64,000 nucleotides of DNA, from positions 68,553 through 132,552 of the forward strand of contig CAXXET010000001.1 in assembly GCA_963666115.2 (NCBI GenBank), in the 5' to 3' direction. The notes below the pieces were generated by a model that made no database searches, was not told the origin of the DNA, and saw only the letters and a program-made list of their open reading frames with translations. The stretch's first letter is position 1. Each line of letters starts with the position of its first letter. This DNA comes from Dehalococcoidia bacterium. Lineage in GTDB: Bacteria; Chloroflexota; Dehalococcoidia; UBA6926. Positions 1 to 64,000 of this stretch are shown here, piece after piece. A program made the position numbers and the translations under genes.

Positions 1-1
1 C

Positions 2-142
2 ATCTGGGGCACGCTGCAACTGGAGCGGGCGTCCCTGAGTCCTGCCGTTCAACGCCGCCGGTTCAAGACGGCATCCTACAGCTTGCTGTGCGGCGTGTTC
101 ACCGCCTTGCTGATCACGACGGCTCTCAGCGCCGTTCAGTGA
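2..142 (+). CDS. 3' end of a membrane protein (partial, begins before window)
   Basis: Open frame IWGTLQLERASLSPAVQRRRFKTASYSLLCGVFTALLITTALSAVQ ending at TGA 140-142; hydrophobic C-terminus. Confidence 0.5.
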   Translation: MWGTLQLERASLSPAVQRRRFKTASYSLLCGVFTALLITTALSAVQ

Positions 143-173
143 GGCAGGCCTGGCCAGTGATCCACCTCAACGC

Positions 174-1409
174 ATGACGACTGCCGTTCCGTATTTTCGT
201 GTGACGACCCCGGCAGGCGGCGCCGCGACGGGCCCGCGCGCCGGCGTCCTGATCACGCCGCACGGAGAAATCCGGACTCCCGCGTTTCTCCCGGTTGCCA
301 CGCAAGGCAGCGTCAAGGCGTTGTCTCCGTCTGACGTTTCGACGCTGGGCGGGCAGGTTGTCATTTGCAACGCCTATCATCTTGCGTTAAGGCCGGGTGT
401 AGACCTCATCGAGCTGGCCGGGGGGCTGCACGGATTCATGGGGTGGGATCGTCCCATCGCGACGGATTCCGGCGGGTTTCAAATGACGTCGCTGGCGCAT
501 CGACTGCGAATCTCGGATGAAGCGGTCACGTTTCTTTCCCACATCGACGGCGCCCAGTTCCACCTGTCGCCCGAATCCGCCGTCACACTCCAGGAGAGGC
601 TTGGCGCAGACATGATCATGTGCCTCGATCAGCCACTGCTCTATGGAACGGAGCGCGACGGGGTAGAGCGGGCGATGGCGCGGACGCACCTCTGGGCGCA
701 GCGTTCGGCGCGCGCTCACCGCCCAGAGGCGGGGCTGCTGTACGGCATTGCACAGGGCGGAATGGAGGCCGACCTGCGGGCGGAGTCGTCACGGTTTATC
801 GCGGCGCTTGACGGCGCGCAGGGAATAGCAATTGGCGGCCTGAGTCTCGGCGAGCCGAAAGACGTGATGTGGGAGATGGTGGACGTGTCGATGCCGCTGC
901 TGCCGCCTCACAAACCTCGCCACCTGCTGGGTGTTGGGTCGCCGGAAGACATCGTGGAGGGAGTGGCTCGGGGCATTGACACATTCGATTGCGCTCTGCC
1001 GACGCGTGTCGCGCGCAACGGGGCCTTCTACACGCCGCAGGGACGGGTGGACATTCTCAACGCGCGCTACACGCGGGAGTTAGGGCCGGTGATGGAGGGG
1101 TGCGACTGCGCGGCGTGCGCGACACATTCCGCCGCCTATCTCCAGCACCTGTTCAAGGCGAAGGAACTGCTGGCGTACCGGCTGGCGAGCATTCACAACC
1201 TGCGTTTCATCCACCGGCTGCTCGACGACGCGCGCGCCGCGATTGCGGCGGGTTCATACGAGAGCTTTCGCCGGGAGTTTCATGCGGCGTACACGCCGAG
1301 CGACGCAGCGGCGCGGGAGGAACAGCGCGGCCTGTGGCTGCGGGCGCAGCAGGCGCGGGAACAGGGGGATATGCCCGGAGAGTGGGAGCCGGATTCGGGG
1401 CTGGATTAG
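174..1409 (+). CDS. tgt: tRNA-guanine transglycosylase
   Basis: TPHGEIRTPAF, TDSGGFQ, HLLGVGSPED, DTFDC motifs and Zn site CDCAAC...H. Confidence 0.95.
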   Translation: MTTAVPYFRVTTPAGGAATGPRAGVLITPHGEIRTPAFLPVATQGSVKALSPSDVSTLGGQVVICNAYHLALRPGVDLIELAGGLHGFMGWDRPIATDSGGFQMTSLAHRLRISDEAVTFLSHIDGAQFHLSPESAVTLQERLGADMIMCLDQPLLYGTERDGVERAMARTHLWAQRSARAHRPEAGLLYGIAQGGMEADLRAESSRFIAALDGAQGIAIGGLSLGEPKDVMWEMVDVSMPLLPPHKPRHLLGVGSPEDIVEGVARGIDTFDCALPTRVARNGAFYTPQGRVDILNARYTRELGPVMEGCDCAACATHSAAYLQHLFKAKELLAYRLASIHNLRFIHRLLDDARAAIAAGSYESFRREFHAAYTPSDAAAREEQRGLWLRAQQAREQGDMPGEWEPDSGLD

Positions 1410-1681
1410 CCGCCGGCGACGGCGGGGACGATGCTGACCTCGTCGCCCTCCTTGAGGGGAGTTTCAAGGCCGCTGAGGAACCGCACGTCCTCGCCGTTCA
1501 CATAGATGTTCACGAAGCGGTGGAGTTCGCCCTCGTCGTTGAAGAGGCGTTCCTTGATGCCCGGGAAGCGCTCATTGAGGATCGCGAGTGCGCCATCCAG
1601 CCGATCACTCCCGGCTTCAATCTCATCAACGCCATCCGTCACGCGCCTCAAGGGCGTGGGAATCTTGACTGTGACCGACAT
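1406..1681 (-). CDS. MoaD/ThiS/CysO-family ubiquitin-like sulfur carrier
   Basis: 91 aa, FVNIYVNGEDVRFL, C-terminal PAVAGG. Confidence 0.93.
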   Translation of the reverse strand: MSVTVKIPTPLRRVTDGVDEIEAGSDRLDGALAILNERFPGIKERLFNDEGELHRFVNIYVNGEDVRFLSGLETPLKEGDEVSIVPAVAGG

Positions 1682-1761
1682 AGAGGCTGAACTCCTTTTT
1701 CCTGTGCGTTCTATTTGAGCGGTTCTGTCTAACTATAGCGGAATGGGTGGGCGGTTGGCAG

Positions 1762-2004
1762 TTAGCCTTCTATGACGTCTCCGGGGACGGGGTCGACGCG
1801 GACGCCCTTTGACTTGACCCACTCGATGCCGCGGTCGATTTCCGTCTGTTCGCCATCGAGTTCAAGCACAACCCAGCCCTGGTCTTCCTCCACGTTGGCG
1901 CGTCGGATGTTGGTAACGACCTCATATTCGCGGCCCAGCGACCAGATAATAGGCTCCTGGATGAGTTCTGACGCGAACGTGAATCGGACACGAGCCCTGG
2001 CCAT
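1762..2004 (-). CDS. NIL domain protein
   Basis: EPIIWSLGREYEVVTNIRRANV...GWVVLEL; about 80 aa; typical neighbour of thrC/MoaD. Confidence 0.85.
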   Translation of the reverse strand: MARARVRFTFASELIQEPIIWSLGREYEVVTNIRRANVEEDQGWVVLELDGEQTEIDRGIEWVKSKGVRVDPVPGDVIEG

Positions 2005-2060
2005 TGCTACCCCCATTTTCCGTGTTGTTCCGGTTTGGCGCCGAAGACTGTACGGCGCGG

Positions 2061-3290
2061 TCAGGCGTCCTCGGCCTTGATGGCGTCCTCAAAGTCGCGC
2101 AGCGAGGCATTGATGTTGACGGTCTGCGCCACGTCCTGCACGGCCTCCTGCGTCTTGAGTCCGTTGCCCGTGATGTACGCGACCGTGACCTCATCCTTGC
2201 CGATGATGCCCTTTGCGGCGAGTTTGCGAAGGACGCCGACCGTGACGCCGCCTGCCGTCTCGGCAAAGATGCCCTCCGTTTGGGCGAGCAGCTTCATTGA
2301 ATCAACGATCTCAGCATCTGTGACGGCATGGCCGGTGCCTCCGCTGTCCTCGATCACCTTGAGCGCATAGTAGCCGTCGGCAGGATTGCCGATGGCAAGC
2401 GACTTGGCGATGGTTTCCGGTCGGACGGGGCGGATGTCCTTGATGCCAGCGTCGTAGGCGGAGATGATGGGCGAGGAGCCCTCTGCCTGGGCGACGTGCA
2501 TCTTCGTTTTGGGCCTGCTGATGATGCCGATGTCGTGAAGCTCGTTGAAGCCCTTCCAGATCTTGGTGAACATGGAGCCGGACGCGGCGGGAACGATGGC
2601 GTGGTCCGGCGCGCGCCAGCCAAGCTGCTCCGCGGCCTCATAGCCAAGCGTCTTGGAACCCTCGGAATAATAGGGGCGGACGTTGATGTTGACGAAGGCC
2701 CAGCCGTAGCGGTCCGCGATCTCCGAGCACAGCCGGTTCACGTCGTCGTAGCTGCCGTTGACGGCGACGAGGGTAGGGCCGTAGATGGCCGCGCCCACGA
2801 CCTTGCCCAGTTCAAGATCGGCGGGGATGAAGACGTAACACCTGATGCCGGCGCGCGCGGCATGAGCGGCAACAGAGCCTGCCAGGTTGCCGGTGGAGGC
2901 GCAGGCAAGCGTGTCAAAGCCGAAATCACGCGCGGCAGTGGCGGCGACCGAAACAACACGGTCTTTGAAAGAGTAGGTCGGGTTGACGCAGTCGTTCTTG
3001 AGATACAGCTCGTTCAGGCCGAGCGCCTTGCCGAGCCTGTCTGCCTTGACGAGCGGCGTGAGGCCGGCGTTGATGTCGACGCGGTTCTCGGGATCGGCAG
3101 GCAGGAGTTCGGCGTACCGCCACATGGAGGGCGGGCCGTTCTTGATGGACTCGCGGGACATGACGCGGGCGATGGCGTCGTAGTCGTACTGAACCTCGAG
3201 CGGCCCGAAACAGAAATCGCAAACGTTGACCGGCAGGAGTTCGGTCTCGCGTGAACACTCCTTGCAGCGGAGGGCAGTGGCGTAGGTCAT
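2061..3290 (-). CDS. thrC: Threonine synthase family PLP enzyme with N-terminal Zn ribbon
   Basis: NPTYSFKDR PLP lysine, CASTGN, EGSKT, SLAIGNP, ITGNGLKT; CKEC/CDFC. Confidence 0.88.
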   Translation of the reverse strand: MTYATALRCKECSRETELLPVNVCDFCFGPLEVQYDYDAIARVMSRESIKNGPPSMWRYAELLPADPENRVDINAGLTPLVKADRLGKALGLNELYLKNDCVNPTYSFKDRVVSVAATAARDFGFDTLACASTGNLAGSVAAHAARAGIRCYVFIPADLELGKVVGAAIYGPTLVAVNGSYDDVNRLCSEIADRYGWAFVNINVRPYYSEGSKTLGYEAAEQLGWRAPDHAIVPAASGSMFTKIWKGFNELHDIGIISRPKTKMHVAQAEGSSPIISAYDAGIKDIRPVRPETIAKSLAIGNPADGYYALKVIEDSGGTGHAVTDAEIVDSMKLLAQTEGIFAETAGGVTVGVLRKLAAKGIIGKDEVTVAYITGNGLKTQEAVQDVAQTVNINASLRDFEDAIKAEDA

Positions 3291-3667
3291 TAGGGCTGCA
3301 ATCCATTCTGCCCTGACGGGGCGTTCGGGGACGCAATCAGTTGTCCGGCATATGGATCGGCAGCCAACATCAATCCTTCAAGCGCGTGACAGCCGAGCAG
3401 CGGTTCGGCGCCAACATCCCCGAAGACGGCCCAGGTGTGCGTTGTTCTGCCCTCAGCCGTGAGCAGCAGTTCACCAACGTCGTAGCGCTCAATGCGGCCA
3501 TCCGCAAACTCAAAGACTGATTGATGTCTGCGCGTGACGCCAAGTCGTTCAAGCACATCGGCGGGAATCAGGGAGATGCTGGCTCCGGTGTCCACGGTTG
3601 CAGACAGACTCACGGATGAATCGTCCACGAAGCTGTGGAGTGTAACGTTAGCGCTAAACATTCCCAT
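3290..3667 (-). CDS. Clan AA (retropepsin-like) aspartic protease
   Basis: VDTGASISLIP catalytic motif and LLGCHALEGL; TAATG overlap with thrC; start could extend to 3745. Confidence 0.82.
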   Translation of the reverse strand: MGMFSANVTLHSFVDDSSVSLSATVDTGASISLIPADVLERLGVTRRHQSVFEFADGRIERYDVGELLLTAEGRTTHTWAVFGDVGAEPLLGCHALEGLMLAADPYAGQLIASPNAPSGQNGLQP

Positions 3668-3772
3668 GCGGCGTTCCTCACGGGTCATTGCCCGGCGAAC
3701 GGGGATACCGACTGCGCGCAGATATTTGGCTGATGCTGTCATCATGGCGTCCCCTCAGTCCATTGTAGCAAC

Positions 3773-3815
3773 AGAAAGGCGGGGCGGCGCGCTTGGCGCG
3801 CCGCCCCGCCCGTTT
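3773..3815 (-). terminator. Intrinsic terminator after the enoyl-CoA hydratase gene
   Basis: Perfect 15-bp stem GGCGGGGCGGCGCGC-TTG-GCGCGCCGCCCCGCC followed by TTTCT on the minus strand. Confidence 0.7.
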
Positions 3816-3840
3816 CCTCGTCGTGATGGTGAGAGGAGTC

Positions 3841-4689
3841 CTAGCGGTTCTGCCAGTTGGGGGCGCGCTTCTCCGCGAAGGCGAGCGGGCCCTCCTTGGA
3901 GTCCTCGGAGCCGCCGACGATGCGGTTGACCCAGCCGCTGAATTGGTAGTGCTCGTCGATGAACAGGTTGCGCCAGAACTGCGCGACGGCCTTCACGCCC
4001 TGGACGGCGATGGGCGCGTTCTCCGTGATCATCTTGGCAATCTCAACAGCGCGCGGCAGGAGCTGGTCAGGCTCCACGACCTCATGGACCAGGCCGATGC
4101 GCAGACACTCCACCGGGGAGATGCGATCCGCCGTCAGGCCGATGTACATGGCCTCGCCGACCGGAACCAGGCGCGGCATGAGGTGCATGCCGGAGCCGGG
4201 CATGATTCCGCGCTTCACCTCGAACAGGCCCATATAGGCCTCCGTGGAGATGATGCGGATGTCGCAGTCGATTGCGCGCTCCGTGCCGCCGCCGACGGCT
4301 AGGCCGTTGATGGCCGCGATGAACGGCTTGGGCGAGCGGGCGAACTGGAAGAGAGAGCCGGTCGGCCCGGCTCCGCCGCCCCCGGAAATCTGGAACAGGC
4401 GCCGGGCGCGCTCCTCGGCGTCGATCTCACCCTTGTCGAACGCTTCATTGACCTCGGCTGTGCGCGTGTTGCGATCCGACATCTCGCGCAGGTCGGCGCC
4501 TGCGGAAAACGCGCGACCGTTTCCGGTGACAATCCCGACCCACATGTTGCGGTCGTTATTGAAGTCGTGGAGCGCGATCTGCAGTTCCTCGTTCATGCTG
4601 CCGCCCATGGCGTTCAACCGATCAGGGCGATTCATGGTGAACGTGGCGTAGTGTTCCGCCTCATTCTTCTCATACAACAGTTCAGGCAT
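3841..4689 (-). CDS. Enoyl-CoA hydratase/isomerase family protein
   Basis: NRPDRLNAM, AFSAGADL, PFIAAINGLAVGGG, FAEKRAPNW; start MPELLYEK behind GGGAGGG. Confidence 0.92.
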   Translation of the reverse strand: MPELLYEKNEAEHYATFTMNRPDRLNAMGGSMNEELQIALHDFNNDRNMWVGIVTGNGRAFSAGADLREMSDRNTRTAEVNEAFDKGEIDAEERARRLFQISGGGGAGPTGSLFQFARSPKPFIAAINGLAVGGGTERAIDCDIRIISTEAYMGLFEVKRGIMPGSGMHLMPRLVPVGEAMYIGLTADRISPVECLRIGLVHEVVEPDQLLPRAVEIAKMITENAPIAVQGVKAVAQFWRNLFIDEHYQFSGWVNRIVGGSEDSKEGPLAFAEKRAPNWQNR

Positions 4690-4885
4690 TTGCTTCCCCT
4701 CCCACCTCTGTGGATTCTCCTGCGTAAAGCCGACTAAGCCTAGATTTTTGGCGGCGTCGATGTCAAGTTGGCGGCGTGGCGGCGCGATAGAGTGGCTTTG
4801 ACACGGTTCGCGCGTCACTGGTAGGGTGAATCGGGCTTGGGTGAGCCTATCGGTGGGGCAGCACATTTTTTTCGGGGGAATAACT

Positions 4886-6022
4886 ATGCGCTTGACACTC
4901 TCAGCCATCAAGGCGGACGTCGGTTCAATTGGCGGCCACACGAGGCCGACGGACGAGATGCTGGACAAGGTGCGCTCAGAGGTGCAAGCCGCCATCGATC
5001 GGGGACTGCTCATCGACGGCTACGTATTTCACGTGGGGGATGACATCGCCATCATCATGTCCCACACGCGGGGCAAGGACGACACCGAGATTCACCAGTT
5101 CGCGTGGGACAGCTTCCTGGCCGCGACGGCCATCGCGCAGGAGTACGGGCTGTACGGGGCAGGGCAAGACCTGTTGGTTGACGCGCCGTCCGGGAACGTG
5201 CGCGGCGCGGGGCCGGGCGTGGCGGAGGTCGAGTTCGAGCACGAGCCGGTGAAGACCAACAGCGTGCGCAACGCTGAGTCGTTCATGATCTTCGCGGCGG
5301 ACAAGTGCGGGCCGGGCGCGTACAACCTGCCCCTGTTCCTCGGATTCGCCGACCCGATGTACTGCGCGGGGTTGATGCTGCCGCGCATGATCCAGGGCTT
5401 TGATTTCAACATCATCGACATGAACAACACCGGCGGCGACAGCCTCCTGACGCTGCACGCGCCGGAAGACTACTACCGGATCACGGTGCTGCTGCGCGAC
5501 AACGAGCGTTTCGGCATCGAGAGCATTTCATCCCGGACGTATGACGGGCAGGACGCGGCGGCGGTGTCCGCGCAGCGGCTGCACAACATCGCCGGCACGT
5601 ACACGGGCAAGGATGACCCCATTGCCATCGTGCGGAACCAGGGCATCTTCCCCGCGCCGGAGGAGGTTCTTTCGACGTTCACGAAGGCGCACTACATCGG
5701 CGGCGACGCGCGCGGCTCCCACAACATGCCCCTGATGCCCGTGCCGATGAACACGCCTGTCACGGGCCCGTATTGCCTGCCGATCGTTGAGTCGCTCGGT
5801 TTTTCGATGAACGGCGACGGCAAGTTCTCGGCGAACGTCGTGGACTTCTTTGACAATCCGGCGTGGGACCTGGTGCGGAACAAGGCGCAGGAGAAGGCGC
5901 TCTACATGCGCGACCAGGGGTGGTCCGGCCCCGCCATGCTGCCGTACACAGAGCTTGAGTACGGCGGGTTCCGTGACATCGTGACTGGGCTGGAGGAGCG
6001 TTTCGCCTTCCGCGCGGAATAG
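4886..6022 (+). CDS. fbp: Bifunctional fructose-1,6-bisphosphate aldolase/phosphatase (class V)
   Basis: IKADVGSIGGH, GDD, LYGAGQDLL, GNVRGAGP, ADKCGPGAYN, YTGKDDP. Confidence 0.93.
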   Translation: MRLTLSAIKADVGSIGGHTRPTDEMLDKVRSEVQAAIDRGLLIDGYVFHVGDDIAIIMSHTRGKDDTEIHQFAWDSFLAATAIAQEYGLYGAGQDLLVDAPSGNVRGAGPGVAEVEFEHEPVKTNSVRNAESFMIFAADKCGPGAYNLPLFLGFADPMYCAGLMLPRMIQGFDFNIIDMNNTGGDSLLTLHAPEDYYRITVLLRDNERFGIESISSRTYDGQDAAAVSAQRLHNIAGTYTGKDDPIAIVRNQGIFPAPEEVLSTFTKAHYIGGDARGSHNMPLMPVPMNTPVTGPYCLPIVESLGFSMNGDGKFSANVVDFFDNPAWDLVRNKAQEKALYMRDQGWSGPAMLPYTELEYGGFRDIVTGLEERFAFRAE

Positions 6023-6035
6023 GGGACAGCCCCGC

Positions 6036-6665
6036 GTGAAACTCCTCGTCGGCACCGGCAACCCCGGGAAAATCCGCGAGTTCCGCGAACTCATGGACGG
6101 CCTGCCCGTTGAGCTTGTGACCCCTGCGGACATCGGCCTCGATATTGATGTGGAGGAAACCGGCGGCACGCTGGAAGAGAATGCGCTGATCAAGGCGCAG
6201 GCATATGCGAACGCGGGGGGCATCCTGACGCTGGCCGATGATTCCGGCCTGTTTGTGGATGCGCTGGACGGCGCGCCCGGCGTGATCAGCGCCCGCTACG
6301 GCGGCCCTGATGCCAAGACAGATGAGGACCGCGTTGAGCTTTTGCTGCGCAATCTGAAAGACGTGCCGGAGGCGGAACGCGACGCGGCATTCCGGTGCGT
6401 AATCGTCATTGCAGAGCCAAACGTGGATACGGTTTGCATGGCGAAAGGAGAGTTGCGCGGTATAATTGGGAAAGCTCCGAGGGGGACGAACGGATTCGGG
6501 TATGATCCGATATTCATCGTGCCGGAGCACGGGAAGACGGTAGCCGAATTGGATTCAGAAACAAAGAACGCACTCAGTCACCGCGGCAGGGCGGCGCGCA
6601 TCGCGCGGGGCATTGTCGCGGACATGGCCGCCGCGGGCCAGGCGGAGGGAAACAACCGGGCATGA
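6036..6665 (+). CDS. rdgB: Non-canonical purine NTP pyrophosphatase (RdgB/HAM1)
   Basis: TGNPGK, ADDSGL, GFGYDPIF, KNALSHR. Confidence 0.95.
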   Translation: MKLLVGTGNPGKIREFRELMDGLPVELVTPADIGLDIDVEETGGTLEENALIKAQAYANAGGILTLADDSGLFVDALDGAPGVISARYGGPDAKTDEDRVELLLRNLKDVPEAERDAAFRCVIVIAEPNVDTVCMAKGELRGIIGKAPRGTNGFGYDPIFIVPEHGKTVAELDSETKNALSHRGRAARIARGIVADMAAAGQAEGNNRA

Positions 6666-7702
6666 CCGTCGCCGCTCCCATAAGCGTCAAGGACGTGTTC
6701 GGACGCCTCCTGCAAGACCTCCGTATCTCTGTCACGGACCGGTGCAATTTCCGTTGCTCGTACTGCATGCCGGCGGAGATCTTCGGCGAGCGGTACGAAT
6801 TCCTGCCGCGCGACCAGATCCTGACGTTCGAGGAGATTGAACGCCTGACGCGCATCTTTGCCGGGCTGGGCGTGACCAAGATTCGCGTGACGGGCGGGGA
6901 GCCCCTGCTGCGCAGGGATTTGCCTGAGCTAATCTGTATGCTCGCGGCGGTTGACGGCATCGACGACCTGTCGCTGACGACGAACGGCTACTTGCTGCCG
7001 CCCATGGCCAGGGAGCTGCGGGAGGCAGGGCTGCGCCGCGTGACAATCAGTCTGGACAGCCTGGACGATGAGACATTCAAGCGCATGAACGGACGCGGTT
7101 TCGGGGTTGATCGCGTACTGGAGGCCATCGAGGCGGCGGAGGACGCCGGGCTCGGGCCAATCAAGATCAATAGCGTCGTGCAGCGCGGCGTCAACGAAAA
7201 CTTTGTGACCGACCTCGCCAGGTATTTTAAGGGCACGGACAAGATTGTGCGGTTCATCGAATACATGGACGTCGGGACAATCAACGGGTGGAAACTGGAA
7301 GAGGTCGTGCCGAGCAGGGAACTCGCCGCGCTCATCAACGCCGAGACGCCCATCATTCCAATCGACCGAAACTATCGCAGCGAAACATCGTCGCGTTATG
7401 CGTATGCTGACGGCACCGGCGAGATTGGGTTCATTTCGTCGGTCTCGGAGCCGTTCTGCGCCGACTGCACACGCGCCCGCCTCTCGACGGACGGCAGGCT
7501 CTACACGTGCCTGTTCACGGGCGACGGCCATGATTTGCGCGGGCCGATGCGCGACGGCGCGACGGACGATGAGATTATCTCGCTGATCACCGGCGTGTGG
7601 GAGCAGCGGACGGATCGGTACTCCGAGGAGCGAACCAGCGAGACTGCCGCGCTCGCGGGCAAGAAGCCGGAGCGCGTTGAGATGTACCACATCGGAGGGT
7701 AG
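6662..7702 (+). CDS. moaA: GTP 3',8-cyclase
   Basis: CNFRCSYC radical SAM motif, FCADCTRARL, C-terminal HIGG. Confidence 0.96.
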   Translation: MTVAAPISVKDVFGRLLQDLRISVTDRCNFRCSYCMPAEIFGERYEFLPRDQILTFEEIERLTRIFAGLGVTKIRVTGGEPLLRRDLPELICMLAAVDGIDDLSLTTNGYLLPPMARELREAGLRRVTISLDSLDDETFKRMNGRGFGVDRVLEAIEAAEDAGLGPIKINSVVQRGVNENFVTDLARYFKGTDKIVRFIEYMDVGTINGWKLEEVVPSRELAALINAETPIIPIDRNYRSETSSRYAYADGTGEIGFISSVSEPFCADCTRARLSTDGRLYTCLFTGDGHDLRGPMRDGATDDEIISLITGVWEQRTDRYSEERTSETAALAGKKPERVEMYHIGG

Positions 7703-7726
7703 GCGCAGACGCCGCCGGACAATCCG

Positions 7727-8224
7727 ATGACCGACCAGGAGAACTCTGGGAAACTGTCCCACGTCGATCCGACAGCCGGGCCGCGCATGGTCGACGTGGG
7801 CGACAAGGACGTGACGCGGCGAGAGGCCGTGGCGCGGGGCAGGGTGGTCATGTCGCCCGAAACGCTGACGGCGATCCGCGAACAGGCCACGCCCAAGGGC
7901 GACGTGCTGTCCGTGGCGCAGTTGGCGGGCGTGATGGCCGCCAAGCGCACCTCTGAATTGATTCCCCTGTGCCATCCACTGCCGCTGTCATTCGTTGGCG
8001 TTAAACTGACGCCGGGTGAGGACGGGGCGAGCGTCGAAATAGAGTCGACCGTTCGGACGACGGGTCAGACGGGGGCCGAGATGGAGGCTCTAACGGCGGT
8101 GAGCGTGGCGGGGCTGACAGTCTATGACATGTGCAAGGCCATCGACCGCGCGATGCGGGTGGAGGCCGTCCGGCTGGTGTCCAAGTCCGGAGGGCAGAGC
8201 GGGGACGTGCGGCTAGAGGATTAG
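7727..8224 (+). CDS. moaC: Cyclic pyranopterin monophosphate synthase
   Basis: [33 protein letters not shown]. Confidence 0.96.
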
Positions 8225-9102
8225 TCCCGGCTGCCCAGCAGAAACCGCCGCGCGATGTTGGCGGTTTCGTCCGGAACCTGCATGTAGATGGCGTGGCCGA
8301 CGTCAGGCATGACCAGGAATTCCCCGTGCGGCAGCGCTTCCGCCAAAGGCCGCTGGTGTGACTCAAGCAGGTTGTTCTCCTCCGCCACGACGATGAGGAT
8401 GGGCATGGTCAGCCGGTTCACGCCGGCAATCAGCGAGAACTCATCGGTTGCCATTTCCCCGATGTTGTAGGAGTTGACGCTCCACATGGCCTCAGCGCGT
8501 CCGTCGGGATGGACGATCGTTTCCTCATTGAGAACGTCGTCCAGCGCCTCCTGCGTCCAGACGCTCGTCATGTTGTTTGACTCCAGCCGCCGCTTGAGGT
8601 CATCGAGGGAAACCCATGAGTTGCGCCGGCCCGGCCCCGGCTTTTCGGTGAGGTCTTCATTGAGCACATTGACGCGCACCCAGTGGGCGGGCCCCTCCGG
8701 CACGGGCTCCACCATCACCATGCCGAGCACGCGGTCGGGATGGTTGGTGGCGTAGAGGCCGCTTATCGCGCCGCCGTAGGAGTGGGACATGATGAAGTGC
8801 GGGGGAAGGTCAAGCGCCTCCGCGATGCCCGCCATGTCCTGCGCCCCCTCCGTTGCGCGGTAGCCCGTTTCAGGGGCGTCCGATTCGCCGTGTCCGCGTG
8901 TGTCCAGGGCGATGACGCGGAAGTCATTTCGCAGCCGCCGCGCGACGGCGTTCCAACTGCGTCCGGTGCGCCGACCGCCGTGGACGAGCAGCAGCGGGGG
9001 GCCGTCGCCTCCCCAATCAAGCGCGTGAAATGTCACGCCGTCGACGGTGACGAACAGGCTTGTGCGTCCCTCGGATTGCTCGCGTGTGATGACTTCAGGC
9101 AC
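8221..9102 (-). CDS. Alpha/beta fold hydrolase
   Basis: [19 protein letters not shown] nucleophile elbow, GHAI. Confidence 0.88.
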
Positions 9103-9147
9103 AGAACCTCCCTGTGTGCGTTGTATGACTCAGTGTGGGGAAGGGGG

Positions 9148-9675
9148 TCAGGCGGGATACCACTGCCTGCGTTCAAACATCCCCTTGATATACGACATTT
9201 CTCCCGTGTGCATTGAATTATCGTGCATCACGCTGACGAGGCGGACGCCGACGGTCGGCATCGGGTTCCACTGCGGCTCATTCAGGACGCGGTCGAGCGC
9301 CTCGGGCGTAATGGTCTGAATGAACTCCTGCGTGCGGGCGTAGACGGCGTCGTAGTACCCGATGATCACGGACGCCTCCGGCGCCTGGAATGCGCGCACC
9401 TCGTCCATGGAGTAGCCGGTTCCCGTGTTCGCGGGGTCGGCGGCCATGCCGAACCGCTCATGCCAGCCGTCCGCAATCCACGCCTGCTCCCGGCCGGCGA
9501 GGCCGGAGATTTCGTGGTCCTGGGTGCGCGTCAGGTGCCAGCCGGTCCAGCCGAGCGGGTTTGATTGCTCGTCCGGCTGCCTCATCAACTGCTCCACGCT
9601 CAGCCCGTCGATGCACCTGGCGAGCAGTTCCCGCACGCGGCCAAAGTGATCAGTGGCCAAATCTCGCATGTCCAT
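9148..9675 (-). CDS. DinB/DUF664 family (thiol S-transferase-like) protein
   Basis: NPLGWTGWHLTR and DNSMHTGE metal-binding His pattern. Confidence 0.85.
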   Translation of the reverse strand: MDMRDLATDHFGRVRELLARCIDGLSVEQLMRQPDEQSNPLGWTGWHLTRTQDHEISGLAGREQAWIADGWHERFGMAADPANTGTGYSMDEVRAFQAPEASVIIGYYDAVYARTQEFIQTITPEALDRVLNEPQWNPMPTVGVRLVSVMHDNSMHTGEMSYIKGMFERRQWYPA

Positions 9676-9721
9676 CCCGATTCCTCCGTCCCCCAAGCCG
9701 CGCCGGGGCGCTTATTGCGAC

Positions 9722-10507
9722 TCAGACCTTCTCATGCTGCGTTGTGTAGCAGGGCAGGCCGTTGACCATTTCGATCTTGTAGTCGGAAAAGAGGACGGGG
9801 TAGCGATCACGGACAATCTCGCCGATCTTGCCGAAGACGACACGGATTTCCTCTTCCGAACTGGGATCCGTGCGCGCCTCCAGGATGTGACGCAGGGCGC
9901 GGATATTCGTGCTCCATCCGATGCTCGTCGCCACGCCGATTGGGGCGATGCGCCGCATTGCTGAGGTAATTTCCTTCTTGCGGGAGAACTGCGCGCCGTC
10001 CTCGTCGAGCTGGTAGTGCTCCGCCATCATCCTCTGCAACTCTTCCAGCCTCGTGAACGTATCCACAAAGACCTCCATGATGTGCTCATCCTCGCGGACG
10101 GCGGTGGGCGCCCACATGCCGAGATCGTCAAGGCGAACGAAGCGCAGGCTTTCCTGCGAGATGGCGGTGCCGGCGCGGTGGCGAACCAACTCATGCGTGA
10201 AGACGCGGCTGACGCCGCTGATGGCGAAGTTGAGGACGCTGTGCTCCAGGACGGAGCCGTGGCCGGTGGCGATGATGTTCTTGAGGTGGGCGGCGTTGTT
10301 GGGGCGGACGCGGGTGACGTTCGGATTGAGGCCCGGCTCGAAGCTGCGGTAGCAGAGGCGTCCCATGAACTCGGCGAGGCCCTCAACGTCCGTGGCTGCG
10401 TCCGTCGACCAGCCCGGCGCGCCGATATGTTCAAGGTATGCGGCAAGCCCCTCCGGTATGATCCTGGTCTCGCCGACCAGGAAGACTTGCGGCTCCACGC
10501 CGTGCAT
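9722..10507 (-). CDS. thyX: FAD-dependent thymidylate synthase
   Basis: GHGSVLEH, HELVRHR...SQESLRF. Confidence 0.95.
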   Translation of the reverse strand: MHGVEPQVFLVGETRIIPEGLAAYLEHIGAPGWSTDAATDVEGLAEFMGRLCYRSFEPGLNPNVTRVRPNNAAHLKNIIATGHGSVLEHSVLNFAISGVSRVFTHELVRHRAGTAISQESLRFVRLDDLGMWAPTAVREDEHIMEVFVDTFTRLEELQRMMAEHYQLDEDGAQFSRKKEITSAMRRIAPIGVATSIGWSTNIRALRHILEARTDPSSEEEIRVVFGKIGEIVRDRYPVLFSDYKIEMVNGLPCYTTQHEKV

Positions 10508-10564
10508 CGCCTACCCCCCTTGCGCCCAAATCCACCATCAAAACTGTAGCACGCCCCCGCCCCC

Positions 10565-10595
10565 CGTTCACCCTTCGACAGGCTCAGAGTGAACG
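10565..10595. repeat. Short palindromic intergenic repeat (CCCTTCGACAGGCTCAG family), copy 1
   Basis: CGTTCACCCTTCGACAGGCTCAGAGTGAACG; near-identical copy at 52021-52048. Confidence 0.8.
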
Positions 10596-10675
10596 GGTAG
10601 AATCTTTACGCCGCTCATACGCCCCCTTAACTTGCGCTTAATCCCACTGTGGCGATTTCGTGGCAAAATGAGGGC

Positions 10676-11428
10676 GTGGAAACTGAATACCGAACCTCCA
10701 CCGTTGACTACCGAGGGCCGATACGAACGGTCGCTCACCGGGGCGCTATGGCGCTCGCGCCCGAGAATTCCATCCTCGCATTCACCACAGCCGCCGAGCT
10801 TGGCGTTGACGCCATCGAGAGCGATGTACGCCTGACCTCGGACGGGCAGCCTGCCGTCATCCATGACCCCACGTTGAGCAGGACGCACGGCCGCGGGGCG
10901 CGCGTGAGCGCAATGACGATGGCGGAGCTGGAAGCGATCGGTGTGCCGTCCCTTTCAACCTTGCTGGACGGCTTTGCGGCCGACTTTGACGTGATCATCG
11001 ACCTCAAGGTGAAGAGCGCCGCGCTCGCCAGGGCGGTGGGGCGGGTCGTCGCCGGATCAGGCCGCGCCCAATGCTGTTTCGTGACGGGTTCAGACCTCAA
11101 CCTGCTGCGCCTCGCGCAGTCGCTCGCCGAGGGTTTGCGGCTCAGTTGGACCATCGGGGCGCGGCATGGAACGCTGACTCCGGCGGCAGTCGTGGAGGCG
11201 GCGGTTGTAGGAGTGTCGGAACTGGCCGTAGATGCCCCGGAAGTAAGCGCCGAACTCGTCGCGCAGGCCCGCTCACTGGGGATTGACGTTCGCGCCTACG
11301 GCATCAAGACGCCGGCAGAGGCGCGGCAACTGATTGAACGCGGCTGCACAACCCTGACGCTGGATGATCCGCGCTGGGCGATGGCACCGCGGCAGATGTC
11401 CCTTCCGCTGATTTCGGCAGCGACGTAA
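10676..11428 (+). CDS. Glycerophosphodiester phosphodiesterase family protein
   Basis: AHRG, PENS, IESDVRLTSDG, IHD; start uncertain (10649 or 10676). Confidence 0.88.
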   Translation: METEYRTSTVDYRGPIRTVAHRGAMALAPENSILAFTTAAELGVDAIESDVRLTSDGQPAVIHDPTLSRTHGRGARVSAMTMAELEAIGVPSLSTLLDGFAADFDVIIDLKVKSAALARAVGRVVAGSGRAQCCFVTGSDLNLLRLAQSLAEGLRLSWTIGARHGTLTPAAVVEAAVVGVSELAVDAPEVSAELVAQARSLGIDVRAYGIKTPAEARQLIERGCTTLTLDDPRWAMAPRQMSLPLISAAT

Positions 11429-11437
11429 GCCTAACAC

Positions 11438-11866
11438 CTACTCCTCCCCCCTCATTCGGAGGAGGCGTTCGCCGATGATTAGGGCCAGGACGGTGTAGAG
11501 GGCGTCCATGATTGGGAAGTAGATCAGGTGGGATGTTACGGCGTCGCCTGTTTCGCTTTCGGGGTTGAGCAGCCAGAAGTATTGCCAGAAGAAGAGCATC
11601 GTGAGGACGACTGCGGCGTAGAAGAGGCCGTGGGCGATGGCGCAGGTGTAGTTGTCCGTGTTCTCCGGGTCGAGCCGCCACTTGTGGAGGAACGTCAGGA
11701 TGAGCATGATCGGCACGCCGAGCGCCATGAAGTAGTTCATGATTGTCCACAGCGGATAGTCGGACGAGCCGTCGTGGATGAGCCCTGTGATCATGAGCAG
11801 GACGGCGACGGCAATCCCCGTGAGCACGAGATATGCCCCGATGAGGCGGGCCAGTATGATCGGCAT
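11438..11866 (-). CDS. Hypothetical 4-TM membrane protein
   Basis: Four hydrophobic segments; GGAGG RBS upstream. Confidence 0.75.
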   Translation of the reverse strand: MPIILARLIGAYLVLTGIAVAVLLMITGLIHDGSSDYPLWTIMNYFMALGVPIMLILTFLHKWRLDPENTDNYTCAIAHGLFYAAVVLTMLFFWQYFWLLNPESETGDAVTSHLIYFPIMDALYTVLALIIGERLLRMRGEE

Positions 11867-12001
11867 GGGTCAACCTCCTTGTGACGCGAGCGGGCGGGCT
11901 ACGGTATAGGATACGGCATTGGCGGCAGCGTTGGCAGTTGGTTGTACAATGTAATAAAGGCGTTACAAATGCGGTTGAGGCATCACTCGGAAATGGAGAG
12001 T

Positions 12002-13256
12002 ATGCTATCGACGACAAATCCGCTGACTCATCTCCCCTACATATGGGGGGGGGGGGGGGGTAGATATCCAGCCTCCGAATCTGGCGATTCCCAGTGACTA
12101 CTCGGGAGGTTACTGGCGCGCTCGCCTCGAGAATGCTACGGTCGCCGACAGTTATGCGGCTCATCAACTGATTGGCGATCCTCTGGCCGATGCGGCCATT
12201 GCGGATATGGACGGGATGGACCACGCTGAATCGGCGATGATGCTGCGGGCTGCGATGGATAACCCCGGCGGCAGCGTTCTGCGGGATGCGCCACAAGGCG
12301 TTCAGGATCTCATCGCCTCCGTAGACGAGCCGCCGGACTGGGTAAACTACAACGATTTTCTGCCGGGCTCGCGCATGTTCCTGCGCAACGCGCAGGTCAT
12401 CCTGGCGGCGTTCGTTGGGGGAACCCTCGTGGAGGGCTTCGGGACGAACATCAGCAAGTCGTTTTTCATCACCGGGCGGCTGCGCGACCAGGGAGTACGC
12501 CGCCTGATGCAGAATAACCGCCACATGCTGGAATCGTTTCTGCCGGGGGGACTGGCGCGAGCGGGCGACGGCCTGAAGTTGAGCCTGCGCCTGCGCCTCG
12601 TCCACGCGCAAGTGAGGAAGCTGCTGCATGAATCCGACGAGTGGGACACGGACGCCTGGGGAGAGCCGTTGAGCGCGGCGCACCTGGGGATGGCCATCTC
12701 CGGGTTCTCAGCGCGCCTTCTCTATCACATAAAGCGTCTGGGGGCGCGGTATAACGATGAAGAGCGGCGGAGCTTCATGGCGATCTGGCGCTACACGGGC
12801 TACATCATGGGAATCCCGGAGACCATCCTCTTCAAGGATGAGGAGGAGGCGCTGGAGATTTACAGGATCGGCACGATGTGCGAGCCGGAGCCTGGGCCTG
12901 AGGCCATCGTGATGGCGCACGCCCTGATCAATTCCGCGCCGCTGGTGGTCGGCATCACCGATCCACAGGAACGCCAGAAGCTGGCGAATTACGTGTTTCG
13001 CATATCACGCGCGGTCATCGGGGCGGATATGGCCGACAAGCTGCACTATCCCAAGACGCCGATATTTGGGGTGCTGCCGCTGTTCCGGCTGCAAACCCGC
13101 TACCACAAGTTCCTGTCGCGGTGGATTCCGTGGATGGCGCAGGACGACAATTTCACGCAGTTCATCGGGCTGTTGGAGGCGGCGAACGTGACGGAGACGG
13201 ACATTCACTACCATATGCCGGATCACGTTTATTCTGAGAATTCGAGTCCCTGGTAG
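12002..13256 (+). CDS. MpaB/Lcp-type (DUF2236) heme oxygenase-family protein; 5' end interrupted at a G16 tract
   Basis: GDPLADAAI, PPDWV, LRLRLVHAQVRKLL, WGEPLS, WRYTGYIMGIPE; coding-like frame extends upstream of ATG 12207 to the G run. Confidence 0.8.
12045..12060. repeat. Poly-G homopolymer (G16)
   Basis: Direct count of ATAT-G16-TAGAT. Confidence 0.95.
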
Positions 13257-14614
13257 GAGCGGGCCGCAAGTTCGCCGCTCCGCACGGCGGATTCCATGGT
13301 GGCGGGCCAGCCGGTTTGCGTCCAGTCTCCTGCGAGGTAGAGGCCGGGTATTGCCGTGGCCTGCGGCGGCCTTTGGGTTTGGATGCCGGGGAGGCATCGA
13401 AACGTTGCCTGCGGCTGCTTGACGACGCGAAAGTAGGTCATCGAGGCGTTGCGCGTCTCCGGCAGCGCGGCGCGAAGTTCAGCCGTGGCTAGCTCGCGCA
13501 GTTCTTCCTCCGTCATGCCCGCCTCGCGCCATGCGGCGCTAATCGACACCAGCAAGCGCGAGTCCGAGCCGGCCGATTCCTGCATGAGCGAGCGGTTGAA
13601 TACCCACTGGATCGGGCTGTCCAGGACGGTCAGGAACGGCTCATCCATTACCGGGCGGTCGTAGCCGATATGCAGCCCGACGATGGGCGCCCATTCCAGT
13701 TGGGGGAGGCCGATGTCCGTTAAGGCAGTGTCGGCGCTCTCGTCGCGGGCCAGCAGCCTTTCGACGCCGTCCCACGGCACGGCGCTGATCACCGCGTCCG
13801 CGTCTATGGTTTCGTCGCCAAGCCTGACACCCGTGACGCGGCCATTGTGAACTCTTAGCTCTGTCACGCGGCGCCCCATGATGAACCGCCCGCCGCGCGA
13901 TTCGACATACCGGCGCGCTCCGTCGCTGACCAGCGTTGACAGGCCGACACGCGAGTAGCCGAGGTCGGCCATTCCCTTGCCTGCGAGCAGGGAGTCCTGG
14001 AATGCCATGATGCCCATGTAGGCGCTCGCGGCGTCGATGGTGTCATTGAGGATGGGCAGCGTGATGAGTTCCCAGAGAGCAGCTATCGTCCTGTCGTTCT
14101 GCCCGCGCCGCATGAGCCACTCTCGAAAGGACATCGCCTCCAGCCGTTCCCGCTCTCGTTTCCTGTTCGCGCGGCGAATGCTTAACATGCCGCGTATGAC
14201 GCGCAGCCGGTCCGTGAGGCTGAGATGCCGGTAGCGGAGGAGGGAGGGCAGGAGGTCGAGCGGGGCGGGAAGAAACCGCGTTGATGACAGCACGCCGCGC
14301 TTTCCGTCCCTGTTAGCGACCGTCACGCGCAGCCGCGACTGGAGGGTCGTTTGGTCGAACGCGCCGATTTTCTTGAGGAAGTCGATGTATTCGGTGCAGC
14401 AGCGGAGGAAGACGTGCTGACCGTTGTCCAGCTCCATGCCCGTTTGGGGATCGAGAAAGGAAAAGGCGCGCCCGCCCAAGTAGTTGCGGCGCTCGATCAG
14501 GGTGACGGCGATGCCGCGTTCGGCGAGGGCGCAGGCGGCGGAGAGGCCGGCAAGCCCGCCGCCGATCACCACGCAGTGGCCACGCGCTCCATTGGGACGT
14601 AACTCTGAATCCAC
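13229..14614 (-). CDS. hpnE: Hydroxysqualene dehydroxylase
   Basis: IGGGLAGL FAD motif, LDNGQHVFL, LAGDWTQTGWPATMESAVRSG; follows hpnCD. Confidence 0.92.
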   Translation of the reverse strand: MDSELRPNGARGHCVVIGGGLAGLSAACALAERGIAVTLIERRNYLGGRAFSFLDPQTGMELDNGQHVFLRCCTEYIDFLKKIGAFDQTTLQSRLRVTVANRDGKRGVLSSTRFLPAPLDLLPSLLRYRHLSLTDRLRVIRGMLSIRRANRKRERERLEAMSFREWLMRRGQNDRTIAALWELITLPILNDTIDAASAYMGIMAFQDSLLAGKGMADLGYSRVGLSTLVSDGARRYVESRGGRFIMGRRVTELRVHNGRVTGVRLGDETIDADAVISAVPWDGVERLLARDESADTALTDIGLPQLEWAPIVGLHIGYDRPVMDEPFLTVLDSPIQWVFNRSLMQESAGSDSRLLVSISAAWREAGMTEEELRELATAELRAALPETRNASMTYFRVVKQPQATFRCLPGIQTQRPPQATAIPGLYLAGDWTQTGWPATMESAVRSGELAARSYQGLEFSE

Positions 14615-15450
14615 AGTCGCACCGCCAACCCAGTTTTCTCGCGGGTTGACAGGCCAACCCGACCTTCAAAGACGTTGTAGCTTTTCCCTTCGATTCTATC
14701 GAGGACGCGGCCATAGAGTCCGCCGAGGACGGCGGGGAAGGCGCGGGTGCGAACGGGCAGCAGCTTGAGCAGACGCTTGCCGCGCTCGAAGTGCTCCCGC
14801 GCGCGCGCCACCTCGAACTCCATCAGGCTGCGAAACTGGTCGTTCACCGTGCCCGCCATCAGGTCTTCCTCGGTGTAGCCGAATCGCCGCAGGTCTTCCT
14901 GGGGGATGTAGATGCGGCCACGCTCGGCGTCCTCGCGGACGTCGCGCAGGATGTTGGTGAGCTGCATGGCGAGCCCCAAGTCGATTGCGTACTCGCGGGC
15001 GCGCCGGTCCTTGTAGCCCATAATCTGGATGCAAATGAGGCCCACGACGGACGCGACGCGGTAGCAATACGCGGCCAGGTCATCAAAGGTCTCGTAACGG
15101 GAGACGGTGAGGTCCATTTCGACGCCGCGCGCGACTTCGGTGAGGTCTTCATAGGGAATGTCGTATTCGGCGGCGGCGTGGGCCAGCGCCTCGAAGACCG
15201 GCCCGTCCGGCTTCCCCTCCCGCGCGTCATCGAGCAGGGCGTCGATGCCCTGTATGCGGCGCGTTTTTTCGTCGATGGGCAGGTCGTCGTCTGATAGATC
15301 GTCGCAGAGGCGGCAGTAGGCGTAGGCGGCGTACATGGCGCGTCGTCTGCGGCGGGGCAGGGTGACGAAGGCGTAGTAGAAGTTGCCCGCCGCCTTGCGC
15401 GTGATTGCGCGGCAGTGTTCGTAGGCATCCGCCAACTGCTGGTCTGACAT
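14566..15450 (-). CDS. hpnD: Presqualene diphosphate synthase
   Basis: NFYYAF, RLCDDLSD, YCYRVASVVG, QLTNILRDVREDAERGRIYIP. Confidence 0.9.
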   Translation of the reverse strand: MSDQQLADAYEHCRAITRKAAGNFYYAFVTLPRRRRRAMYAAYAYCRLCDDLSDDDLPIDEKTRRIQGIDALLDDAREGKPDGPVFEALAHAAAEYDIPYEDLTEVARGVEMDLTVSRYETFDDLAAYCYRVASVVGLICIQIMGYKDRRAREYAIDLGLAMQLTNILRDVREDAERGRIYIPQEDLRRFGYTEEDLMAGTVNDQFRSLMEFEVARAREHFERGKRLLKLLPVRTRAFPAVLGGLYGRVLDRIEGKSYNVFEGRVGLSTREKTGLAVRLWIQSYVPMERVATAW

Positions 15451-15484
15451 ATGTCCGGGTGTTCCAGAACCGCCGGCGCCTGTC

Positions 15485-16369
15485 TCAAATCTTCCGCGTG
15501 AGCTTCATCTGAAGCCACGTCTTTGCGAGCAGCCACGTCTTGCGCCTCTTCGTGACCGTTGGCCGCCGAGAGAGCACGTCATAGTACTGCCTTTCGATGG
15601 CGTCCAGGACGCGGAGGCCGCCCAGGGTAAACAGCTTCACGTGCAGTTTGTAGGCGCCGTCGAGCGTGTCAACAAGGGGCAATCCCTCGTGGAACAGCAG
15701 GCGCGTTCGCTCCACCTGGAACAGGATGAGTTCTCGAAAGGCAAGCGAGCTTTCGCCGCGCGCCAGTTCCTCCTCGGTGTACTCGAACCGGCGCATATCC
15801 TCCTGCGGGATGTAGATGCGCCCTTTCTCATAGTCGCGCCTCACGTCCTGCCAGAAGTTGGCGAGTTGGAGGGCGGTGCAGGTGGCGTCGGACAGGGCGC
15901 GCCGCTCCGGGTCGTCCTTGCCGATCAACGTGAGATACAACCGGCCGACGGGGTTTGCGGAATGGCGGCAATAGTTCAGCAGGTCGTTGTAGGTTTCGTA
16001 GCGCGTGTTGACCTGGTCCATCCGGTTGGCCTCGATAAGATCGAGGAACGGCTGCCTCTCGATATCGAATGCGGCGATGGTGTGTTGGAGGGCCTGGAAT
16101 TGCGGTTCGGCGGGCGCGCCGGAGTAGCATTGCTCCAGTTGCGCGGCCCAGTCGTCCAGCAGGGCAAGCCGATCTCCCTCCGCCTCGTCGCCGAGGTCGT
16201 CAACGCCGCGGCAGTACGCATAGACGGCGGCGACGTGGGGGAGCATGTCGCGCGGCATGAGGCGCGACACGACGGAGAAATTCTCGTAGTGCGACCGCGC
16301 AAGATCGATGCAGTCGCGGTAGGCGGGCTCCAGGGATGCCGGAATCTCCGCCGCCTCACGCGTCCGCAT
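15485..16369 (-). CDS. hpnC: Hydroxysqualene synthase
   Basis: HYENFSVVS, YCRHSANPVGR, CTALQLANFWQD. Confidence 0.92.
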   Translation of the reverse strand: MRTREAAEIPASLEPAYRDCIDLARSHYENFSVVSRLMPRDMLPHVAAVYAYCRGVDDLGDEAEGDRLALLDDWAAQLEQCYSGAPAEPQFQALQHTIAAFDIERQPFLDLIEANRMDQVNTRYETYNDLLNYCRHSANPVGRLYLTLIGKDDPERRALSDATCTALQLANFWQDVRRDYEKGRIYIPQEDMRRFEYTEEELARGESSLAFRELILFQVERTRLLFHEGLPLVDTLDGAYKLHVKLFTLGGLRVLDAIERQYYDVLSRRPTVTKRRKTWLLAKTWLQMKLTRKI

Positions 16370-16896
16370 TACGCGTCCTCCTTCACCCCCATGACCTGGA
16401 CGGTCAGATGGCGCGGACGCGGACGGTCAAGCTCGATGAAGAAGATCCGTTGGTACATTCCAAGCAGCAGGCGCCCGTTGATGATGGGCAGGGTTTCGCT
16501 GGTTCCCATGATGATCTGCTGGCAGTGGGCATGGCCGTTGGGTGGTTCGTCGTCGTTCATGTTGACGGTGCGAATCTCAAAGTCGTTGTGCTGGTAGCCT
16601 CCCTCGCGCGGGGCGAAATGCTCGAGGATGTGGCCGATGTCTTCAAGAAGCAGAGGTTCCATCTCATTGATGACGACGGCGGTTGTGGTGTGCGTGGAAT
16701 AGACCACCACTGAGCCTTGCCGGACGCCGGTTTCTTCCACGATGTTCTGCACCCAGTCCGTCACGTCTACGAACTCAGGCGCGCGGCTCGATTGAATATC
16801 GATCGTGTACGAGTAGACCTGGTACTGGCCAGCGCCGATAAGGCCGCCTTGCTGGGCGCCGTTCACAAATGCGCGTGCTTCCATAACGTGCTCCAA
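16369..16896 (-). CDS. yjbQ: YjbQ/UPF0047 family protein
   Basis: HTTTAVVINE, YQHND, NGHAH, LGMYQRIFFIELDRPR; TAATG overlap with hpnC. Confidence 0.88.
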   Translation of the reverse strand: MEHVMEARAFVNGAQQGGLIGAGQYQVYSYTIDIQSSRAPEFVDVTDWVQNIVEETGVRQGSVVVYSTHTTTAVVINEMEPLLLEDIGHILEHFAPREGGYQHNDFEIRTVNMNDDEPPNGHAHCQQIIMGTSETLPIINGRLLLGMYQRIFFIELDRPRPRHLTVQVMGVKEDA

Positions 16897-17037
16897 TCAT
16901 CAGGCGATGTGACTGCTTGCCATTCAAGCATACAGCGGCATGGATGATTTTCAAAACCGTGTTATTGAAATGTCAGCTTTCCGAATCCATAATGGCCTTG
17001 TCGCCCGCCCCGCCGCCGGAGAGAGGGGGTCTACCGC

Positions 17038-18177
17038 ATGATTGAATGGCTTGGCATCGAGCACCTCTTTGAGCTTACGGGCGTGGAGGCGGTCGCGGCG
17101 TTCTTCACGCCCCTCGCCGTCTTTGCCGCGTTCTTCGTGGCGCAGCTCATCATTCCGGGCAGGAAAGTGCCCGGCTACGTTACCGATCCCGGCACCGGCC
17201 AACCGCGCAACTATCGACTCAACGGCATCCTCGTCTTCATCCTGGCGGTCATTATCTGGGCGACGGAAATCACGGGAATGCCGCGTGACTGGTTCTACCG
17301 GTCGTCCCTCTACGCCATTGCCGGCGGCACCGTCTTCACGCTGATCATGTCGATCGCGGCGGTCTACAGCCAGCCGGTGGGCGACATCAAGAACCCGCTG
17401 ATGGCGCTGTGGGAGGGCAGGGCGCGGGAGATTTCCCTCTTTGGCGAGCGCGTCGACATCAAGATGTACTTCTACGTTGTCGGCGGCACGATGCTGGCAA
17501 TCAACGCCATGTCCGGCGCGGCGTGGCACTACGACCAATTCGGGAGCGATTTCAACCCCGGCGTCTTTCTCTACGCCGCGTTCTTCACGTTCTACGTGTT
17601 CGACTACTTCATCTGGGAGCGCGTCCAGCTCTACACCTACGACCTGATCTACGAGCGGATGGGATTCAAGATGTTCTGGGGCGGCATCGTCATCTACGGC
17701 TGGGTCTTCATCCTGCCGCTGTGGGGGATGGCCGCGCACCCGAACCCCGGCTTCTCCACCTTCTGGACGTATGCCTGGCTCATCGGCTCCACCGCGCTCT
17801 TCCTCCTTGGCTGGAGCATCGGGCGCGGCGCGAACCTCCAGAAATACACGTTCAAGCGGTGGCCGGACCGCAAGTTCCTGGGGATCATCCAGCCGAAGTA
17901 CATCGAGGCCGGAGACCGCAAGATCCTCTACACCGGCCTCTGGGGCGTTGCCCGCCACTTCAACTACATGGGCGAGGGATTTTTGTCCTTCGCGGTCGGG
18001 CTGTCGTTCGGCCACTTTACGAACCCGTGGGCGTGGGCATACTTCGTCTTCGTCGTCTCGTTCTTCACGTGGCGGCAGCGCAGCGACGAGACGCACTGCG
18101 AAGCGAAGTACGGCGCAGACAAGTGGGCCGAATACAAATCGCGCGTCAAGTGGCGCATCATGCCCGGCATCTACTGA
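17038..18177 (+). CDS. ERG4/ERG24/DHCR7-family sterol reductase
   Basis: YRLNG, ERMGFKMFWG, ANLQKYTFK, GLWGVARHFNYMGE, CEAKYG..W..Y..RV..RIMPGIY; multi-TM. Confidence 0.9.
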   Translation: MIEWLGIEHLFELTGVEAVAAFFTPLAVFAAFFVAQLIIPGRKVPGYVTDPGTGQPRNYRLNGILVFILAVIIWATEITGMPRDWFYRSSLYAIAGGTVFTLIMSIAAVYSQPVGDIKNPLMALWEGRAREISLFGERVDIKMYFYVVGGTMLAINAMSGAAWHYDQFGSDFNPGVFLYAAFFTFYVFDYFIWERVQLYTYDLIYERMGFKMFWGGIVIYGWVFILPLWGMAAHPNPGFSTFWTYAWLIGSTALFLLGWSIGRGANLQKYTFKRWPDRKFLGIIQPKYIEAGDRKILYTGLWGVARHFNYMGEGFLSFAVGLSFGHFTNPWAWAYFVFVVSFFTWRQRSDETHCEAKYGADKWAEYKSRVKWRIMPGIY

Positions 18178-18199
18178 CCGCCGGGGAGTCCCTTCCGGT

Positions 18200-18895
18200 T
18201 CAGGACGGTTGGCTGTCTTCGGACTTTATCAAGCCGCGCGCCAGCAGGCCCATATAGATGAGCCCGGAGACGGACATGGCCGCAAACACCGGCTGGAGAG
18301 CCAGTTCAAGCTCGTTTGAATGCCACGCGGCGACGAAGACAACCGCCGACGCGACGGCCAGCGCGGCGACGATGCCGTTCAGCAGGGGAGGCAGGCGCAC
18401 AGGTTCGGGATGGAAAGCGAGGCCCAGCGCCATGACAGCCGTTCCGGCGAAGCCCGCGACACTCGACGAGAAGTGCATTCCCCACACGACTCGCTGCAAG
18501 GCCACGGCGGAATTGAGCAGCCTCTCCGCCTCCGCGCCTTCGTTCTCCAGCGAGGCCACGCCATAGCCGACGATCATGTAGTCAAAGCCCCGCATCACCA
18601 TCTGGATGATTAGGGCGATGGACATGGCGGTGAGGCCGAGGCGCGGGATCGGCCCGGCGTAGCGGCGCAGGACCAGGAGGCCGTTCAGCATCAGCAGCGC
18701 GCCGAAAACGATGATGATAGGCATGGTATATGCCAGCGCCTCGTTGCGGGCCATGGCGAGGGTGAGGTCGGTGAGGCTTGTGCTGGGCACGGTGTCAATC
18801 GCGCCCCGGCCCGGCGAGAGCACGTAGGCCACCGCTATCGCAAGGGTTCCCGCTACCAGGGACCAGCCGCCCAGTTTTTTGTCCGTCACATTCAT
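18200..18895 (-). CDS. Hypothetical multi-TM membrane protein
   Basis: About six hydrophobic helices; start MNVTDKK. Confidence 0.7.
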   Translation of the reverse strand: MNVTDKKLGGWSLVAGTLAIAVAYVLSPGRGAIDTVPSTSLTDLTLAMARNEALAYTMPIIIVFGALLMLNGLLVLRRYAGPIPRLGLTAMSIALIIQMVMRGFDYMIVGYGVASLENEGAEAERLLNSAVALQRVVWGMHFSSSVAGFAGTAVMALGLAFHPEPVRLPPLLNGIVAALAVASAVVFVAAWHSNELELALQPVFAAMSVSGLIYMGLLARGLIKSEDSQPS

Positions 18896-19022
18896 GTCGC
18901 TGCCATTCGTGAGTCGTCGTGCCGCTATCCTAGCAGAACGCCGGCGCGTCCGAGAATTGACAGCCGCCGCCTGAATGGACATTCCGCGTTAAGTGCGTTA
19001 ACATCGGCGGACATTTGCGGCC

Positions 19023-19997
19023 ATGACGAACAACAAGACAAACGTGAACGGCAACGGGCTAACGGCAGGCATCCGCGGCGGCGACGTGGTGTGCTTCGGC
19101 CTGCTGACTCATACGCTCCTGATTAGGGTCGATGAGCTGCCTGAGCACAACGGCGGCGTGCCGATCCTCGGCTCACTGGACTCGCTGGGCGATGACGCCG
19201 CCATCGCCGCGAGCATCCTGACGCGGTGGGACGTACCGACGCGCCTCATCACGAATCCAACCGGCAACGACAGCCGGGGAGAAGTGGTCCGGGAGCACCT
19301 CGACGCGTGGGGCGTGAATGTCCGCCAGGACACTGAAATCATCGACGGGATGGAGACCCCGTTCGAGGTGTCGATCATCGATCCCGTGGGCGCCCGGACG
19401 TACTTCCAGCGACGCGACCCTGCCGCCATGGCCGAACTCACGCCGCCGGACCCCTCCCAGATCAAGAACGCCGGCCTGCTCTACGTCGACTGGTACGACG
19501 GCCCCAGCGTCGTTCATGCCGCGCGTGACGCCGTTGCCCAGGGCGTGCCCGTCTACGTCAACCTGGAATCCGAATACGACAGCGGCGGATGGGTTGCGAA
19601 CCTGATTGGAGACGCGAGCATCTGCCAGGTTTCGCTGGACACGCCGGAGGCAGCCGACGCGGGTGATCCGGCCGCTATCGCCCGCAGCCTGATTGACCGC
19701 GGGGTGGAGATGGCAGTCGTGACGCTGGGCGCGGACGGCTGCGTGGTTGCGCGGGGGCAGGAGGCGTATCACATCAGGCCGCCGCAGGTGGACGTCATCG
19801 ACTGCAACGGGGCGGGCGCGGCCTGCTCGGCGGGGATCATGTACGGGCTGTGGGCGGGGTGGCCGCTGGAGGACATCGGGCGGTACGCCGCAGCCTATGC
19901 CGGGCTCAAATGCGGCATCAACGGCCTCGCGGAACTGGACGTCAGCGACGTTCAGAAGACGGCGGCGGCGCTCCCGTCGCAGCGTCTGCCGCTCTAA
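19023..19997 (+). CDS. PfkB/ribokinase-family protein with atypical motifs
   Basis: GNDSRG, VVTLGADG, VIDCNGAGAA (canonical DTxGAGD). Confidence 0.85.
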   Translation: MTNNKTNVNGNGLTAGIRGGDVVCFGLLTHTLLIRVDELPEHNGGVPILGSLDSLGDDAAIAASILTRWDVPTRLITNPTGNDSRGEVVREHLDAWGVNVRQDTEIIDGMETPFEVSIIDPVGARTYFQRRDPAAMAELTPPDPSQIKNAGLLYVDWYDGPSVVHAARDAVAQGVPVYVNLESEYDSGGWVANLIGDASICQVSLDTPEAADAGDPAAIARSLIDRGVEMAVVTLGADGCVVARGQEAYHIRPPQVDVIDCNGAGAACSAGIMYGLWAGWPLEDIGRYAAAYAGLKCGINGLAELDVSDVQKTAAALPSQRLPL

Positions 19998-20007
19998 TCT
20001 CGCGGGG

Positions 20008-20697
20008 TTAGTTCTTCCTGGCCCAGAAGACGCAGTGCCGCATCGGCTTGTGGTCGGTGAAGTACATCAGGCCGCCAAGCTTCTCGCTGCTGTCCGCTTC
20101 AATGAGGGACAGGCCGGACTCGCCCAGGACGCCCAACACGCGCTCCTCCTCATAGAGCTGGAACGTTCTCGCGACGCCGTCCGTGCCGAACGCGCTGTCG
20201 CTGACGTCAGCAATGCCCGATCCGACCTTGAACATCAGCTGGAGGACGCCGCCGGGCGCGAGCACCCTGGCAAGCTCGGGCAGCGTCGTGCCCTCAACGT
20301 CCTGCGGCTGCAGGTGCTGGATGACGGCGTTGCACAGGACGAGGTCAAAGGAATCCGACTCATACGGCAGGGGCTCCCTCAGATCGGCGACCTTGATCCT
20401 GTCGGCGATCTCGGGGTGCATCTTCCTGCCCAGTTCGATGTTCTCCTCGACGGCGTCGATGCCGTATGCGTCGTAGCCACGGGAATGGAGCAGGGCAACG
20501 TGGCGGGCCCCCGCGCCGCATCCGGCGTCCAGACTCCGCTTGCCGGACGCCAGGCCGGTTGCGCGATCGAGCAGGGCGATGTCGCCTGTCAGCTTGGGAT
20601 GGGAGACCTTGTCATACAGTGAGTTCTCGTATTCGAGAGCGACTTCGGAGTACCTCCGAAAATGGTTCCGGTAGAAGTCCAGCGACTCAAACTGCAT
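20008..20697 (-). CDS. Class I SAM-dependent methyltransferase
   Basis: LDAGCGAG, GIDA, FDLVLCNAVIQH, RVLAPGG. Confidence 0.9.
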   Translation of the reverse strand: MQFESLDFYRNHFRRYSEVALEYENSLYDKVSHPKLTGDIALLDRATGLASGKRSLDAGCGAGARHVALLHSRGYDAYGIDAVEENIELGRKMHPEIADRIKVADLREPLPYESDSFDLVLCNAVIQHLQPQDVEGTTLPELARVLAPGGVLQLMFKVGSGIADVSDSAFGTDGVARTFQLYEEERVLGVLGESGLSLIEADSSEKLGGLMYFTDHKPMRHCVFWARKN

Positions 20698-20848
20698 GCG
20701 GCCCCCTTAGGCTTAGACACGGCATCCGGCGAAGCGCGCTGCGCGACGCCACCACTGGATTTTACATTGACTTAACGTTCCTGTAAAATCGCTCTTCAAC
20801 CTGACAACCAGGTGACGGGTTGCCCGTGCCGCAGGGGCCGGGTTCGGG

Positions 20849-23848
20849 GTGGCGGGGGAAGACAGCATGGTTTTAGTGGAATCCAGCGTCCATCAGCTAT
20901 TTGAGGCGCAAGCTGCCAGCACGCCTGGCGCGGCGGCGATTGTATTCGACGACGGGCAGATGACCTACGCGGAGCTGAACGGCCTGACGGACGCGCTGGG
21001 CGCCTACCTGCGAAGCTGCGGCGTTGGGACCGATGAGCCCGTCGGCATCTTCATGGACACGTGCGCGGAGTACATCGTCGGCGCTATCGCGACGCTCAAG
21101 GCGGGCGGGGCTTTCATGCCGATGGACGTTGATTCTCCCGAGCCGCTGCTGCGCGGCATCGTGTCCGAGGCGCAACCGAAGGTCGTGCTCACGAAAAAGC
21201 AATTCCTGCCCAGGCTGGCTGAGTTCAGCGAGACTCACGTGCTCCCCGTCGACAGCGACCGCTCGTGGCGGCGGTACGGGATGAGAGGCCGCGCGGCGCG
21301 CGGCGACAACAACGACCTCGCGTTCATCCCCTATACGTCCGGCACCACCGGAGACCCGAAAGGCGTGATGCTGACCGTTGGAGCGATGATGTCCTCCTAC
21401 GAGGCCAGGTACACGTACAGTTCCTACGGCGCCGGCGACCGCGTCGGCTGCAACATCTTCTTCCCCTGGGAGTTCCTGCGCCCGCTGCTTAAGGGCGGGA
21501 CGGTGTACGTGATCCCGGACGATGTCATATTTGTCCCGCGCGCGCTCGCGCGGTTCATTGCGGAGCGCCGGCTGACGGAGATACTGTTCACGCCATCCCT
21601 CCTGCAGAGCCTGTTGAACTCCGCGAGCCACGGGCGGCTCCGGGAACAGATGTCGTCCCTGCGCGTCGTCTGGCTGAACGGGGAGGTCGTGCCTGCCAGC
21701 CTGCTCAGGCAAGCGCGGGAAATCCTGCCGCCAAACGCCCGCCTGTTCAACACCTACAGCATCAGTGAGACACACGACGTCTGCACTATCGACCTGACCG
21801 CCCTCCCGTTGGACGGAATGGACACGTGCCCGGTGGGGTATGCGATGGACGGCGTGAAGCTCCGCGTGCGCCCAGAGGACGGCTCCGCCGTGCAGGAAAC
21901 GGGCGTCGGGGAACTGCTCATCGGCGGGCAGGGCGTGGCGCGCGGATACCTCAAGAGGCCCGACCTGGATGCCGACAGGTTCGTCACGTTGAACGGAGAG
22001 CGTTATTACGCGACCGGCGACCTGGCGAACGTTGCGTCCGATGGAATGACGACGATCGTTGGCCGGACCGATTCCATGGTCAAGATTCGGGGATACACCG
22101 TGTACCTCGGCGCGATTGAAGAGATGCTGCGGAGGCACTGTGACGCGGCGGACGCTGCGGTCGTCGTCGAAGACATGGACGAGACGAGCAAGCGGCTGGT
22201 GGCCTACGTCGTTCGCGGCCCGGATGCCGCGTGGAAGCTGGACGCCCGCAGCGGGGCGAGCAGGGATTTGCGGAACGTCCTGGAGCGATATCTGCCGCTC
22301 TACTCCGTTCCGTCTCACTATATTGAGTTGGACGCCCTCCCGATCAACCAGCAGACCGGCAAGCTCCAGCGCAAGGCGCTGCCGTCGCTGCGCAACGGGG
22401 CATCGCCCGCCGGGCAGCGAATCAGGCTGACCAAAAATGCCACCGCAGAGGAGAGGCGCGCGGCATTGCGTGAACTCTGGGCGGACACGCTGGAACTCAA
22501 CCTCGACGACCTGGAGGACGACTGGGACTTCTTTGACCTTGGCGGCCACTCGTTGGCGGGCATGGCTCTGACCATCGCCATCGAGGAAACGTTTGGGATC
22601 GAGTTGAGCGGGGTCGAGGTGTACGACTACCCCACCATCGGCCAACTGTCGCGATACCTTGAAAATGGCGGGGCAGCGGGAGAAGCATCCGGCAAGACGC
22701 TGACCCAGGACGCGCGGCTGGACCCGCAAATCGCGCCCCGGGGCGACGCCCCGGTGACGCGGCTGAGCGATGCGTCCTCGATCCTGATCACTGGAACCAC
22801 CGGATTCCTCGGCGCATTCCTGCTCGATCAACTGGTGCAATCCACGGGGCCGGACACGACGTTCTATTGCCTTGCGCGCGGCGGCGACGCCGCAGACACC
22901 GAGCCGTCCAGCCGGGTGCTGGACACGTTGAAGTTCTACGGGCTCCCCAGCCAATCCGCGGGCGACCGGATCGTCACCGTCTCCGGAGACCTCACGCAAC
23001 CGCTGATGGGACTCGGCGGCGACAAGTATGACGAGCTGGCGCAAAAGATCGACATGGTGTTCCACTGCGCCGCGTCAGTCAACTACGTCTACCCGTATTC
23101 GGCGTCCAAGCCCCACACCGTCGGCGGCACCACGGAGGTGCTCAAGTTCGCCTGCGCCGGCGCGCCAAAGGCGGTTCACTACATCTCATCCAACGGCATC
23201 TTCCCCGGCGGCGACACAACGCCGTACCTGGAAAACAGCGAGATCGACGCCTGGGTTGATCGGATGGAGGGGGGCTACAACCAGTCGAAGTGGGTCGCGG
23301 AACGACTTGTGTGGCATTCCGTCTCACGCGGCCTGCCGGTCTGCATGTACCGCCCCGGCAACATCGGCCACGACAGCAGGACGGGCACGGGCAATCCGAA
23401 TGACTACCTGCTGCTGATCCTCAAGGCCTGCGCGCGGCTGGGCAGCGCGCCCCACGCCCCGGACTGGCTGTTTGAGATGACCCCGGTGGACTTCCTGGTG
23501 TCCGCGATCAGCCGGATCGCCGATGATCCGGGGCACCTGGGCAGCGTCTACAACGTGGTTCAGCAGGACCCGGCGCCGGCGGACCAGGTCTTTGATCTCA
23601 TGCAGCGCAACGGGCACATCACCGAGCGGGTGTCGCTGGAGGAGTGGAAGTCCAGGCTGCAAGAGACAGGCGATCACGATGATGACCTGGAACTGAAGAT
23701 GCTGGCCCGCTCGCTGGACTCGGTGGAGCCGTACCTGACGGATGACAGCATCTACGACATGACCAGGTTCACGGAGGCGCTGTCAGAGATCGGCCTTGCC
23801 ATGCCGGACCTCGGCGCCGACTACGTGACTATGTTCCTTGAAAAGTAG
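20849..23848 (+). CDS. Stand-alone NRPS-like A-T-R reductase
   Basis: A domain YTSGTTGDPKG, YATGD, TGKLQRK; T domain FFDLGGHSL; R domain TGTTGFLG and YNQSKWVAE. Confidence 0.93.
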   Translation: MAGEDSMVLVESSVHQLFEAQAASTPGAAAIVFDDGQMTYAELNGLTDALGAYLRSCGVGTDEPVGIFMDTCAEYIVGAIATLKAGGAFMPMDVDSPEPLLRGIVSEAQPKVVLTKKQFLPRLAEFSETHVLPVDSDRSWRRYGMRGRAARGDNNDLAFIPYTSGTTGDPKGVMLTVGAMMSSYEARYTYSSYGAGDRVGCNIFFPWEFLRPLLKGGTVYVIPDDVIFVPRALARFIAERRLTEILFTPSLLQSLLNSASHGRLREQMSSLRVVWLNGEVVPASLLRQAREILPPNARLFNTYSISETHDVCTIDLTALPLDGMDTCPVGYAMDGVKLRVRPEDGSAVQETGVGELLIGGQGVARGYLKRPDLDADRFVTLNGERYYATGDLANVASDGMTTIVGRTDSMVKIRGYTVYLGAIEEMLRRHCDAADAAVVVEDMDETSKRLVAYVVRGPDAAWKLDARSGASRDLRNVLERYLPLYSVPSHYIELDALPINQQTGKLQRKALPSLRNGASPAGQRIRLTKNATAEERRAALRELWADTLELNLDDLEDDWDFFDLGGHSLAGMALTIAIEETFGIELSGVEVYDYPTIGQLSRYLENGGAAGEASGKTLTQDARLDPQIAPRGDAPVTRLSDASSILITGTTGFLGAFLLDQLVQSTGPDTTFYCLARGGDAADTEPSSRVLDTLKFYGLPSQSAGDRIVTVSGDLTQPLMGLGGDKYDELAQKIDMVFHCAASVNYVYPYSASKPHTVGGTTEVLKFACAGAPKAVHYISSNGIFPGGDTTPYLENSEIDAWVDRMEGGYNQSKWVAERLVWHSVSRGLPVCMYRPGNIGHDSRTGTGNPNDYLLLILKACARLGSAPHAPDWLFEMTPVDFLVSAISRIADDPGHLGSVYNVVQQDPAPADQVFDLMQRNGHITERVSLEEWKSRLQETGDHDDDLELKMLARSLDSVEPYLTDDSIYDMTRFTEALSEIGLAMPDLGADYVTMFLEK

Positions 23849-23875
23849 GCGCAGGGGAGTCCGTATCGGGGCGGG

Positions 23876-24877
23876 CTAGATGAGCCAGTTGGCCGTGTAT
23901 CCTGCCAGGCACGCGCCCAGTACCGCCAGCACGATGTAGAGGATGAATACGCGGACGCGCACAAGCGCGGCTACCGCCACCGCGGAATACAGGCTGACCG
24001 CCGCGCCGGAGATCATCAGCGCAAGGGCGGCCCCAAAGCTCATTCCTTTGTCCATCAGCCCGCTGACGAGGGGCAGCGCCGCATAGCCGTCCAGGTACAT
24101 GGGAGCGCCCGCGATGGCGGCCAGGGGGACTGACAACAAGCCCGCGTCCACGCCGAACAGGGATGTCACCCACGCATCGGGAACCAGCCGCTGCAAGAAC
24201 ACCTCCAGGACCAGGGCGAGCGCAAGCCACCGCAGCATTGGCCGCGTGCTGTCCCAGACAGCCGGCCAGAAACGCGGCTGCTCGTCCTCGCAGTCGTATT
24301 GCTCCAACACCTCAGGGCGCATCAGTTCCGGCCCGGCGTTTCGATAGCCCGGCAGGAGCCAGGTCACGCCGCCCGCCAACAGCCCAATGCCGAATGCCGA
24401 CACTGTCTTGGCAATCGCGAAGGGGACGCCAATTATGCCGACGGTTATCAGGAACATGCTGGGATCGGTAACCGGCGAGGCGATCCAGAACGCCATGATC
24501 GGGGCGAGAGGAAGCCCCTTGCGCAGAAGCGTCGCGATCAGCGGCAGCATGCCAAGGCCGCACACCGGCGTGACCGCGCCCACTAGGCTGGCGATGACAA
24601 CGGCGCGCGCCGGGCGTCCGTTCAGCCAGGCAAGCGCCCGATCAGACCAGCGTCCCGCCGTCAACGCGCCCGCAATGAGCGCGGCTATGACGACGACAGG
24701 CAGCAATGCGAGGAGACTCCGGCCCACCCCGCTCAGCATATCGGCGTTCGTCTCGGGAAACAGTGAGCCGACCGTCAGCAGTCCCGCGGTGAGCATCCAC
24801 GTCAACGCCTCCGTGCTGGGACGACGTCGCAGATTCCAGCGGGCGGGGGAGAGCAGTGAAGAACTTGAAAGCACCAT
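23876..24877 (-). CDS. DUF318/ArsP-like predicted permease
   Basis: GAVTPVC, MAFWIASP, GAPMY repeated halves; multi-TM. Confidence 0.8.
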   Translation of the reverse strand: MVLSSSSLLSPARWNLRRRPSTEALTWMLTAGLLTVGSLFPETNADMLSGVGRSLLALLPVVVIAALIAGALTAGRWSDRALAWLNGRPARAVVIASLVGAVTPVCGLGMLPLIATLLRKGLPLAPIMAFWIASPVTDPSMFLITVGIIGVPFAIAKTVSAFGIGLLAGGVTWLLPGYRNAGPELMRPEVLEQYDCEDEQPRFWPAVWDSTRPMLRWLALALVLEVFLQRLVPDAWVTSLFGVDAGLLSVPLAAIAGAPMYLDGYAALPLVSGLMDKGMSFGAALALMISGAAVSLYSAVAVAALVRVRVFILYIVLAVLGACLAGYTANWLI

Positions 24878-24939
24878 AGCGAACAGAGTAGCCGTGACAG
24901 GTTCTTTTGAGAATCCCCCGCCGGAACGCGGCGAGGCAG

Positions 24940-25016
24940 TGGTGGGCGGCGAGGGTCTCGAACCCCCGGCCTTCTGCGTGTAAAGCAGACGCTCTAACCA
25001 ACTGAGCTAGCCGCCC
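24940..25016 (-). tRNA. tRNA-Val(TAC)
   Basis: GGGCGGCTAGCTCAG...TCTGC-TTTACAC-GCAGA...GTTCGAG...CCA. Confidence 0.96.
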
Positions 25017-25027
25017 ACGGGGGCGAA

Positions 25028-25105
25028 TGGCGCGCTTGGCGGGACTCGAACCCACGGCCTCAGCCTCCGCAGGGCTGCGCTCTATCCAGACTGAGCTACA
25101 AGCGC
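25028..25105 (-). tRNA. tRNA-Arg(GCG)
   Basis: GCGCTTGTAGCTCAG...CAGCC-CTGCGGA-GGCTG...GTTCGAGTCC...GCCA. Confidence 0.94.
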
Positions 25106-25154
25106 GTGTCACAACAACGCGGCGTCTTTGACCGCCGTTCGTCCGGCCTGTCGT

Positions 25155-25241
25155 TGGTGCCGAGGGAGAGATTTGAACTCTCACGCCCGCTAGGGGCACT
25201 GCGCCCTGAACGCAGCGCGTCTGCCGTTCCGCCACCTCGGC
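25155..25241 (-). tRNA. tRNA-Leu(CAG)
   Basis: GCCGAGGTGGCGGAA...CTGCG-TTCAGGG-CGCAG, long variable arm, CCA end. Confidence 0.96.
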
Positions 25242-25315
25242 CCGAACACGAACAACCAAACCGTCCGTTGTGCGCTATCCATTATGGCACGGTCTGGGCT
25301 AGGGTGGGGCGCTCA

Positions 25316-25420
25316 TGTCATTTTGAACGGAGGGCAACGTCTACGGTTATGTTTGGTTGCACAGTTGAGGCTTTGGATTCTTCGCTGCGCTCAGAATGAC
25401 ATGTGGGCGCTCAGAATGAT
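25316..25420. repeat. Paired TGTCATT...AATGACA palindromic repeat
   Basis: TGTCATTTTGAACG at 25316, GGATTCTTCGCTGCGCTCAGAATGACA at 25375-25401, partial copy overlapping the pgi stop. Confidence 0.75.
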
Positions 25421-27033
25421 GTGAAGAGGGTGGTTAGTTTTTCCAGGCCGGAGTGGGTGTCTGTGCCGAGGTTGACTCGGAGGAGGCGGCGGCCGCGTTG
25501 GATTAGGGCAGCTGCATCGCCTGCGGATTGGGCGGCGATTAGCTGGCCGAAGGTGTAGTCCGTTTCGGGGACGTGGACGTCGTTTGCCGTTGCGTCGTCG
25601 ATGATTTGCAGGAACAGGCCGTTGTTGGCGCCGCCCTTGTGGAGCTGCCCCGTGGAATGGAGGAAGCGGGGGCCGTAGCCTGCCGTCGTGGCGACTCTTG
25701 CGCCTCTGCCGATGGTCGCGCGGAGGCGACTGACGGCGTCGTCTACGCTGTCGCCGGGTGCAAGGTAGACGTGGATGCCGGCGTAATCGCCCGCCGATGC
25801 CGACCCAAGCCACTCGGACGCCGCAGACTCCAGACCGGCGTCGTCAATCGCGATGACGCGCCCCGTATCCGCGGACGCGCCGCCGCCCGCCATGGCCTCC
25901 CGCGCCAGGTCCTTGGCAAGCTGCACGTCCGGCTGGTCGAAGGGGTTGATGCCGAGCACAGCGCCGGCGGCGGCCGTGGCGATCTCCCACCGCATCATGA
26001 GCCTGCTGATTTCGTGCGTATCCTCGATGACCTGGGAGACGCGCGCCCATTCCGGCACGAGACTCCGCATACGCTCGCGCTTCTCCTGCTCCGGCTCTGT
26101 CCTGAGGCCGATGTAGACCATCACGCGGTCATGGCCGTAGTCGGGGTAGTCCCAGGCAGGTTCCCCATCGATTGGCACGATGCCGACGCCGAGCTTGCCT
26201 GTGCTTTCGGCGATGAGCTGTTCGATCCACGTTGGCAGGCTGTTGAGGGCAGGGGACGTGACGAAGGTGAGCTTGTCGCGACCCGCCAGGGCGCATTCGC
26301 CGATTGTTGCGCCCAGCCTCAGCGCCTGCTCCAATTCCTCGTCGGATGAATCACTTGCTGAATGGACAGTTGCGAGCAACTCGCCGACGTCAACGCCGAT
26401 GAGGGCAGCCGGAACGAGGCCGAATTCGCAGAGGGCGGAGTAGCGTCCGCCCACGTCCGGGGGCGAGGAGAACACCCGTCGGAACCCGCGCTCCTCCGCC
26501 AACCGCTCCAACGGCGTGCCGGGATCGGTGACGGCGACAAAGCGTGGGCCGGGGTCGATTCCCGCTTCGGTTAGCCTCGCCCAGAAGTAGTAAAAGAAGG
26601 AGAGCATCTCTGTCGTCGTGCCCGACTTGCTGGACACGACGAACAACGTTCGCGGCAGGTCCAGCCCATCCGCGAGCGCAGTCACAGCGGCAGGATGAGT
26701 ACTATCCAGAACGGTCAGGCGGGGGTAGCCGTCAGCATTCCCGAACGTGGATTGGAAGACCTCCGGCGCGAGACTGGAGCCACCCATTCCAAGCACAACG
26801 ACGTCGGTGAAACCATCGGTCGCGATATTGCGACTGAATTGGGTCAAATCCCCGATCTTGGGCGCCATGCTTGCGGGGAGGTCGAGCCAGCCGAGGCGGT
26901 TCTCGATCTCAAGCGTGCCTCGCGGCACCCAGAGCGTGGGATCACGTTCCAGCAGGCGCTCGGTGAACTCGTTTGAGTTCCATTGCTGGAGGCGTGCTTC
27001 TATGCGCTCAGGAACCGAGTCCGCTTGTGCCAT
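25411..27033 (-). CDS. pgi: Glucose-6-phosphate isomerase (Tal-Pgi C-terminal type)
   Basis: GMGGSSL, SSKSGTT, VGGRYS, EQLIAESTGK, NPFDQPDV, GPRFLHSTGQLHKGG. Confidence 0.93.
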   Translation of the reverse strand: MAQADSVPERIEARLQQWNSNEFTERLLERDPTLWVPRGTLEIENRLGWLDLPASMAPKIGDLTQFSRNIATDGFTDVVVLGMGGSSLAPEVFQSTFGNADGYPRLTVLDSTHPAAVTALADGLDLPRTLFVVSSKSGTTTEMLSFFYYFWARLTEAGIDPGPRFVAVTDPGTPLERLAEERGFRRVFSSPPDVGGRYSALCEFGLVPAALIGVDVGELLATVHSASDSSDEELEQALRLGATIGECALAGRDKLTFVTSPALNSLPTWIEQLIAESTGKLGVGIVPIDGEPAWDYPDYGHDRVMVYIGLRTEPEQEKRERMRSLVPEWARVSQVIEDTHEISRLMMRWEIATAAAGAVLGINPFDQPDVQLAKDLAREAMAGGGASADTGRVIAIDDAGLESAASEWLGSASAGDYAGIHVYLAPGDSVDDAVSRLRATIGRGARVATTAGYGPRFLHSTGQLHKGGANNGLFLQIIDDATANDVHVPETDYTFGQLIAAQSAGDAAALIQRGRRLLRVNLGTDTHSGLEKLTTLFTSF

Positions 27034-27044
27034 TACCGCCCTCC

Positions 27045-27141
27045 TGTCATTCCGAGCGCAGCCGAGGAATCCGCAACTCCGATTGTGCGGTCAAACGCGT
27101 TCTTGGATTCTTCACTCCGCTACGCTCCGTTCAGAATGACA
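27045..27141. repeat. Paired TGTCATT...AATGACA palindromic repeat
   Basis: TGTCATTCCGAGCGCAGCCGAGGAATCC ... GGATTCTTCACTCCGCTACGCTCCGTTCAGAATGACA. Confidence 0.8.
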
Positions 27142-27155
27142 GATGAGGAATCCTC

Positions 27156-28499
27156 CTAATGGGTGTCAAATATCCTTTGGTAGCGGGTTATTTCCGTTGA
27201 TAGTTGCTTCTGTTCCTGCGGTGTTGGGTTGTCTGGGTTTTTGAAGGGTGTTAGGGGGCCGAGCGTGCGGATTGCCAACGTCAGCAGCAGGCGCGCTTTG
27301 ACTGCGGAGAGGTTGTCCGCTGTGATGAATGTGTCTTGGGTCGGTTCCCTGGGGATTCGCCCGCGCAGCCCGCGGCTGGTTAGAACGACGGGCATCCTGT
27401 GACGCCGCACGGCCAACTCCAGCGCGGGCCGCTGGAACCGGTGGGGCGCGCCGCTGTACGCGAACCCCTCAACGATGATGCCGTGGCCGGGGTGGTCGGG
27501 ATTGTGGAAGCGCTCCTCGTCCGCGCGTTTGATGATGCCCCATATTGGCGCATCGTCCGCGCCAGCGTAGGTCTTCACGATGTCCACGCGCGGGAGCAGG
27601 TGGGGCAGGGGGCCGTCGCCGCGCACGCGCGACTCCGCCGTGTGCAGCCGCGTCGGCGCAAAGTAGAACGACACCTGGTCGGCTTCGATGCTGCCGATGG
27701 CAGATGCTGAGCCGCCGAGCGACGCGAACCCGCCGGGACGCTGGTTCGTCTTGGTCACGTCGCGCGCCGGAAAGATCTGCTCGTCCAGCACGACCGTCAC
27801 GCCCTTGCCCGCCGCCGCCGGCGATGCCGCCACGCGCACGGCGTCCCACAGATTCCAGTCGCCGTCATTTCCGATGCTGCCGTGCCTGCGCTGTGAGGCG
27901 GCAACGACCACCGGCTTGCGCGAATTGACGGTGTAGTTGAGGAAAGCGGCGGTTTCCTCCGTGGTGAACGTGCCGTGCGTGACGATGCAGGCGTCCACGT
28001 CCGGCTGCGCGAGCGCCTGGTTGACCGTGTTGGCGATCAGCACGAGTTCACGCATTCCGAACGTTTCGCCGCCGCGCCGCAGCTCATCGTCGGTGTCCGG
28101 ATCGACGACCATCTCCACGCGCAAATCCGCGACATCGGACAGCAGCCCGTTGCGCCCGTTCGTGTCCACGCTGAAACGGTCGATTTCCTCGATGACGCGC
28201 TCGGCGGCGAGATGGAATTGGGAGTATGTCTGCGCAGGCTCATGCCCGGGTTCCATGTAGGGCAGGAGATAGAGGCCGTCCTCCGGGGTCAGGGTTACTT
28301 CGTGGTACTCGCTGCCGCCGTCGGCTATAGCATTGCCGTCGCGGTCCTCACGGCGAATCCGCACGGTGACCGGCTCATGGAGGCGCTGGGCGCGCAACAC
28401 GTTGAGCGGCCCGCCGGCCTTGCTCGACGTCACGAACGGCAGGCCGTTCTGGATCGTGCCGCCCGTCGGCACAACGGCGATCGTCGGCTTGCCGGTCAT
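27156..28499 (-). CDS. Asparaginase/glutaminase-fold amidohydrolase, atypical
   Basis: TGGTI, THGTFTTEETA, KPVVV, DVTKTN, DNLSAVKARLLL. Confidence 0.85.
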   Translation of the reverse strand: MTGKPTIAVVPTGGTIQNGLPFVTSSKAGGPLNVLRAQRLHEPVTVRIRREDRDGNAIADGGSEYHEVTLTPEDGLYLLPYMEPGHEPAQTYSQFHLAAERVIEEIDRFSVDTNGRNGLLSDVADLRVEMVVDPDTDDELRRGGETFGMRELVLIANTVNQALAQPDVDACIVTHGTFTTEETAAFLNYTVNSRKPVVVAASQRRHGSIGNDGDWNLWDAVRVAASPAAAGKGVTVVLDEQIFPARDVTKTNQRPGGFASLGGSASAIGSIEADQVSFYFAPTRLHTAESRVRGDGPLPHLLPRVDIVKTYAGADDAPIWGIIKRADEERFHNPDHPGHGIIVEGFAYSGAPHRFQRPALELAVRRHRMPVVLTSRGLRGRIPREPTQDTFITADNLSAVKARLLLTLAIRTLGPLTPFKNPDNPTPQEQKQLSTEITRYQRIFDTH

Positions 28500-29476
28500 T
28501 CCCCAATCCCGAACAGCCGCGCCGCGTTACCGCCCAAAATCGCGTCGCGGTCGGCCTCAGGCAGGTCAAGCTCCGTCACGTCCGCTTTCATGGGCGGAAT
28601 CGTCGTATACGGATAGTCCGTGCCGAACATGATCATGTCGTTCCCCATCAACTCGCGGGCGAACATGATGGCCGGACGCAGCCGCGAAACGGTGTCGATG
28701 TGCACCTTCTTGAAATACTCCCACGGGCCCTTGTCGTTCTCGCCCCAGTGGCCGGCGCGCGGCCCGCCCGTGCGATTCAGCCGCCCCATGAGGAAGGGCA
28801 GGGTGCTGCCGAGGTGGCACAGAACCCATTGCAGGTTGGGGTATTTCTCCATGACGCCGCTGAGGATGATGCGCATCATGGCGGCGGACGAGTCGAAGAG
28901 GAATCCCATGTTGACAGCCATCGTCCAGCCCTCGAGGTGATGCGCCATGACCGGCCAGCTTGGGTGGATCATCATCACAACGCCCAACTCTTCCGCCCGC
29001 TCGTAGATCGGCCACAGGTCCGGCTCATGGAGCTGCTTGCCTGCCACGTTTGAGGTCAGCATCATGCTGCGGATGCCGAGGTCGTTCACGGCGCGGTCCA
29101 GTTCCTTTACCGCCGCGTCCGCGTTGAGCAGCGGCAGAGTTCCCATGCCGACGAACCGGTCAGGGTTCTCCTTTTGAATCTGCGCGATGCCCTCATTGGC
29201 GGCTGCGGCAAGCTCCACGTTGAGCACGGGGTCGTCCGCGACCTCGCCGGCGGGGACGATGCAGCTCATCACGTGCATGTCCACGCCCGCCTCGTCCATG
29301 TCATTGACGCGCGTCTCCAGGCGGAACATGCCGGCGGGCATCGTGTACGTGTCCATGTCCGAGACGTGGAAGAGGATGTCGTCGCCGCTCCGCTCCATGT
29401 AGGGGAACGTCCTGCGGTTCAACAGCAGGTTGATGTATTCGGGAACGGCAAAATGATTGTGCGTATCGATGTGCAT
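28496..29476 (-). CDS. Amidohydrolase_2 (ACMSD-like) metalloenzyme
   Basis: IDTHNH, IHP, CHLG, FGTDYP. Confidence 0.9.
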   Translation of the reverse strand: MHIDTHNHFAVPEYINLLLNRRTFPYMERSGDDILFHVSDMDTYTMPAGMFRLETRVNDMDEAGVDMHVMSCIVPAGEVADDPVLNVELAAAANEGIAQIQKENPDRFVGMGTLPLLNADAAVKELDRAVNDLGIRSMMLTSNVAGKQLHEPDLWPIYERAEELGVVMMIHPSWPVMAHHLEGWTMAVNMGFLFDSSAAMMRIILSGVMEKYPNLQWVLCHLGSTLPFLMGRLNRTGGPRAGHWGENDKGPWEYFKKVHIDTVSRLRPAIMFARELMGNDMIMFGTDYPYTTIPPMKADVTELDLPEADRDAILGGNAARLFGIGE

Positions 29477-31410
29477 CAGGAAAACCACCCCAGCCACTTA
29501 TGCCCCAGCAATCCGGCGTACGTCGCCACCATGAGCAGGCCGACCACGACGGTTATTCCCTGCTCGATGTGACGCCGTGTCTCGTCTTGGAAGAGTACAC
29601 CGTAATCCCGCTGCCCGCCAATGACGCGGACGCTCATGATGCGGGCGACGCGCTCCAGCCGCAAGTCCCACACGCTGACGGTCAGGAAGACGATGACGGC
29701 AGAGAACAGCATGATGAACAGCTCGATGAGGAGGGCCGTGCGCCCGATGGCCTGGGGCAGGGCGAACAGGGAGATGCCGAGCGTGATCCCGCCAAAGATG
29801 GCGATGGCGCACAACTCGCCAAAGTTGATGCCCTGCTGGCGGGAATGGGTCAGGGAATCCAGCTCCACTTCCAGTTCCACCAGCCTGTCCGTGTCCTCCG
29901 GGTTGGCGTGGAGTATCGCCGTGGCGATGTGCTGGCGCGCGCTGTCATAGGCCTCCTGCACCTGCGGCCCGTCCGCGCGGTTGACCTCCAGGATGTCCTC
30001 GCACACCGCCGGATCGATCACGCCCCGCTCGGCCAGGGCTTCGAGCCGTCGAACCAGCAGGAAGCCCCGGTTGTCCTCATCAAGGATGCGGGCGGACAGC
30101 CGCGCCACGCGGAAGGCGAAGATGAGGGTAAAGACCGTGGCGGACAGCGCCAGGGTCGTGAAGTAGCTGACCTCTCCCTCCCAGAGCCATGTTGGTGGAC
30201 GCAGGTAGACCAGCGCGCCGCAGCCCCACGCGGAGATCATCAGCGCCTTGAACCCCAACAGCCTGTCCGCGCCGAAATTGATGAGGAGGTTGGCGACGAT
30301 GACCGCGGTCGCGCCGATGATGAGATAATCCGGCCTCAGCACGTTCACGTGAGACAGGATGCCCGCCTGCGAGAGCCCGTAGAGCGCCAGCAGGGCGACG
30401 ACGGGCGTCATGTAGAAGAGCGTGTTGACGCCCAGGTCATGCGTTACAAGGTTGGCGCGCCGCCAAGCGATGCCGCCGATGGCGAGCGTAAGGAAGCCGC
30501 CGGCAATGGCAACGATGATGGGCGAAACCGTCAGGGCCTGCTCGCTGATGCGCGGGATGTCGATGGTCAGGTCGGTTGCCTGCTCGCCGAACAGTGTTCC
30601 CATGCCGAGGTTGATGATTAGGGCAAAAGTGTTGCCGATGAGGAAGGCAACCATCGTGCCGAAGAACTCCAGGCGGCCCGTGTCCTGCTGGTCCCCGTTC
30701 GGCCTGGCGATGCTTCTGCCCAGGTCCACGCCCCATCGCAGCCCGAAAGCTCCAAGCGGAGCGATGACGAGAGCAATGAAAATCAGCAGAAAGCCCAGCC
30801 CCAATTGGGACGTTCCCAGTATTTCGCTGAACCACCCGCCAAAGCCGAGGCCGCCCTCCACCTCGCTCAGGACGACAAAGATGATTCCCGCGAAACCGAG
30901 CAGGGACAGGAAATACACCTCGCGGCTGGTCGTGTTGTAGCGCAGGAAAATCTGCCCGGACACCCAGATGAGGAGAATCGGCCAGATCTCGTAGATGACC
31001 GTTGCGACGGTGATGTCGATGTATTGGGTCGAAAGGGCGAAGAACGTCCACTCGAGGTGGCTAATCGTCGCCAGGATGATTGGCAGGGGGGAGTGGAAGA
31101 TTCGCCCCCGGAAGGTGAGCGGCGACCGTATTAGCTGGGAGCCGACGGTTCTCCACGTGGTTGCGCTGAAAAACAGCCGGCGAAAGAAGAGGGCCATGAA
31201 CAGCGCGAATCCGAGGACTCCGCCCGCCCGCAGGCCGGCAGCAAACAGGAAGGGGGCGTCACGCGCGCTCAGGGCGATGACGGCGGGGATCAGGGCGAAA
31301 CCAATGACGGCAATGAGCATGTAGCCCGTCGCGGACGCGTTGCCCACGCCGCGCAGGGAGAGGAACCGCCCCGCCGAGTTCAGAACGCCGGGACCGGCCG
31401 CCTGCGTCAT
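29476..31410 (-). CDS. EamA/DMT-type transporter with C-terminal membrane extension
   Basis: FALSTQYIDITVATVIYEIWP and TLFYMTPVVAL DMT repeats plus extra TM segments. Confidence 0.72.
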   Translation of the reverse strand: MTQAAGPGVLNSAGRFLSLRGVGNASATGYMLIAVIGFALIPAVIALSARDAPFLFAAGLRAGGVLGFALFMALFFRRLFFSATTWRTVGSQLIRSPLTFRGRIFHSPLPIILATISHLEWTFFALSTQYIDITVATVIYEIWPILLIWVSGQIFLRYNTTSREVYFLSLLGFAGIIFVVLSEVEGGLGFGGWFSEILGTSQLGLGFLLIFIALVIAPLGAFGLRWGVDLGRSIARPNGDQQDTGRLEFFGTMVAFLIGNTFALIINLGMGTLFGEQATDLTIDIPRISEQALTVSPIIVAIAGGFLTLAIGGIAWRRANLVTHDLGVNTLFYMTPVVALLALYGLSQAGILSHVNVLRPDYLIIGATAVIVANLLINFGADRLLGFKALMISAWGCGALVYLRPPTWLWEGEVSYFTTLALSATVFTLIFAFRVARLSARILDEDNRGFLLVRRLEALAERGVIDPAVCEDILEVNRADGPQVQEAYDSARQHIATAILHANPEDTDRLVELEVELDSLTHSRQQGINFGELCAIAIFGGITLGISLFALPQAIGRTALLIELFIMLFSAVIVFLTVSVWDLRLERVARIMSVRVIGGQRDYGVLFQDETRRHIEQGITVVVGLLMVATYAGLLGHKWLGWFS

Positions 31411-31490
31411 GATTCGCCCCCCAGTGCCGCTCAAGGAATCAGGGCGTATTTTACTGCGAACGGGAGGGCGCTGACGCAATTCGCTTCACT

Positions 31491-32342
31491 TCAGCGACCG
31501 GATTGCTCTCCAATAGAGCGGAGCAGCGCGAGCGCCAGCCCCGAAACGTCCGCCTGGATTTCGTCATTAGGTTCGCCGGTTATGAAGCACGCCGCGGCAA
31601 CTGGTCCAGGAGAATCGAGTCCGCTGAAATCTCTTTCGATGACGGCAAGCGCCTGATCAAGTGTTGGGTTCGGCATGAGCGATTCCAGGCGGTTCGCCAC
31701 GACCGGGAGGCCCAACCCTCTCCATACATAGTAAAGGTCGTAGGCGTCCTTGGGCGCGGTTCTGTTGCCAAAGGCGAGCGCTTTGAGCACCGTGAATGCG
31801 CCCGGCCCGCATACGGGGATGGTTCTTGTGGCTCGCGCCCCGTCCGGGGTAGCGTCGGTTACTTCTATCCGTCGGTGATCCGTGAATGCCAGTTCCAAGC
31901 CGGGAGTGATGACGGCGCCGAAGTCGTGTTCAAGCGGCCGAATCGTGCCTGCTCGATCTGCGTCATCGATGGGAGGAATGAGGAAATCGATCGTAACTGG
32001 ACGGTCCATCGTGACTGTCCAACGTTGCAGCACCCGATTGCCCTGATCATTGACGTCCTGTTCGAAGCCTGCGTCTCTCAGCCGTGCTGCTGCCTCTCGG
32101 TAGCGTTGGTCGTCCAACATGCCCACGGCTAATCCCAGGTCGAGGTCCATCGTGCCGCCGTAGGCGTCCAGGCCTTGCGGCCGGTCTTCCTGATCGATGA
32201 GCAAGTGAGGAACTAATCCGCCAACCACAACCATCTCATCGAGCAGATCGCCGAGCTTTGTGGCGATGTATAGGCACGTCTGCCGGACTCGGCTTAACTG
32301 GCCGTGTTCGTAGCCGCCTATCGTCTCCGGCTTACGTGTCAT
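31491..32342 (-). CDS. Nucleotidyltransferase, AbiEii-like toxin
   Basis: VVVGGL, TMDLDL, LKALAFGNR..KDAYDL. Confidence 0.8.
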   Translation of the reverse strand: MTRKPETIGGYEHGQLSRVRQTCLYIATKLGDLLDEMVVVGGLVPHLLIDQEDRPQGLDAYGGTMDLDLGLAVGMLDDQRYREAAARLRDAGFEQDVNDQGNRVLQRWTVTMDRPVTIDFLIPPIDDADRAGTIRPLEHDFGAVITPGLELAFTDHRRIEVTDATPDGARATRTIPVCGPGAFTVLKALAFGNRTAPKDAYDLYYVWRGLGLPVVANRLESLMPNPTLDQALAVIERDFSGLDSPGPVAAACFITGEPNDEIQADVSGLALALLRSIGEQSGR

Positions 32343-32349
32343 GGAGCGC

Positions 32350-33399
32350 TCACGTCCACAGAATCTTTCTCAACTCTGCGGCAGCCTCATTCGATCTTTC
32401 GGGATGATTCTTCAAGTCCAGATAGGCCTGGACGGGATGGACGCACCGGACACCGTCGACAATGGTCGCACCGGCAAAAACTCCTTCGTCGTTCGGAACG
32501 ACTAGCCACGTGTTTGCCCCTCGCGGCTCATCCCGAAATCCCAGGTCTCGCATCAAACCGGCCGACGGCAGCGATTCGAGATACACCGTAGACAAGCGGA
32601 ATCCCGCGTGGCGAGTGTAGAGCCAAGCGGCAGGCAGGGCAGTAAATGCGTAGTGGTCGCCGGTTCTCGACAGGGTCTCGGCCATCGAGCCAACCTGGGA
32701 GTCGCTGTCTGACGCCGCAACGTGGCCCCGGATAATCATGCTGTGACGGTCGAAGCGATACTCCTCCCGCCACGCATCCAGAAGGGTGTCCGGATCGCCG
32801 GCCCTGATGCCATGCTCCGTTCGTTCGGCGAGGCTACTTTCAAGGAGTTTGCCAACGATGCGGCTCGTATGTCCCTCGTTCAAGCCGCTTGATTGAGCCA
32901 GCGCGCGCTGTTGTATCGCCTTTCGAGGTTCGATCAGCAAGCGCCTTGCGACCCGCGACCCTTTCGCTCCAAATGCGGTTTCAGGGCGCCCCGGCCGCCG
33001 GAACTTGTTTGGATGGCCGAGATTCTGATAGAAGATGCCCGGCGCGATGATCCTGGCATTTCCCGACAAGTCCAGCCACTGTATATTGGCTTTCGCGGAC
33101 CACGCCTGGGCTTCAGGACTCATGTAGGGAACTGCAAGCAGGGGGATGTGTTTAGGCGGCACGTCAGGGTTCTTTGCTGAAAGACGCTGAGCGAGTCGGC
33201 GAAGGTTCCCGATGGATGGCGACGCCTTCCATTCCACGGCGAACGAGACTCCCCTGATTGAGATAAGCGCGTCCCAATCTCTACCGGACTTTCCCTCTCC
33301 CTGGTAGCGCACCTTTTCCTTGCCTATAGGAACCTCAAGGATTTCGGCGAGCCGATCTGCCACTCGCCGCAAAGGTATCGACATCCGCGCGTTCATCAT
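32350..33399 (-). CDS. AbiEi-like antitoxin/transcriptional regulator (wHTH)
   Basis: WLDLSGN, HTH region QRALAQSSGLNEGHTSRIV, LLDAW, HPVQAYLDL..HPERSNEAA. Confidence 0.8.
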   Translation of the reverse strand: MMNARMSIPLRRVADRLAEILEVPIGKEKVRYQGEGKSGRDWDALISIRGVSFAVEWKASPSIGNLRRLAQRLSAKNPDVPPKHIPLLAVPYMSPEAQAWSAKANIQWLDLSGNARIIAPGIFYQNLGHPNKFRRPGRPETAFGAKGSRVARRLLIEPRKAIQQRALAQSSGLNEGHTSRIVGKLLESSLAERTEHGIRAGDPDTLLDAWREEYRFDRHSMIIRGHVAASDSDSQVGSMAETLSRTGDHYAFTALPAAWLYTRHAGFRLSTVYLESLPSAGLMRDLGFRDEPRGANTWLVVPNDEGVFAGATIVDGVRCVHPVQAYLDLKNHPERSNEAAAELRKILWT

Positions 33400-33406
33400 G
33401 CTTGTC

Positions 33407-33456
33407 TTTATAACGCATCTTGCGCGTCTGCGCAAGTTTGTGTATAAGCGCAAGTT
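33407..33456 (-). promoter_or_regulatory. Sigma70-type promoter with overlapping inverted/direct repeats upstream of abiEi
   Basis: TTGCGC-17 nt-TATAAA, 7 nt before ATG 33399; CTTGCGC/GCGCAAG inverted repeat and a second GCGCAAGTT copy. Confidence 0.65.
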
Positions 33457-33617
33457 CGCGTCAGGGAGGCGCTGTTACCCGCCAAGAGGGCCCGTACACC
33501 CCAATTCGAATGTAAACCGTGATTCGTGTGTTTCCTGAATCTTGTACCATTAAGGGCGCGCCTCAGGGCGCATTGATGCTGCATATTGGACGGGCGGGGT
33601 GGAAAGGAGATTTGCGC

Positions 33618-34175
33618 GTGGCTACTTTGAGCCGCTCTATTGGGTTGTCGCGTGAGCAGCGCATCACGGAGCTTGGGCGCGATCTGCTCAGCGCCGCCTA
33701 CCTGCGCGGCAGCTTCGTTCTCCGGTCCGGCCGCACCAGCAACTACTACTTCGACAAGTACCTCTTTGAGACCAAGCCCAGCATCCTGCGCCGCCTGGCC
33801 GCGTTCATGGCGGAGCTTGTGCCGCCCGGCACGGACCGCATCGCCGGGCCGGAGCTGGGCGCCGTGGCGCTCGCCACGGCGCTAAGCCTTGAGATGGGCC
33901 TGCCGTTCGTCATCGTCAAGAAAGAGCAGAAGGCATACGCGACGGGCAACGTGGTGGAGGGGGAGTTGTTCGCCGGAGAGCGCGTGCTGCTGGTGGAGGA
34001 CGTCGTGACGACGGGCAGCCAGGCCATCGAGGCGGGCATTGCGCTCCGTGCGGCAGGCGCGACGGTCTCCGATGTCCTTGTCGTCATTGACCGCGAGGAG
34101 GGAGCGCAGCAGATGCTGGCCGCCGCGGGCTACCAACTCCGCGCGCTGTTCCGCCGCCGCGACCTCGGAATCTGA
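33618..34175 (+). CDS. pyrE: Orotate phosphoribosyltransferase
   Basis: FVLRSGRTSNYYFDK, GPELGAV, LVEDVVTTG; AAGGAG RBS before GTG. Confidence 0.92.
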   Translation: MATLSRSIGLSREQRITELGRDLLSAAYLRGSFVLRSGRTSNYYFDKYLFETKPSILRRLAAFMAELVPPGTDRIAGPELGAVALATALSLEMGLPFVIVKKEQKAYATGNVVEGELFAGERVLLVEDVVTTGSQAIEAGIALRAAGATVSDVLVVIDREEGAQQMLAAAGYQLRALFRRRDLGI

Positions 34176-34187
34176 ATTTTTTTAAAC

Positions 34188-34227
34188 TTGACAACACGTC
34201 GTGTGAAGAACAACACAGACAACACGT
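34188..34227 (+). promoter_or_regulatory. Putative promoter/operator
   Basis: TTGACA at 34188; GACAACACGT twice (34190, 34218) and a third ACAACAC at 34210. Confidence 0.5.
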
Positions 34228-34233
34228 AGCGAT

Positions 34234-34728
34234 ATGAACCACGCAGAGATCGTTGACCTTTTGAAATCCACCGGCTGCCTTGTTGAGGGGCAGTTGGAGG
34301 ATTCCGACGACGGCCAAAGCGGCTGGGTTGCGGGGGCGATGGAGCCGCTCGCGAATCCCACCGCCGTTTCCGAACTGGCCGGATGCCTTTCGGACGCGCT
34401 CCCGTCTCCCGCGCTCGATCTCATCGCCGCGTGGCCGGGGCTGTCCAACGTCGTGCTGGCGTTCGCCGTCGGCGTGCGGGTAGACAAGCCTGTCGTCCTG
34501 CTGTCCGACGCGGAGGGACTGGTCACGGCTTCCGGCAACGTGGAACAGGGGCAGGGAGTCGCGCTGGTAGGCGTGACGCTCAGCGAGCGCGACGCCAATC
34601 TCGCCCGGGCATTCGTTGAGAACAGGGGCGGCAGACTGGCGGTCACCGCCTCTCTTGTCGGGGTGGGGCAGGTCGCAAACGAGCTTTCGCTCGTGTCCCT
34701 TGGGGTAGGGATCGATGGCAACGACTGA
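34234..34728 (+). CDS. Degenerate type I PRTase-fold (PyrE-like) protein
   Basis: Colinear with OPRTases, but the PRPP loop reads ALVGVTLSE. Confidence 0.65.
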   Translation: MNHAEIVDLLKSTGCLVEGQLEDSDDGQSGWVAGAMEPLANPTAVSELAGCLSDALPSPALDLIAAWPGLSNVVLAFAVGVRVDKPVVLLSDAEGLVTASGNVEQGQGVALVGVTLSERDANLARAFVENRGGRLAVTASLVGVGQVANELSLVSLGVGIDGND

Positions 34729-36049
34729 GCAAGAGCGGGACACGAAGCCGGTTGAGGCGCCGGAGCAGTCCGAGGCCGCAGCCGGCGAGTTGCGCGCCGA
34801 CCCCGGCCGCATCGCCGCCGACTTTGAACTCCTCTCCGCGATAGGCGCAGAGGGGGGCGGCGGCATCTCGCGCATCCCGTTTTCGCAGGAAGAGCGCGCC
34901 GCGCATGACCTTGTCTCAGGGTGGATGGTGGACCTGGACCTCTCCGTCCGCACGGACAGTTTCGGCAACACGATTGGCGTACTCCCCGGAACCGACCCGA
35001 CGCGCCCTGCCATCGGCTTCGGGTCACATCTTGATTCCGTGCCGCACGGCGGGCGATTCGACGGCGCCGTTGGCGTGCTGGACGCGCTGGAAGTCATCCG
35101 CATGTTCAAAGAGGCCGGCGTCCTGACTGCGCATCCGTTGATGGTGGTGGCGTTTGCGTCCGAGGAGGGCGCGCGATTTGGCGAGCCGTGCCTTGGCAGC
35201 AAGGCCGTCGCCGGCGTGCTGCAAGAGGCCGACCTTGAGCGGCTGCGCGACGCGAACGGCACGACGCTTGCACAGGCCATGCGCGCTGTGGACTTCGATC
35301 CGCACTCGCTGGCGCAGGCGCGGTGGAAGCCCAACACGCTCGCCGCCTTCCTCGAAGTGCATATCGAGCAGTCGCGGTCGCTGGAGGAGTCGGGGGAGCG
35401 CATCGGCCTGGTGGACGCCATCGCCGGGAATACACGCATCCGGCTCGTGATACGAGGGCGGCAGGACCACTCCGGCGGCACCCCCATGTCGCAGCGGCAG
35501 GACGCGCTGGCAGCAGCCGCAGAGGTCGTCCTGGCCGCTGAATCCATCGCCAATGAGCCGCGCCGCCGCGCCACAGTCGCAACAGTGGGACGCCTCCACG
35601 TCTTTCCCAACAGCATCACGACTATCCCGGGCGACGTGGAGTTCTATCTTGACGTGCGCGACGTGGACAGCGACCGCCAGCGGCTGACGACGAACGATAT
35701 TGTAACGCGCGCGGAGGAAACAGCTGCCCGCCGGGGCCTGCGCTTCGAGTGGGAGGTTGTGTCGGACACGTCACCCGTCGTGCTGCCCAAGTGGCTGCGC
35801 GATCTGACGACCGCCGCCACGGAGCGGCTGGGCGTGCCGCACCGCGTGACGACGAGCGGGGCAGGGCACGACGCCGGTATTCTCTCACGCGCCATCCCTG
35901 CCGCGATGCTCTTCGTGCCGAGCCGCGACGGCCTCAGCCACTGCCCCGAGGAGTGGACGAGCATGGACGACGTTGCCATCGGCGCGCAGGCGCTTGCGGA
36001 GAGCATCCGCGATATTGACACGTTCCTCACGAAAGAGGTTGCCGAATGA
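34715..36049 (+). CDS. M20 hydantoinase/carbamoylase-family Zn amidohydrolase
   Basis: GSHLDSVPHGGRFDG, SEEGARF, EVHIEQ, DHSGGTPM, SGAGHDA, SHCPEE. Confidence 0.92.
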   Translation: MATTEQERDTKPVEAPEQSEAAAGELRADPGRIAADFELLSAIGAEGGGGISRIPFSQEERAAHDLVSGWMVDLDLSVRTDSFGNTIGVLPGTDPTRPAIGFGSHLDSVPHGGRFDGAVGVLDALEVIRMFKEAGVLTAHPLMVVAFASEEGARFGEPCLGSKAVAGVLQEADLERLRDANGTTLAQAMRAVDFDPHSLAQARWKPNTLAAFLEVHIEQSRSLEESGERIGLVDAIAGNTRIRLVIRGRQDHSGGTPMSQRQDALAAAAEVVLAAESIANEPRRRATVATVGRLHVFPNSITTIPGDVEFYLDVRDVDSDRQRLTTNDIVTRAEETAARRGLRFEWEVVSDTSPVVLPKWLRDLTTAATERLGVPHRVTTSGAGHDAGILSRAIPAAMLFVPSRDGLSHCPEEWTSMDDVAIGAQALAESIRDIDTFLTKEVAE

Positions 36050-36963
36050 CCTCCGGGCTTATGGACGCCAACGGGACGATTCCCGTTTTCGCGGGCACGC
36101 ACGTCCCACAGCTCCGCCTGCCGTCCAGCGTGCGGCTTGAGGTGATGCGGACGAACGGCCGCCAGGCGCCCGCCGCGACATTCGTCGAAACGGAAATCAT
36201 CTCCAATGATGAGATCGCGCCGGAACACTACCTCATGCGGGTGCGCTCGGAGGCGTTGGCGAACGGCGAGCCGGGGCAATTCGGCGTCATTCGCCCCGGC
36301 ACGGCCACGGACGTCCACCCGCTCCTGCCGCGCCCCATGGCCGTCTACCGCTACGACAAAGACGCGGGCACGGCTGATTTCGTCTACCGCGTCGTGGGGT
36401 ACGGCACGGCTGCCATGGCGCAGCGCCGGGCGGGAGACATCGTGGAGATCGTCGGCCCCGTCGGCCGTCCTTTCCCCATCGACAAGACGACCAACGGCAT
36501 CCTGATCGTTGGGCGCGGCATCGGCGTGTGCTCCCTGACCACGCTCATCGACGAGGCCAGGCAGCGGAGCATCGAGGTCTACGCCGTTCTGAGCGGGCGC
36601 AACAAGGACGTTGTGCTCGGCAAGGACATCATCAAGCGGGCGCGGGGCAACGCGCTCTACGTGAATGACGTGGACGGCAGCAGCGACCTGCGGCACGTGG
36701 AGCCGTGGATCAGTGAGATCATCGAGTCCGGCCGCGTTCAGCAGTCATACGTCTGCGGCTCCAACCGCCTGATTGAACTGACAACCCGGCTCGGCGGTCC
36801 CGCAGGCGTGGAGACCTACGTCTCCCTGGAGGCGCACATGGCCTGCGGCCTCGGCTACTGCCATTCGTGCGCGACGGGGGCGTTTGGGGAATCGGCGGAG
36901 TCGCCGCTGGTGTGCCGCGACGGCCCCGTCTTTCGCTGCCACCCGGCAGGCGTTACCGTATAG
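36046..36963 (+). CDS. pyrK: Dihydroorotate dehydrogenase electron transfer subunit
   Basis: PGQF, LLPRP, GPVGRPF, MACGLGYCHSC...VCRDGPVF. Confidence 0.88.
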   Translation: MTSGLMDANGTIPVFAGTHVPQLRLPSSVRLEVMRTNGRQAPAATFVETEIISNDEIAPEHYLMRVRSEALANGEPGQFGVIRPGTATDVHPLLPRPMAVYRYDKDAGTADFVYRVVGYGTAAMAQRRAGDIVEIVGPVGRPFPIDKTTNGILIVGRGIGVCSLTTLIDEARQRSIEVYAVLSGRNKDVVLGKDIIKRARGNALYVNDVDGSSDLRHVEPWISEIIESGRVQQSYVCGSNRLIELTTRLGGPAGVETYVSLEAHMACGLGYCHSCATGAFGESAESPLVCRDGPVFRCHPAGVTV

Positions 36964-36966
36964 GCG

Positions 36967-37953
36967 ATGGTCGCACAGGACACTGAGACCGACAGCAGGC
37001 TGGGGGTTGACCTTGGCGCAGGGCTGACCCTCAAAAACCCGGTCATGCCCGCGTCCGGCTGTTTCGGGCCGGAAATGGGAACCCTGTTTGACCTTGGCAG
37101 GCTCGGCGCGCTGGTTCCCAAAACGATCTTCTACGGCGAGCGCTCCGGCAATCCCGCCCCCCGCACCGCCGAATCCCCCGCCGGAATGTTGAACTCCATC
37201 GGCATCCCGTCGCGCGGCGTCGAGAATTTTTTGACCGACCTCCTGCCCCGGTACACACAATACGATGCGCCCGTCATTGTCAGCATCGGCGGGCTTGGCA
37301 TTGAGGAGTACGACCGCCTTGCCGAGCGGCTGAACGGCGAGCCGGGCGTGGCGGGCCTCGAGGTCAATATCTCGTGTCCGAACCTTGAGGCGGGCGGCAT
37401 GGAGATCGGCGCGAGCCCGGCCAATGTTGAGCGTGTTGTGCGGGGCGTGTCCGATCGTTTCGACGGCCCGGTTATCGCCAAGCTCACGCCGAACATCACG
37501 TCCATCACGGACATCGCCAAGGCATCCGAGCAGGGCGGCGCGACGGCCATCTCTGCCATCAACACGCTGTCCGGCATGGTCATTGACGTGGACAACCGCC
37601 GCACGGTGACGGGCACGATGACAGGCGGCGTCTCCGGCCCCGCCATCCGCCCCATCGCCGTCCGCATGGTCTGGCAGGTGTGCAGCGCCGTCTCGATTCC
37701 CGTCGTCGGAATCGGCGGCATCACGTCCGCCCGCGACGCCCTGGAGTTCATCCTGGCAGGCGCGACTGCCGTCGGCGTCGGCACCGCCAACTTTACCCGC
37801 CCCACAACGATGCTTGACGTAATCGACGGCCTGCAAAAGTTCGTCGAACAGCGGAACCTGGACAGCATCATGGACGTCTGCGGAACCCTCGAAGAGGGCG
37901 CCCGCGTCGCCATAGAACCCCCGCGCCCAGCCACCCCCGTTGCGGGCCGCTGA
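36967..37953 (+). CDS. pyrD: Dihydroorotate dehydrogenase family 1B
   Basis: KNPVMPASG, GMLNSIG, EVNISCPN, KLTPN, INT, GGVSGPAIRP. Confidence 0.92.
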   Translation: MVAQDTETDSRLGVDLGAGLTLKNPVMPASGCFGPEMGTLFDLGRLGALVPKTIFYGERSGNPAPRTAESPAGMLNSIGIPSRGVENFLTDLLPRYTQYDAPVIVSIGGLGIEEYDRLAERLNGEPGVAGLEVNISCPNLEAGGMEIGASPANVERVVRGVSDRFDGPVIAKLTPNITSITDIAKASEQGGATAISAINTLSGMVIDVDNRRTVTGTMTGGVSGPAIRPIAVRMVWQVCSAVSIPVVGIGGITSARDALEFILAGATAVGVGTANFTRPTTMLDVIDGLQKFVEQRNLDSIMDVCGTLEEGARVAIEPPRPATPVAGR

Positions 37954-37970
37954 TCGGATAGCATAATTCC

Positions 37971-38414
37971 ATGAACATCACCGGCAGTCATAGTGTTCCT
38001 GCGACGCGTGAGCGTGTGTGGGAGTTGCTGCACGATCCCGGCGCGCTACAGCGGATGGTGCCGGGGTGCCAGACGCTGGACGCGGAATCGGCGACGAGGT
38101 TTTCCGCGACGCTTGCGGTTGGCGTCGGGCCGATCCGCGGGCGGTTCAGCGGCACGGTGGAGATCGAGGACATTGCCGCGAACGAGTCGTATAAGATGAC
38201 GCTGAGCGGGCAGGGGCCGACGGGGTTCGTGTCCGGCGAGGGCACGATCAACCTGACTGCGGATGGCGAGGGCACGCTTGTTGACGTTGAGGCGGACGCG
38301 CAGGTGGGCGGCACGCTCGCGCAGATCGGCTCGCGCATGATTCAGACCGCCGTGCGGATGCTCATGGGGCAGTTCTTCGAGGCTCTCTCACGGGAGGCTG
38401 CCGCGCAGGGATAG
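37971..38414 (+). CDS. coxG: CoxG family protein
   Basis: VWELLHDP...VPGC, VGGTLAQIGSRMI. Confidence 0.88.
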   Translation: MNITGSHSVPATRERVWELLHDPGALQRMVPGCQTLDAESATRFSATLAVGVGPIRGRFSGTVEIEDIAANESYKMTLSGQGPTGFVSGEGTINLTADGEGTLVDVEADAQVGGTLAQIGSRMIQTAVRMLMGQFFEALSREAAAQG

Positions 38415-38483
38415 TTGACCGTCCGCCCGTCGTGGGAATAGCATCGGCAGGGGTAGCACACGGAGGGGAGGGCCTGCTGCGCT

Positions 38484-38963
<480 letters not shown>

Positions 38964-38973
38964 GGCGAGCGCC

Positions 38974-41337
38974 ATGACGACGACAACCGCGCCCCGCCAG
39001 ATCGGCCAGTCGCCCCGCCGCAAGGAGGATGACCGCCTCCTGCGCGGGCAGGGCGCGTTCTCCGATGACATCAACATCCCCGGAACCGTGTGGGCACATT
39101 TCCTTCGCAGCCCGCATGCTCACGCCCGCATCGTCAATATCGATTCTTCAGCCGCGATGGCTCACCCGGGCGCGCTGCGCGTTCTCACCGGGGCGGACGT
39201 CCACCCCCGCTATCATCCCATTCCGCCCGTTCTCGCCGTGCGGGACGCGGAGAACCGCGACAACGAGGGCGGCGCGCCCGCGTTCACCCTCATCGCCACG
39301 GGCAAGGCCAAGTATGCCGGGGAGATCGTTGCCGTCGTCGTCGCGGAAACCCGTGAGGCGGCGCGCGACGCTGCCGACCTGGTGATGGTGGACTATGAGC
39401 CGCTGCCGGTGGCCAACACGCCCGAGCAGGCGATGGAGCCCGGCGCGCCGGAGGTGCATGACGGCCGCTCCAATGAGCAGGTGCGGTGGCTCAAGAGCAC
39501 GGAGAACGTGTCCAGCACGTTCGAGGACTCGGAGATCATCCTGCGGCATGATTTCAACAACCAGCGCATTCACGCCGTGCCCATGGAGCCGCGCGCCGGC
39601 ATTGCCCACTGGGACCCCGCCACGCGGTTCCTCACCATCTGGGCGTCGATCCAGGGCGCGCACGAGCTGCGAACGCAGATGGCCGAGGTGCTGGGACTGT
39701 CTCCCGATCAGATTCGCTCCATCGCGCCGGACGTGGGGGGCGGATTCGGCGCGAAGCACGGCGGGGAAGTGGAGTATTTCCTGCTGGCCATTGCGTCGAT
39801 GGAACTGGGACTGCCCGTCAAGTGGGCCGCGTCGCGCACGGAAGAGTTCCTTTCTCTCAGCCATGCGCGCGGGAAGACCTCGGAGTTTGAAGTGGCCGCG
39901 GACCGCGATGGCCGCGTCAAGGCTCTTCGCCTCCGCCACACCACTGACCTGGGCGCGTTTCCCAAGGGGGCAACCCCAATCGTCGCGCAAACATCCGCCA
40001 TCATCGCAACCGGCGTCTACGGCATTCGAGAGGCCGCGTTTGAAGTCCATTCCGTCTATACCAACCACACGCCGGAGGGCGCGTACCGCGGGTACGGCCG
40101 GCCTGAGGGCATCTACCTGATCGAACGGGCCATGGACATGCTGGCCCGCGACCTGGACATCGACCCTGCCGAAATCCGCAGGCGGAACATGATCCAACCG
40201 GAGGAGTTCCCGTATTACCGCACGCCCGGCGGAGACATCTATGACAGCGGCAACTACCCGGAGGCGTTGGAGCGGGCGCTGGAGGTCAGCGACTACGCAG
40301 GCTTGCGCGCGCGGCAGCGCGACATGCGCGCGGACGGGAAATACCTGGGAATCGGGCTTGCCTCCTGGGTCAAGACCGGCGGTTTTGGCCCGTCGTCGCT
40401 CGATCCCTCCTCGTCCATGCCGGAGTGGGCGCGCGTGAAAGTATCCCCCGCCGGCGCCGTGACCATCTACACCGGCTCGTCGCCGCACGGGCAGGGCAAC
40501 TACACCACGTACGCGCAGGTGGCGGCGGACACCTTGCACGTCCCGCTGGACGACATCTCCGTGACGCACGGCGACACGGCGACGGTCACGTACGGCATGG
40601 GCACCTTTGCCAGCCGCAACATGGTCGTGGGCGGCACAGCCGTCCTCCAGTCATCCCAGAAGGTTCTGGACAAGATGAGCCGGTTCGCGGCCCACGCGCT
40701 TGGCAGTGACCCGGACAGTGTGGAGTTCACGAACGGCGTGTTCAGCGCCAACGGCTCGTCCATCACGTTCCGCGAGGTTGCCGCCCGCATCAACCAGGTC
40801 TTGGAACGGCCTCAGGGCATGGAAATGGGCCTCGACGAGTCCTCGTTCTACCAGCCGACCCACCTCACCTTCAATTACGGAACCTACGTTGCCGTCGTTG
40901 AGGTTGACCCGGAAACGGGCGACGTTGACCTGCAGCAGTTGTTCTGCGTGGATGACCAGGGCGTCGTCGTTCATCCCGTCATCGTGGAAGGGCAGGTTCA
41001 CGGCGGCGCGGCGCAGGGAATCGGCCAGGCTCTGTACGAGGACATCGTGTACGACGAGAACGGGCAGTTGCTCAGCGGGTCATTGATGGACTACGCACTG
41101 CCGACGGCGGAAATGATGCCGGAGTTCATCTCCGAGTTCATCGAGACCCCGTCGCCCACGAACCCGCTCGGTGTCAAGGGCATGGGAGAGGGGCCGACGA
41201 CGGGCGCGCCGCCCGCCGTGGTCAACGCGGTTGTTGACGCGCTCGCCCCGTTCAACGTTCGTGACATCGCGATGCCGCTGACGCCGGAGCGCGTGTGGCG
41301 CGCCATCCAGGACGCGCAGAATGGAGACGAGTCATGA
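38974..41337 (+). CDS. Xanthine oxidase-family Mo large subunit 1 (form II CoxL-like)
   Basis: RSPHAHA, GGGFGAK, AYRGYGRPE, HGQG, EGQVHGG, KGMGE. Confidence 0.92.
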   Translation: MTTTTAPRQIGQSPRRKEDDRLLRGQGAFSDDINIPGTVWAHFLRSPHAHARIVNIDSSAAMAHPGALRVLTGADVHPRYHPIPPVLAVRDAENRDNEGGAPAFTLIATGKAKYAGEIVAVVVAETREAARDAADLVMVDYEPLPVANTPEQAMEPGAPEVHDGRSNEQVRWLKSTENVSSTFEDSEIILRHDFNNQRIHAVPMEPRAGIAHWDPATRFLTIWASIQGAHELRTQMAEVLGLSPDQIRSIAPDVGGGFGAKHGGEVEYFLLAIASMELGLPVKWAASRTEEFLSLSHARGKTSEFEVAADRDGRVKALRLRHTTDLGAFPKGATPIVAQTSAIIATGVYGIREAAFEVHSVYTNHTPEGAYRGYGRPEGIYLIERAMDMLARDLDIDPAEIRRRNMIQPEEFPYYRTPGGDIYDSGNYPEALERALEVSDYAGLRARQRDMRADGKYLGIGLASWVKTGGFGPSSLDPSSSMPEWARVKVSPAGAVTIYTGSSPHGQGNYTTYAQVAADTLHVPLDDISVTHGDTATVTYGMGTFASRNMVVGGTAVLQSSQKVLDKMSRFAAHALGSDPDSVEFTNGVFSANGSSITFREVAARINQVLERPQGMEMGLDESSFYQPTHLTFNYGTYVAVVEVDPETGDVDLQQLFCVDDQGVVVHPVIVEGQVHGGAAQGIGQALYEDIVYDENGQLLSGSLMDYALPTAEMMPEFISEFIETPSPTNPLGVKGMGEGPTTGAPPAVVNAVVDALAPFNVRDIAMPLTPERVWRAIQDAQNGDES

Positions 41338-42206
41338 TTCCAGGCGCTTTCGACTACGCCGCCCCCGATACGGTCGCCGAGGCGATAACTCTCCTCCAGC
41401 AGCGGCCCGGCGAGGGCAAGGTCATCGCCGGCGGGCAGAGCCTCCTGCCGATGATGAAGCTCCGCGTTGCCATGCCGGGCCTCGTGGTTGACCTCCGCAA
41501 GACGCGCGGCGAACTGTCCCATATCAGCACGGACGGCAGCAATCTGCGAATCGGCGCAATGACGAGCCATGCCCACGTCGCCGGTTCCGACGTGGTGCAG
41601 GACACGCTGCCGGTGTTGGCCGAAACGGCTGCGGAGATTGCGGACGTGCAGGTGCGAAATCTCGGTACCCTCGGCGGCAGCATTGCCCATGCCGACCCAG
41701 TTGCCGACTATCCCGCCACGCTGCTTGCGCTGGACGCGCAGACGGAGATTGCGGGGCCGAACGGAGCGCGGATCGTATCCGTTGATGAACTCATCATGGA
41801 TGCGTTCATTACCACGCTCGCCGAGGACGAAATCATCACCCAGATCATCATTCCCATTCCCGAGGGGGCCACGGGCGCGGCCTATCTGAAGTTCGCAAAC
41901 AAGGCGTCCCACTTTGCGATCGTGGGCGTGGCGGCGCTGGTTCGCCTTGATGACAGCGGCTATCTGTCCCGCGTATCCGTCGGCATAACCGGCGCGGCGT
42001 CGCGCGCGGCCCGCGCGACAGCCGTCGAAGAGACTTTGAGAGGGCAGGTGCCGACGGCGGACGCCATCGCGACAGCGTCCAATCTGGCTGCGGACGGGCT
42101 TGAGTGCATTGCAGACCTGCACGGCTCGCCCGAATACCGCGCGAATCTCTGCCGCGTCCTAACCCGCCGCGCCCTCACGCAAGCGGTGCAGCGCGCCCGG
42201 GAATAG
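41334..42206 (+). CDS. coxM: Mo-hydroxylase FAD medium subunit
   Basis: MIPGAFDY, AGGQSL, VRNLGTLGGS.AHADP. Confidence 0.93.
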   Translation: MIPGAFDYAAPDTVAEAITLLQQRPGEGKVIAGGQSLLPMMKLRVAMPGLVVDLRKTRGELSHISTDGSNLRIGAMTSHAHVAGSDVVQDTLPVLAETAAEIADVQVRNLGTLGGSIAHADPVADYPATLLALDAQTEIAGPNGARIVSVDELIMDAFITTLAEDEIITQIIIPIPEGATGAAYLKFANKASHFAIVGVAALVRLDDSGYLSRVSVGITGAASRAARATAVEETLRGQVPTADAIATASNLAADGLECIADLHGSPEYRANLCRVLTRRALTQAVQRARE

Positions 42207-42225
42207 CCGCGAGAAAGGACAAGCC

Positions 42226-44556
42226 ATGGCCACTGCCACCAAACTCGTCGGTCAGTCGGTCGCCCGCCGTGAAGACGAAAAACTCCTGCGCGGGCGCGGC
42301 GCGTTTGTCGAGGACATCGCTATCCCCGGCACACAATGGCTCTCCTTCGTCCGCAGCCCCCACGCCCACGCCCGCATCCGCAGCATCGATACCTCAGAAG
42401 CTCTTTCCATGCCAGGAGTCACCGCCGTCCTCACCGGCAAGGACGTCCACCCCCGCTATGGAACGAATCCAACCATCTCGCTCGCTTTCTATGACACGGA
42501 ATCCGCGCCCTACGACTTGATCGCCGTCAACGCAGCCCGCCACGTTGGAGAGGTCGTGGCAGTCGTCATTGCCGATTCACGGTACGGCGCGCGTGACGCC
42601 GCCGATCTCATCTACGTCGACTATGAGCCGCTGGATGCCGTCGTGGACGTTGAAACCGCCCTGCGGGATGACGCGCCAAAGGTCCATGAGGATAGGCCGA
42701 ACGGCGTCGTTTCGTGGCGCTACCGGGTCGGCAACGTCTCACAGGCATTTGAGGAGGCGCACGTTATTGTCCGGGAGCGCATTGTCAACCAGCGCATTCA
42801 CGGCGTGCCCATGGAGCCTCGCGCCGGGCTGGCGCACTGGGACGCGGTACAGGAGCGGATGAGCCTGTGGGCGACGGTGCAAACTCCCCACACGCTCCGC
42901 GACCATCTCGCCGAAATCATGGCATTGCCCCGGGAAAGCGTCCGCGTCGTCGCGCCCGACGTCGGCGGCGGTTTCGGCGTCAAGCACGAGGACCCGGAAT
43001 ACGCGCTCCTGTGCATCGCCTCAAAGGAGCTTGGCGCGCCCGTCAAGTGGGTCGCCACCCGCTCCGAAGACTTTTTGGCGATGCAGCAGGCGCGCGGCAA
43101 GACTTCGTACCTCGAAGTGTCCGCGGACGCCGACGGCAAACTCACCGGCCTCCGCGTCCGACACCTCCACGACCTCGGCGCCTACGCCAAGGGCCCGGAG
43201 CCGCAGCATTCAGCGTCCTCCGTCATGATCTCCACCGGCGTCTACAACATCCCCAACGTGGAGTTTGAGGCCCACAACGCCTACACCCACAAGACGCCGC
43301 AAGGCCCCTACCGCGGCGCGGGCAGGCCGGAGGGAATCCATCTCATCGAGCGCGGAATGGATCGGCTCGCCGGGGAGCTCGGCCTTGATCCCACCGAGAT
43401 CCGCCGCCGCAACTACCTCCCCCCGTTCGATCAGCCAACCCGCTCCGGCGGCGGCGACGTGTTCGACAGCGGCAACTACGAAGCATCCCTCAATCAGGTC
43501 ATGGAGTTGAGCGACTACCAACAGCTGCGCGAACAGCAAAGCGAGGCTCGAGCCGGGGGGCGTCACATGGGCATCGGCGTCGCCTCATGGGTCAAGACGG
43601 GCGGCTCCGGCCCCAGCCCGCTCGATCCCACCAGCAACCGCTACGAATGGGGCAGGGTGCGCGTTGACCGCGGCGGCAAGGTCACGCTGTTCACCGGCTC
43701 GTCGCCGCACGGGCAGGGCGGCGAGACCGTCTTTGCCCAGATCGTCGCCGATGTTTTCGGCATCTCAGATGGCGACGTGACCGTTCTCCACGGCGACACG
43801 GCCACGGTCGCGCACGGCGTGGGAACATACGGAAGCCGCGCGCTTGTGACGGGCGGCATGTCCGCCAAGATCGCTGCTGAGAAGGTGCGCGACAAGATGC
43901 TCAGGCTCGCCGCCCACATGATGGACTGCCAGCCCGACCAGGTGACGCTGGAAGGCGGCGTGTTCATTTGCGCGACGGACAGACAGCGCCACCTCGCGTT
44001 TGCCGAAGTCGCCCTGGCTGCCCATCAGAAGCTCGAGCGGCCCGATGACATGGAGTTCGGCCTGGATGAGGACTCGTTCTACCAGCCCAGCGGCCTGACC
44101 TATAACTTCGGCACGTACATTGCCGTGGTTGACGTGGACACGGAGACCGGCGACGTGGACCTGCAGCGCCTGTATACCGTCGATGACCAAGGCGTCATCG
44201 TGAATCCCATGACGGTAGAGGGGCAGGTGCATGGCGGCGCGACACAGGGGATCGGGCAGGCGTTGTACGAAATCTCTGAGTACGACCAAGCCGGCCAGAT
44301 CCTGAACGGCTCGCTGATGGACTACGCGATACCGACGGCGGAGATGACGCCGGAGTTCGTGGTGGCGTTCTCGGAGACGCCATCGCCGCTCAACTCGCTG
44401 GGCGTGAAGGGCATGGGCGAAGGCCCCACCACAGGCGCCCCCTCCGCTGTCGTCAACGCAGTAGTAGACGCCCTCTCCCCACTAGGCGTAACCCACATAG
44501 AAATGCCCCTAACCCCCGAACGAGTCTGGCGCGCCATCCAGGACACGCAGGGCTAA
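42226..44556 (+). CDS. Xanthine oxidase-family Mo large subunit 2 (form II CoxL-like)
   Basis: GGGFGVK, PYRGAGRPE, HGQG, KGMGE; paralogue of 38974-41337. Confidence 0.92.
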   Translation: MATATKLVGQSVARREDEKLLRGRGAFVEDIAIPGTQWLSFVRSPHAHARIRSIDTSEALSMPGVTAVLTGKDVHPRYGTNPTISLAFYDTESAPYDLIAVNAARHVGEVVAVVIADSRYGARDAADLIYVDYEPLDAVVDVETALRDDAPKVHEDRPNGVVSWRYRVGNVSQAFEEAHVIVRERIVNQRIHGVPMEPRAGLAHWDAVQERMSLWATVQTPHTLRDHLAEIMALPRESVRVVAPDVGGGFGVKHEDPEYALLCIASKELGAPVKWVATRSEDFLAMQQARGKTSYLEVSADADGKLTGLRVRHLHDLGAYAKGPEPQHSASSVMISTGVYNIPNVEFEAHNAYTHKTPQGPYRGAGRPEGIHLIERGMDRLAGELGLDPTEIRRRNYLPPFDQPTRSGGGDVFDSGNYEASLNQVMELSDYQQLREQQSEARAGGRHMGIGVASWVKTGGSGPSPLDPTSNRYEWGRVRVDRGGKVTLFTGSSPHGQGGETVFAQIVADVFGISDGDVTVLHGDTATVAHGVGTYGSRALVTGGMSAKIAAEKVRDKMLRLAAHMMDCQPDQVTLEGGVFICATDRQRHLAFAEVALAAHQKLERPDDMEFGLDEDSFYQPSGLTYNFGTYIAVVDVDTETGDVDLQRLYTVDDQGVIVNPMTVEGQVHGGATQGIGQALYEISEYDQAGQILNGSLMDYAIPTAEMTPEFVVAFSETPSPLNSLGVKGMGEGPTTGAPSAVVNAVVDALSPLGVTHIEMPLTPERVWRAIQDTQG

Positions 44557-44652
44557 GTGAAGAGGGCAGTAGCTCAACAGAGACGATTCTCTGCTTTCGA
44601 CTGGGCAAGTATCATTAACACAGTTGAGGCCGCTCTGATCTAACGGAGGTGC

Positions 44653-45861
44653 ATGATGGATGGTACACCGCTGCTGCGGAGCATCCGCTTGGAGAATCTC
44701 CTATCCTTCGGCCCGGAAAGCTCTGAATTTCCCCTACGGCCACTAAATGTCCTGATCGGCCCGAATGCATCAGGCAAGTCTAATCTGCTGGATGCCGTGA
44801 GCCTCCTGGTAGCGATGCCAAATGACCTTCAGCAAGGAATACGCTCAGGAGGTGGCAGTAAAGACTGGCTATGGAAAGGGACGGGTGGCAGTCCAACTGC
44901 CACCATTGACGTCACAGTCCCCAATTTGCCTCCGCAAGTGATCCCGATACGCTACAAGATTTCCTTTACGGAGGCTGCGGGACGCTTTGACCTGGTTGAT
45001 GAGGCCATAGAGGGCGAGAGGCCAACGTCGTCCCAATTGCGTGAGCCATTCATTTACTACCGTTACCAAAATGGGAATCCGGCCATCAGCGTGATCGAGA
45101 CACTGCCGGACAATCGCAGGGAGAGGCAGTTGACCCGGGAGGATGTATCTGCCGACCAATCTATCCTCTCCCAGCGGAAGGACCCACTCGTTTATCCCGA
45201 GATAACGCACGTTGGTCGATTGTTCCAGGGGATCGCTTCGTATAGAGAATGGCAGATGTCTCGTCATTCACCTGCGCGGGCGCCTCAGCCGACTGATGGC
45301 CCACAGGGCGTCCTCGATCCTAGTGGTTCAAACCTTGCCTTGGTCCTGAGTGATCTGATGAACTACCCATCGGCAAAGGAAGAGATTCTTGAGCGAATGA
45401 GGAAGTTTTACCCCGCGTTTCGCGACCTAACTACCCCCGTGAACGCCGGCACAGTGCGCGTGTTTTTCCACGAAAATGATCTTCGGCAGGCGATACCGGC
45501 GTCACGGCTTTCCGATGGCAGTATGCGTTTTCTTTGCCTGTTGGCGATACTGTGCCACCCGAGCCCACCTCCAATTGTGTGTCTGGAAGAGCCGGAGATT
45601 GGACTGCATCCCGACGCCATCGCCGATTTGGCGGAGCTTCTCAAGAGCGCGGCTTCTCGGTGTCAACTATTCGTGACCACCCACTCAGACACTCTGATTG
45701 ATCACCTGTCCGACGTTTCCGATGCTGTAATCGTGTGCGAGAATGTCGGCGGCTCAACCCAATTGCGGCGCATGGACGCTGATTCTCTAAAACCGTGGCT
45801 CGAAGATTACTCGCTTGGAGAGCTGTGGAATCGAGGCAAGATTGGGGGCAATAGGTGGTGA
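44653..45861 (+). CDS. AAA_21/AAA_15-type ABC-like ATPase
   Basis: GPNASGKSN, LSDGS, LEEPEIGLHP, TTHS. Confidence 0.9.
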   Translation: MMDGTPLLRSIRLENLLSFGPESSEFPLRPLNVLIGPNASGKSNLLDAVSLLVAMPNDLQQGIRSGGGSKDWLWKGTGGSPTATIDVTVPNLPPQVIPIRYKISFTEAAGRFDLVDEAIEGERPTSSQLREPFIYYRYQNGNPAISVIETLPDNRRERQLTREDVSADQSILSQRKDPLVYPEITHVGRLFQGIASYREWQMSRHSPARAPQPTDGPQGVLDPSGSNLALVLSDLMNYPSAKEEILERMRKFYPAFRDLTTPVNAGTVRVFFHENDLRQAIPASRLSDGSMRFLCLLAILCHPSPPPIVCLEEPEIGLHPDAIADLAELLKSAASRCQLFVTTHSDTLIDHLSDVSDAVIVCENVGGSTQLRRMDADSLKPWLEDYSLGELWNRGKIGGNRW

Positions 45862-46451
45862 AGGTGACCATCTATGTTGAAGGCGGTGGCAACAGCAGAC
45901 TTGCCAGGGAGTGTGGCCAAGCATTCAGCCAATTCATTCGCCAGTCTGGTGTGCCAGGTGGCGCCTTTCAGATAGTTGCCAGTGGTAGCCGAGGCGAGGC
46001 CCGCAGAGACTTTGAGCGGGCGCTACGGCAATCGGAAGACGCGCTTCTTCTGGTCGATGCAGAAGGCCCGGTCTCGGCAGATAGCCCTTGGGACCATCTT
46101 CGGCAGTCCGACAACTGGGATCGCCCTCAACATGCGCGAGACGAAGATTGTCATCTCATGGTGCAGCTAATGGAATCGTGGTTCCTTGCAGATAAGGCTT
46201 CCGTGGAGACCTTCTATCGGCAGGGTTTCCGACTGTCGGCGCTGCCGGCAGAGAGCAATATTGAGTTAGTTGCGCGGGACGGCGTACTTCAAGCATTTCG
46301 TTCGGCATCAAGCAGCACTGGCAAGGGCGCCTACAACAAGGCCCGACATGCATTCAAGATTCTCGCCTTGATCGATCCCGCAAAGGTGCGCGATGCCTCA
46401 CCTTGGGCTAACCGTCTCCTTGAAACTCTCGCAAGCAAAACCGCCGTGTAG
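45858..46451 (+). CDS. DUF4276 family (TOPRIM-like) protein
   Basis: IYVEGG, LLVDAE, MVQLMESWFLAD, YNK; GTGA overlap with the ATPase. Confidence 0.82.
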   Translation: MKVTIYVEGGGNSRLARECGQAFSQFIRQSGVPGGAFQIVASGSRGEARRDFERALRQSEDALLLVDAEGPVSADSPWDHLRQSDNWDRPQHARDEDCHLMVQLMESWFLADKASVETFYRQGFRLSALPAESNIELVARDGVLQAFRSASSSTGKGAYNKARHAFKILALIDPAKVRDASPWANRLLETLASKTAV

Positions 46452-46469
46452 AGTAGTGTTGCTCACGCG

Positions 46470-47573
46470 CTAGCGCCCGCTCACGTTGAATAGGAAGGTT
46501 ACTACGTCTCCGTCCTGGATGACGTAGGTTTTGCCCTCCTGGCGGAGGGCGCCGCGGCGGCGGGCTTCCGGGAATTTTCCGTCCACTGCGATGAAATCGT
46601 CATAGGATGTGACCTCGGCGCGGATGAATCCCCGTTCCATGTCCGTGTGAATCTTCCTGCCCGCCGCCCGGGGCGCGGCAGTGCCCGCCTCAAGCTGCCA
46701 GGCGCGCGTTTCATTCGGCCCAACCGTATAGAACGTGATCAGGCCCGCAACGGACTGCGCCAGCCGCGACATCTCACCGATGGCATCGGCCGGCGCGCCC
46801 ATCTCCTCCCTGAATGCCGCAGCCTCCTCCGGCTCAAGCTGCGACAGCTCTTCCTCCAGCCGGGCGGAGAGCGCGATGCACCCCGTCGTCGGCCCACCGT
46901 GCCGCGCGTTCCATCCCGCCGACAGATCATCGCTCCGCGCCAGGTCATCCTCAGAAATGTTCAGAACGATGATGAGCGGTTTCGTCGTCAGGAACGTGAA
47001 CCCGGAGATCATGCGCTCCTCGTCCGGCGTCATATCTACGCTTCGGATAGCATCGCCGTTTTCGAGCGCGGCGTGGAGCCGACGCAGCAGGTTGGCTTCA
47101 GCCAGCAGCCCCTCTCGCTCAGTCGCCCGCGCACCTTTCAGCGAATCCTCGATGCGTTCAAGCCGCCGCGCAACGATGGCCGTGTCCGCGAACACCATCT
47201 CCATGAGCATCGTTTCGACGTCGGCATCCGGCGTGGGATCGGGCAGGGCCGGGGAGCGGAAAGCGCGGACGACGAGCATCAGCGCGTCGGTCTGGCTGAC
47301 CTCCAGCAGGTACTGTCCCTGGATGCCCTTTGACTTGCCGAGTTCCGGCGGCTGTCCCGGGATGTCGATGAACGAAAGCTCCGCGTGCACGACGCGCTTT
47401 GGCTCAACCAGCTTCGTAATGCGGTCCAGCCGGGGGTCAGGAATGCGGACGACTCCAAGATTCGGCTGCGCGGTTCCTGCGCCGAAACCACCGGTCTCGG
47501 CGTGGGCGTGGGTGAGCGCGTTGAGCAGCGTGGTCTTGCCGCCGGAGGGCAGGCCGATGATGCCAACGTCCAT
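46470..47573 (-). CDS. ychF: Obg-family ATPase YchF
   Basis: GLPSGGKTT, IPDPRL, IHTDMERGFIRAEV, EGKTYVIQDGD. Confidence 0.92.
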   Translation of the reverse strand: MDVGIIGLPSGGKTTLLNALTHAHAETGGFGAGTAQPNLGVVRIPDPRLDRITKLVEPKRVVHAELSFIDIPGQPPELGKSKGIQGQYLLEVSQTDALMLVVRAFRSPALPDPTPDADVETMLMEMVFADTAIVARRLERIEDSLKGARATEREGLLAEANLLRRLHAALENGDAIRSVDMTPDEERMISGFTFLTTKPLIIVLNISEDDLARSDDLSAGWNARHGGPTTGCIALSARLEEELSQLEPEEAAAFREEMGAPADAIGEMSRLAQSVAGLITFYTVGPNETRAWQLEAGTAAPRAAGRKIHTDMERGFIRAEVTSYDDFIAVDGKFPEARRRGALRQEGKTYVIQDGDVVTFLFNVSGR

Positions 47574-47580
47574 CGCGCGG

Positions 47581-49918
47581 CTAGCCGACGGCGATCAGCG
47601 TGCCGTTATCGGTCAGGACGTAGAGGACGCCGTCCGCGTAGGCCGGCGCTGAGGACACGGGGTCGCCCAGGTCAAGATTCCACAGGTGATCGCCCGACAC
47701 AACGTCAAGGGCATACAGCCGCCCGTCGTCTGAACCGATAAACAGGGTGTCGTTCACGACTGTAGGGGAGCCGGGCCAGGTGGGCTCGTCGCTCAGCGCC
47801 GTCACCCATTGCTCCTGCCCGCCGCCGAGAGTGAACGCGTAGACATTGCCTTCCCGCGTTGCGAAGAATGCCCGGTTGCCGGAGATGGCCGCGTCCGCCC
47901 AGACCTCTTCTCCAATGCTTTGCGTCCACACCGTGCCGCTCTGCGCGGGCGGGAACGGCGCGAGACCCCAGATATAGAATTGCGACCAGAATCTGAGCAC
48001 CGTCTTCTCAAGCGGGAGATTCTGCGAGCGAATGTCGATTGCCCGGACAAATCCGCGCACGTCACCAAGCGCGGCTGTGCCGTGGCTCACTGCGGCGGCA
48101 CCCTCAACCGCGCCTGGGACAACATAGCTGAGCCGCGTCTGCCCCGTCTCGCCAACCAGGACAAGCACCTGGTTCTGCCGTGTTGGGATGATCACCAGCC
48201 CTTCGCTGATGGACGGCGGCGCGTACAGGCCGCCGCCGGTGTCGATTTCCCATCGCTTCTCGCCGTTCCCCGCGTCAAACGCCTGGATCACGCCATCCTG
48301 GCACGCCACGTACACGCTGCCGTCGGCCACGCCCACCCAGCTAAACAGCGGGTTGGAAATTGTGGATTCCCAGATCTTCTCCCCGTTTTCCACATCGAGC
48401 GCGGCCAGCTTTGAACTCCTGTAGGCGACGTAGATACGGTCATCCGCGATGATTGGCGATGCGTCCATTGGGCCGGGCCCATCCCGTTCCCACAACTCCG
48501 AGCCGTCTTTGGTCGAATACGCGAGGATTCGCGCATCAAGCGTAGTGACGAATAAACGCTCATTATCGACCGTTGCCGACGAACTAATTTCTGAGCCGAC
48601 ATCTATGTGCCAGCGCTCAACCCCCTGTGGAACGACGTCCATGTCACTGACGCTGCCGATGCTGGCGGCCCCGCCGCGCGGGCGTTGTCCAGAGGCCGTC
48701 GCCGACCTGCGCTGTCAGGGTGGTTGTCGGCGGGCCTGTAAGCAACCCGGGCGGCGCGCGCCGCGGTCATAGACGAACAGCGCGAGCAGGGCAAGCACGG
48801 CAAAGGCGATTGCCCCGCGGCGCATCCACTTCCGCCTGGTTCGCTGGCGTTGCGTCCGCTGGGCGTACGCCTCTCCCTCGACGCGATTCAGCGCCGGGGC
48901 GTCTCGAATATCCCGCCAGCACACAGGGCAGCGCGTCACGCTTGCGAGGTTGATCGCCAGGCACTCGCCGCAAACGCGGAACTTTCCCGTCCCGTCCTCA
49001 TCCGCTCTCACGCGTGTCGGCTCGAATTGCGCGATGTCGTCCATGATCTCCTGCCGCGCGGTCTCGTCGGGAACCACGATCTGCGCCTCCGGCATGGAGA
49101 GGTTGTTCCGGAACTCCAGCAGTGTTTCCCGCATCTCCTGCGCGGACGCGAACCGCTCGTTCGGGTCCCACGCAAGCGCCCTGGCGGTGATCTCGTCCAG
49201 CGCGGCGGGCAGGGCAGGATTGACCGTCGTCACCGGCGCGATGCGCCCCTCCTGCTGTTTCACGCGCACGGTATCGCGATTGTTGCCGGTAAAGGGCAGG
49301 CGGCCCCGTCAGCGTCTCATACAGCGCCAGCCCCAGTGAGAAGATGTCCGACTTCGGCCCCGGCTCAGAGCCGCGCAGGGTCTCCGGCGCCATGAACGAC
49401 GGCATGGGAATCTGCAAGGACGACTGCAAGCCGCTCATTCCGATCGACAACTCGGACAGCCCCGCGTTCCGCAGCTGCGCGCCGGACACAGGGGTAACGA
49501 ATACGTTGCGGGACGTAACGTCGCCGTGAATGAGTTCGGCGTCATGCAGCGCCTGCAAGCCCGCCGCCGCCTGCGCGATGAGCTGCAATGCCTCATCGAG
49601 TTGGAGTCCCCGTGTCAGCCACCCCCGCAGCTGCTCGCCGCGCGCCGGCTCATAGATCATCCAAAAGGAATCGCCCTCGGGGTGGACGTCGAGAAGTCTG
49701 CCGAGATGCGCGTGATGGACGTCCTGGTGCCGTTCCATGAGCGCGCGGAACGGGCCGAGCGTGTCCGGGTTTTCGAGGGCGCGCGCCCTCGGCTCCCGTA
49801 TCTCTACCGCATCGCCGCTCTCGCGTTCGATGGCCGAATAGACTGAATAAAGAGATGTCCCGGGCAGGGCGGCGATGATGTCGTATCGCTCTTGCAGCGA
49901 TGGGGGCGGCGCTGTCAT
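47581..49918 (-). pseudogene. Ser/Thr kinase-like + Zn ribbon + TM + PQQ-repeat beta-propeller, split by apparent indels (pseudogene or assembly error)
   Basis: Kinase frame (HGD, MAPE, SDIFSLG) continues as GRLPF in another frame; CGEC/CPVC; TM helix; PQQ repeats 47581-48642. Confidence 0.72.
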
Positions 49919-49975
49919 AGGTATTGCGCCATATTCTACGCGCCAGCCCCCAAATGTGCCAACATACCGTCCCTC

Positions 49976-50001
49976 CGTCATTCCCGCGAAAGCGGGAATC
50001 T
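49976..50001. repeat. CGTC-tagged short palindrome
   Basis: CGTCATTCCCGCGAAAGCGGGAATCT. Confidence 0.75.
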
Positions 50002-50028
50002 ACCTCCAAAATATGCCACCATACTCCC

Positions 50029-51021
50029 ATGCTCGAAATCTACTACGGCGAGGACGGCTACTCCCGCAAGCACGCCATTGACGCCCTCCGGGAACAACTC
50101 GGCGACCCTGAGATGGCGTCCCTCAACACCGTCACCCTCAACGCCGCCGACACCACGCCTGCGGAGGTTGTCGCGCAAGCGGGCGCGGTCCCGTTCATGG
50201 CCGAGGGCCGCCTCGTGGTTGTTGAGGGACTTCTGGCGTTGTTTTTGCGTTCGCAGGGCGGGGGCAGCAAGGCGGACTCGTTCCGGGGGTGGGGGCAGCT
50301 GAAAGACATCGCTCCCGGCCTGCCGGAGTCGAACATCCTCGTGCTGTCCGATGAGGCTGCGACGGACTCCAACGCGCTGTTGAAGCACCTTGCGCCCGTT
50401 GCCAACGTGCGCGTTTTCGCGCCGCTGCGGGGCAATGGTCTGGTCGAATGGATCGGCCAAACCGTCCGCGAACGAGGTGGGCGGATGGACAACGCCGCGC
50501 AGCGCGCGCTTGCCGACGCGCACGGCAGCAACCTCTGGGCGCTCTCCAACGAGATCGACAAGCTTCTGCTGTATGCGGGGCCTGACAGGCCTGTCACGGT
50601 TGAGGACGTTAGCTCCATGACCGGGACAACCCGCGAGGAAAATATTTTCGCAATGGTCGATGACGTGATCGAGCGCCGCTATCCGCGCGCCCGTGAGCGA
50701 ATCGAAAGGCTGAGGTCGGACACTGGCGCGGCAGTGCCGCAGATCATGGCCATGCTCGGCACGCAGGTCAGGCGGCTCCTTGCCGCAAAGGACGCAACGG
50801 AGCGCCGCGTCTCGCAGTCCGAACTCCAGGATGCCATCGGTTCGCGCTCCGATTTCGCCATCCGCAAGACGGTCAACCAGAGCCGCAGCTTCACGATGCC
50901 CCGCCTCCGCGAGATGCACCGCGCCATCCTGGACTACGACATCGCCCTCAAAACAGGCCAACTCAACGAAGACACCGCGCTGGAACTCCTCATAGCAGAC
51001 CTCTGCGGCATCGGCGCCTAA
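50029..51021 (+). CDS. holA: DNA polymerase III delta subunit
   Basis: YYGEDGY, VPFMAEGRLVVV, NEIDKLLLY, NIFAMVD, DIALKTG. Confidence 0.9.
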   Translation: MLEIYYGEDGYSRKHAIDALREQLGDPEMASLNTVTLNAADTTPAEVVAQAGAVPFMAEGRLVVVEGLLALFLRSQGGGSKADSFRGWGQLKDIAPGLPESNILVLSDEAATDSNALLKHLAPVANVRVFAPLRGNGLVEWIGQTVRERGGRMDNAAQRALADAHGSNLWALSNEIDKLLLYAGPDRPVTVEDVSSMTGTTREENIFAMVDDVIERRYPRARERIERLRSDTGAAVPQIMAMLGTQVRRLLAAKDATERRVSQSELQDAIGSRSDFAIRKTVNQSRSFTMPRLREMHRAILDYDIALKTGQLNEDTALELLIADLCGIGA

Positions 51022-52004
51022 TCCGGCGTCACCGGGTTATAGCACGCCAGCGTGTGCCCCTCTCCCACCTCATCGAGCGGCGGCATTGGATTTGTGCGGC
51101 ACGTCACCGTCGCCTTGTTACAGCGGGGCAGGAACGGGCACTCGTCCGGCGCGTCCAGCAGGTCCGGCGGCGCGCCCGGCACGCCGCGCAGCGGCCTCGT
51201 ATCCCTGTCCAGCCGGGGCATGGCGTTCAGCAGCGCCGCCGTATATGGATGCCGGGGGTTGTGGAACAGCGTGACCGTATCGGCGGATTCCACGATGCGG
51301 CCGCCGTACATCACCAGCACGCGATCCGCCGCCCGCGCGATGACGCCCATGTCGTGCGTGATCAGGATGATCGCCGTGCCTGCGTCTTTTGCCAGCCCCA
51401 TGAGCCGGTCGAGAATCTCGGCTTGTAGCGTCACGTCGAGCGCAGAGGTCGGCTCATCGGCGATGAGCAGCTCCGGTTTCAGCGCCAGCATCATGGCCAG
51501 CATCACGCGCTGGCACATGCCGCCGCTCATCTCCCACGGGTAGCTCCGCATCACGTAGTCCGGGTCCGGCAGGCCAAGCGACGCCAGGCCATCGAGGGTC
51601 TGTTCACGCACCTCATCCGCGTCGACACGCCCGTGGGCGTTGAATATCTCCGCGATCTGGTCGCCGATGGTGATGAGAGGATTGAGCGCGGCCTGCGGGT
51701 CCTGGAAGATCATGGCCATCGCCTCGCCCCGCAGGATGCGCCGCTCGTCCTCGTCCATCTCATCCAGGTCTGTTCCCCGGAAGCGGATGCGCCCGTCCAC
51801 GACGCGGCCGGGGTAGGGCACGAGTCCCATCACGGACAACCCGGCAGTCGTCTTGCCGCAGCCGCTCTCCCCAACGATACCGAGGATTTCCCCGCGCCGG
51901 ACGGAAAAGCCGGTCTCCTGCACGGCCTTGACCGTGCCGTCCTGCGTAAAGAAGGACGTGTGCAGATTCTCAACGCTCAACAGCGGCTCAGCAGAGGCAT
52001 TCAT
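51018..52004 (-). CDS. oppD: Oligopeptide/dipeptide ABC transporter ATPase (orphan)
   Basis: GESGCGKT, MSGGMCQR, IADEPT, HPYT..LL, CPFLPRC. Confidence 0.88.
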   Translation of the reverse strand: MNASAEPLLSVENLHTSFFTQDGTVKAVQETGFSVRRGEILGIVGESGCGKTTAGLSVMGLVPYPGRVVDGRIRFRGTDLDEMDEDERRILRGEAMAMIFQDPQAALNPLITIGDQIAEIFNAHGRVDADEVREQTLDGLASLGLPDPDYVMRSYPWEMSGGMCQRVMLAMMLALKPELLIADEPTSALDVTLQAEILDRLMGLAKDAGTAIILITHDMGVIARAADRVLVMYGGRIVESADTVTLFHNPRHPYTAALLNAMPRLDRDTRPLRGVPGAPPDLLDAPDECPFLPRCNKATVTCRTNPMPPLDEVGEGHTLACYNPVTPD

Positions 52005-52020
52005 CCACCCAGCATACCCC

Positions 52021-52048
52021 TCACCCTTCGACAGGCTCAGGGTGAACG
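52021..52048. repeat. CCCTTCGACAGGCTCAG family repeat, copy 2
   Basis: TCACCCTTCGACAGGCTCAGGGTGAACG. Confidence 0.8.
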
Positions 52049-52139
52049 TGCTGCCCCGCATTTGACACGAGCGCGCGCGCGTACATAGAGTTACCTATGG
52101 CGGCATGTGAAGCCCAACCTGCCTGAAGGAGCCACGAGC

Positions 52140-52532
52140 GTGGTTGAGAGCGGCAAGTACTGGATCATCGCGGCTATGGCTGTCGCCGCTGTTCTTGTTC
52201 CCCTGAGCCTCATGATCTTCTCCGGGATGCTCCAGCGCATCCGCATCCGCCCGTCCACGCCCCCCGACCAGGAACCCCGTTTCATGCGCATGACGTACGA
52301 ATCCGGCATGGTTCCCACCGGCTCGGCCAACGTCCAGTTCAACTTCCGGTTCTACCTGTTCGCGCTCCTGTTCGTCATCTTCGACGTCGAGGTCATCTTC
52401 CTGCTGCCCTGGGCCGCGCGATTCCTCTCGCTGGGGTGGGTGGCCTTTATCGGCATGGCCATATTCCTTATCCTCGTGCTAATCGGATTTCTCTATGAAT
52501 GGAAGAAGGAGGCGCTCGAGTGGCAGAAATGA
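52140..52532 (+). CDS. nuoA: NADH-quinone oxidoreductase subunit A
   Basis: [27 protein letters not shown]; start 52107 or 52140. Confidence 0.93.
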
Positions 52533-53188
52533 TGCCCCCCACGCCGCCGGGGCCAGAGCAGCTGCCGTCGCCCTACGGCATCCCCCTCACCGTCACGACC
52601 AACCAGTTGGACAACGAGGAGGGGGAGGTCATCGAGCGGCTGCGCGCGCTGGCGACCGAGCAGCACGTCGATGAGCCGATTGAGGTTCCCGAATCCCTCA
52701 AGCGATCCGTCCTGGTCACCTCCCTCGACGCGCTGCTGGATTGGGGACGCTCCAACTCGGTGTGGCCCGTCACGCTCGGCCTGGCCTGCTGCGCCTTTGA
52801 GATGATCGCCGCCGTCATGCCGCGATTCGACCAGTCGCGGTTCGGCATGGAGATTTTCCGTGCCTCTCCCCGGCAGGCCGACCTGATGATCGTGTCCGGC
52901 ACGGTCACGTGGAAGATGGCGCCCGTCGTTCGCCGCATCTATGAGCAGATGCCGAATCCCAAGTGGGTCATTTCGATGGGCGTGTGCGCCACCAGCGGCG
53001 GTCCCTACTACCAGGGCTACAGCGTCGTGCCCGGCGTCAACCGCCTCGTGCCCGTTGACGTGTACGTGCCCGGGTGCCCGCCGCGCCCGGACGCGCTCCT
53101 GCACGGCCTGCTCAAACTCCAGGAAAAGATCAAGCGCGACTCCCTCGTGAAAGAGAGCGGGCCGCGCCTGCGAAAGCTCATCTCCTGA
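52529..53188 (+). CDS. nuoB: Complex I subunit B
   Basis: [24 protein letters not shown]. Confidence 0.95.
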
Positions 53189-53194
53189 GGCCAT

Positions 53195-53635
53195 ATGACA
53201 ATCGCCGTTTCCGGTCACGACATAGCCGACAGGCTCCGCGACGCGCTGCCGGATGCCATTGAGGAGGCGCGCAATGAGTGGGTTGTCGTCTCCCCCGAGA
53301 GCATCGTTGACGTATGCCGCCTCCTCCGCGACGACGATGAAACCGATTTTCGGATGCTGCGCTCCATCGACGCGGTGGATTTCATCGACCGCTTTGAACT
53401 CCGCTACGGCCTGCTCTCCGTCCGCCGCAACCAGGAGGCGACTCTCAAGGTTCGCGTGTGGGGCAGGGACGACCTCAGCGTGCCGTCCGTGACGCCACTG
53501 TGGGAGGGCGCGAATCTCCAGGAGCGCGAGATCTACGACCTGTTCGGAATCGAATTTGAGGGCCACCCCAACATGAAGCGGATCCTGCTGTGGGAGGGCT
53601 TTCCCGGCCACCCGCTCCGCAAGGATTTCGCGTAA
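53195..53635 (+). CDS. nuoC: Complex I subunit C
   Basis: EREIYDLFGIEFEGHP, GHPLRKDF. Confidence 0.95.
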   Translation: MTIAVSGHDIADRLRDALPDAIEEARNEWVVVSPESIVDVCRLLRDDDETDFRMLRSIDAVDFIDRFELRYGLLSVRRNQEATLKVRVWGRDDLSVPSVTPLWEGANLQEREIYDLFGIEFEGHPNMKRILLWEGFPGHPLRKDFA

Positions 53636-53658
53636 ACCGGCCTGGTGAGCAGAGCCAA

Positions 53659-54798
53659 ATGCAGATGTCGCAACAGCCTGCCAACGGCGAATCAACCGGC
53701 TACAATATCGAGCCGGTGCTGCTCAACCTGGGGCCGCAGCACCCGTCCACGCACGGCGTCTTCCGCATCCGCGCGCTGCTGGACGGCGAGGAAGTCGTGG
53801 ACGTTGAGCCGGTGTTCGGCTACCTCCACCGCGGCAGTTCCAAGCTGGCGGAGGAGCGCAGCTACACCCAGGTCATCACGCTGACCGACCGTCTCGATTA
53901 CCTCTCCGGCATGACCAACAACCTTGCCTACGTCCGCGCCGTGGAGGCGCTGGCGGGCGTGGAGGTGCCGGAGCGCGCGCAGTATCTCCGCGTCATGACC
54001 GCCGAACTGATGCGAATTGCCAGCCATCTCATGGCGCTCGGCTTTCTCATCAACGACCTCGGCGCGTGGGTTACACCCCTCATGCACATGTTCCGCGAGC
54101 GCGAGAAAGTGCTGGACCTCTTTGAGATGATCTGCGGCGCGCGCATCACGTTCAGCTATATGCGGATTGGCGGCGTCTCCCATGACCTGCCCCCCGGCTT
54201 TGACGCCGCCCTCTACGGATTCCTCGATGATTTCGAGGAGCGCGTCGTGGAGTATGAGAAACTCCTGCTCGAGAACGAAATCCTCGTTTCACGCATGAAG
54301 GGCATCGCCCCCCTGACCGGCGAGCGCGCCATCGAGTGCTCCGTCACCGGCCCCAACCTCCGCGCCTCCGGCGTCAACTTTGATCTCCGCAAGCAGGCGC
54401 CGTATGAGGTCTATGACCGCATGAGCTTCGACGTGCCGGTCACGCAGAACGGCGACAACTGGGACCGGATGTGGGTGCGCTTGCAGGAGATGAAAGAGTC
54501 CGCGAAGATGGCGCGGCAGTGCGTGGCGGAGCTGCCGGACGGCATCACGCGCACGGAGGCCGATTTCTTCATCCGCCCGCCCGTTGGAGAGGTCTACAGC
54601 GCAATTGAGGCCACCAAGGGCGAGCTTGGGTTCTACCTGGTCAGCGACGGCACGATCGCGCCGTACCGTTGCGGCATCCGCTCCCCCTCGTTCATCAATC
54701 TCACCGTCCTGCGCGAACTCTGCATCGGCTGGAAACTGGCCGACTTGATCGTGAATTTTGGCACCCTGGACATCAACGTGGGCGAGGTTGACCGATGA
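53659..54798 (+). CDS. nuoD: Complex I subunit D
   Basis: GPQHPSTHGV, GYLHRG, DRLDY, GEVDR. Confidence 0.95.
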   Translation: MQMSQQPANGESTGYNIEPVLLNLGPQHPSTHGVFRIRALLDGEEVVDVEPVFGYLHRGSSKLAEERSYTQVITLTDRLDYLSGMTNNLAYVRAVEALAGVEVPERAQYLRVMTAELMRIASHLMALGFLINDLGAWVTPLMHMFREREKVLDLFEMICGARITFSYMRIGGVSHDLPPGFDAALYGFLDDFEERVVEYEKLLLENEILVSRMKGIAPLTGERAIECSVTGPNLRASGVNFDLRKQAPYEVYDRMSFDVPVTQNGDNWDRMWVRLQEMKESAKMARQCVAELPDGITRTEADFFIRPPVGEVYSAIEATKGELGFYLVSDGTIAPYRCGIRSPSFINLTVLRELCIGWKLADLIVNFGTLDINVGEVDR

Positions 54799-55958
54799 TC
54801 GCCGAACTCACCCGCGACATCCTCGAGGGCTATCTGTCCGTCGATACCGTCGATATGATCATGCCGCTGCTTGGCGTCTTCATCGTCGTCAACGTCCTGC
54901 TCGGCAGCGCCGTTATGCTCACCTACGCGGAGCGCCGCATCGTCGCCCGGATGCAGAACCGCATCGGCCCCAACCGCGTCGGCCCGTTCGGCCTGCTGCA
55001 GGGCGTGGCCGACCTCATGAAACTGGTGCTAAAGGAAGACCTGACGCCCCGCGCCGCGGACCGGCTCGTCTTTCTCATCGCCCCCATCCTCTTCTTCGCG
55101 CCCGCCATCGCGTTGTTTGCCGTCGTGCCGTTCTTCGACGGCTGGGCAGTCGCCGACCTCGACGCGGGCATCGTCTACGTCATCGCCGTCACGTCCGTAT
55201 CGTCGGTGGCGGCATTCGCGGCGGGGTGGGCGTCCAACAACAAGTACTCGCTGTACGGCGCGGTGCGCGGCGTGGCGCAGCTTGTCAGCTATGAAGTGCC
55301 ACTGATCCTGGCCGTCACGTCCGTCGTCATTCTCGCCGGTTCGCTCAGCCTCCAGGAGATTGTCGAGGCGCAGGGCATCCCGTTCGTGCTCGTGCAGCCG
55401 CTCGGATTCCTGATCATGCTGATCGCCGTGACAGCAGAACTGAACCGCACGCCGTTCGACATCAACGAGGCGGAATCGGAGATCGTGGCCGGATTCCACA
55501 CCGAGTACACGGGAACGAAATTCGCGCTGATCTACGGCGCGGAATACGTCGCGGCCCTCGGCTGGTCCGCCGTCATCGTCACCCTGTTCTTTGCGGGCTG
55601 GAAGCCGGACGTGGGCGGCCTGCTCTGGTTCGCCCTCAAGACGTCGGCCGTCGTCTTCCTCTTTTTCTGGTTCCGGGGCACGTGGCCGCGCGTCCGCATC
55701 GACCAGATGCTTGCGCTTGCGTGGAAGCTCCTCTTCCCGCTTGCGACGCTCAACATCCTTGTCACGGCGGGCGAGGTATTGGCGATGCAGGCGCTGTTCT
55801 CGCTTGAACCGGGCGAGGCGCTGCCCGTCGCGGTGCTGGCCATCATTGCGGTCATCAACATCGGGCTGACGGTGGTGGTTTTGGCGCTGCTGTCCCGCGT
55901 GCCGGGCCTTGCGAAGTTTGATCAACAACTGGCGGCCCCGGCCGGGGCGCGGGTATAG
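54795..55958 (+). CDS. nuoH: Complex I subunit H
   Basis: RIGPNRVGP, NRTPFD..EAESE. Confidence 0.95.
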   Translation: MIAELTRDILEGYLSVDTVDMIMPLLGVFIVVNVLLGSAVMLTYAERRIVARMQNRIGPNRVGPFGLLQGVADLMKLVLKEDLTPRAADRLVFLIAPILFFAPAIALFAVVPFFDGWAVADLDAGIVYVIAVTSVSSVAAFAAGWASNNKYSLYGAVRGVAQLVSYEVPLILAVTSVVILAGSLSLQEIVEAQGIPFVLVQPLGFLIMLIAVTAELNRTPFDINEAESEIVAGFHTEYTGTKFALIYGAEYVAALGWSAVIVTLFFAGWKPDVGGLLWFALKTSAVVFLFFWFRGTWPRVRIDQMLALAWKLLFPLATLNILVTAGEVLAMQALFSLEPGEALPVAVLAIIAVINIGLTVVVLALLSRVPGLAKFDQQLAAPAGARV

Positions 55959-55967
55959 GAGGCAGCC

Positions 55968-56474
55968 ATGGCTCTGTTTGGCACGGGAGCGCTTAAGGGA
56001 CTGATGGTCACGCTCGGCTATATCCGGCGCAAGCCGTTCACCACCCAGTACCCGGAGGAAAAGCTGGAGCAGTCCCCCCGGTTCCGTGGCAACACCTTCG
56101 TCTGGTACGAGGAGCGGTGCACCGGCTGCGCCACGTGCGCCAAGGGCTGCCCGCTCGGCATCATCCGCATCGTCACCCACCCGGAGCCGCACTCGCAGGT
56201 CGGCAGCGACTACCACGTGGACGTCTTTGACATCGATACGGGGCGGTGCATGTTCTGCGCCCTTTGCGTTGAGGTCTGCCCCTACGACGCGCTGCACATG
56301 GGCGGCGATTTTGAGCAGGCGTCGTATGGCCGCGAGGACATGGTGATCAGCGTTGAGGACCTGAAGGCCATGCCCAAGAAGCCGCGCACGCAGTTCCGCC
56401 CCCAGATGGAGATGATCGGCCACACGGGCAAGGACGAACTGGAAGAGCATGAGGCGGGGCGGTGGTCACTCTAG
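55968..56474 (+). CDS. nuoI: Complex I subunit I
   Basis: TTQYPEE, two CxxCxxCxxxCP motifs. Confidence 0.95.
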   Translation: MALFGTGALKGLMVTLGYIRRKPFTTQYPEEKLEQSPRFRGNTFVWYEERCTGCATCAKGCPLGIIRIVTHPEPHSQVGSDYHVDVFDIDTGRCMFCALCVEVCPYDALHMGGDFEQASYGREDMVISVEDLKAMPKKPRTQFRPQMEMIGHTGKDELEEHEAGRWSL

Positions 56475-56965
56475 CATTCTTCTTTCTCGCCACTGCCGCG
56501 ATGATCGGCGCGCTTGCCGTCGTCACCGCGCGCAACCTCTTCTACGCCGCGCTTGGCCTGCTGGTCAGCCTTGCCGCAGTGGCGGGCATCTACGTCACCC
56601 TGGACGCCGACTTTCTCGCGCTCGCGCAATTCATGATCTACGTCGGCGGCATCGCAGTTCTCATCGTCTTTGCCGTGATGATGACCGCGCAGATCAACCG
56701 CGCCAGCAGTTCCCATCGCCTCTGGCCGCTCGGCTTGCTGACCGGCGCGGCGACGCTTGCCGGCCTTGCCTACGTCATGATCAGCACGGAATGGCGCAGC
56801 GAGGGCAGGGGGGAGACGATCTCTCCGATGGTTGGCGACGCGGCCTCCCCCGGCGTCCACCTGCCGGATCTCCTGTTCAGCACGTATCTCCTGCCGTTCG
56901 AGCTGGCGGGACTTCTGCTGCTTGTTGCGACGATTGGCGCGCTTGTCATCGCGCGGGAGCGGTGA
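56462..56965 (+). CDS. nuoJ: Complex I subunit J
   Basis: QFMIYVGGIAVL, YLLPFE. Confidence 0.92.
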   Translation: MVTLAFFFLATAAMIGALAVVTARNLFYAALGLLVSLAAVAGIYVTLDADFLALAQFMIYVGGIAVLIVFAVMMTAQINRASSSHRLWPLGLLTGAATLAGLAYVMISTEWRSEGRGETISPMVGDAASPGVHLPDLLFSTYLLPFELAGLLLLVATIGALVIARER

Positions 56966-56979
56966 GGCGGGCAGGCACG

Positions 56980-57291
56980 ATGGATACACTCGCGCTTGAA
57001 CACTATCTCCTGCTCTCCGCAGGACTCTTTTCCGTCGGGCTGATCGGCGTTCTTGCCAAGCGCAACGTCGTCGTGATTCTCATGTCCATCGAGCTGATGC
57101 TGAACGGCGTGAACGTCGCCCTCGTCGCATTCTCCCGCTACTCCCCCGTCGACCAACTCGACGGCCATATCTTTGCCATCTTCATCATCACCGTTGCCGC
57201 CGCGGAGGTGGCCATCGGCCTCGCCATCCTCCTGACCATCTTCGCCCGCCGCAACACCGTAGACGCGGCGGAGATCAATCTGTTGAAGTGA
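56980..57291 (+). CDS. nuoK: Complex I subunit K
   Basis: MSIELMLNG, AAAEVAIGLA. Confidence 0.95.
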   Translation: MDTLALEHYLLLSAGLFSVGLIGVLAKRNVVVILMSIELMLNGVNVALVAFSRYSPVDQLDGHIFAIFIITVAAAEVAIGLAILLTIFARRNTVDAAEINLLK

Positions 57292-57303
57292 TGGGTGAGA
57301 GAA

Positions 57304-57498
57304 ATGTGGGTTGAGTTTAAGCGCGTCAAGGGACTGAAAGCCGCCGAGATGTGGAAGACCCTCTATGAGGGCGAGGGCCTCCCCACGCGCATCATGCCCG
57401 ACCGCGTTGAGCAGTGGGGCGATGAATTCGCGGAGTTCAAGGTCTGCATCCCCCGCGCCCGCGAGCACGTCGCAGAAGAGATCGAGCGGAAGGTCTAA
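57304..57498 (+). CDS. Small soluble protein (DUF2007-like) inside the nuo operon
   Basis: 64 aa ORF filling the nuoK-nuoL gap; AEMWKTLYEGEGLP. Confidence 0.75.
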   Translation: MWVEFKRVKGLKAAEMWKTLYEGEGLPTRIMPDRVEQWGDEFAEFKVCIPRAREHVAEEIERKV

Positions 57499-57506
57499 GC
57501 CACGCC

Positions 57507-59489
57507 ATGCCCGAGATAGCAGTCTGGCTGATCATCGCCGCGCCGCTTGCGGCCGCCGTTCTCAACGGCCTCGTCATCCGCCCCGCGTTCGGGCCGGTGA
57601 CGCGGCTTGCCTCCGCCACGACAATCGCCGCCATCGGTCTCTCATTTGCGCTGTCTCTTTGGGCGCTGTCCGCTGTCTGGAGCGGCGACGACCACGCAGT
57701 CGTCCTGCCCCTGCACGAGATCGTAAGGGTGGACGAATTTGCGCTTCGGATCGGTCTGCTGCTGGACGGCCTGACCGCCGTCATGCTGGTCGTCGTCACG
57801 TCCGTCAGTCTGCTGGTCCAAATCTACTCGCACGGCTACATGCTCGAGGACAGGAGCTATGTCCGCTACTACACGTTCATGGCGCTGTTCACGTCCGCCA
57901 TGCTCACGCTCGTGTTGGCCAACAACCTGATTCTCCTGTTCGTCGGCTGGGAGCTTGTCGGACTCTGCTCATACCTCCTGATCGGATTCTGGTTCACGCG
58001 CCCCAGCGCCGCCGCTGCCGCCAAGAAGGCGTTTATCATCACCCGGTTCGGCGACCTCTTCTTCCTGCTCGCCATCCTGGGCATCTTTCTGCTGTGGCCT
58101 GATGACCAGCCCGTCACATTCGCCTTGAGCGACCCCGATTCGTCGATGGACCTCCTGAGCGCTGGCGGGGCAGCGCTGACGGGAACGGGGCTGACGCTGA
58201 TATGTCTTGGCATCATGGCGGGCGCGGCGGGCAAGAGCGCCCAATTCCCCCTCCATACGTGGCTGCCGGACGCCATGGAAGGCCCCACCCCTGTCAGCGC
58301 CCTCATCCACGCCGCCACAATGGTCGCCGCCGGTGTTTTCCTCGTCGCCCGATTCCTGCCGCTATTCGAGGAAGCCGAGACCGCCCGAACCATCGTCGCC
58401 GTCATCGGCGCGTTCACCGTCGTCTTCGCCGCCTCCATGGGCCTTGTTATGAACGACATCAAGCGCGTTCTCGCCTATTCCACCGTCAGCCAGCTTGGCT
58501 ATATGTTCCTCGCCCTCGGACTCGGCGCGCTCGGCCCGGCGCTCTTCCACCTGTTCAACCACGCCTTCTTCAAGGCGCTTTTGTTCCTCGGCTCCGGGTC
58601 CGTCAACCACGCCACCGGCACGTTCGACATGCGCCTGATGGGCGGACTCCGCAAGGCCATGCCCTGGACGTACGGCGTGTTCTTCATCGGCTCGCTGAGC
58701 CTGGCCGGCATCCCGCCGTTCTCCGGCTTCTGGAGCAAGGACGAAATCCTCGGCGTCGCCTGGTCGCACGGCGGCGCGCTCGGCACGGTGCTCTTCGTCC
58801 TTGCCGTCGTTGGCGCGTTCATGACCGCCGCCTACATCTTCCGCGCGCTGTACATGACGTTCCACGGCGAATATCGCGGCGGCGAGACGCAGGAAGCGCA
58901 CGGCTCAGCCGATGCCCACGAGGCCCGCGACGAGGGACACGGCAGCGCCCCGCACGAATCCCCCTGGGTCATGGTCCTCCCCATGGCGCTTTTGGCCATG
59001 CTGGCCGTTGGATCATGGTTCATCAATTTCCCCGCGACGCACTGGTTCACCGACCTTCTCAAGCCGCTTGGCGCGCACGTCGAGGAAATCCAACTCGTTC
59101 CGGCGGCTATCGGCCTTGCCGCAGGGCTGCTGGGCATCGGCGTGGCCACCGCGCTCTACCGGGGCGGCGCAACGAGCGCCCCGTCTGTCAGCGGCCCGCT
59201 CGCGCCCATCGCCACTCTGCTCACCCGCAAGTACTACCTGGACGAACTCTTTGAGGGCGTCTTCGTGCGAACCGTCCTCTACGGCGGCGTGTGGCGATTC
59301 CTCTCGTGGTTCGACTCCGAGAAGGGCGTCGTGGACAGGGCGGTCAACACGCTCGGCCTGTTGGGGCGGAACGTCGGCAAGAGCATCCGCGTCGTTGAGA
59401 ACGGCCAACTGCAGATGTCCCTCACCGTGCTGTCCATCGGCGCGGTGCTCATCGTCGCCGGCTACGTCATCTGGGGAGGCCTGGGCTAA
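57507..59489 (+). CDS. nuoL: Complex I subunit L
   Basis: WLPDAMEGPTPVSALIHAATMV, HAFFKALLF. Confidence 0.96.
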   Translation: MPEIAVWLIIAAPLAAAVLNGLVIRPAFGPVTRLASATTIAAIGLSFALSLWALSAVWSGDDHAVVLPLHEIVRVDEFALRIGLLLDGLTAVMLVVVTSVSLLVQIYSHGYMLEDRSYVRYYTFMALFTSAMLTLVLANNLILLFVGWELVGLCSYLLIGFWFTRPSAAAAAKKAFIITRFGDLFFLLAILGIFLLWPDDQPVTFALSDPDSSMDLLSAGGAALTGTGLTLICLGIMAGAAGKSAQFPLHTWLPDAMEGPTPVSALIHAATMVAAGVFLVARFLPLFEEAETARTIVAVIGAFTVVFAASMGLVMNDIKRVLAYSTVSQLGYMFLALGLGALGPALFHLFNHAFFKALLFLGSGSVNHATGTFDMRLMGGLRKAMPWTYGVFFIGSLSLAGIPPFSGFWSKDEILGVAWSHGGALGTVLFVLAVVGAFMTAAYIFRALYMTFHGEYRGGETQEAHGSADAHEARDEGHGSAPHESPWVMVLPMALLAMLAVGSWFINFPATHWFTDLLKPLGAHVEEIQLVPAAIGLAAGLLGIGVATALYRGGATSAPSVSGPLAPIATLLTRKYYLDELFEGVFVRTVLYGGVWRFLSWFDSEKGVVDRAVNTLGLLGRNVGKSIRVVENGQLQMSLTVLSIGAVLIVAGYVIWGGLG

Positions 59490-59492
59490 GCG

Positions 59493-60974
59493 ATGCAACC
59501 CTTCGACGGCCTCATAACCCTCATCGTCTTCCTGCCCGTCGCAGGGGCGATAGCCATTGCGCTGGCGGGGCGCGAGCAGATGCTTGTTCGCCGCATCGCT
59601 CTCGGCGCAATGATCATCAACCTTGCCCTTGCCACCTACGCCTGGCTTGTCTACAGCGCCAACGGCCCCATTGTGGAGCAGCTTGGCGAATACGGCACGG
59701 ACCCGTGGATACCCGGCGTCAACGCCTCCTACCTGCTGATAATCGACGGCCTCTCCATGCCCCTCGTCTTCCTCACCGCGCTGCTTGGCGTCGTTGCCGT
59801 TCTCGCCTCATGGCACGTCCGGGAGCGCGTGCGCGAGTACCACGTCTGGCTGCTCCTGTTGCTGACAGGCGTGCAGGGCGTATTCGTCGCGGGCGACCTG
59901 CTCCTCTTCTTCCTCTTCTGGGAGGTGGAGCTTGTGCCGATGTACTTCCTGATTGCGATGTGGGGCACCGGCCACCGCGAGTACTCCGCCATGAAATTCG
60001 TCTTATACACGCTGTTCGGCAGCGCGTTCATGCTTGTGGGCGTCCTTGCCCTGCGATTCGCGGTCGGGTCATTCGACATGGAAGTGATGACGCTGGCAGG
60101 GCAGGAGGGCACCCTCCGCCTGGCATTCCTGGGCCTCGACGCGATCTTCCTGATGTTCCTGATCGCCTTTGCCATCAAGCTCCCCGTCTGGCCGCTCCAC
60201 ACCTGGCTGCCGGACGCCCACACGGACGCGCCCACCGCCGTGAGCGTTCTGCTTGCCGGCGTCCTGCTCAAGATGGGCGGCTACGGCCTCATCCGCATCA
60301 ACGTCGGCATGTTCCCCGACGAAATGTCCCAGTGGGCGCCCCTGCTTGTTGTCCTTGCTGTCATCAGCGTCCTTTACGGCGCGGCGGTCGTCTTCCGCCA
60401 AACCGATCTGAAACGTCTTGTCGCCTACTCCAGCGTCAGCCACATGGGGCTTGTGCTGCTGGGCGTTGCGTCGCTCGGCGCGGTCAGCGTCACCGGCGCC
60501 GCCCTCCAGATGTTCGCGCACGGAACCATCACCGGCCTCTTATTCCTCGTCGTCGGCATCATCTACGAAAACGCGCACACGCGGCACATCCCCGATCTCG
60601 GCGGCCTCATGGCGCGGATGCCCGTCGTCGGCGCGGTCTTCGTTCTCGCGGGCCTCGCCAGCCTCGGCCTCCCGCTCTTGAGCGGTTTCGCCGCCGAGTT
60701 GATGGTCTTCCTCGGCAGCTTTGACGCCTACCCGCTAGCGACCGCCCTTGCCGTGCTTGGCATCGTCCTCACGGCGGGCTACATCCTCTGGACGGTGGAG
60801 CGTGTCCTGCTCGGCCCGATGAGGGATCGCTGGCGGTCCGTGAAGGACGCATCGCGCGCCGACTTCGTTGCGATGGCCCTGCTTGTCATCCCAATCATCG
60901 TGGTCGGCGTGTATCCGGCCATCGTGTCCGACGTATTCCGCGACGCGGTGACGACGCTGGTGGGCGGGGGCTAG
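59493..60974 (+). CDS. nuoM: Complex I subunit M
   Basis: HTWLPDAH, LLKMGGYG, AYSSVSHMG. Confidence 0.96.
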   Translation: MQPFDGLITLIVFLPVAGAIAIALAGREQMLVRRIALGAMIINLALATYAWLVYSANGPIVEQLGEYGTDPWIPGVNASYLLIIDGLSMPLVFLTALLGVVAVLASWHVRERVREYHVWLLLLLTGVQGVFVAGDLLLFFLFWEVELVPMYFLIAMWGTGHREYSAMKFVLYTLFGSAFMLVGVLALRFAVGSFDMEVMTLAGQEGTLRLAFLGLDAIFLMFLIAFAIKLPVWPLHTWLPDAHTDAPTAVSVLLAGVLLKMGGYGLIRINVGMFPDEMSQWAPLLVVLAVISVLYGAAVVFRQTDLKRLVAYSSVSHMGLVLLGVASLGAVSVTGAALQMFAHGTITGLLFLVVGIIYENAHTRHIPDLGGLMARMPVVGAVFVLAGLASLGLPLLSGFAAELMVFLGSFDAYPLATALAVLGIVLTAGYILWTVERVLLGPMRDRWRSVKDASRADFVAMALLVIPIIVVGVYPAIVSDVFRDAVTTLVGGG

Positions 60975-60980
60975 ACGGAC

Positions 60981-62504
60981 ATGCCGACGCCAATCGACTA
61001 CTCCTCCCTGGGCATCGACTTCGGCCATCTCGCGCCGGAGATCATCCTGACGGTCGCCGCTATCGCCGTCGTCTTGATAGACCTCGTCGCGCGTGACAAG
61101 CGCGTCCTTGCGTGGCTGAGCGTGGCGGGAATCATCGCATCCGGCGCGGCAGCCGTCTGGCTGTGGACGTCCGACGCGTCCGGCTCCAGCTACGCCGGCA
61201 TCGTCATCACCGATCTCTTTGGCACGTTCTTCAAGCTGGTTGTGCTTGGCGGCACGTTGATTGCCGTCCTCTTCTCTCCCCCCTACGTTGAGCGCCGCCT
61301 GGCGCGATTCCACGGCGAATACTACGGCCTCATCCTCCTCGCCAGCGTGGGCATGATGCTGCTTGTCTCCATGGGCGAACTGATCTCCCTCGTTCTCGCC
61401 TTGGAGATTCAGACCTTCGCGCTTGTCGCGTTGATCGCCCTTCTCAAGGACGAGCGCTCGACGGAATCGGCCCTGAAATTTCTCCTGCTCAGCGCCGTCG
61501 CCACCGCCGTCATGCTCTACGGCATGGCGCTCCTCTTTGGCCTGACCGGCACGACGTTCATCGCGGACATGCCAGGCATCATCGCGGAGCGTGTCACGGA
61601 GGGCGGTGTCGCCAACAACCTTGCGCTCATGCTGGCCGCCGTCCTGATCATCGTCGGGTTCGGCTTCAAGATTTCCAGCGTTCCGTTCCAGATGTGGGCG
61701 CCGCCCGTGTACGAGGGCGCGCCGACTCCTATCGTTGGCTACCTGTCCGTCGCGTCCAAGGCGGCGGGCTTTGCTGTCCTGATGCGCCTGTTTGTCATCG
61801 CGTTTCGCGAGGCCGGATTGGACATGCTCGACTGGCCGCTCTTGATCGGCGCGCTTGCCATTGCGTCTATGACCATCGGCAACATCGTTGCCATCGTCCA
61901 GACCAATATCAAGCGGCTCCTTGCCTACAGCACGATAGCCCAGGCGGGCTACATCCTTGTCGGCGTCGCGGTGATGGGCAACGGCGACGCGCCCGATGTC
62001 TACGAGCTGGCCACGAGCGGCGTCCTGTTCTACCTTGCCGCCTACACGCTCTCCAACCTTGCCGCCTTTGCCGCGCTCATTGCCCTCAACCCGGCGAGCC
62101 GCGACGACTCCATCGACGGGCTGGCGGGCGGCGCGGCGCGCTCCCCGTTCGCTGCTATCGTTCTCACCGTCGCGCTGATTTCCCTTGTCGGCCTGCCGCC
62201 GACGGGCCTCTTCGTCGGCAAGATATACCTCTTCTACGGGGCGGTGCAGGGAGACCTGTGGTGGCTTGCGTTGGCAGGCGCGCTCAACAGCTTCGTCTCC
62301 GCCTACTACTACCTGCGCCCCGTCCGCCGGTTGTGGCAATCCGCCGGAGCGGCAGCCTCCTCCACCGCCACCACCGAGACATCCAATTCCCTCCCACTGC
62401 GCGTATCGATGGCGATAAGCGTCGCCGGCGTCATCATCCTGGGCATCATCCCGTTCTGGCTAATCTCCCGCGCCACAGAAGCCGCCACCTCCTTCACGCC
62501 CTAA
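60981..62504 (+). CDS. nuoN: Complex I subunit N
   Basis: ESALKF, PFQMWAP.VYEGAPTP, KRLLAYSTI, AYYYLR. Confidence 0.95.
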   Translation: MPTPIDYSSLGIDFGHLAPEIILTVAAIAVVLIDLVARDKRVLAWLSVAGIIASGAAAVWLWTSDASGSSYAGIVITDLFGTFFKLVVLGGTLIAVLFSPPYVERRLARFHGEYYGLILLASVGMMLLVSMGELISLVLALEIQTFALVALIALLKDERSTESALKFLLLSAVATAVMLYGMALLFGLTGTTFIADMPGIIAERVTEGGVANNLALMLAAVLIIVGFGFKISSVPFQMWAPPVYEGAPTPIVGYLSVASKAAGFAVLMRLFVIAFREAGLDMLDWPLLIGALAIASMTIGNIVAIVQTNIKRLLAYSTIAQAGYILVGVAVMGNGDAPDVYELATSGVLFYLAAYTLSNLAAFAALIALNPASRDDSIDGLAGGAARSPFAAIVLTVALISLVGLPPTGLFVGKIYLFYGAVQGDLWWLALAGALNSFVSAYYYLRPVRRLWQSAGAAASSTATTETSNSLPLRVSMAISVAGVIILGIIPFWLISRATEAATSFTP

Positions 62505-62512
62505 CAAGAAAT

Positions 62513-62578
62513 CCCTTCTCCCTCAGGAAGAGGGTTAGGGTGAGGGGCAAATGTCATTCTGAGCGCAGCGAAGAATCC
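62513..62578. repeat. Two adjacent short palindromic repeats
   Basis: CCCTTCTCCC...GAGGGTTAGGGTGAGGGG, then TGTCATTCTGAGCGCAGCGAAGAATCC (exact reverse complement of 25375-25401). Confidence 0.75.
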
Positions 62579-62677
62579 AAAGCCTCCCAAGACAAGACCG
62601 ACGTATACTAGACACAGACACAAAACACAAAAAACCTCGCCGCCCCACCCGCGGCGAACCCGAAGGGCGGCACAAAA

Positions 62678-62929
62678 ATGGCAACGGTGCGAGCGCGATA
62701 CGAAAAAGGCGTCCTAACCCCTCTGGAACCCCTTGACCTCGAAGAGGGCAAGGAGGTAGTCGTCTCAGTTCAGGACGACGCCACCGCCAAAGAAGAAGAG
62801 GACTACGAGACCAGGTACGCCAAGTTCGTGAGTGCCGCAGGCGGTTGGAAGGACACTATCGGTGAAGACTTCATCGACATGATCTACGAATCGCGCATCA
62901 CCGGCTCCCGCCACTACCCCCGCGACTAA
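62678..62929 (+). CDS. AF2212/DUF104-family antitoxin
   Basis: VRARYEKGVLTPLEPLDLEEGKEV; TAATG overlap with the PIN gene. Confidence 0.88.
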   Translation: MATVRARYEKGVLTPLEPLDLEEGKEVVVSVQDDATAKEEEDYETRYAKFVSAAGGWKDTIGEDFIDMIYESRITGSRHYPRD

Positions 62930-63327
62930 TGGCGATGCGCTACCTGATCGATTCTGACTGGACAGTTCATTACCTTCGCGGCGCGCGAGACTATATCGAA
63001 CGAATCCGGGGCATGGCTGTGGACGGAATTGGCCTAAGCATCATCTCTCTGGCCGAAGTCTACGAAGGGATCTATTCGTCCGCCAATCCTTCAGGCGACG
63101 AGGGAGTGTTGCAGAGGTTCCTTTCACTCGTCGAAGTCCTGGCCCTTGACGATGAAACGTGCCACATATTCGGGCAGGAGCGCGGACGCCTCCGGGCGCA
63201 GGGCGCCCTGATAGGGGACATGGACATCCTCATAGGCGCAACGGCCCTCCGCCACAACCTCACCCTCCTAACGAACAACCAACGCCACTTTGAGCCAATC
63301 CCCAACCTCCCCATCATCTCCGCCTAA
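62929..63327 (+). CDS. vapC: VapC-family PIN toxin
   Basis: YLIDSD, AEVYEG, DMDILIGATA, LTNN.RHF. Confidence 0.9.
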   Translation: MAMRYLIDSDWTVHYLRGARDYIERIRGMAVDGIGLSIISLAEVYEGIYSSANPSGDEGVLQRFLSLVEVLALDDETCHIFGQERGRLRAQGALIGDMDILIGATALRHNLTLLTNNQRHFEPIPNLPIISA

Positions 63328-63405
63328 GTGCCCGCCACATTCGCGTCCGCTATAATCCACACATCCACTCAACCGGCACAGATCGCGAGGAGGAGACCCC
63401 TGACT

Positions 63406-64000
63406 ATGGCCGAGTTCCTTACCAGAGAAGGCATCGTCCGCAACCTCGACAAGATCATTGAGGAAGCTGCTGAAGAGCTTGTCCTCATCAGTGCGTATAT
63501 CAAGGTGGATGAAGACACCAAGAAGTTGCTCGAAGCGAATCGCACCGTTCCCATTCACGTAATCTACGGGAAGAAGCAGAAGCTGGATGCTAGGGGCTTT
63601 TTCGAATCGCTCGGTGCCAAGATATCCTTCCGCGAGAACCTTCATGCCAAGTGCTACCTGAACGAGAAAGAGGCGCTAGTAACGTCCATGAACCTCCATG
63701 AGTATTCCATGGAGAACAACGATGAAGTGGGGATTCTGGTTTCGAAACGAGATGACCCGGAACTGTATGACGACATTTATCGACAAGCGCGCCGCTGGAA
63801 AGATTCCAGCAATGAGTCGAAGGCGATTGGCAGCGAGCGGTACACCAAGGGCCAGAGCAAGCCAAAGCTGAAGGCAGCGGAATCTCCTGCGCGGTATAGC
63901 GCCGCAAGCAAGCCCAAGGACGGTTTCTGCATCCGCTGTAAAGCCAATTTGGCCGCCAATCCGGAGCGACCGTACTGCCCGGCCTGCTACAAGAAATGGA
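63406..64000 (+). CDS. PLD-family nuclease with C-terminal Cys cluster (partial; absent from ORF track because it runs off the window)
   Basis: MAEFLT..., LISAYIK, NLHAKCYLNE, TSMNL, N.EVG, CIRC...PYCPAC; GGAGG RBS. Confidence 0.85.
   Translation, partial: MAEFLTREGIVRNLDKIIEEAAEELVLISAYIKVDEDTKKLLEANRTVPIHVIYGKKQKLDARGFFESLGAKISFRENLHAKCYLNEKEALVTSMNLHEYSMENNDEVGILVSKRDDPELYDDIYRQARRWKDSSNESKAIGSERYTKGQSKPKLKAAESPARYSAASKPKDGFCIRCKANLAANPERPYCPACYKKW

Follow-up and report, generated by a model that had tools for sequence, protein, structure and literature searches.

The 64,000-nucleotide window analysed here, a stretch of the genome of an uncultured Dehalococcoidia bacterium from the sea or a sponge, encodes a protein with the domain order adenylation-thiolation-reductase (A-T-R). 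Judging from its sequence, this protein is probably a stand-alone NRPS-like carboxylic-acid reductase whose A domain belongs to the onium-acid clade and whose gene is part of a three-gene module. Onium acids are carboxylates whose trimethylammonium or dimethylsulfonium head is permanently charged; examples are glycine betaine and beta-alanine betaine, as well as dimethylsulfoniopropionate (DMSP). Since the substrate pocket and the ancestry of the A domain both match enzymes acting on permanently charged osmolytes, the window protein probably reduces such an osmolyte, and we infer that an onium acid is its substrate.

Domain organization of the A-T-R protein

The A-T-R gene spans positions 20849..23848 of the forward strand, with 999 codons from a GTG followed by a stop. 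Because its relatives are mostly 992 aa long and their alignment begins at residue 6–7, translation probably begins at the ATG at 20867, which gives a protein of 993 aa. A public gene call (P0002, 962 aa) begins 37 codons further in than the GTG and looks too short. The Pfam models delineate, all on the forward strand, the N-terminal core of the adenylation domain (20900..21952, residues 18–368; AMP-binding, PF00501, E = 2e-66) and its C-terminal subdomain (22115..22351, residues 423–501; AMP-binding_C, PF13193), a thiolation (carrier) domain (22463..22660, residues 539–604; PP-binding, PF00550, E = 2.7e-18) and a thioester reductase domain (22787..23509, residues 647–887; NAD_binding_4, PF07993, E = 7e-54). 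The core motifs are intact: SGTTG at 164, GRTDSMVKIRG at 405, GKLQRK at 504, GGHS at 565–568 with the phosphopantetheine-bearing S568, GTTGFLG at 649, and YNQSK at 810, which holds the catalytic pair Y810/K814.

The closest characterized enzyme for comparison is ATRR, the NRPS-like glycine betaine reductase of Aspergillus nidulans (AN5318; Hai, Huang & Tang 2019; bioRxiv 10.1101/559534). ATRR has an additional R2 aldehyde reductase, seen as an adh_short SDR at residues 1029–1219 of the orthologue P0466, whereas the Pfam scan of the window protein returned A, T and a single NAD_binding_4 domain, in agreement with the earlier note, which had reported that a second reductase domain is absent. A dedicated trans-acting R2 could not be named either, as a tblastn search of the window's genome with ATRR R2 retrieved ordinary SDRs only, at 27–34% identity.

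Scores against curated NCBIfam models place the protein among thioester reductases (TIGR01746, 248.8 bits against a cut-off of 213.35) and below the cut-off for amino acid adenylation (TIGR01733, 286.3 against 317.4), the latter being consistent with an atypical, non-amino-acid pocket. The best NCBIfam match, MxcG, scores 473.1 against a cut-off of 2300 and thus falls far below it. The R domain scores 205–221 bits against R1 of ATRR, with Y810 aligned to Y811 of R1, and 233 bits against the terminal R domain of an ordinary giant NRPS. As it is about as near to an ordinary NRPS terminal R domain as to ATRR R1, either an aldehyde or an alcohol could be its product. The R domain of MxaA (PDB: 4u7w) matches the window protein at E = 3e-63, and the R domains of MxaA and MxcG reduce twice, to the alcohol. 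The window R domain may stop at the aldehyde.

Substrate pocket and ancestry of the adenylation domain

The A4 region of the window protein was said in the earlier note to lack the Asp of the canonical FDxS motif and to carry an aromatic cluster in its place, and closer analysis bears this out. The shortened A4 loop, CNIFFPWEFLRPLL (21449..21490, forward strand, residues 201–214), contains no equivalent of Asp235; C201–W207 includes no acidic residue, and HMMER alignments to solved canonical A domains place gaps in this segment opposite their FDxS loop. F204, F205 and W207 of this loop would form the first part of an aromatic cage. The two other motifs quoted in the note were located downstream on the same strand. 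WLNGEVV (21671..21691, residues 275–281) provides W275, the third cage residue and the equivalent of ATRR W270, and YSISETHD (21755..21778, residues 303–310; YSISETH at 303–309), a modified A5 motif, ends in D310, the predicted cation-facing acid at the position of ATRR E304. F204, W207, W275 and D310 are invariant in all 120 family proteins examined, as are F205, N277, G278, E279 and H309, and the cage and the acid are kept in family proteins down to 65% identity. This conservation is far beyond chance.

In the available text of the ATRR report, F201, W204 and W270 are described as the cage and E304 as the counter-charge (Hai et al.; bioRxiv 10.1101/559534). The earlier note had matched the window motifs to Aspergillus ATRR, and the alignments justify this: F201, W204, W270 and E304 of ATRR pair with F204, W207, W275 and D310 in both BLASTP and MAFFT alignments, F202 corresponds to F205, and the N, E and H of the WLNGE and ETH motifs are identical. 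The ATRR orthologues, from whose sequences the pocket code of ATRR was derived, carry the motifs CNVFFIWEILRPLL, LWLNGEVV and CYSACETHE; the text of a paper on nematode ATRR lists no residues. In six of eight Aspergillus/Penicillium homologues, F201, W204, W270 and E304 occur at exactly the published numbers; in the other two the motifs are the same and the numbering is shifted by one residue. Like the window protein, ATRR has a shortened A4 loop without Asp235. The two differ in the acid, which is Glu304 in ATRR and Asp310 in the window protein. Asp occupies this position in all 26 Dehalococcoidia family rows and in one row labelled Gammaproteobacteria (L053), whereas Glu is found in 21 of the 25 eukaryotic rows of the alignment. 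Further pocket differences lie at positions 278, 322 and 331, where S250 of the window protein stands opposite Thr, its T302 opposite Cys or Val, and its V311 opposite Ile or Val. Together with Asp for Glu, these differences mean that the specificity of ATRR cannot simply be transferred to the window protein.

A second point of comparison is BurA-A, the DMSP-loading A domain of the Burkholderia thailandensis NRPS-PKS BurA (Trottmann et al. 2020, PMC7496086). As far as the available text of that report goes, BurA-A prefers DMSP, its D606 is equated with ATRR E304, and the Asp235 loop is replaced by a shorter hydrophobic loop, so that by this description the bacterial domain would, like the window protein, combine the altered loop with an Asp at the E304 position. 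The fate of the acyl group differs: in BurA it passes to a PKS module and leads to gonyol, whereas the window protein, in which a thioester reductase and no BurA-like KS-AT-KR-ACP module comes after the T domain (Pfam), is predicted to reduce it. Twelve PKS hybrids retrieved in our searches, a group to which BurA and its place in the tree are assigned by assumption from the description in PMC7496086, carry FF.WE, WLNGEVVP and YSISETHDVC, the last identical to the motif of the window protein, and a second Asp at the position of window T302; P0392, scanned for comparison, has the Pfam layout TE-A-T-KS-AT-KR-ACP. ATRR, a Glu enzyme, is described as strictly glycine betaine-specific, refusing beta-alanine betaine and DMSP (bioRxiv 10.1101/559534, available text), whereas the Asp domain BurA-A prefers DMSP. 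The presence of Asp310 therefore leads us to widen the 'betaine-type' substrate of the earlier note to an onium acid, and by analogy with BurA-A a three-carbon onium acid, and not glycine betaine, may be what the enzyme acts on.

Relatives with this pocket were retrieved by a search confined to residues 190–320 among proteins of 1139–3250 aa. Of its 92 matches, 88 were ATRR-type or PKS-hybrid proteins (107–130 bits, 45–54% identity), and the remaining four were ordinary NRPSs scoring at most 62 bits. A whole-protein search of a library of 1.84 billion representatives returned giant multi-module NRPSs alone, their summed scores swamping close relatives; a search among longer proteins with the whole A-T part was swamped likewise, and ATRR-type proteins were retrieved only by the 190–320 query. 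An ESM Atlas look-up of the A domain gave generic adenylation clusters only. The window protein as a whole is colinear with the ATRR orthologue P0466 across A-T-R1 (BLASTP, 34% identity over 983 columns, E = 5e-171, ending at P0466 residue 965).

The alignment and tree comparison with ATRR that the earlier note had proposed placed the A domain in the ATRR clade. In an 84-row 'quick' IQ-TREE tree with SH-aLRT support only, built without Lys2, CAR or BurA rows and with ATRR-type rows chosen through the search that used the pocket as query, 27 family, 25 eukaryotic ATRR-type and 12 PKS-hybrid A domains lie on one side of a branch of length 0.84 (SH-aLRT 100) and 19 generic NRPS A domains on the opposite side. 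The split persists with residues 190–320 removed (SH-aLRT 99; 50 rows, a tree of the same kind and composition limits), and neither tree resolves the branching order among the ATRR-type, PKS-hybrid and bacterial family members of the clade. These results indicate that the window A domain shares ancestry with ATRR A domains. The atrr gene is called 'exclusive to eukaryotes' in the available text of bioRxiv 10.1101/559534, and no bacterial A-T-R onium-acid reductase was found in the literature searched.

Partner genes and genome context

Upstream of the A-T-R gene and divergent from it lies its conserved partner, a gene for a class I SAM-dependent methyltransferase of 229 aa (20008..20697, reverse strand; Pfam Methyltransf_11/25), followed tail-to-tail by a gene for a PfkB/ribokinase-family kinase of 324 aa (19023..19997, forward strand; PF00294). 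By the ORF coordinates, 151 bp (20698..20848) separate the two divergent genes and presumably hold the promoters of both; no Rfam family reached its gathering score in this region, and three tRNAs are all the Rfam matches in the window. A search of sequencing runs listed no RNA run, and the DNA runs listed contained small shares of the sequence words.

Of 69 loci, 38 have the methyltransferase gene no more than 8 kb from the A-T-R gene, in four different arrangements, and the kinase gene is present in 25 of the 69. Among 301 genomes sampled, 18 of the 19 that carry the A-T-R gene also encode the methyltransferase; kinase orthologues occur in 15, all of which hold the other two genes as well, and in none of the 282 non-carriers. 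At the genus level, the A-T-R gene is present in 14 of 16 other genomes, and two genomes of the genus lack all three genes. The complete 2.07-Mb genome contains one A-T-R gene only, and this single copy, together with its presence in 14 of the 16 genus genomes, is easier to reconcile with core metabolism than with a secondary metabolite. The conserved partners set the family apart from fungal atrr, for which the available text of bioRxiv 10.1101/559534 reports no conserved gene neighbourhood.

A profile built from 38 methyltransferase orthologues gave three phosphoethanolamine N-methyltransferases as its best PDB matches (4krh, 5e-11, then 4ine and 5wp5), with 5wp4 and 3uj6 lower in the list and alignments covering positions ~36–206 of 229. 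Foldseek with the methyltransferase model (pLDDT 85.6) retrieved generic class I methyltransferases only and was not discriminating. In the PDB, the kinase profile matched generic sugar kinases only, and the kinase looks like a sugar kinase rather than a choline kinase.

In the other 31 loci the conserved methyltransferase is missing from the 8 kb around the A-T-R gene. A scan of 87 neighbouring ORFs, 86 of them from 27 such loci and one the L053 methyltransferase, showed variable genes, transposases included, and beside the A-T-R gene there is no conservation of genes for condensation, cyclisation or tailoring. SDR genes adjoin the A-T-R gene in three loci (L003, L004 and L033), and in another (L057) a kinase of the APH/EcKL type is encoded upstream of it; such cases are too sparse to support a pattern. 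Elsewhere in the genome, two OpuAC-type betaine-binding proteins are encoded, and searches for a BCCT transporter, MttB or a choline-kinase family found none. The genome has two PPTases, both PF01648 matches on contig C4; the window itself has none, as the earlier note had observed.

Alternative readings and a candidate pathway

Several other functions are compatible with an A-T-R architecture. The A-T-R protein could be an ordinary NRPS-like reductase of an uncharged or alpha-amino carboxylate, the resulting aldehyde going into a secondary metabolite (a pyrazine, for instance, or a signal resembling a peptide aldehyde), and could have inherited the pocket likeness without the specificity. A-T-R enzymes are functionally diverse, the window R domain is generic, the best NCBIfam match of the whole protein is MxcG, though far below cut-off, and the 31 loci with no nearby methyltransferase have variable neighbours. 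We nevertheless regard this function as unlikely, given the loss of the Asp235 equivalent that would hold an alpha-amino group, the sub-cut-off TIGR01733 score, a cage and acid that stay invariant as identity falls to 65%, a single copy kept across the genus in a streamlined genome, and the missing biosynthetic neighbours. Far less probable still is a bacterial alpha-aminoadipate reductase of the Lys2 type, or a reductase of fatty or aryl acids of the CAR type. These enzymes share with the window protein, as do MxcG and MxaA, the domain order and the ATP/phosphopantetheine/NADPH chemistry, and both families give weak matches to it. The scores, however, are far under the curated cut-offs for Lys2 (TIGR03443, 284.8 against 1030.1, with the match limited to residues 384–940) and for CAR (NF041592, 161.8 against 1300, with part of the model matched), and on these scores both identities were rejected. 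The A-domain pocket is of another type than in CAR, Lys2 or MxcG; a solved CAR (PDB: 5msc) is matched at E = 1e-36 against 5e-120 for NRPS A domains, and the pocket search led to ATRR-type proteins rather than to Lys2 or CAR. The membership in Lys2 or CAR that the earlier note had wished to see checked is thus contradicted by the NCBIfam scores, the trees being composed of other A domains.

Another rival is that the enzyme reduces an aryl acid or an aromatic amino acid such as tryptophan, the latter giving tryptophanal or tryptophanol; the aromatic residues would then stack on the substrate ring instead of caging a cation. According to the available text of PMC13194791, the diatom enzyme PtNRPS1 of Phaeodactylum tricornutum (A-T-R1-R2), an ATRR homologue, binds L-tryptophan with a Kd of 0.35 uM, makes tryptophanol and accepts salicylates. 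Its pocket, F214, F215, W217, F285 and E319 (PMC13194791), is related to that of the window protein, beside which we set it by description: both are reductive A-T-R enzymes with FF.W, the Glu being that of PtNRPS1. Because PtNRPS1 is reported to reduce tryptophan, clade membership is no guarantee of an onium substrate. PtNRPS1 differs in having two reductase domains and, at the position of ATRR W270 and window W275, Phe285, which according to the same source makes the pocket wider. All three cage residues of the window protein agree with ATRR and do not vary among the 120 family proteins, and its methyltransferase and kinase partners give no hint of indole chemistry. We consider an aromatic substrate improbable.

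For the onium-acid reductase that we favour, the following course can be proposed. The charged head would be bound in the cage of F204, F205, W207 and W275 against the carboxylate of D310, and the onium acid would then be adenylated with ATP by the A domain. The acyl group would pass to a phosphopantetheine arm on S568, attached by a PPTase whose gene lies elsewhere in the genome, and the R domain (Y810/K814) would reduce the thioester with NAD(P)H to the onium aldehyde, or to the alcohol if it reduces twice. The other members of the three-gene module would be a small-molecule methyltransferase, with its weak likeness to phosphoethanolamine N-methyltransferases, and the PfkB-type kinase; with such partners, the end product is probably further methylated and/or phosphorylated. 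We infer these roles of the methyltransferase and kinase, as well as the redox end point. Given an onium substrate, glycine betaine or dimethylglycine is one possibility and a three-carbon onium acid, such as DMSP or beta-alanine betaine, another that we rate about equally likely, and other onium acids take up the remaining probability.

More tentatively, the three genes might constitute a bacterial pathway not yet described, in which an osmolyte taken up by the cell (glycine betaine, dimethylglycine, beta-alanine betaine or DMSP) would be converted, with ATP and NADPH, to a phosphorylated onium alcohol (phosphocholine, or a sulfonium or homocholine analogue) in marine and sponge Dehalococcoidia. 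The reversed betaine-to-choline metabolism put forward in the earlier note is likewise a hypothesis. As part of this speculative scheme, a Glu-to-Asp switch would set the accepted chain length, two- or three-carbon, across the ATRR/BurA clade.

Few small organic molecules in the sea are as abundant as glycine betaine and DMSP, and this Dehalococcoidia lineage is common in sponges and deep water. To our knowledge, the bacterial fates described for the two compounds are oxidative or demethylating. If bacteria have a reductive route driven by ATP and NADPH, it would reverse choline or DMSP oxidation in a prokaryote, opening a new sink for osmolytes and supplying choline-like head groups from a new source. 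The tight co-occurrence of the A-T-R, methyltransferase and kinase genes makes them a defined three-gene unit. The family also provides a natural Asp variant of the cation-binding pocket, which, set beside Glu-bearing ATRR, specific for glycine betaine, and Asp-bearing BurA-A, which takes DMSP, as the available texts describe them, would yield a simple, testable chain-length rule. Close bacterial relatives of the ATRR A domain appear to exist as stand-alone reductases, which bears on the origin of the eukaryotic enzyme.

The A-T-R protein and its pocket

The gene at 20849–23848 (+), open over 999 codons, encodes an adenylation–thiolation–reductase (A-T-R) protein, and the frame, domains and motifs described in an earlier note were found as stated. 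Pfam recognizes an AMP-binding domain (residues 18–368), AMP-binding_C (423–501), PP-binding (539–604) and a single reductase domain, NAD_binding_4 (647–887). The three motifs quoted earlier lie at residues 201–214, 275–281 and 303–309, and the catalytic core motifs are complete, including the carrier serine (GGHS, 565–568) and the reductase Tyr/Lys pair (YNQSK, 810). Because most relatives have 992 residues and align from residue 6–7, Met7 (ATG at 20867) is the likely start; the public gene call (P0002, 962 aa) begins at Met38, cutting off the conserved N-terminus. Among five NCBIfam models, the cut-off was reached for the thioester reductase domain only (TIGR01746, 248.8 bits, cut-off 213.35); the scores for amino-acid adenylation (TIGR01733), MxcG, Lys2 (TIGR03443) and CAR (NF041592) were 286.3, 473.1, 284.8 and 161.8 bits, with cut-offs of 317.4, 2300, 1030.1 and 1300, respectively.

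In the fungal A-T-R1-R2 enzyme ATRR, Hai, Huang and Tang (bioRxiv 10.1101/559534) propose that F201, W204 and W270 form a cage holding glycine betaine against E304, with Asp235 missing. ATRR-type proteins were sought with pocket residues 190–320 only among proteins of 1139–3250 aa, which gave 92 matches among 570 candidates. Seventy-six are eukaryotic proteins of about 1204–1373 aa, most with A, T, NAD_binding_4 and SDR domains; their sources are numerous fungi, six Aspergillus species among them, together with a tunicate, an oomycete and protists. Twelve are bacterial proteins of about 1900–2570 aa with PKS domains in addition. Scores of these 88 were 107–130 bits at 45–54% identity, and the other four, at 62 bits or less, are ordinary NRPSs. 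Six of eight Aspergillus/Penicillium proteins have F201, W204, W270 and E304 at precisely these numbers, and the remaining two show a one-residue offset with identical motifs; we therefore regard these proteins as ATRR orthologues.

The A4 loop reads CNVFFIWEILRPLL in the ATRR orthologues and CNIFFPWEFLRPLL in the A-T-R protein, the motif of the third cage residue LWLNGEVV and VWLNGEVV, and the modified A5 motif CYSACETHE and TYSISETHD, respectively. BLASTP against one orthologue was colinear across A-T-R1 (residues 6–960 versus 2–965, 34% identity, E 5e-171) and paired F201 with F204, W204 with W207, W270 with W275 and E304 with D310. A word-indexed search with the A-T-R protein scored 8000 candidates, 2622 of them with E ≤ 0.001; the best 120 of these 2622 are all A-T-R proteins (910–1010 aa, 65–100% identity), and F204, W207, W275, D310 and their neighbours are unchanged in every one of the 120.

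The likeness to Aspergillus ATRR given in the earlier note was thus correct, with pocket residues pairing one-to-one and A domains in one clade. Its statement that the second reductase domain is missing is also borne out: Pfam shows one reductase, and nothing in the protein corresponds to R2, the additional 300 residues of ATRR. Two tested features of ATRR are therefore not those of the A-T-R protein, which lacks R2 and has Asp in place of Glu, and we class it as a bacterial variant of the kind represented by ATRR and BurA-A (the DMSP-loading A domain of the Burkholderia thailandensis NRPS-PKS BurA), not as ATRR. A search for a bacterial A-T-R enzyme of this kind found no description in the literature covered.

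Ancestry of the A domain and the probable substrate

We constructed a tree of 84 A domains by a quick search with SH-aLRT support and no bootstraps. It comprised 26 Dehalococcoidia rows of the A-T-R family and locus L053, which is titled Gammaproteobacteria, 25 eukaryotic ATRR-type rows, the 12 PKS hybrids, the 19 best-matching generic NRPS A domains and, as outgroup, a distant ligase of the window's own genome. A branch of length 0.84 (SH-aLRT 100) separates the A-T-R family, ATRR-type and PKS-hybrid domains from the 19 generic domains, which places the family with ATRR. Since the ATRR-type rows had been chosen by a pocket query, the tree was rebuilt without residues 190–320 (50 rows); the same split was kept (SH-aLRT 99), so that the kinship goes beyond a convergent pocket. 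Both trees were built without Lys2, CAR, BurA and PtNRPS1, and they leave the order of sub-lineages inside the clade unsettled.

At the site corresponding to ATRR E304, Asp occupies all 26 Dehalococcoidia rows, L053 and all 12 PKS hybrids. The 25 eukaryotic rows are divided: four have Asp, and 21, every fungal one included, have Glu. ATRR (Glu) is strictly size-selective and does not accept beta-alanine betaine or DMSP (bioRxiv 10.1101/559534). The BurA A domain prefers DMSP and is described with Asp (D606) at this position (Trottmann et al., PMC7496086), so that a bacterial A domain for an onium acid (a carboxylate with a permanently charged trimethylammonium or dimethylsulfonium head) is already known, in a PKS context. 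As just two characterized points, these are a hint and not a rule; even so, they make a three-carbon onium acid no less likely a substrate of the A-T-R protein than glycine betaine. A 2026 paper describes PtNRPS1, a diatom A-T-R1-R2 homologue that binds and reduces L-tryptophan and has Phe where ATRR and the A-T-R protein have the third Trp (PMC13194791). The R domain of the A-T-R protein scores 205–221 bits against ATRR R1 domains; the terminal R of a giant NRPS of ordinary type gives 233 bits, and MxaA matches with E 3e-63. R1 of ATRR stops at the aldehyde (bioRxiv 10.1101/559534); on its sequence, this R domain may stop there or continue to the alcohol. The Asp, the tryptophan activity reported for PtNRPS1 and the R domain each limit the betaine interpretation.

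The twelve PKS hybrids (P0392, P0393, P0395–P0397, P0399–P0402, P0411, P0422 and P0473) have an onium-type pocket including YSISETHDVC, and some come, by source name, from Gammaproteobacteria or Hyphomicrobiaceae MAGs. P0392 is organized as TE-A-T-KS-AT-KR-ACP. This order fits the published chemistry of the gonyol-forming BurA, so the twelve may be DMSP- or betaine-primed PKSs of marine bacteria. Two eukaryotic relatives, P0427 from an oomycete and P0474 from a protist, contain a thioesterase domain and lack an SDR match; P0427 is TE-A-T-R with a single reductase by Pfam scan, and P0474 is known from a precomputed Pfam list. Both have a pocket of the Asp type (..SWCELHD..) and cluster with the PKS hybrids from bacteria (SH-aLRT 93–94), so that single-reductase relatives occur in eukaryotes too.

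Distribution and genomic setting

The source genome (2.07 Mb, nine contigs, completeness score 100%) has this single A-T-R gene. The window lacks a PPTase, as the earlier note said; the genome's two PPTase-family genes sit on another contig (C4) and include a frame of 262 codons. In contigs representing one genome per species, 69 loci were found, 66 of which encode proteins 55–85% identical to the A-T-R protein (one, L066, a mere 276-residue fragment) and three distant ones (26–33%). By title, the 66 are from Dehalococcoidia (63), Chloroflexota (2) and Gammaproteobacteria (L053). The last is the sole locus outside Chloroflexota with the A-T-R and methyltransferase pair; its PAC2 and DinB/mycothiol-S-transferase-type genes make a binning error, in place of gene transfer, a possible explanation. 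Of 301 genomes sampled evenly across the class, 19 carry the A-T-R gene; among these 19 are 14 of the 16 further genomes from the genus to which the window belongs.

Two OpuAC-type binding proteins are encoded in the genome, whereas searches for the BCCT, MttB and choline-kinase families gave no match. Convergent with the A-T-R gene is an ArsP-type permease gene (23876–24877, −), just downstream of which three tRNA genes stand in a row (24943–25241, −). Upstream (13229–16369, −; 17038–18177, +) lie genes for an amine-oxidase-type flavoprotein and two squalene/phytoene-synthase-family proteins, which we take to be an hpnCDE-like set, and for an ERG4/ERG24 sterol-reductase-family membrane protein. 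In about 10 loci an ERG4/ERG24 gene lies close to the A-T-R gene; in L054 and L060 (6713–7852) it is directly upstream of the latter, with a different methyltransferase alongside.

A methyltransferase and a PfkB-family kinase as probable partners

Head-to-head with the A-T-R gene, 151 bp away, is a gene for a class I SAM methyltransferase of 229 aa (20008–20697, −), and tail-to-tail with the latter is one for a PfkB-family kinase (19023–19997, +). In 38 of the 69 loci, a methyltransferase orthologue lies no more than 8 kb from the A-T-R gene: in the same divergent position directly upstream (27 loci), further upstream on the minus strand (3), upstream on the plus strand (4), directly downstream on the same strand (3, including L053) or far downstream and partial (1). 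The kinase is tail-to-tail with it in 25 loci. A scan of 87 ORFs covered the L053 methyltransferase and 86 neighbours, the latter taken from 27 of the 31 loci that lack a nearby methyltransferase; these 86 were variable. In L057, an APH/EcKL-family kinase gene (6785–7885, +) directly precedes the A-T-R gene on the same strand; we assume this family to have the fold of choline/ethanolamine kinases. In L003, L004 and L033, the A-T-R gene is immediately followed by one or two SDR genes. These genes could stand in for the kinase and the missing R2.

The same 301 genomes were searched with profiles built from 38 orthologues of the methyltransferase and 24 of the kinase. The methyltransferase is present in 22 (18 of the 19 A-T-R carriers and four non-carriers), and all 15 genomes with the kinase also have both other genes. 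G027 and G087, both A-T-R carriers, have the methyltransferase at a site distant from the A-T-R gene. All three genes are missing from G131 and G211, two genomes (92–94% complete) of the same genus as the window, which suggests loss or gain as a unit. As related genomes are not independent, the counts serve as description; their pattern matches a single functional unit.

Little evidence bears on the function of the two partners. Against PDB, the methyltransferase profile ranked three phosphoethanolamine N-methyltransferases highest (4krh, 5e-11; 4ine; 5wp5), with 5wp4 and 3uj6 further down the list, and the alignments to such enzymes reach well past the SAM-binding core; a fold search with the methyltransferase model (pLDDT 85.6) gave generic matches. 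The PfkB-family kinase resembles sugar kinases. Substrate, end point (aldehyde or alcohol) and partner roles are what we infer for this module, in which the A-T-R enzyme would act on an onium acid by the standard adenylate, thioester and hydride route. On sequence grounds, we think it fairly probable, and likelier than any other function considered, that the A-T-R enzyme reduces an onium acid within a reductase–methyltransferase–kinase module.

Follow-up and report, generated by a model that had tools for sequence, protein, structure and literature searches.

The locus considered here places pyrimidine genes directly before those of a molybdenum hydroxylase in one row, and it raises the question of whether the two sets form a single pathway. 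The DNA analysed, hereafter the window, is a 64,000-nt stretch from a Dehalococcoidia bacterium (GCA_963666115.2 CAXXET010000001.1:68553-132552) with a complete 2.07 Mb genome, and the cluster lies at 33618-44556. A first-pass annotation had interpreted the row as a candidate catabolic or salvage pathway for N-heterocycles, and this interpretation was, overall, partly supported.

Gene content and layout of the locus

ORF calls, Pfam and NCBIfam matches, and checked start and stop codons agreed on ten co-oriented genes running from pyrE to L2, as had been annotated:

33618..34175, + strand: pyrE, orotate phosphoribosyltransferase (OPRT) of the E. coli/TIGR00336 type (TIGR00336, 134.2 bits, cut-off 106.8)
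34234..34728, + strand: X, 164-aa PRTase-fold protein (pseudo-OPRT; AF2 model and Foldseek)
34715..36049, + strand: M20 ureidohydrolase, hydantoinase/carbamoylase family (TIGR01879, 405.7 bits, cut-off 204)
36046..36963, + strand: pyrK-like FAD/NAD and [2Fe-2S] electron-transfer subunit of class 1B dihydroorotate dehydrogenase (DHOD), module type (PF10418)
36967..37953, + strand: pyrD, class 1B dihydroorotate dehydrogenase catalytic subunit (NF005574, 368.3 bits, cut-off 269)
37971..38414, + strand: coxG (SRPBCC) accessory protein (PF06240, 97.7 bits)
38484..38963, + strand: coxS, [2Fe-2S] small subunit of a xanthine-oxidase-family hydroxylase (PF01799, 122.7 bits)
38974..41337, + strand: L1, molybdopterin large subunit, between coxS and coxM (PF01315, PF02738, PF20256)
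41334..42206, + strand: coxM, FAD-binding medium subunit (PF00941, PF03450)
42226..44556, + strand: L2, second molybdopterin large subunit (PF01315, PF02738, PF20256)

The GTG start of pyrE is preceded by GGAAAGGAG. The stop of X overlaps the start of M20 by 14 nt, M20 overlaps pyrK by 4 nt, pyrK and pyrD are 3 nt apart, and the coxM start overlaps the L1 stop by 4 nt. Since the pyrD-coxG gap is only 17 nt and no terminator-like site was present in this interval, read-through from pyrD into the cox genes is possible. The CATAAT for which a separate coxG promoter had been considered was indeed found 4 nt ahead of the coxG ATG; however, the sole sigma-70-like match within the cluster lies in the coxG-coxS gap and is not significant (1 seen vs 2.4 expected by chance). 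The cluster lacks pyrB, pyrC, pyrF, and carAB, as previously noted, and all of these were located on other contigs (pyrB on C9, pyrC and carAB on C7, and pyrF on C2).

The gene row is two side-by-side units, pyrE-X-M20-pyrK-pyrD (33618-37953) and coxS-L1-coxM-L2 (38484-44556). The coxG gene possibly trails the pyr operon and is loosely attached to either unit, staying with pyrD in three loci (L035, L037, and L038) and with coxS in one (L029).

The pyr operon holds the only OPRT and DHOD of the cell

When the whole genome was searched, pyrE was the sole TIGR00336 match above the cut-off and pyrD the sole strong PF01180 match. PyrD passed the DHOD equivalog NF005574 and was rejected by the PreA (dihydropyrimidine dehydrogenase) model NF006183 (157.7 bits vs cut-off 335). 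The pyrK product passed PF10418, the DHOD-B Fe-S domain (38 bits vs 23.9), and scored 88-130 bits against the NCBIfam PyrK equivalog models, all under their cut-offs of 219-314. A search of the genome for a second canonical pyrDK/pyrE returned no further pyrE or pyrD, only a second PyrK-like gene (PyrK') after carB on C7. This contig carries pyrC-carA-carB-PyrK', and its PyrK' is 39% identical to the canonical PyrK' of genome G523 and 30% identical to the module PyrK.

Since the genome has no further pyrE or pyrD and its other pyr genes are scattered, both are housekeeping genes; their single-copy state in a 100%-complete genome means that the cluster is not a dedicated catabolic set, an outcome that the first-pass annotation had itself named as counting against its reading. 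Because the operon holds the only OPRT and the only DHOD of the cell, de novo UMP synthesis depends on pyrE-X-M20-pyrK-pyrD for its last committed steps.

X is a PRTase fold without its catalytic motif

X had no match in Pfam, NCBIfam, or PDB sequences. Its AF2 model (pLDDT 87.9) gave OPRT/APRT/PurR structures as top Foldseek matches (probability 1.00, E 2e-8, TM up to 0.73), with B. subtilis PurR structures among the matches, and X could be aligned collinearly with true PF00156 PRTases. At the PRPP/acidic motif position X reads VALVGVTLSERD, whereas its true relatives read VVEDVLTTG (VxxVEDVxTTG-type). X therefore has the fold of a type I phosphoribosyltransferase but neither a PF00156 match nor the acidic PRPP-binding motif, and the earlier description of a degenerate PRTase proved correct. 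X descends from the Thermus-type PyrE family and, at a dN/dS of 0.07-0.24, this motif-less PRTase fold is under purifying selection. The invariant columns across lineages are Leu, Pro, and Gly only, no polar residue being invariant, and at the depth of locus L045 X was 52% identical vs 74-94% for its neighbours. Many X orthologs carry a C-terminal CPxC motif, which was lost in the present genome. An overlap of the X stop with the M20 start was seen in every lineage examined, the window and L054-L060 included. No DNA-binding domain is present in X.

M20 belongs to the carbamoylase branch

M20 is the only gene of the hydantoinase/carbamoylase kind in the genome, and among solved structures its best relative is 3n5f, a Geobacillus L-carbamoylase (3.5e-96). 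M20 fell below the AllC equivalog TIGR03176 (250.5 bits vs cut-off 597.75) and the allantoate amidohydrolase model NF006775 (371.3 bits vs cut-off 479); an allantoate-specific enzyme, which would have spoken against the first-pass annotation, was thus not indicated. Orthologs in other lineages were 45-74% identical, with invariant His/Asp/Glu-Glu/His/Gln/Arg/His columns that are candidate metal and ligand residues. Among 61 relatives searched, orthologs of at least 45% identity were confined to module-bearing genomes. We propose N-carbamoyl-L-aspartate as the putative substrate. As a counterpoint, the best NCBIfam model of M20, NF006771, which it passed with 437.6 bits vs 399, is named for an 'allantoate amidohydrolase' subfamily.

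The five-gene module is conserved in Chloroflexota

The conserved unit is pyrE-X-M20-pyrK-pyrD, an old and coherent module of the Chloroflexota whose PyrD is a lineage of its own. The five-gene block or its pyrE-X-M20 core was present in seven families of several classes. M20 adjoins pyrK-pyrD in 21/21 genomes of the present genus; the five-gene block was also found in G022, G407, G495, G621, G375, and G530, and the pyrE-X-M20 trio in G049, G586, and G523. The module PyrDs, that of the window included, form a clade of their own (support 100/99) apart from the canonical Chloroflexota PyrDs. The module pyrE was the only OPRT-like match in 6/7 other-class module genomes searched, the exception being G523. 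Four larger genomes carry a second DHOD elsewhere, which is class 2 in G407 and G621, sits in a pyrB-pyrC-carA-carB-pyrD operon in G530, and is a PF01180 match of no assigned class in G495. Since a canonical DHOD lies elsewhere there, the module PyrKD is a second set in these four genomes. No dihydroorotase was seen beside the module in any lineage, the adjoining amidohydrolases being TRZ/ATZ-type or dipeptidase-like.

In the reduced sister-genus genomes pyrE and pyrD lie on different contigs. M20 was found in 0/3 of those searched, and X was not found in G023, the one reduced relative searched for it. Since M20 is missing from the relatives with the greatest reduction, and X from the single one in which it was sought, the X-M20 pair is probably accessory to UMP synthesis. 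M20 is no stray gene of the cluster, being retained in pyrE-X-M20(-pyrK-pyrD) over seven families, which speaks for the first-pass annotation; the same operon holds the only OPRT and DHOD, which runs against a catabolic set.

These data also bear on an explanation in which the company of the genes would be incidental. The operon would be one of plain biosynthesis, M20 an unrelated nitrogen-scavenging ureidohydrolase acting on allantoate or another N-carbamoyl amino acid, and X a slowly decaying remnant of a displaced Thermus-type PyrE, retained chiefly for a reading frame that delivers ribosomes to M20, while the cox block would merely be the next operon. The NF006771 match of M20 agrees with such an account, as do the lack of an invariant polar residue in X and its faster divergence. 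However, the trio and its X/M20 overlap are kept over seven families in several classes, X has a confident fold and a low dN/dS, and the M20 orthologs are restricted to module-bearing genomes, so that we consider incidental company unlikely.

The Mo-hydroxylase block and its linkage to the pyr operon

The domains of CoxS (PF01799), CoxM (PF00941 and PF03450), and both large subunits (PF01315, PF02738, and PF20256) are those of a CoxSML-type member of the xanthine-oxidase family. The large subunit of form I aerobic CO dehydrogenase has a Cys-containing active-site loop. The loops of L1 and L2 read AYRGYGR and PYRGAGR, respectively, with no Cys. Form I CO dehydrogenase was also rejected by TIGR02416 (CO_dehy_Mo_lg), against which L1 and L2 scored 614.6 and 604.6 bits (cut-off 991). 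By these family tests, coxS-L1-coxM-L2 encodes a xanthine-oxidase-family hydroxylase that does not pass as form I CO dehydrogenase. The best solved relatives of L2 were the CoxL chain 8uem (567 bits) and quinoline 2-oxidoreductase 1t3q (507 bits).

L1 and L2 are 57% identical, L1 is at most 31% identical to the other 8 paralogs, and its dN/dS is 0.04-0.10. The genome holds 10 large subunits and only 3 coxS and 3 coxM loci. L1 and L2 may thus be two alternative catalytic subunits sharing one Fe-S and one FAD subunit, a reading that fits such a genome. With 10 large subunits, a Mo large subunit is not rare as a neighbour, which is in keeping with incidental company. The report by Burgsdorf et al. 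(2021; PMC8941161) of large CoxL expansions in Chloroflexi with substrates not known points the same way.

The first-pass annotation had joined all ten genes into one pathway, in which L1 and L2 would hydroxylate a pyrimidine-type heterocycle (e.g. a pyrimidine carboxylate such as pyrimidine-4-carboxylate) stepwise to orotate; PyrE would salvage the orotate, or PyrKD would reduce it and M20 complete its degradation by way of carbamoyl-aspartate. The co-orientation, the tight spacing at pyrD-coxG, and the adjacency of the two units in 14/14 informative loci of the present genus are consistent with this proposal. However, the position of the cox block after pyrD is confined to this genus, and the junction was split by insertions in 4/14 loci, three of them with opposite-strand genes between coxG and coxS. 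L1 is dispensable in 3 species, being missing in 3/14 loci; L2 was present in 14/14. In the sister genus (G022), 12.7 kb separate coxS-L1-coxM from the pyrE downstream of it, and the L2 ortholog sits at a distance of about 965 kb. Synteny was therefore upheld for the pyr module but not, beyond the present genus, for the L1/L2 block.

In two other families, the module lies amid XDH-like or CoxL-like Mo-hydroxylases, TRZ/ATZ aminohydrolases, an IclR regulator, and transporters. G375 has the co-directional array L-IclR-pyrE-X-M20-pyrK-pyrD-L-coxS-SBP, with 4 of its 14 L genes within 20 kb on the module contig. G407 and G495 carry a TRZ/ATZ aminohydrolase plus coxM and L 3-5 kb downstream of the module. 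These arrangements argue for the ten-gene pathway, as does the canonical DHOD elsewhere in four genomes, which frees the module PyrKD for reverse flux. Since non-orthologous Mo-hydroxylases were found within 5 kb of the module in 3/8 lineages, for which the chance of at least 3/8 is 0.018 as a rough, post hoc figure from lineages that are not fully independent, the adjacency may be more than incidental. On the other hand, these Mo subunits are only 29-31% identical to L1/L2, and those of G375 are XDH/PucD-like; the module is therefore not accompanied by any one specific hydroxylase. Moreover, the module loci of G621, G530, G523, G049, and G586 showed no Mo-hydroxylase nearby, the downstream side ending at a contig end in the last two. 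The link of the Mo-hydroxylase to the pyr operon is only suggestive; a pathway of all ten genes has a low probability in our assessment, and an orotate-feeding role of L1/L2 is possible.

The neighbouring genes further bear on reductive heterocycle degradation after the reductive urate (2,8-dioxopurine) plan, in which an XDH-family enzyme would modify the ring, a moonlighting PyrKD saturate it, an amidohydrolase open it, and M20 remove the ureido group. Li et al. (2025; PMC12507026) show that XdhD acts first in that pathway, followed by YgfK or UacX (of the DHO_dh family), SsnA, HyuA, and finally YgeY, an M20 enzyme, and they describe SsnA as common in Chloroflexota; the same gene company is described for a DHOD-like family, X1, by Barba et al. 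(2013; PMC4016543). The TRZ/ATZ neighbours in G621, G407, and G495, with partial SsnA-model scores of 171-212 bits, and the PucD/XdhA-like neighbours in G375 would suit this plan. However, with 368 vs 269 bits against the DHOD equivalog, the module PyrD clears the cut-off and must serve as DHOD here. SsnA-model matches were all below the cut-off genome-wide (best 162 vs 455.5 bits, on another contig), with none in the window; no YgeY-type model was among the 20 NCBIfam families matched by M20, and the cluster has no hydantoinase. We regard this plan as very improbable.

Proposed function and comparison with known systems

The explanation that we favour, tentatively and with somewhat less than even confidence, is a biosynthetic pyr operon with a carbamoylase side branch, next to a separate Mo-hydroxylase unit. 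M20 would hydrolyse N-carbamoyl-L-aspartate or a close analogue, so that a drain or catabolic branch could run from orotate via dihydroorotate to carbamoyl-aspartate, the first two steps being reversible, and on to aspartate, NH3, and CO2, using the reversible NAD-linked PyrKD, the unlinked PyrC, and M20. PyrE would form the salvage branch, and X may, as a partner protein that binds a ligand without catalysis, set the split between the branches. A hydroxylated N-heterocycle might be handed over from the Mo-hydroxylase into the operon. As a counterpoint, co-expression of a carbamoyl-aspartate hydrolase with the sole PyrE and PyrD would, unless kept under control, drain de novo synthesis.

The reductive urate cluster, as described by Li et al. 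(2025; PMC12507026), comprises XdhD, YgfK or UacX, SsnA, HyuA, YgeY, YgeW/UacY, and YgeX. The present locus resembles it in having an XDH-family Mo enzyme, a DHO_dh-family flavoenzyme, and an M20 ureido-cleaving enzyme, with TRZ/ATZ/SsnA-like amidohydrolases in related Chloroflexota loci. In contrast, PyrD here is a bona fide DHOD, SsnA, HyuA, YgeW, and YgeX are absent from the cluster, M20 falls in the carbamoylase (TIGR01879) branch with no YgeY-type match, and L1 and L2 are CoxL-like rather than XdhD-like.

The Bacillus-type de novo pyrimidine operon contains a class 1B DHOD (pyrK-pyrD) and pyrE. The present operon likewise keeps OPRT and the PyrK/PyrD pair together as the only copies in the cell, and the remnant pyrC-carA-carB-PyrK' on C7 resembles the Bacillus-type operon. 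Unlike the latter, however, pyrE comes first, a dead PRTase and an M20 carbamoylase lie between pyrE and pyrK, PyrD belongs to a clade distinct from canonical Chloroflexota PyrD, and pyrB, pyrC, carAB, and pyrF are elsewhere.

PyrR and PurR are PRTase-fold proteins that bind ligands rather than acting mainly as enzymes. X is similarly a small PRTase fold without the catalytic motif in a nucleotide-synthesis operon; it differs in being without a DNA-binding domain and, here, in the loss of the CPxC of many of its orthologs.

Clostridium oroticum ferments orotate with NADH-orotate reductase, dihydroorotase, and ureidosuccinase (EC 3.5.1.7). In contrast to that system, the present genes must also serve biosynthesis, and the module lacks a linked, dedicated dihydroorotase. 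Nevertheless, the NAD-linked class 1B-type DHOD, the ureidohydrolase, and the genomic dihydroorotase, as predicted from their sequences, would together give the same three steps.

Organization of the gene row

The window (G000:C1:68553-132552) lies in a genome of 2,067,757 bases and 9 contigs (G000), rated 100% complete and 0.3% contaminated. The ten co-oriented genes that the first-pass annotation had placed at 33618-44556 were recovered by the ORF list, Pfam, and NCBIfam. Hereafter, X is the gene for a 164-aa PRTase-fold protein, M20 is the carbamoylase-family amidase gene, and L1 and L2 are the two Mo-hydroxylase large subunits of the cox block.

Genes of the row at 33618-44556, all on the same strand, and their junctions
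pyrE: TIGR00336, 134.2 bits (cut-off 106.8)
X: 164 aa, no family match in Pfam or NCBIfam; 14-nt overlap with M20
M20 amidase: TIGR01879, 405.7 bits (cut-off 204); 4-nt overlap with pyrK
pyrK: PyrK-like protein, PF10418 passed, NCBIfam PyrK equivalog models below their cut-offs; 3-nt gap to pyrD
pyrD: NF005574, 368.3 bits (cut-off 269); 17-nt gap to coxG
coxG: first gene of the downstream part; 69-nt gap to coxS
coxS: downstream part; 10-nt gap to L1
L1: downstream part; 4-nt overlap with coxM
coxM: downstream part; 19-nt gap to L2
L2: last gene of the downstream part

The CATAAT reported upstream of coxG is present, 4 nt before the coxG ATG. The promoter and terminator scan returned one promoter-like site against 2.4 expected and was not used as evidence. 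At gathering thresholds, Rfam revealed no riboswitch or attenuator in the cluster, and three tRNAs were its sole matches in the window.

Other features in the window
24943-25241, minus strand: group of three tRNA genes (Rfam)
29476-33453, minus strand: three ORFs (667, 283, and 367 aa) directly upstream of pyrE, with no Pfam, NCBIfam, or PADLOC match; the 667-aa product resembles a multi-pass membrane protein, judging from its sequence
34176-34233: 58-nt pyrE-X spacer with repeated ACAACAC words and the palindrome ACACGTCGTGT, with no Rfam family match
44653-46451, plus strand: AAA_21 ATPase and DUF4276 protein matching the PADLOC candidate defence pair HEC-01A/B (524 and 236 bits), with GC down to 57.5%

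The HEC-01A/B-like pair is located between L2 and ychF and looks like a recent insertion, since L2 and ychF are directly adjacent in two other fetched loci (L043 and L045).

A single set of late pyrimidine genes

The first-pass annotation had read the row as a candidate catabolic or salvage pathway for N-heterocycles. Its pyr genes are not spare copies: whole-genome family searches found one real DHOD and one OPRT, both in the window, and no second canonical pyrD or pyrE elsewhere in G000; the annotation itself had named this as half of what would speak against its reading. The late de novo UMP steps must therefore pass through the window genes. The remaining pyr genes, said to be missing from the cluster, were all found on other contigs: pyrF on C2, pyrB on C9 beside prs, and pyrC, carA, and carB on C7 (G000:C7:256372-263718, locus L047) in the order pyrC-carA-(263 aa, no family)-carB; a second PyrK-like gene comes next there, and no pyrD follows. 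The product of this C7 gene shared 39% identity with the canonical PyrK' of another Chloroflexota genome, G523, and 30% with the PyrK of its own row. This closer kinship to a canonical PyrK' suggests that the G000 lineage lost a canonical pyrD and now relies on the pyrD of the row.

The conserved unit across Chloroflexota

The conserved unit is pyrE-X-M20-pyrK-pyrD (the module), not the ten-gene row. All 21 genomes of the genus have M20 next to pyrK-pyrD, as does G022, from the sister genus. In a class sample of 301 genomes, strong X matches were confined to this genus and to G049, which belongs to a different family and is alone in its order; the weaker matches scored like ordinary PRTases and were provisionally assigned to Thermus-type PyrE. 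A phylum sample of 401 genomes added X in G586, G523, G407, G495, G621, G375, and G530, and G644 was rejected, its match being a true PyrE_Therm. Nine lineages from these two samples were examined. The full module was present in the fetched loci of G407, G495, G621, G375, and G530, and the pyrE-X-M20 trio in G523, G586, and G049, with the contig ending just past M20 in the latter two; module or trio spans seven families. The X stop overlapped the M20 start in every case checked, and the M20 orthologs were 45-74% identical, with invariant His/Asp/Glu-Glu/His/Gln/Arg/His columns. In a maximum-likelihood tree, all module PyrDs and those of a reduced sister genus, g3, formed one clade (100/99), apart from the canonical Chloroflexota PyrDs.

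In some genomes, the module is an additional set. A further DHOD, of the class 2 quinone type, is encoded in G407 and G621 (TIGR01036, 325 and 320 bits; cut-off 200), a second PF01180 match occurs in G495, and G530 has a canonical pyrB-pyrC-carA-carB-pyrD operon besides the module. G523 has carA-carB-pyrK'-pyrD', with only the trio elsewhere. The module pyrE was the sole OPRT-like match in G407, G495, G621, G375, G530, and G586.

Both class 2 DHOD genes lie outside any pyr operon. That of G407 (G407:C86, L062) is found among catabolic-looking genes (asparaginase, amidohydrolase, luciferase-like monooxygenase, UbiD, an arylmalonate-decarboxylase-like gene, and an NMT1-type binding protein), and that of G621 (G621:C18, L063) adjoins an NMT1-type binding protein gene.

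Searches of the three reduced g3 genomes (84-90% complete) yielded no M20, and a search of one of them, G023, no X; X and M20 thus look accessory to UMP synthesis. In G023 and G025, the g3 genomes in which both pyrE and pyrD were found, the two genes are on different contigs.

X is a degenerate PRTase under purifying selection

The PRTase kinship of X was revealed by fold search and profile search only. BLASTP of X against PyrE gave an E value of 0.28, and a comparison with PDB sequences gave no match. An AF2 model built from 11 orthologs (pLDDT 87.9, pTM 0.84) had OPRT, APRT, and PurR PRTase structures as its best Foldseek matches (E 2e-8, TM up to 0.73). The profile search returned 679 representatives at E<=1e-3 and 8 at E<=1e-30. 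Among 36 of these matches scanned with Pfam, 18 distant ones (P0058-P0177) carried PF00156, including OMP decarboxylase fusions; the other 18 had no passing match, two of them showing weak sub-threshold ones. A metagenome scan for X returned a single 1,019-bp locus.

X aligns collinearly with Thermus-type PyrE-like PRTases as far as the C-terminal CPxC motif, which is kept in many X orthologs and lost in the X of the window. The GHFxLSSGxHS segment, the flexible loop, and the acidic PRPP motif, which reads VALVGVTLSERD in the window, are all degenerate, and the columns invariant across lineages are Leu, Pro, and Gly only. Within the genus, the dN/dS of X was 0.07-0.24 versus 0.08-0.11 for M20, indicating purifying selection on X. 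We read X as a pseudoenzyme, not a pseudogene. As a dead OPRT that is conserved and whose stop codon overlaps the carbamoylase start, X makes a clean candidate for a new regulatory pseudoenzyme in nucleotide metabolism.

The cox block: a separable, probably two-headed hydroxylase

Eighteen loci around X were taken, of which three stop before the far side of pyrD. Among the 15 informative loci, cox genes were found downstream in 14, all from this genus, and the locus of the sister genus was without them. L1 lies between coxS and coxM in 11 of the 14, and the order is coxS-coxM-L2 in the other three. Insertions recur at the pyrD/coxG/coxS junction, a hot spot in this genus, and are present in 4 of the 14 loci.

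Insertions at the pyrD/coxG/coxS junction
L029, 13736-16600: MmeI-type restriction-modification gene between pyrD and coxG
L035, 14164-17629, opposite strand: MFS and MgtE transporters
L037, 14167-16197: 2.2 kb between coxG and coxS, annotated as an opposite-strand MFS gene
L038: 2.2 kb between coxG and coxS

In G022, from the sister genus, coxG is parted from coxS by genes for a PF01522 deacetylase and an amidase; coxS is followed by an L1-like gene (65%), coxM, and a CoA-transferase gene. This group of cox genes lies 12.7 kb upstream of pyrE, and the L2 ortholog (66%) is on its own, at a distance of about 965 kb.

L1 and L2 share 57% identity, and neither exceeds 31% with any other large subunit of G000. 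A CO dehydrogenase assignment was rejected, as both scored about 605-615 bits against a cut-off of 991; neither has, in its active-site loop, the Cys of the CO dehydrogenase motif. G000 encodes 10 large subunits and has three coxS loci and three coxM loci (C1, C6, and C7), which leaves most large subunits without a dedicated S/M pair. On C6, coxM-coxS is directly followed by a TRZ/ATZ-type aminohydrolase gene. We read the cox block as a hydroxylase separable from the module, with L1 and L2 as alternative catalytic heads. These numbers, with L1 and L2 on one S/M set, suggest a cheap widening of substrate range in streamlined bacteria, and bear on the many Chloroflexi CoxL paralogs without a known substrate that PMC8941161 reports. 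For annotation, the cox block should not be read as a CO dehydrogenase, nor the cluster as a dedicated catabolic island.

Mo-hydroxylases beside the module in other lineages

G375 carries the co-directional array L-IclR-pyrE-X-M20-pyrK-pyrD-L-coxS-SBP, in which both large-subunit (L) genes are XDH/PucD-like; an isochorismatase-family gene, an MFS gene, and coxM lie upstream, and 4 of the 14 L genes of the genome fall within 20 kb on the module contig. A TRZ/ATZ aminohydrolase, coxM, and an L gene occur 3-5 kb downstream of the module in G407 and G495. The flanks of the G621 module hold two TRZ/ATZ aminohydrolases and genes for ABC transporters, and the gene row of G530 continues after pyrD with a Liv/Urt-type ABC transporter. 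The amidohydrolases beside the module were considered as the "missing" dihydroorotase and rejected, being TRZ/ATZ-type or dipeptidase-like.

An L gene lay within 5 kb of the module in 3 of 8 lineages versus 0.62 expected (P(>=3)=0.018), a rough, post hoc estimate that allows 17 kb per L locus, uses approximate locus counts, and treats lineages that are not fully independent. Since these L genes are only 29-31% identical to L1 and L2, any link is to Mo-hydroxylases as a class, not to L1 and L2.

Interpretation

The first-pass annotation had proposed that L1 and L2 make orotate from a pyrimidine, which is then salvaged by PyrE or broken down through PyrKD, carbamoyl-aspartate, and M20. The place of M20 in a conserved module agrees with this proposal, and the Mo-hydroxylase and TRZ/ATZ company in other lineages keeps it alive; the sole pyrE and pyrD copies and the separable cox block speak against it. 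On balance, the proposal is partly supported. The pyrE-pseudoOPRT-carbamoylase-pyrK-pyrD module is a conserved Chloroflexota operon, here the only late pyrimidine pathway, and a separable two-headed Mo-hydroxylase adjoins it. M20 may act on carbamoyl-aspartate, X may be a sensor, and L1 and L2 might hand a product over to the module.

A wider scheme, which we put forward as an improbable one, would make the module an "orotate node" of the Chloroflexota, hitherto undescribed and laterally mobile. M20 would supply the ureidosuccinase that has long lacked a gene, and X, as a pseudo-OPRT, would sense orotate, OMP, or PRPP and apportion the flux between PyrE (salvage) and PyrKD, PyrC, and M20 (reductive degradation). 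The docked, variable Mo-hydroxylases and aminohydrolases, here the two-headed L1/L2, would funnel environmental N-heterocycles in. If M20 does act on carbamoyl-aspartate, the ureidosuccinase activity would gain a gene, and a pyrimidine operon built for running in both directions would be shown as well.

Comparison with known systems

Classical orotate fermentation requires an NADH-linked DHOD, a dihydroorotase, and a ureidosuccinase, the last an activity known since the 1950s. In a literature search without subscription journals, no paper was found that assigns a gene to the ureidosuccinase step or that treats an operon with a carbamoylase, a DHOD, and an OPRT. The nearest solved relative of M20 was an L-carbamoylase (3.5e-96), ahead of ureidoglycolate and allantoate amidohydrolases. 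M20 as AllC and PyrKD as a dihydropyrimidine dehydrogenase were both rejected, their scores being below the cut-offs.

The reductive urate pathway (PMC12507026) employs, one after another, XdhD, YgfK or the DHO_dh-family UacX, SsnA, HyuA, and YgeY; the same gene company was described earlier by Barba et al. for the DHOD-like family X1 (PMC4016543). The present cluster does not belong to this type, its PyrD being a bona fide DHOD and its M20 lying in the carbamoylase branch. The cluster has neither SsnA nor HyuA, and across G000 the SsnA model scored at best 162 bits versus a cut-off of 455.5. The likeness to the urate pathway lies in the company of an XDH-family enzyme, a DHO_dh-family reductase, a TRZ/ATZ/SsnA-type amidohydrolase, and an M20 ureido-cleaving enzyme.
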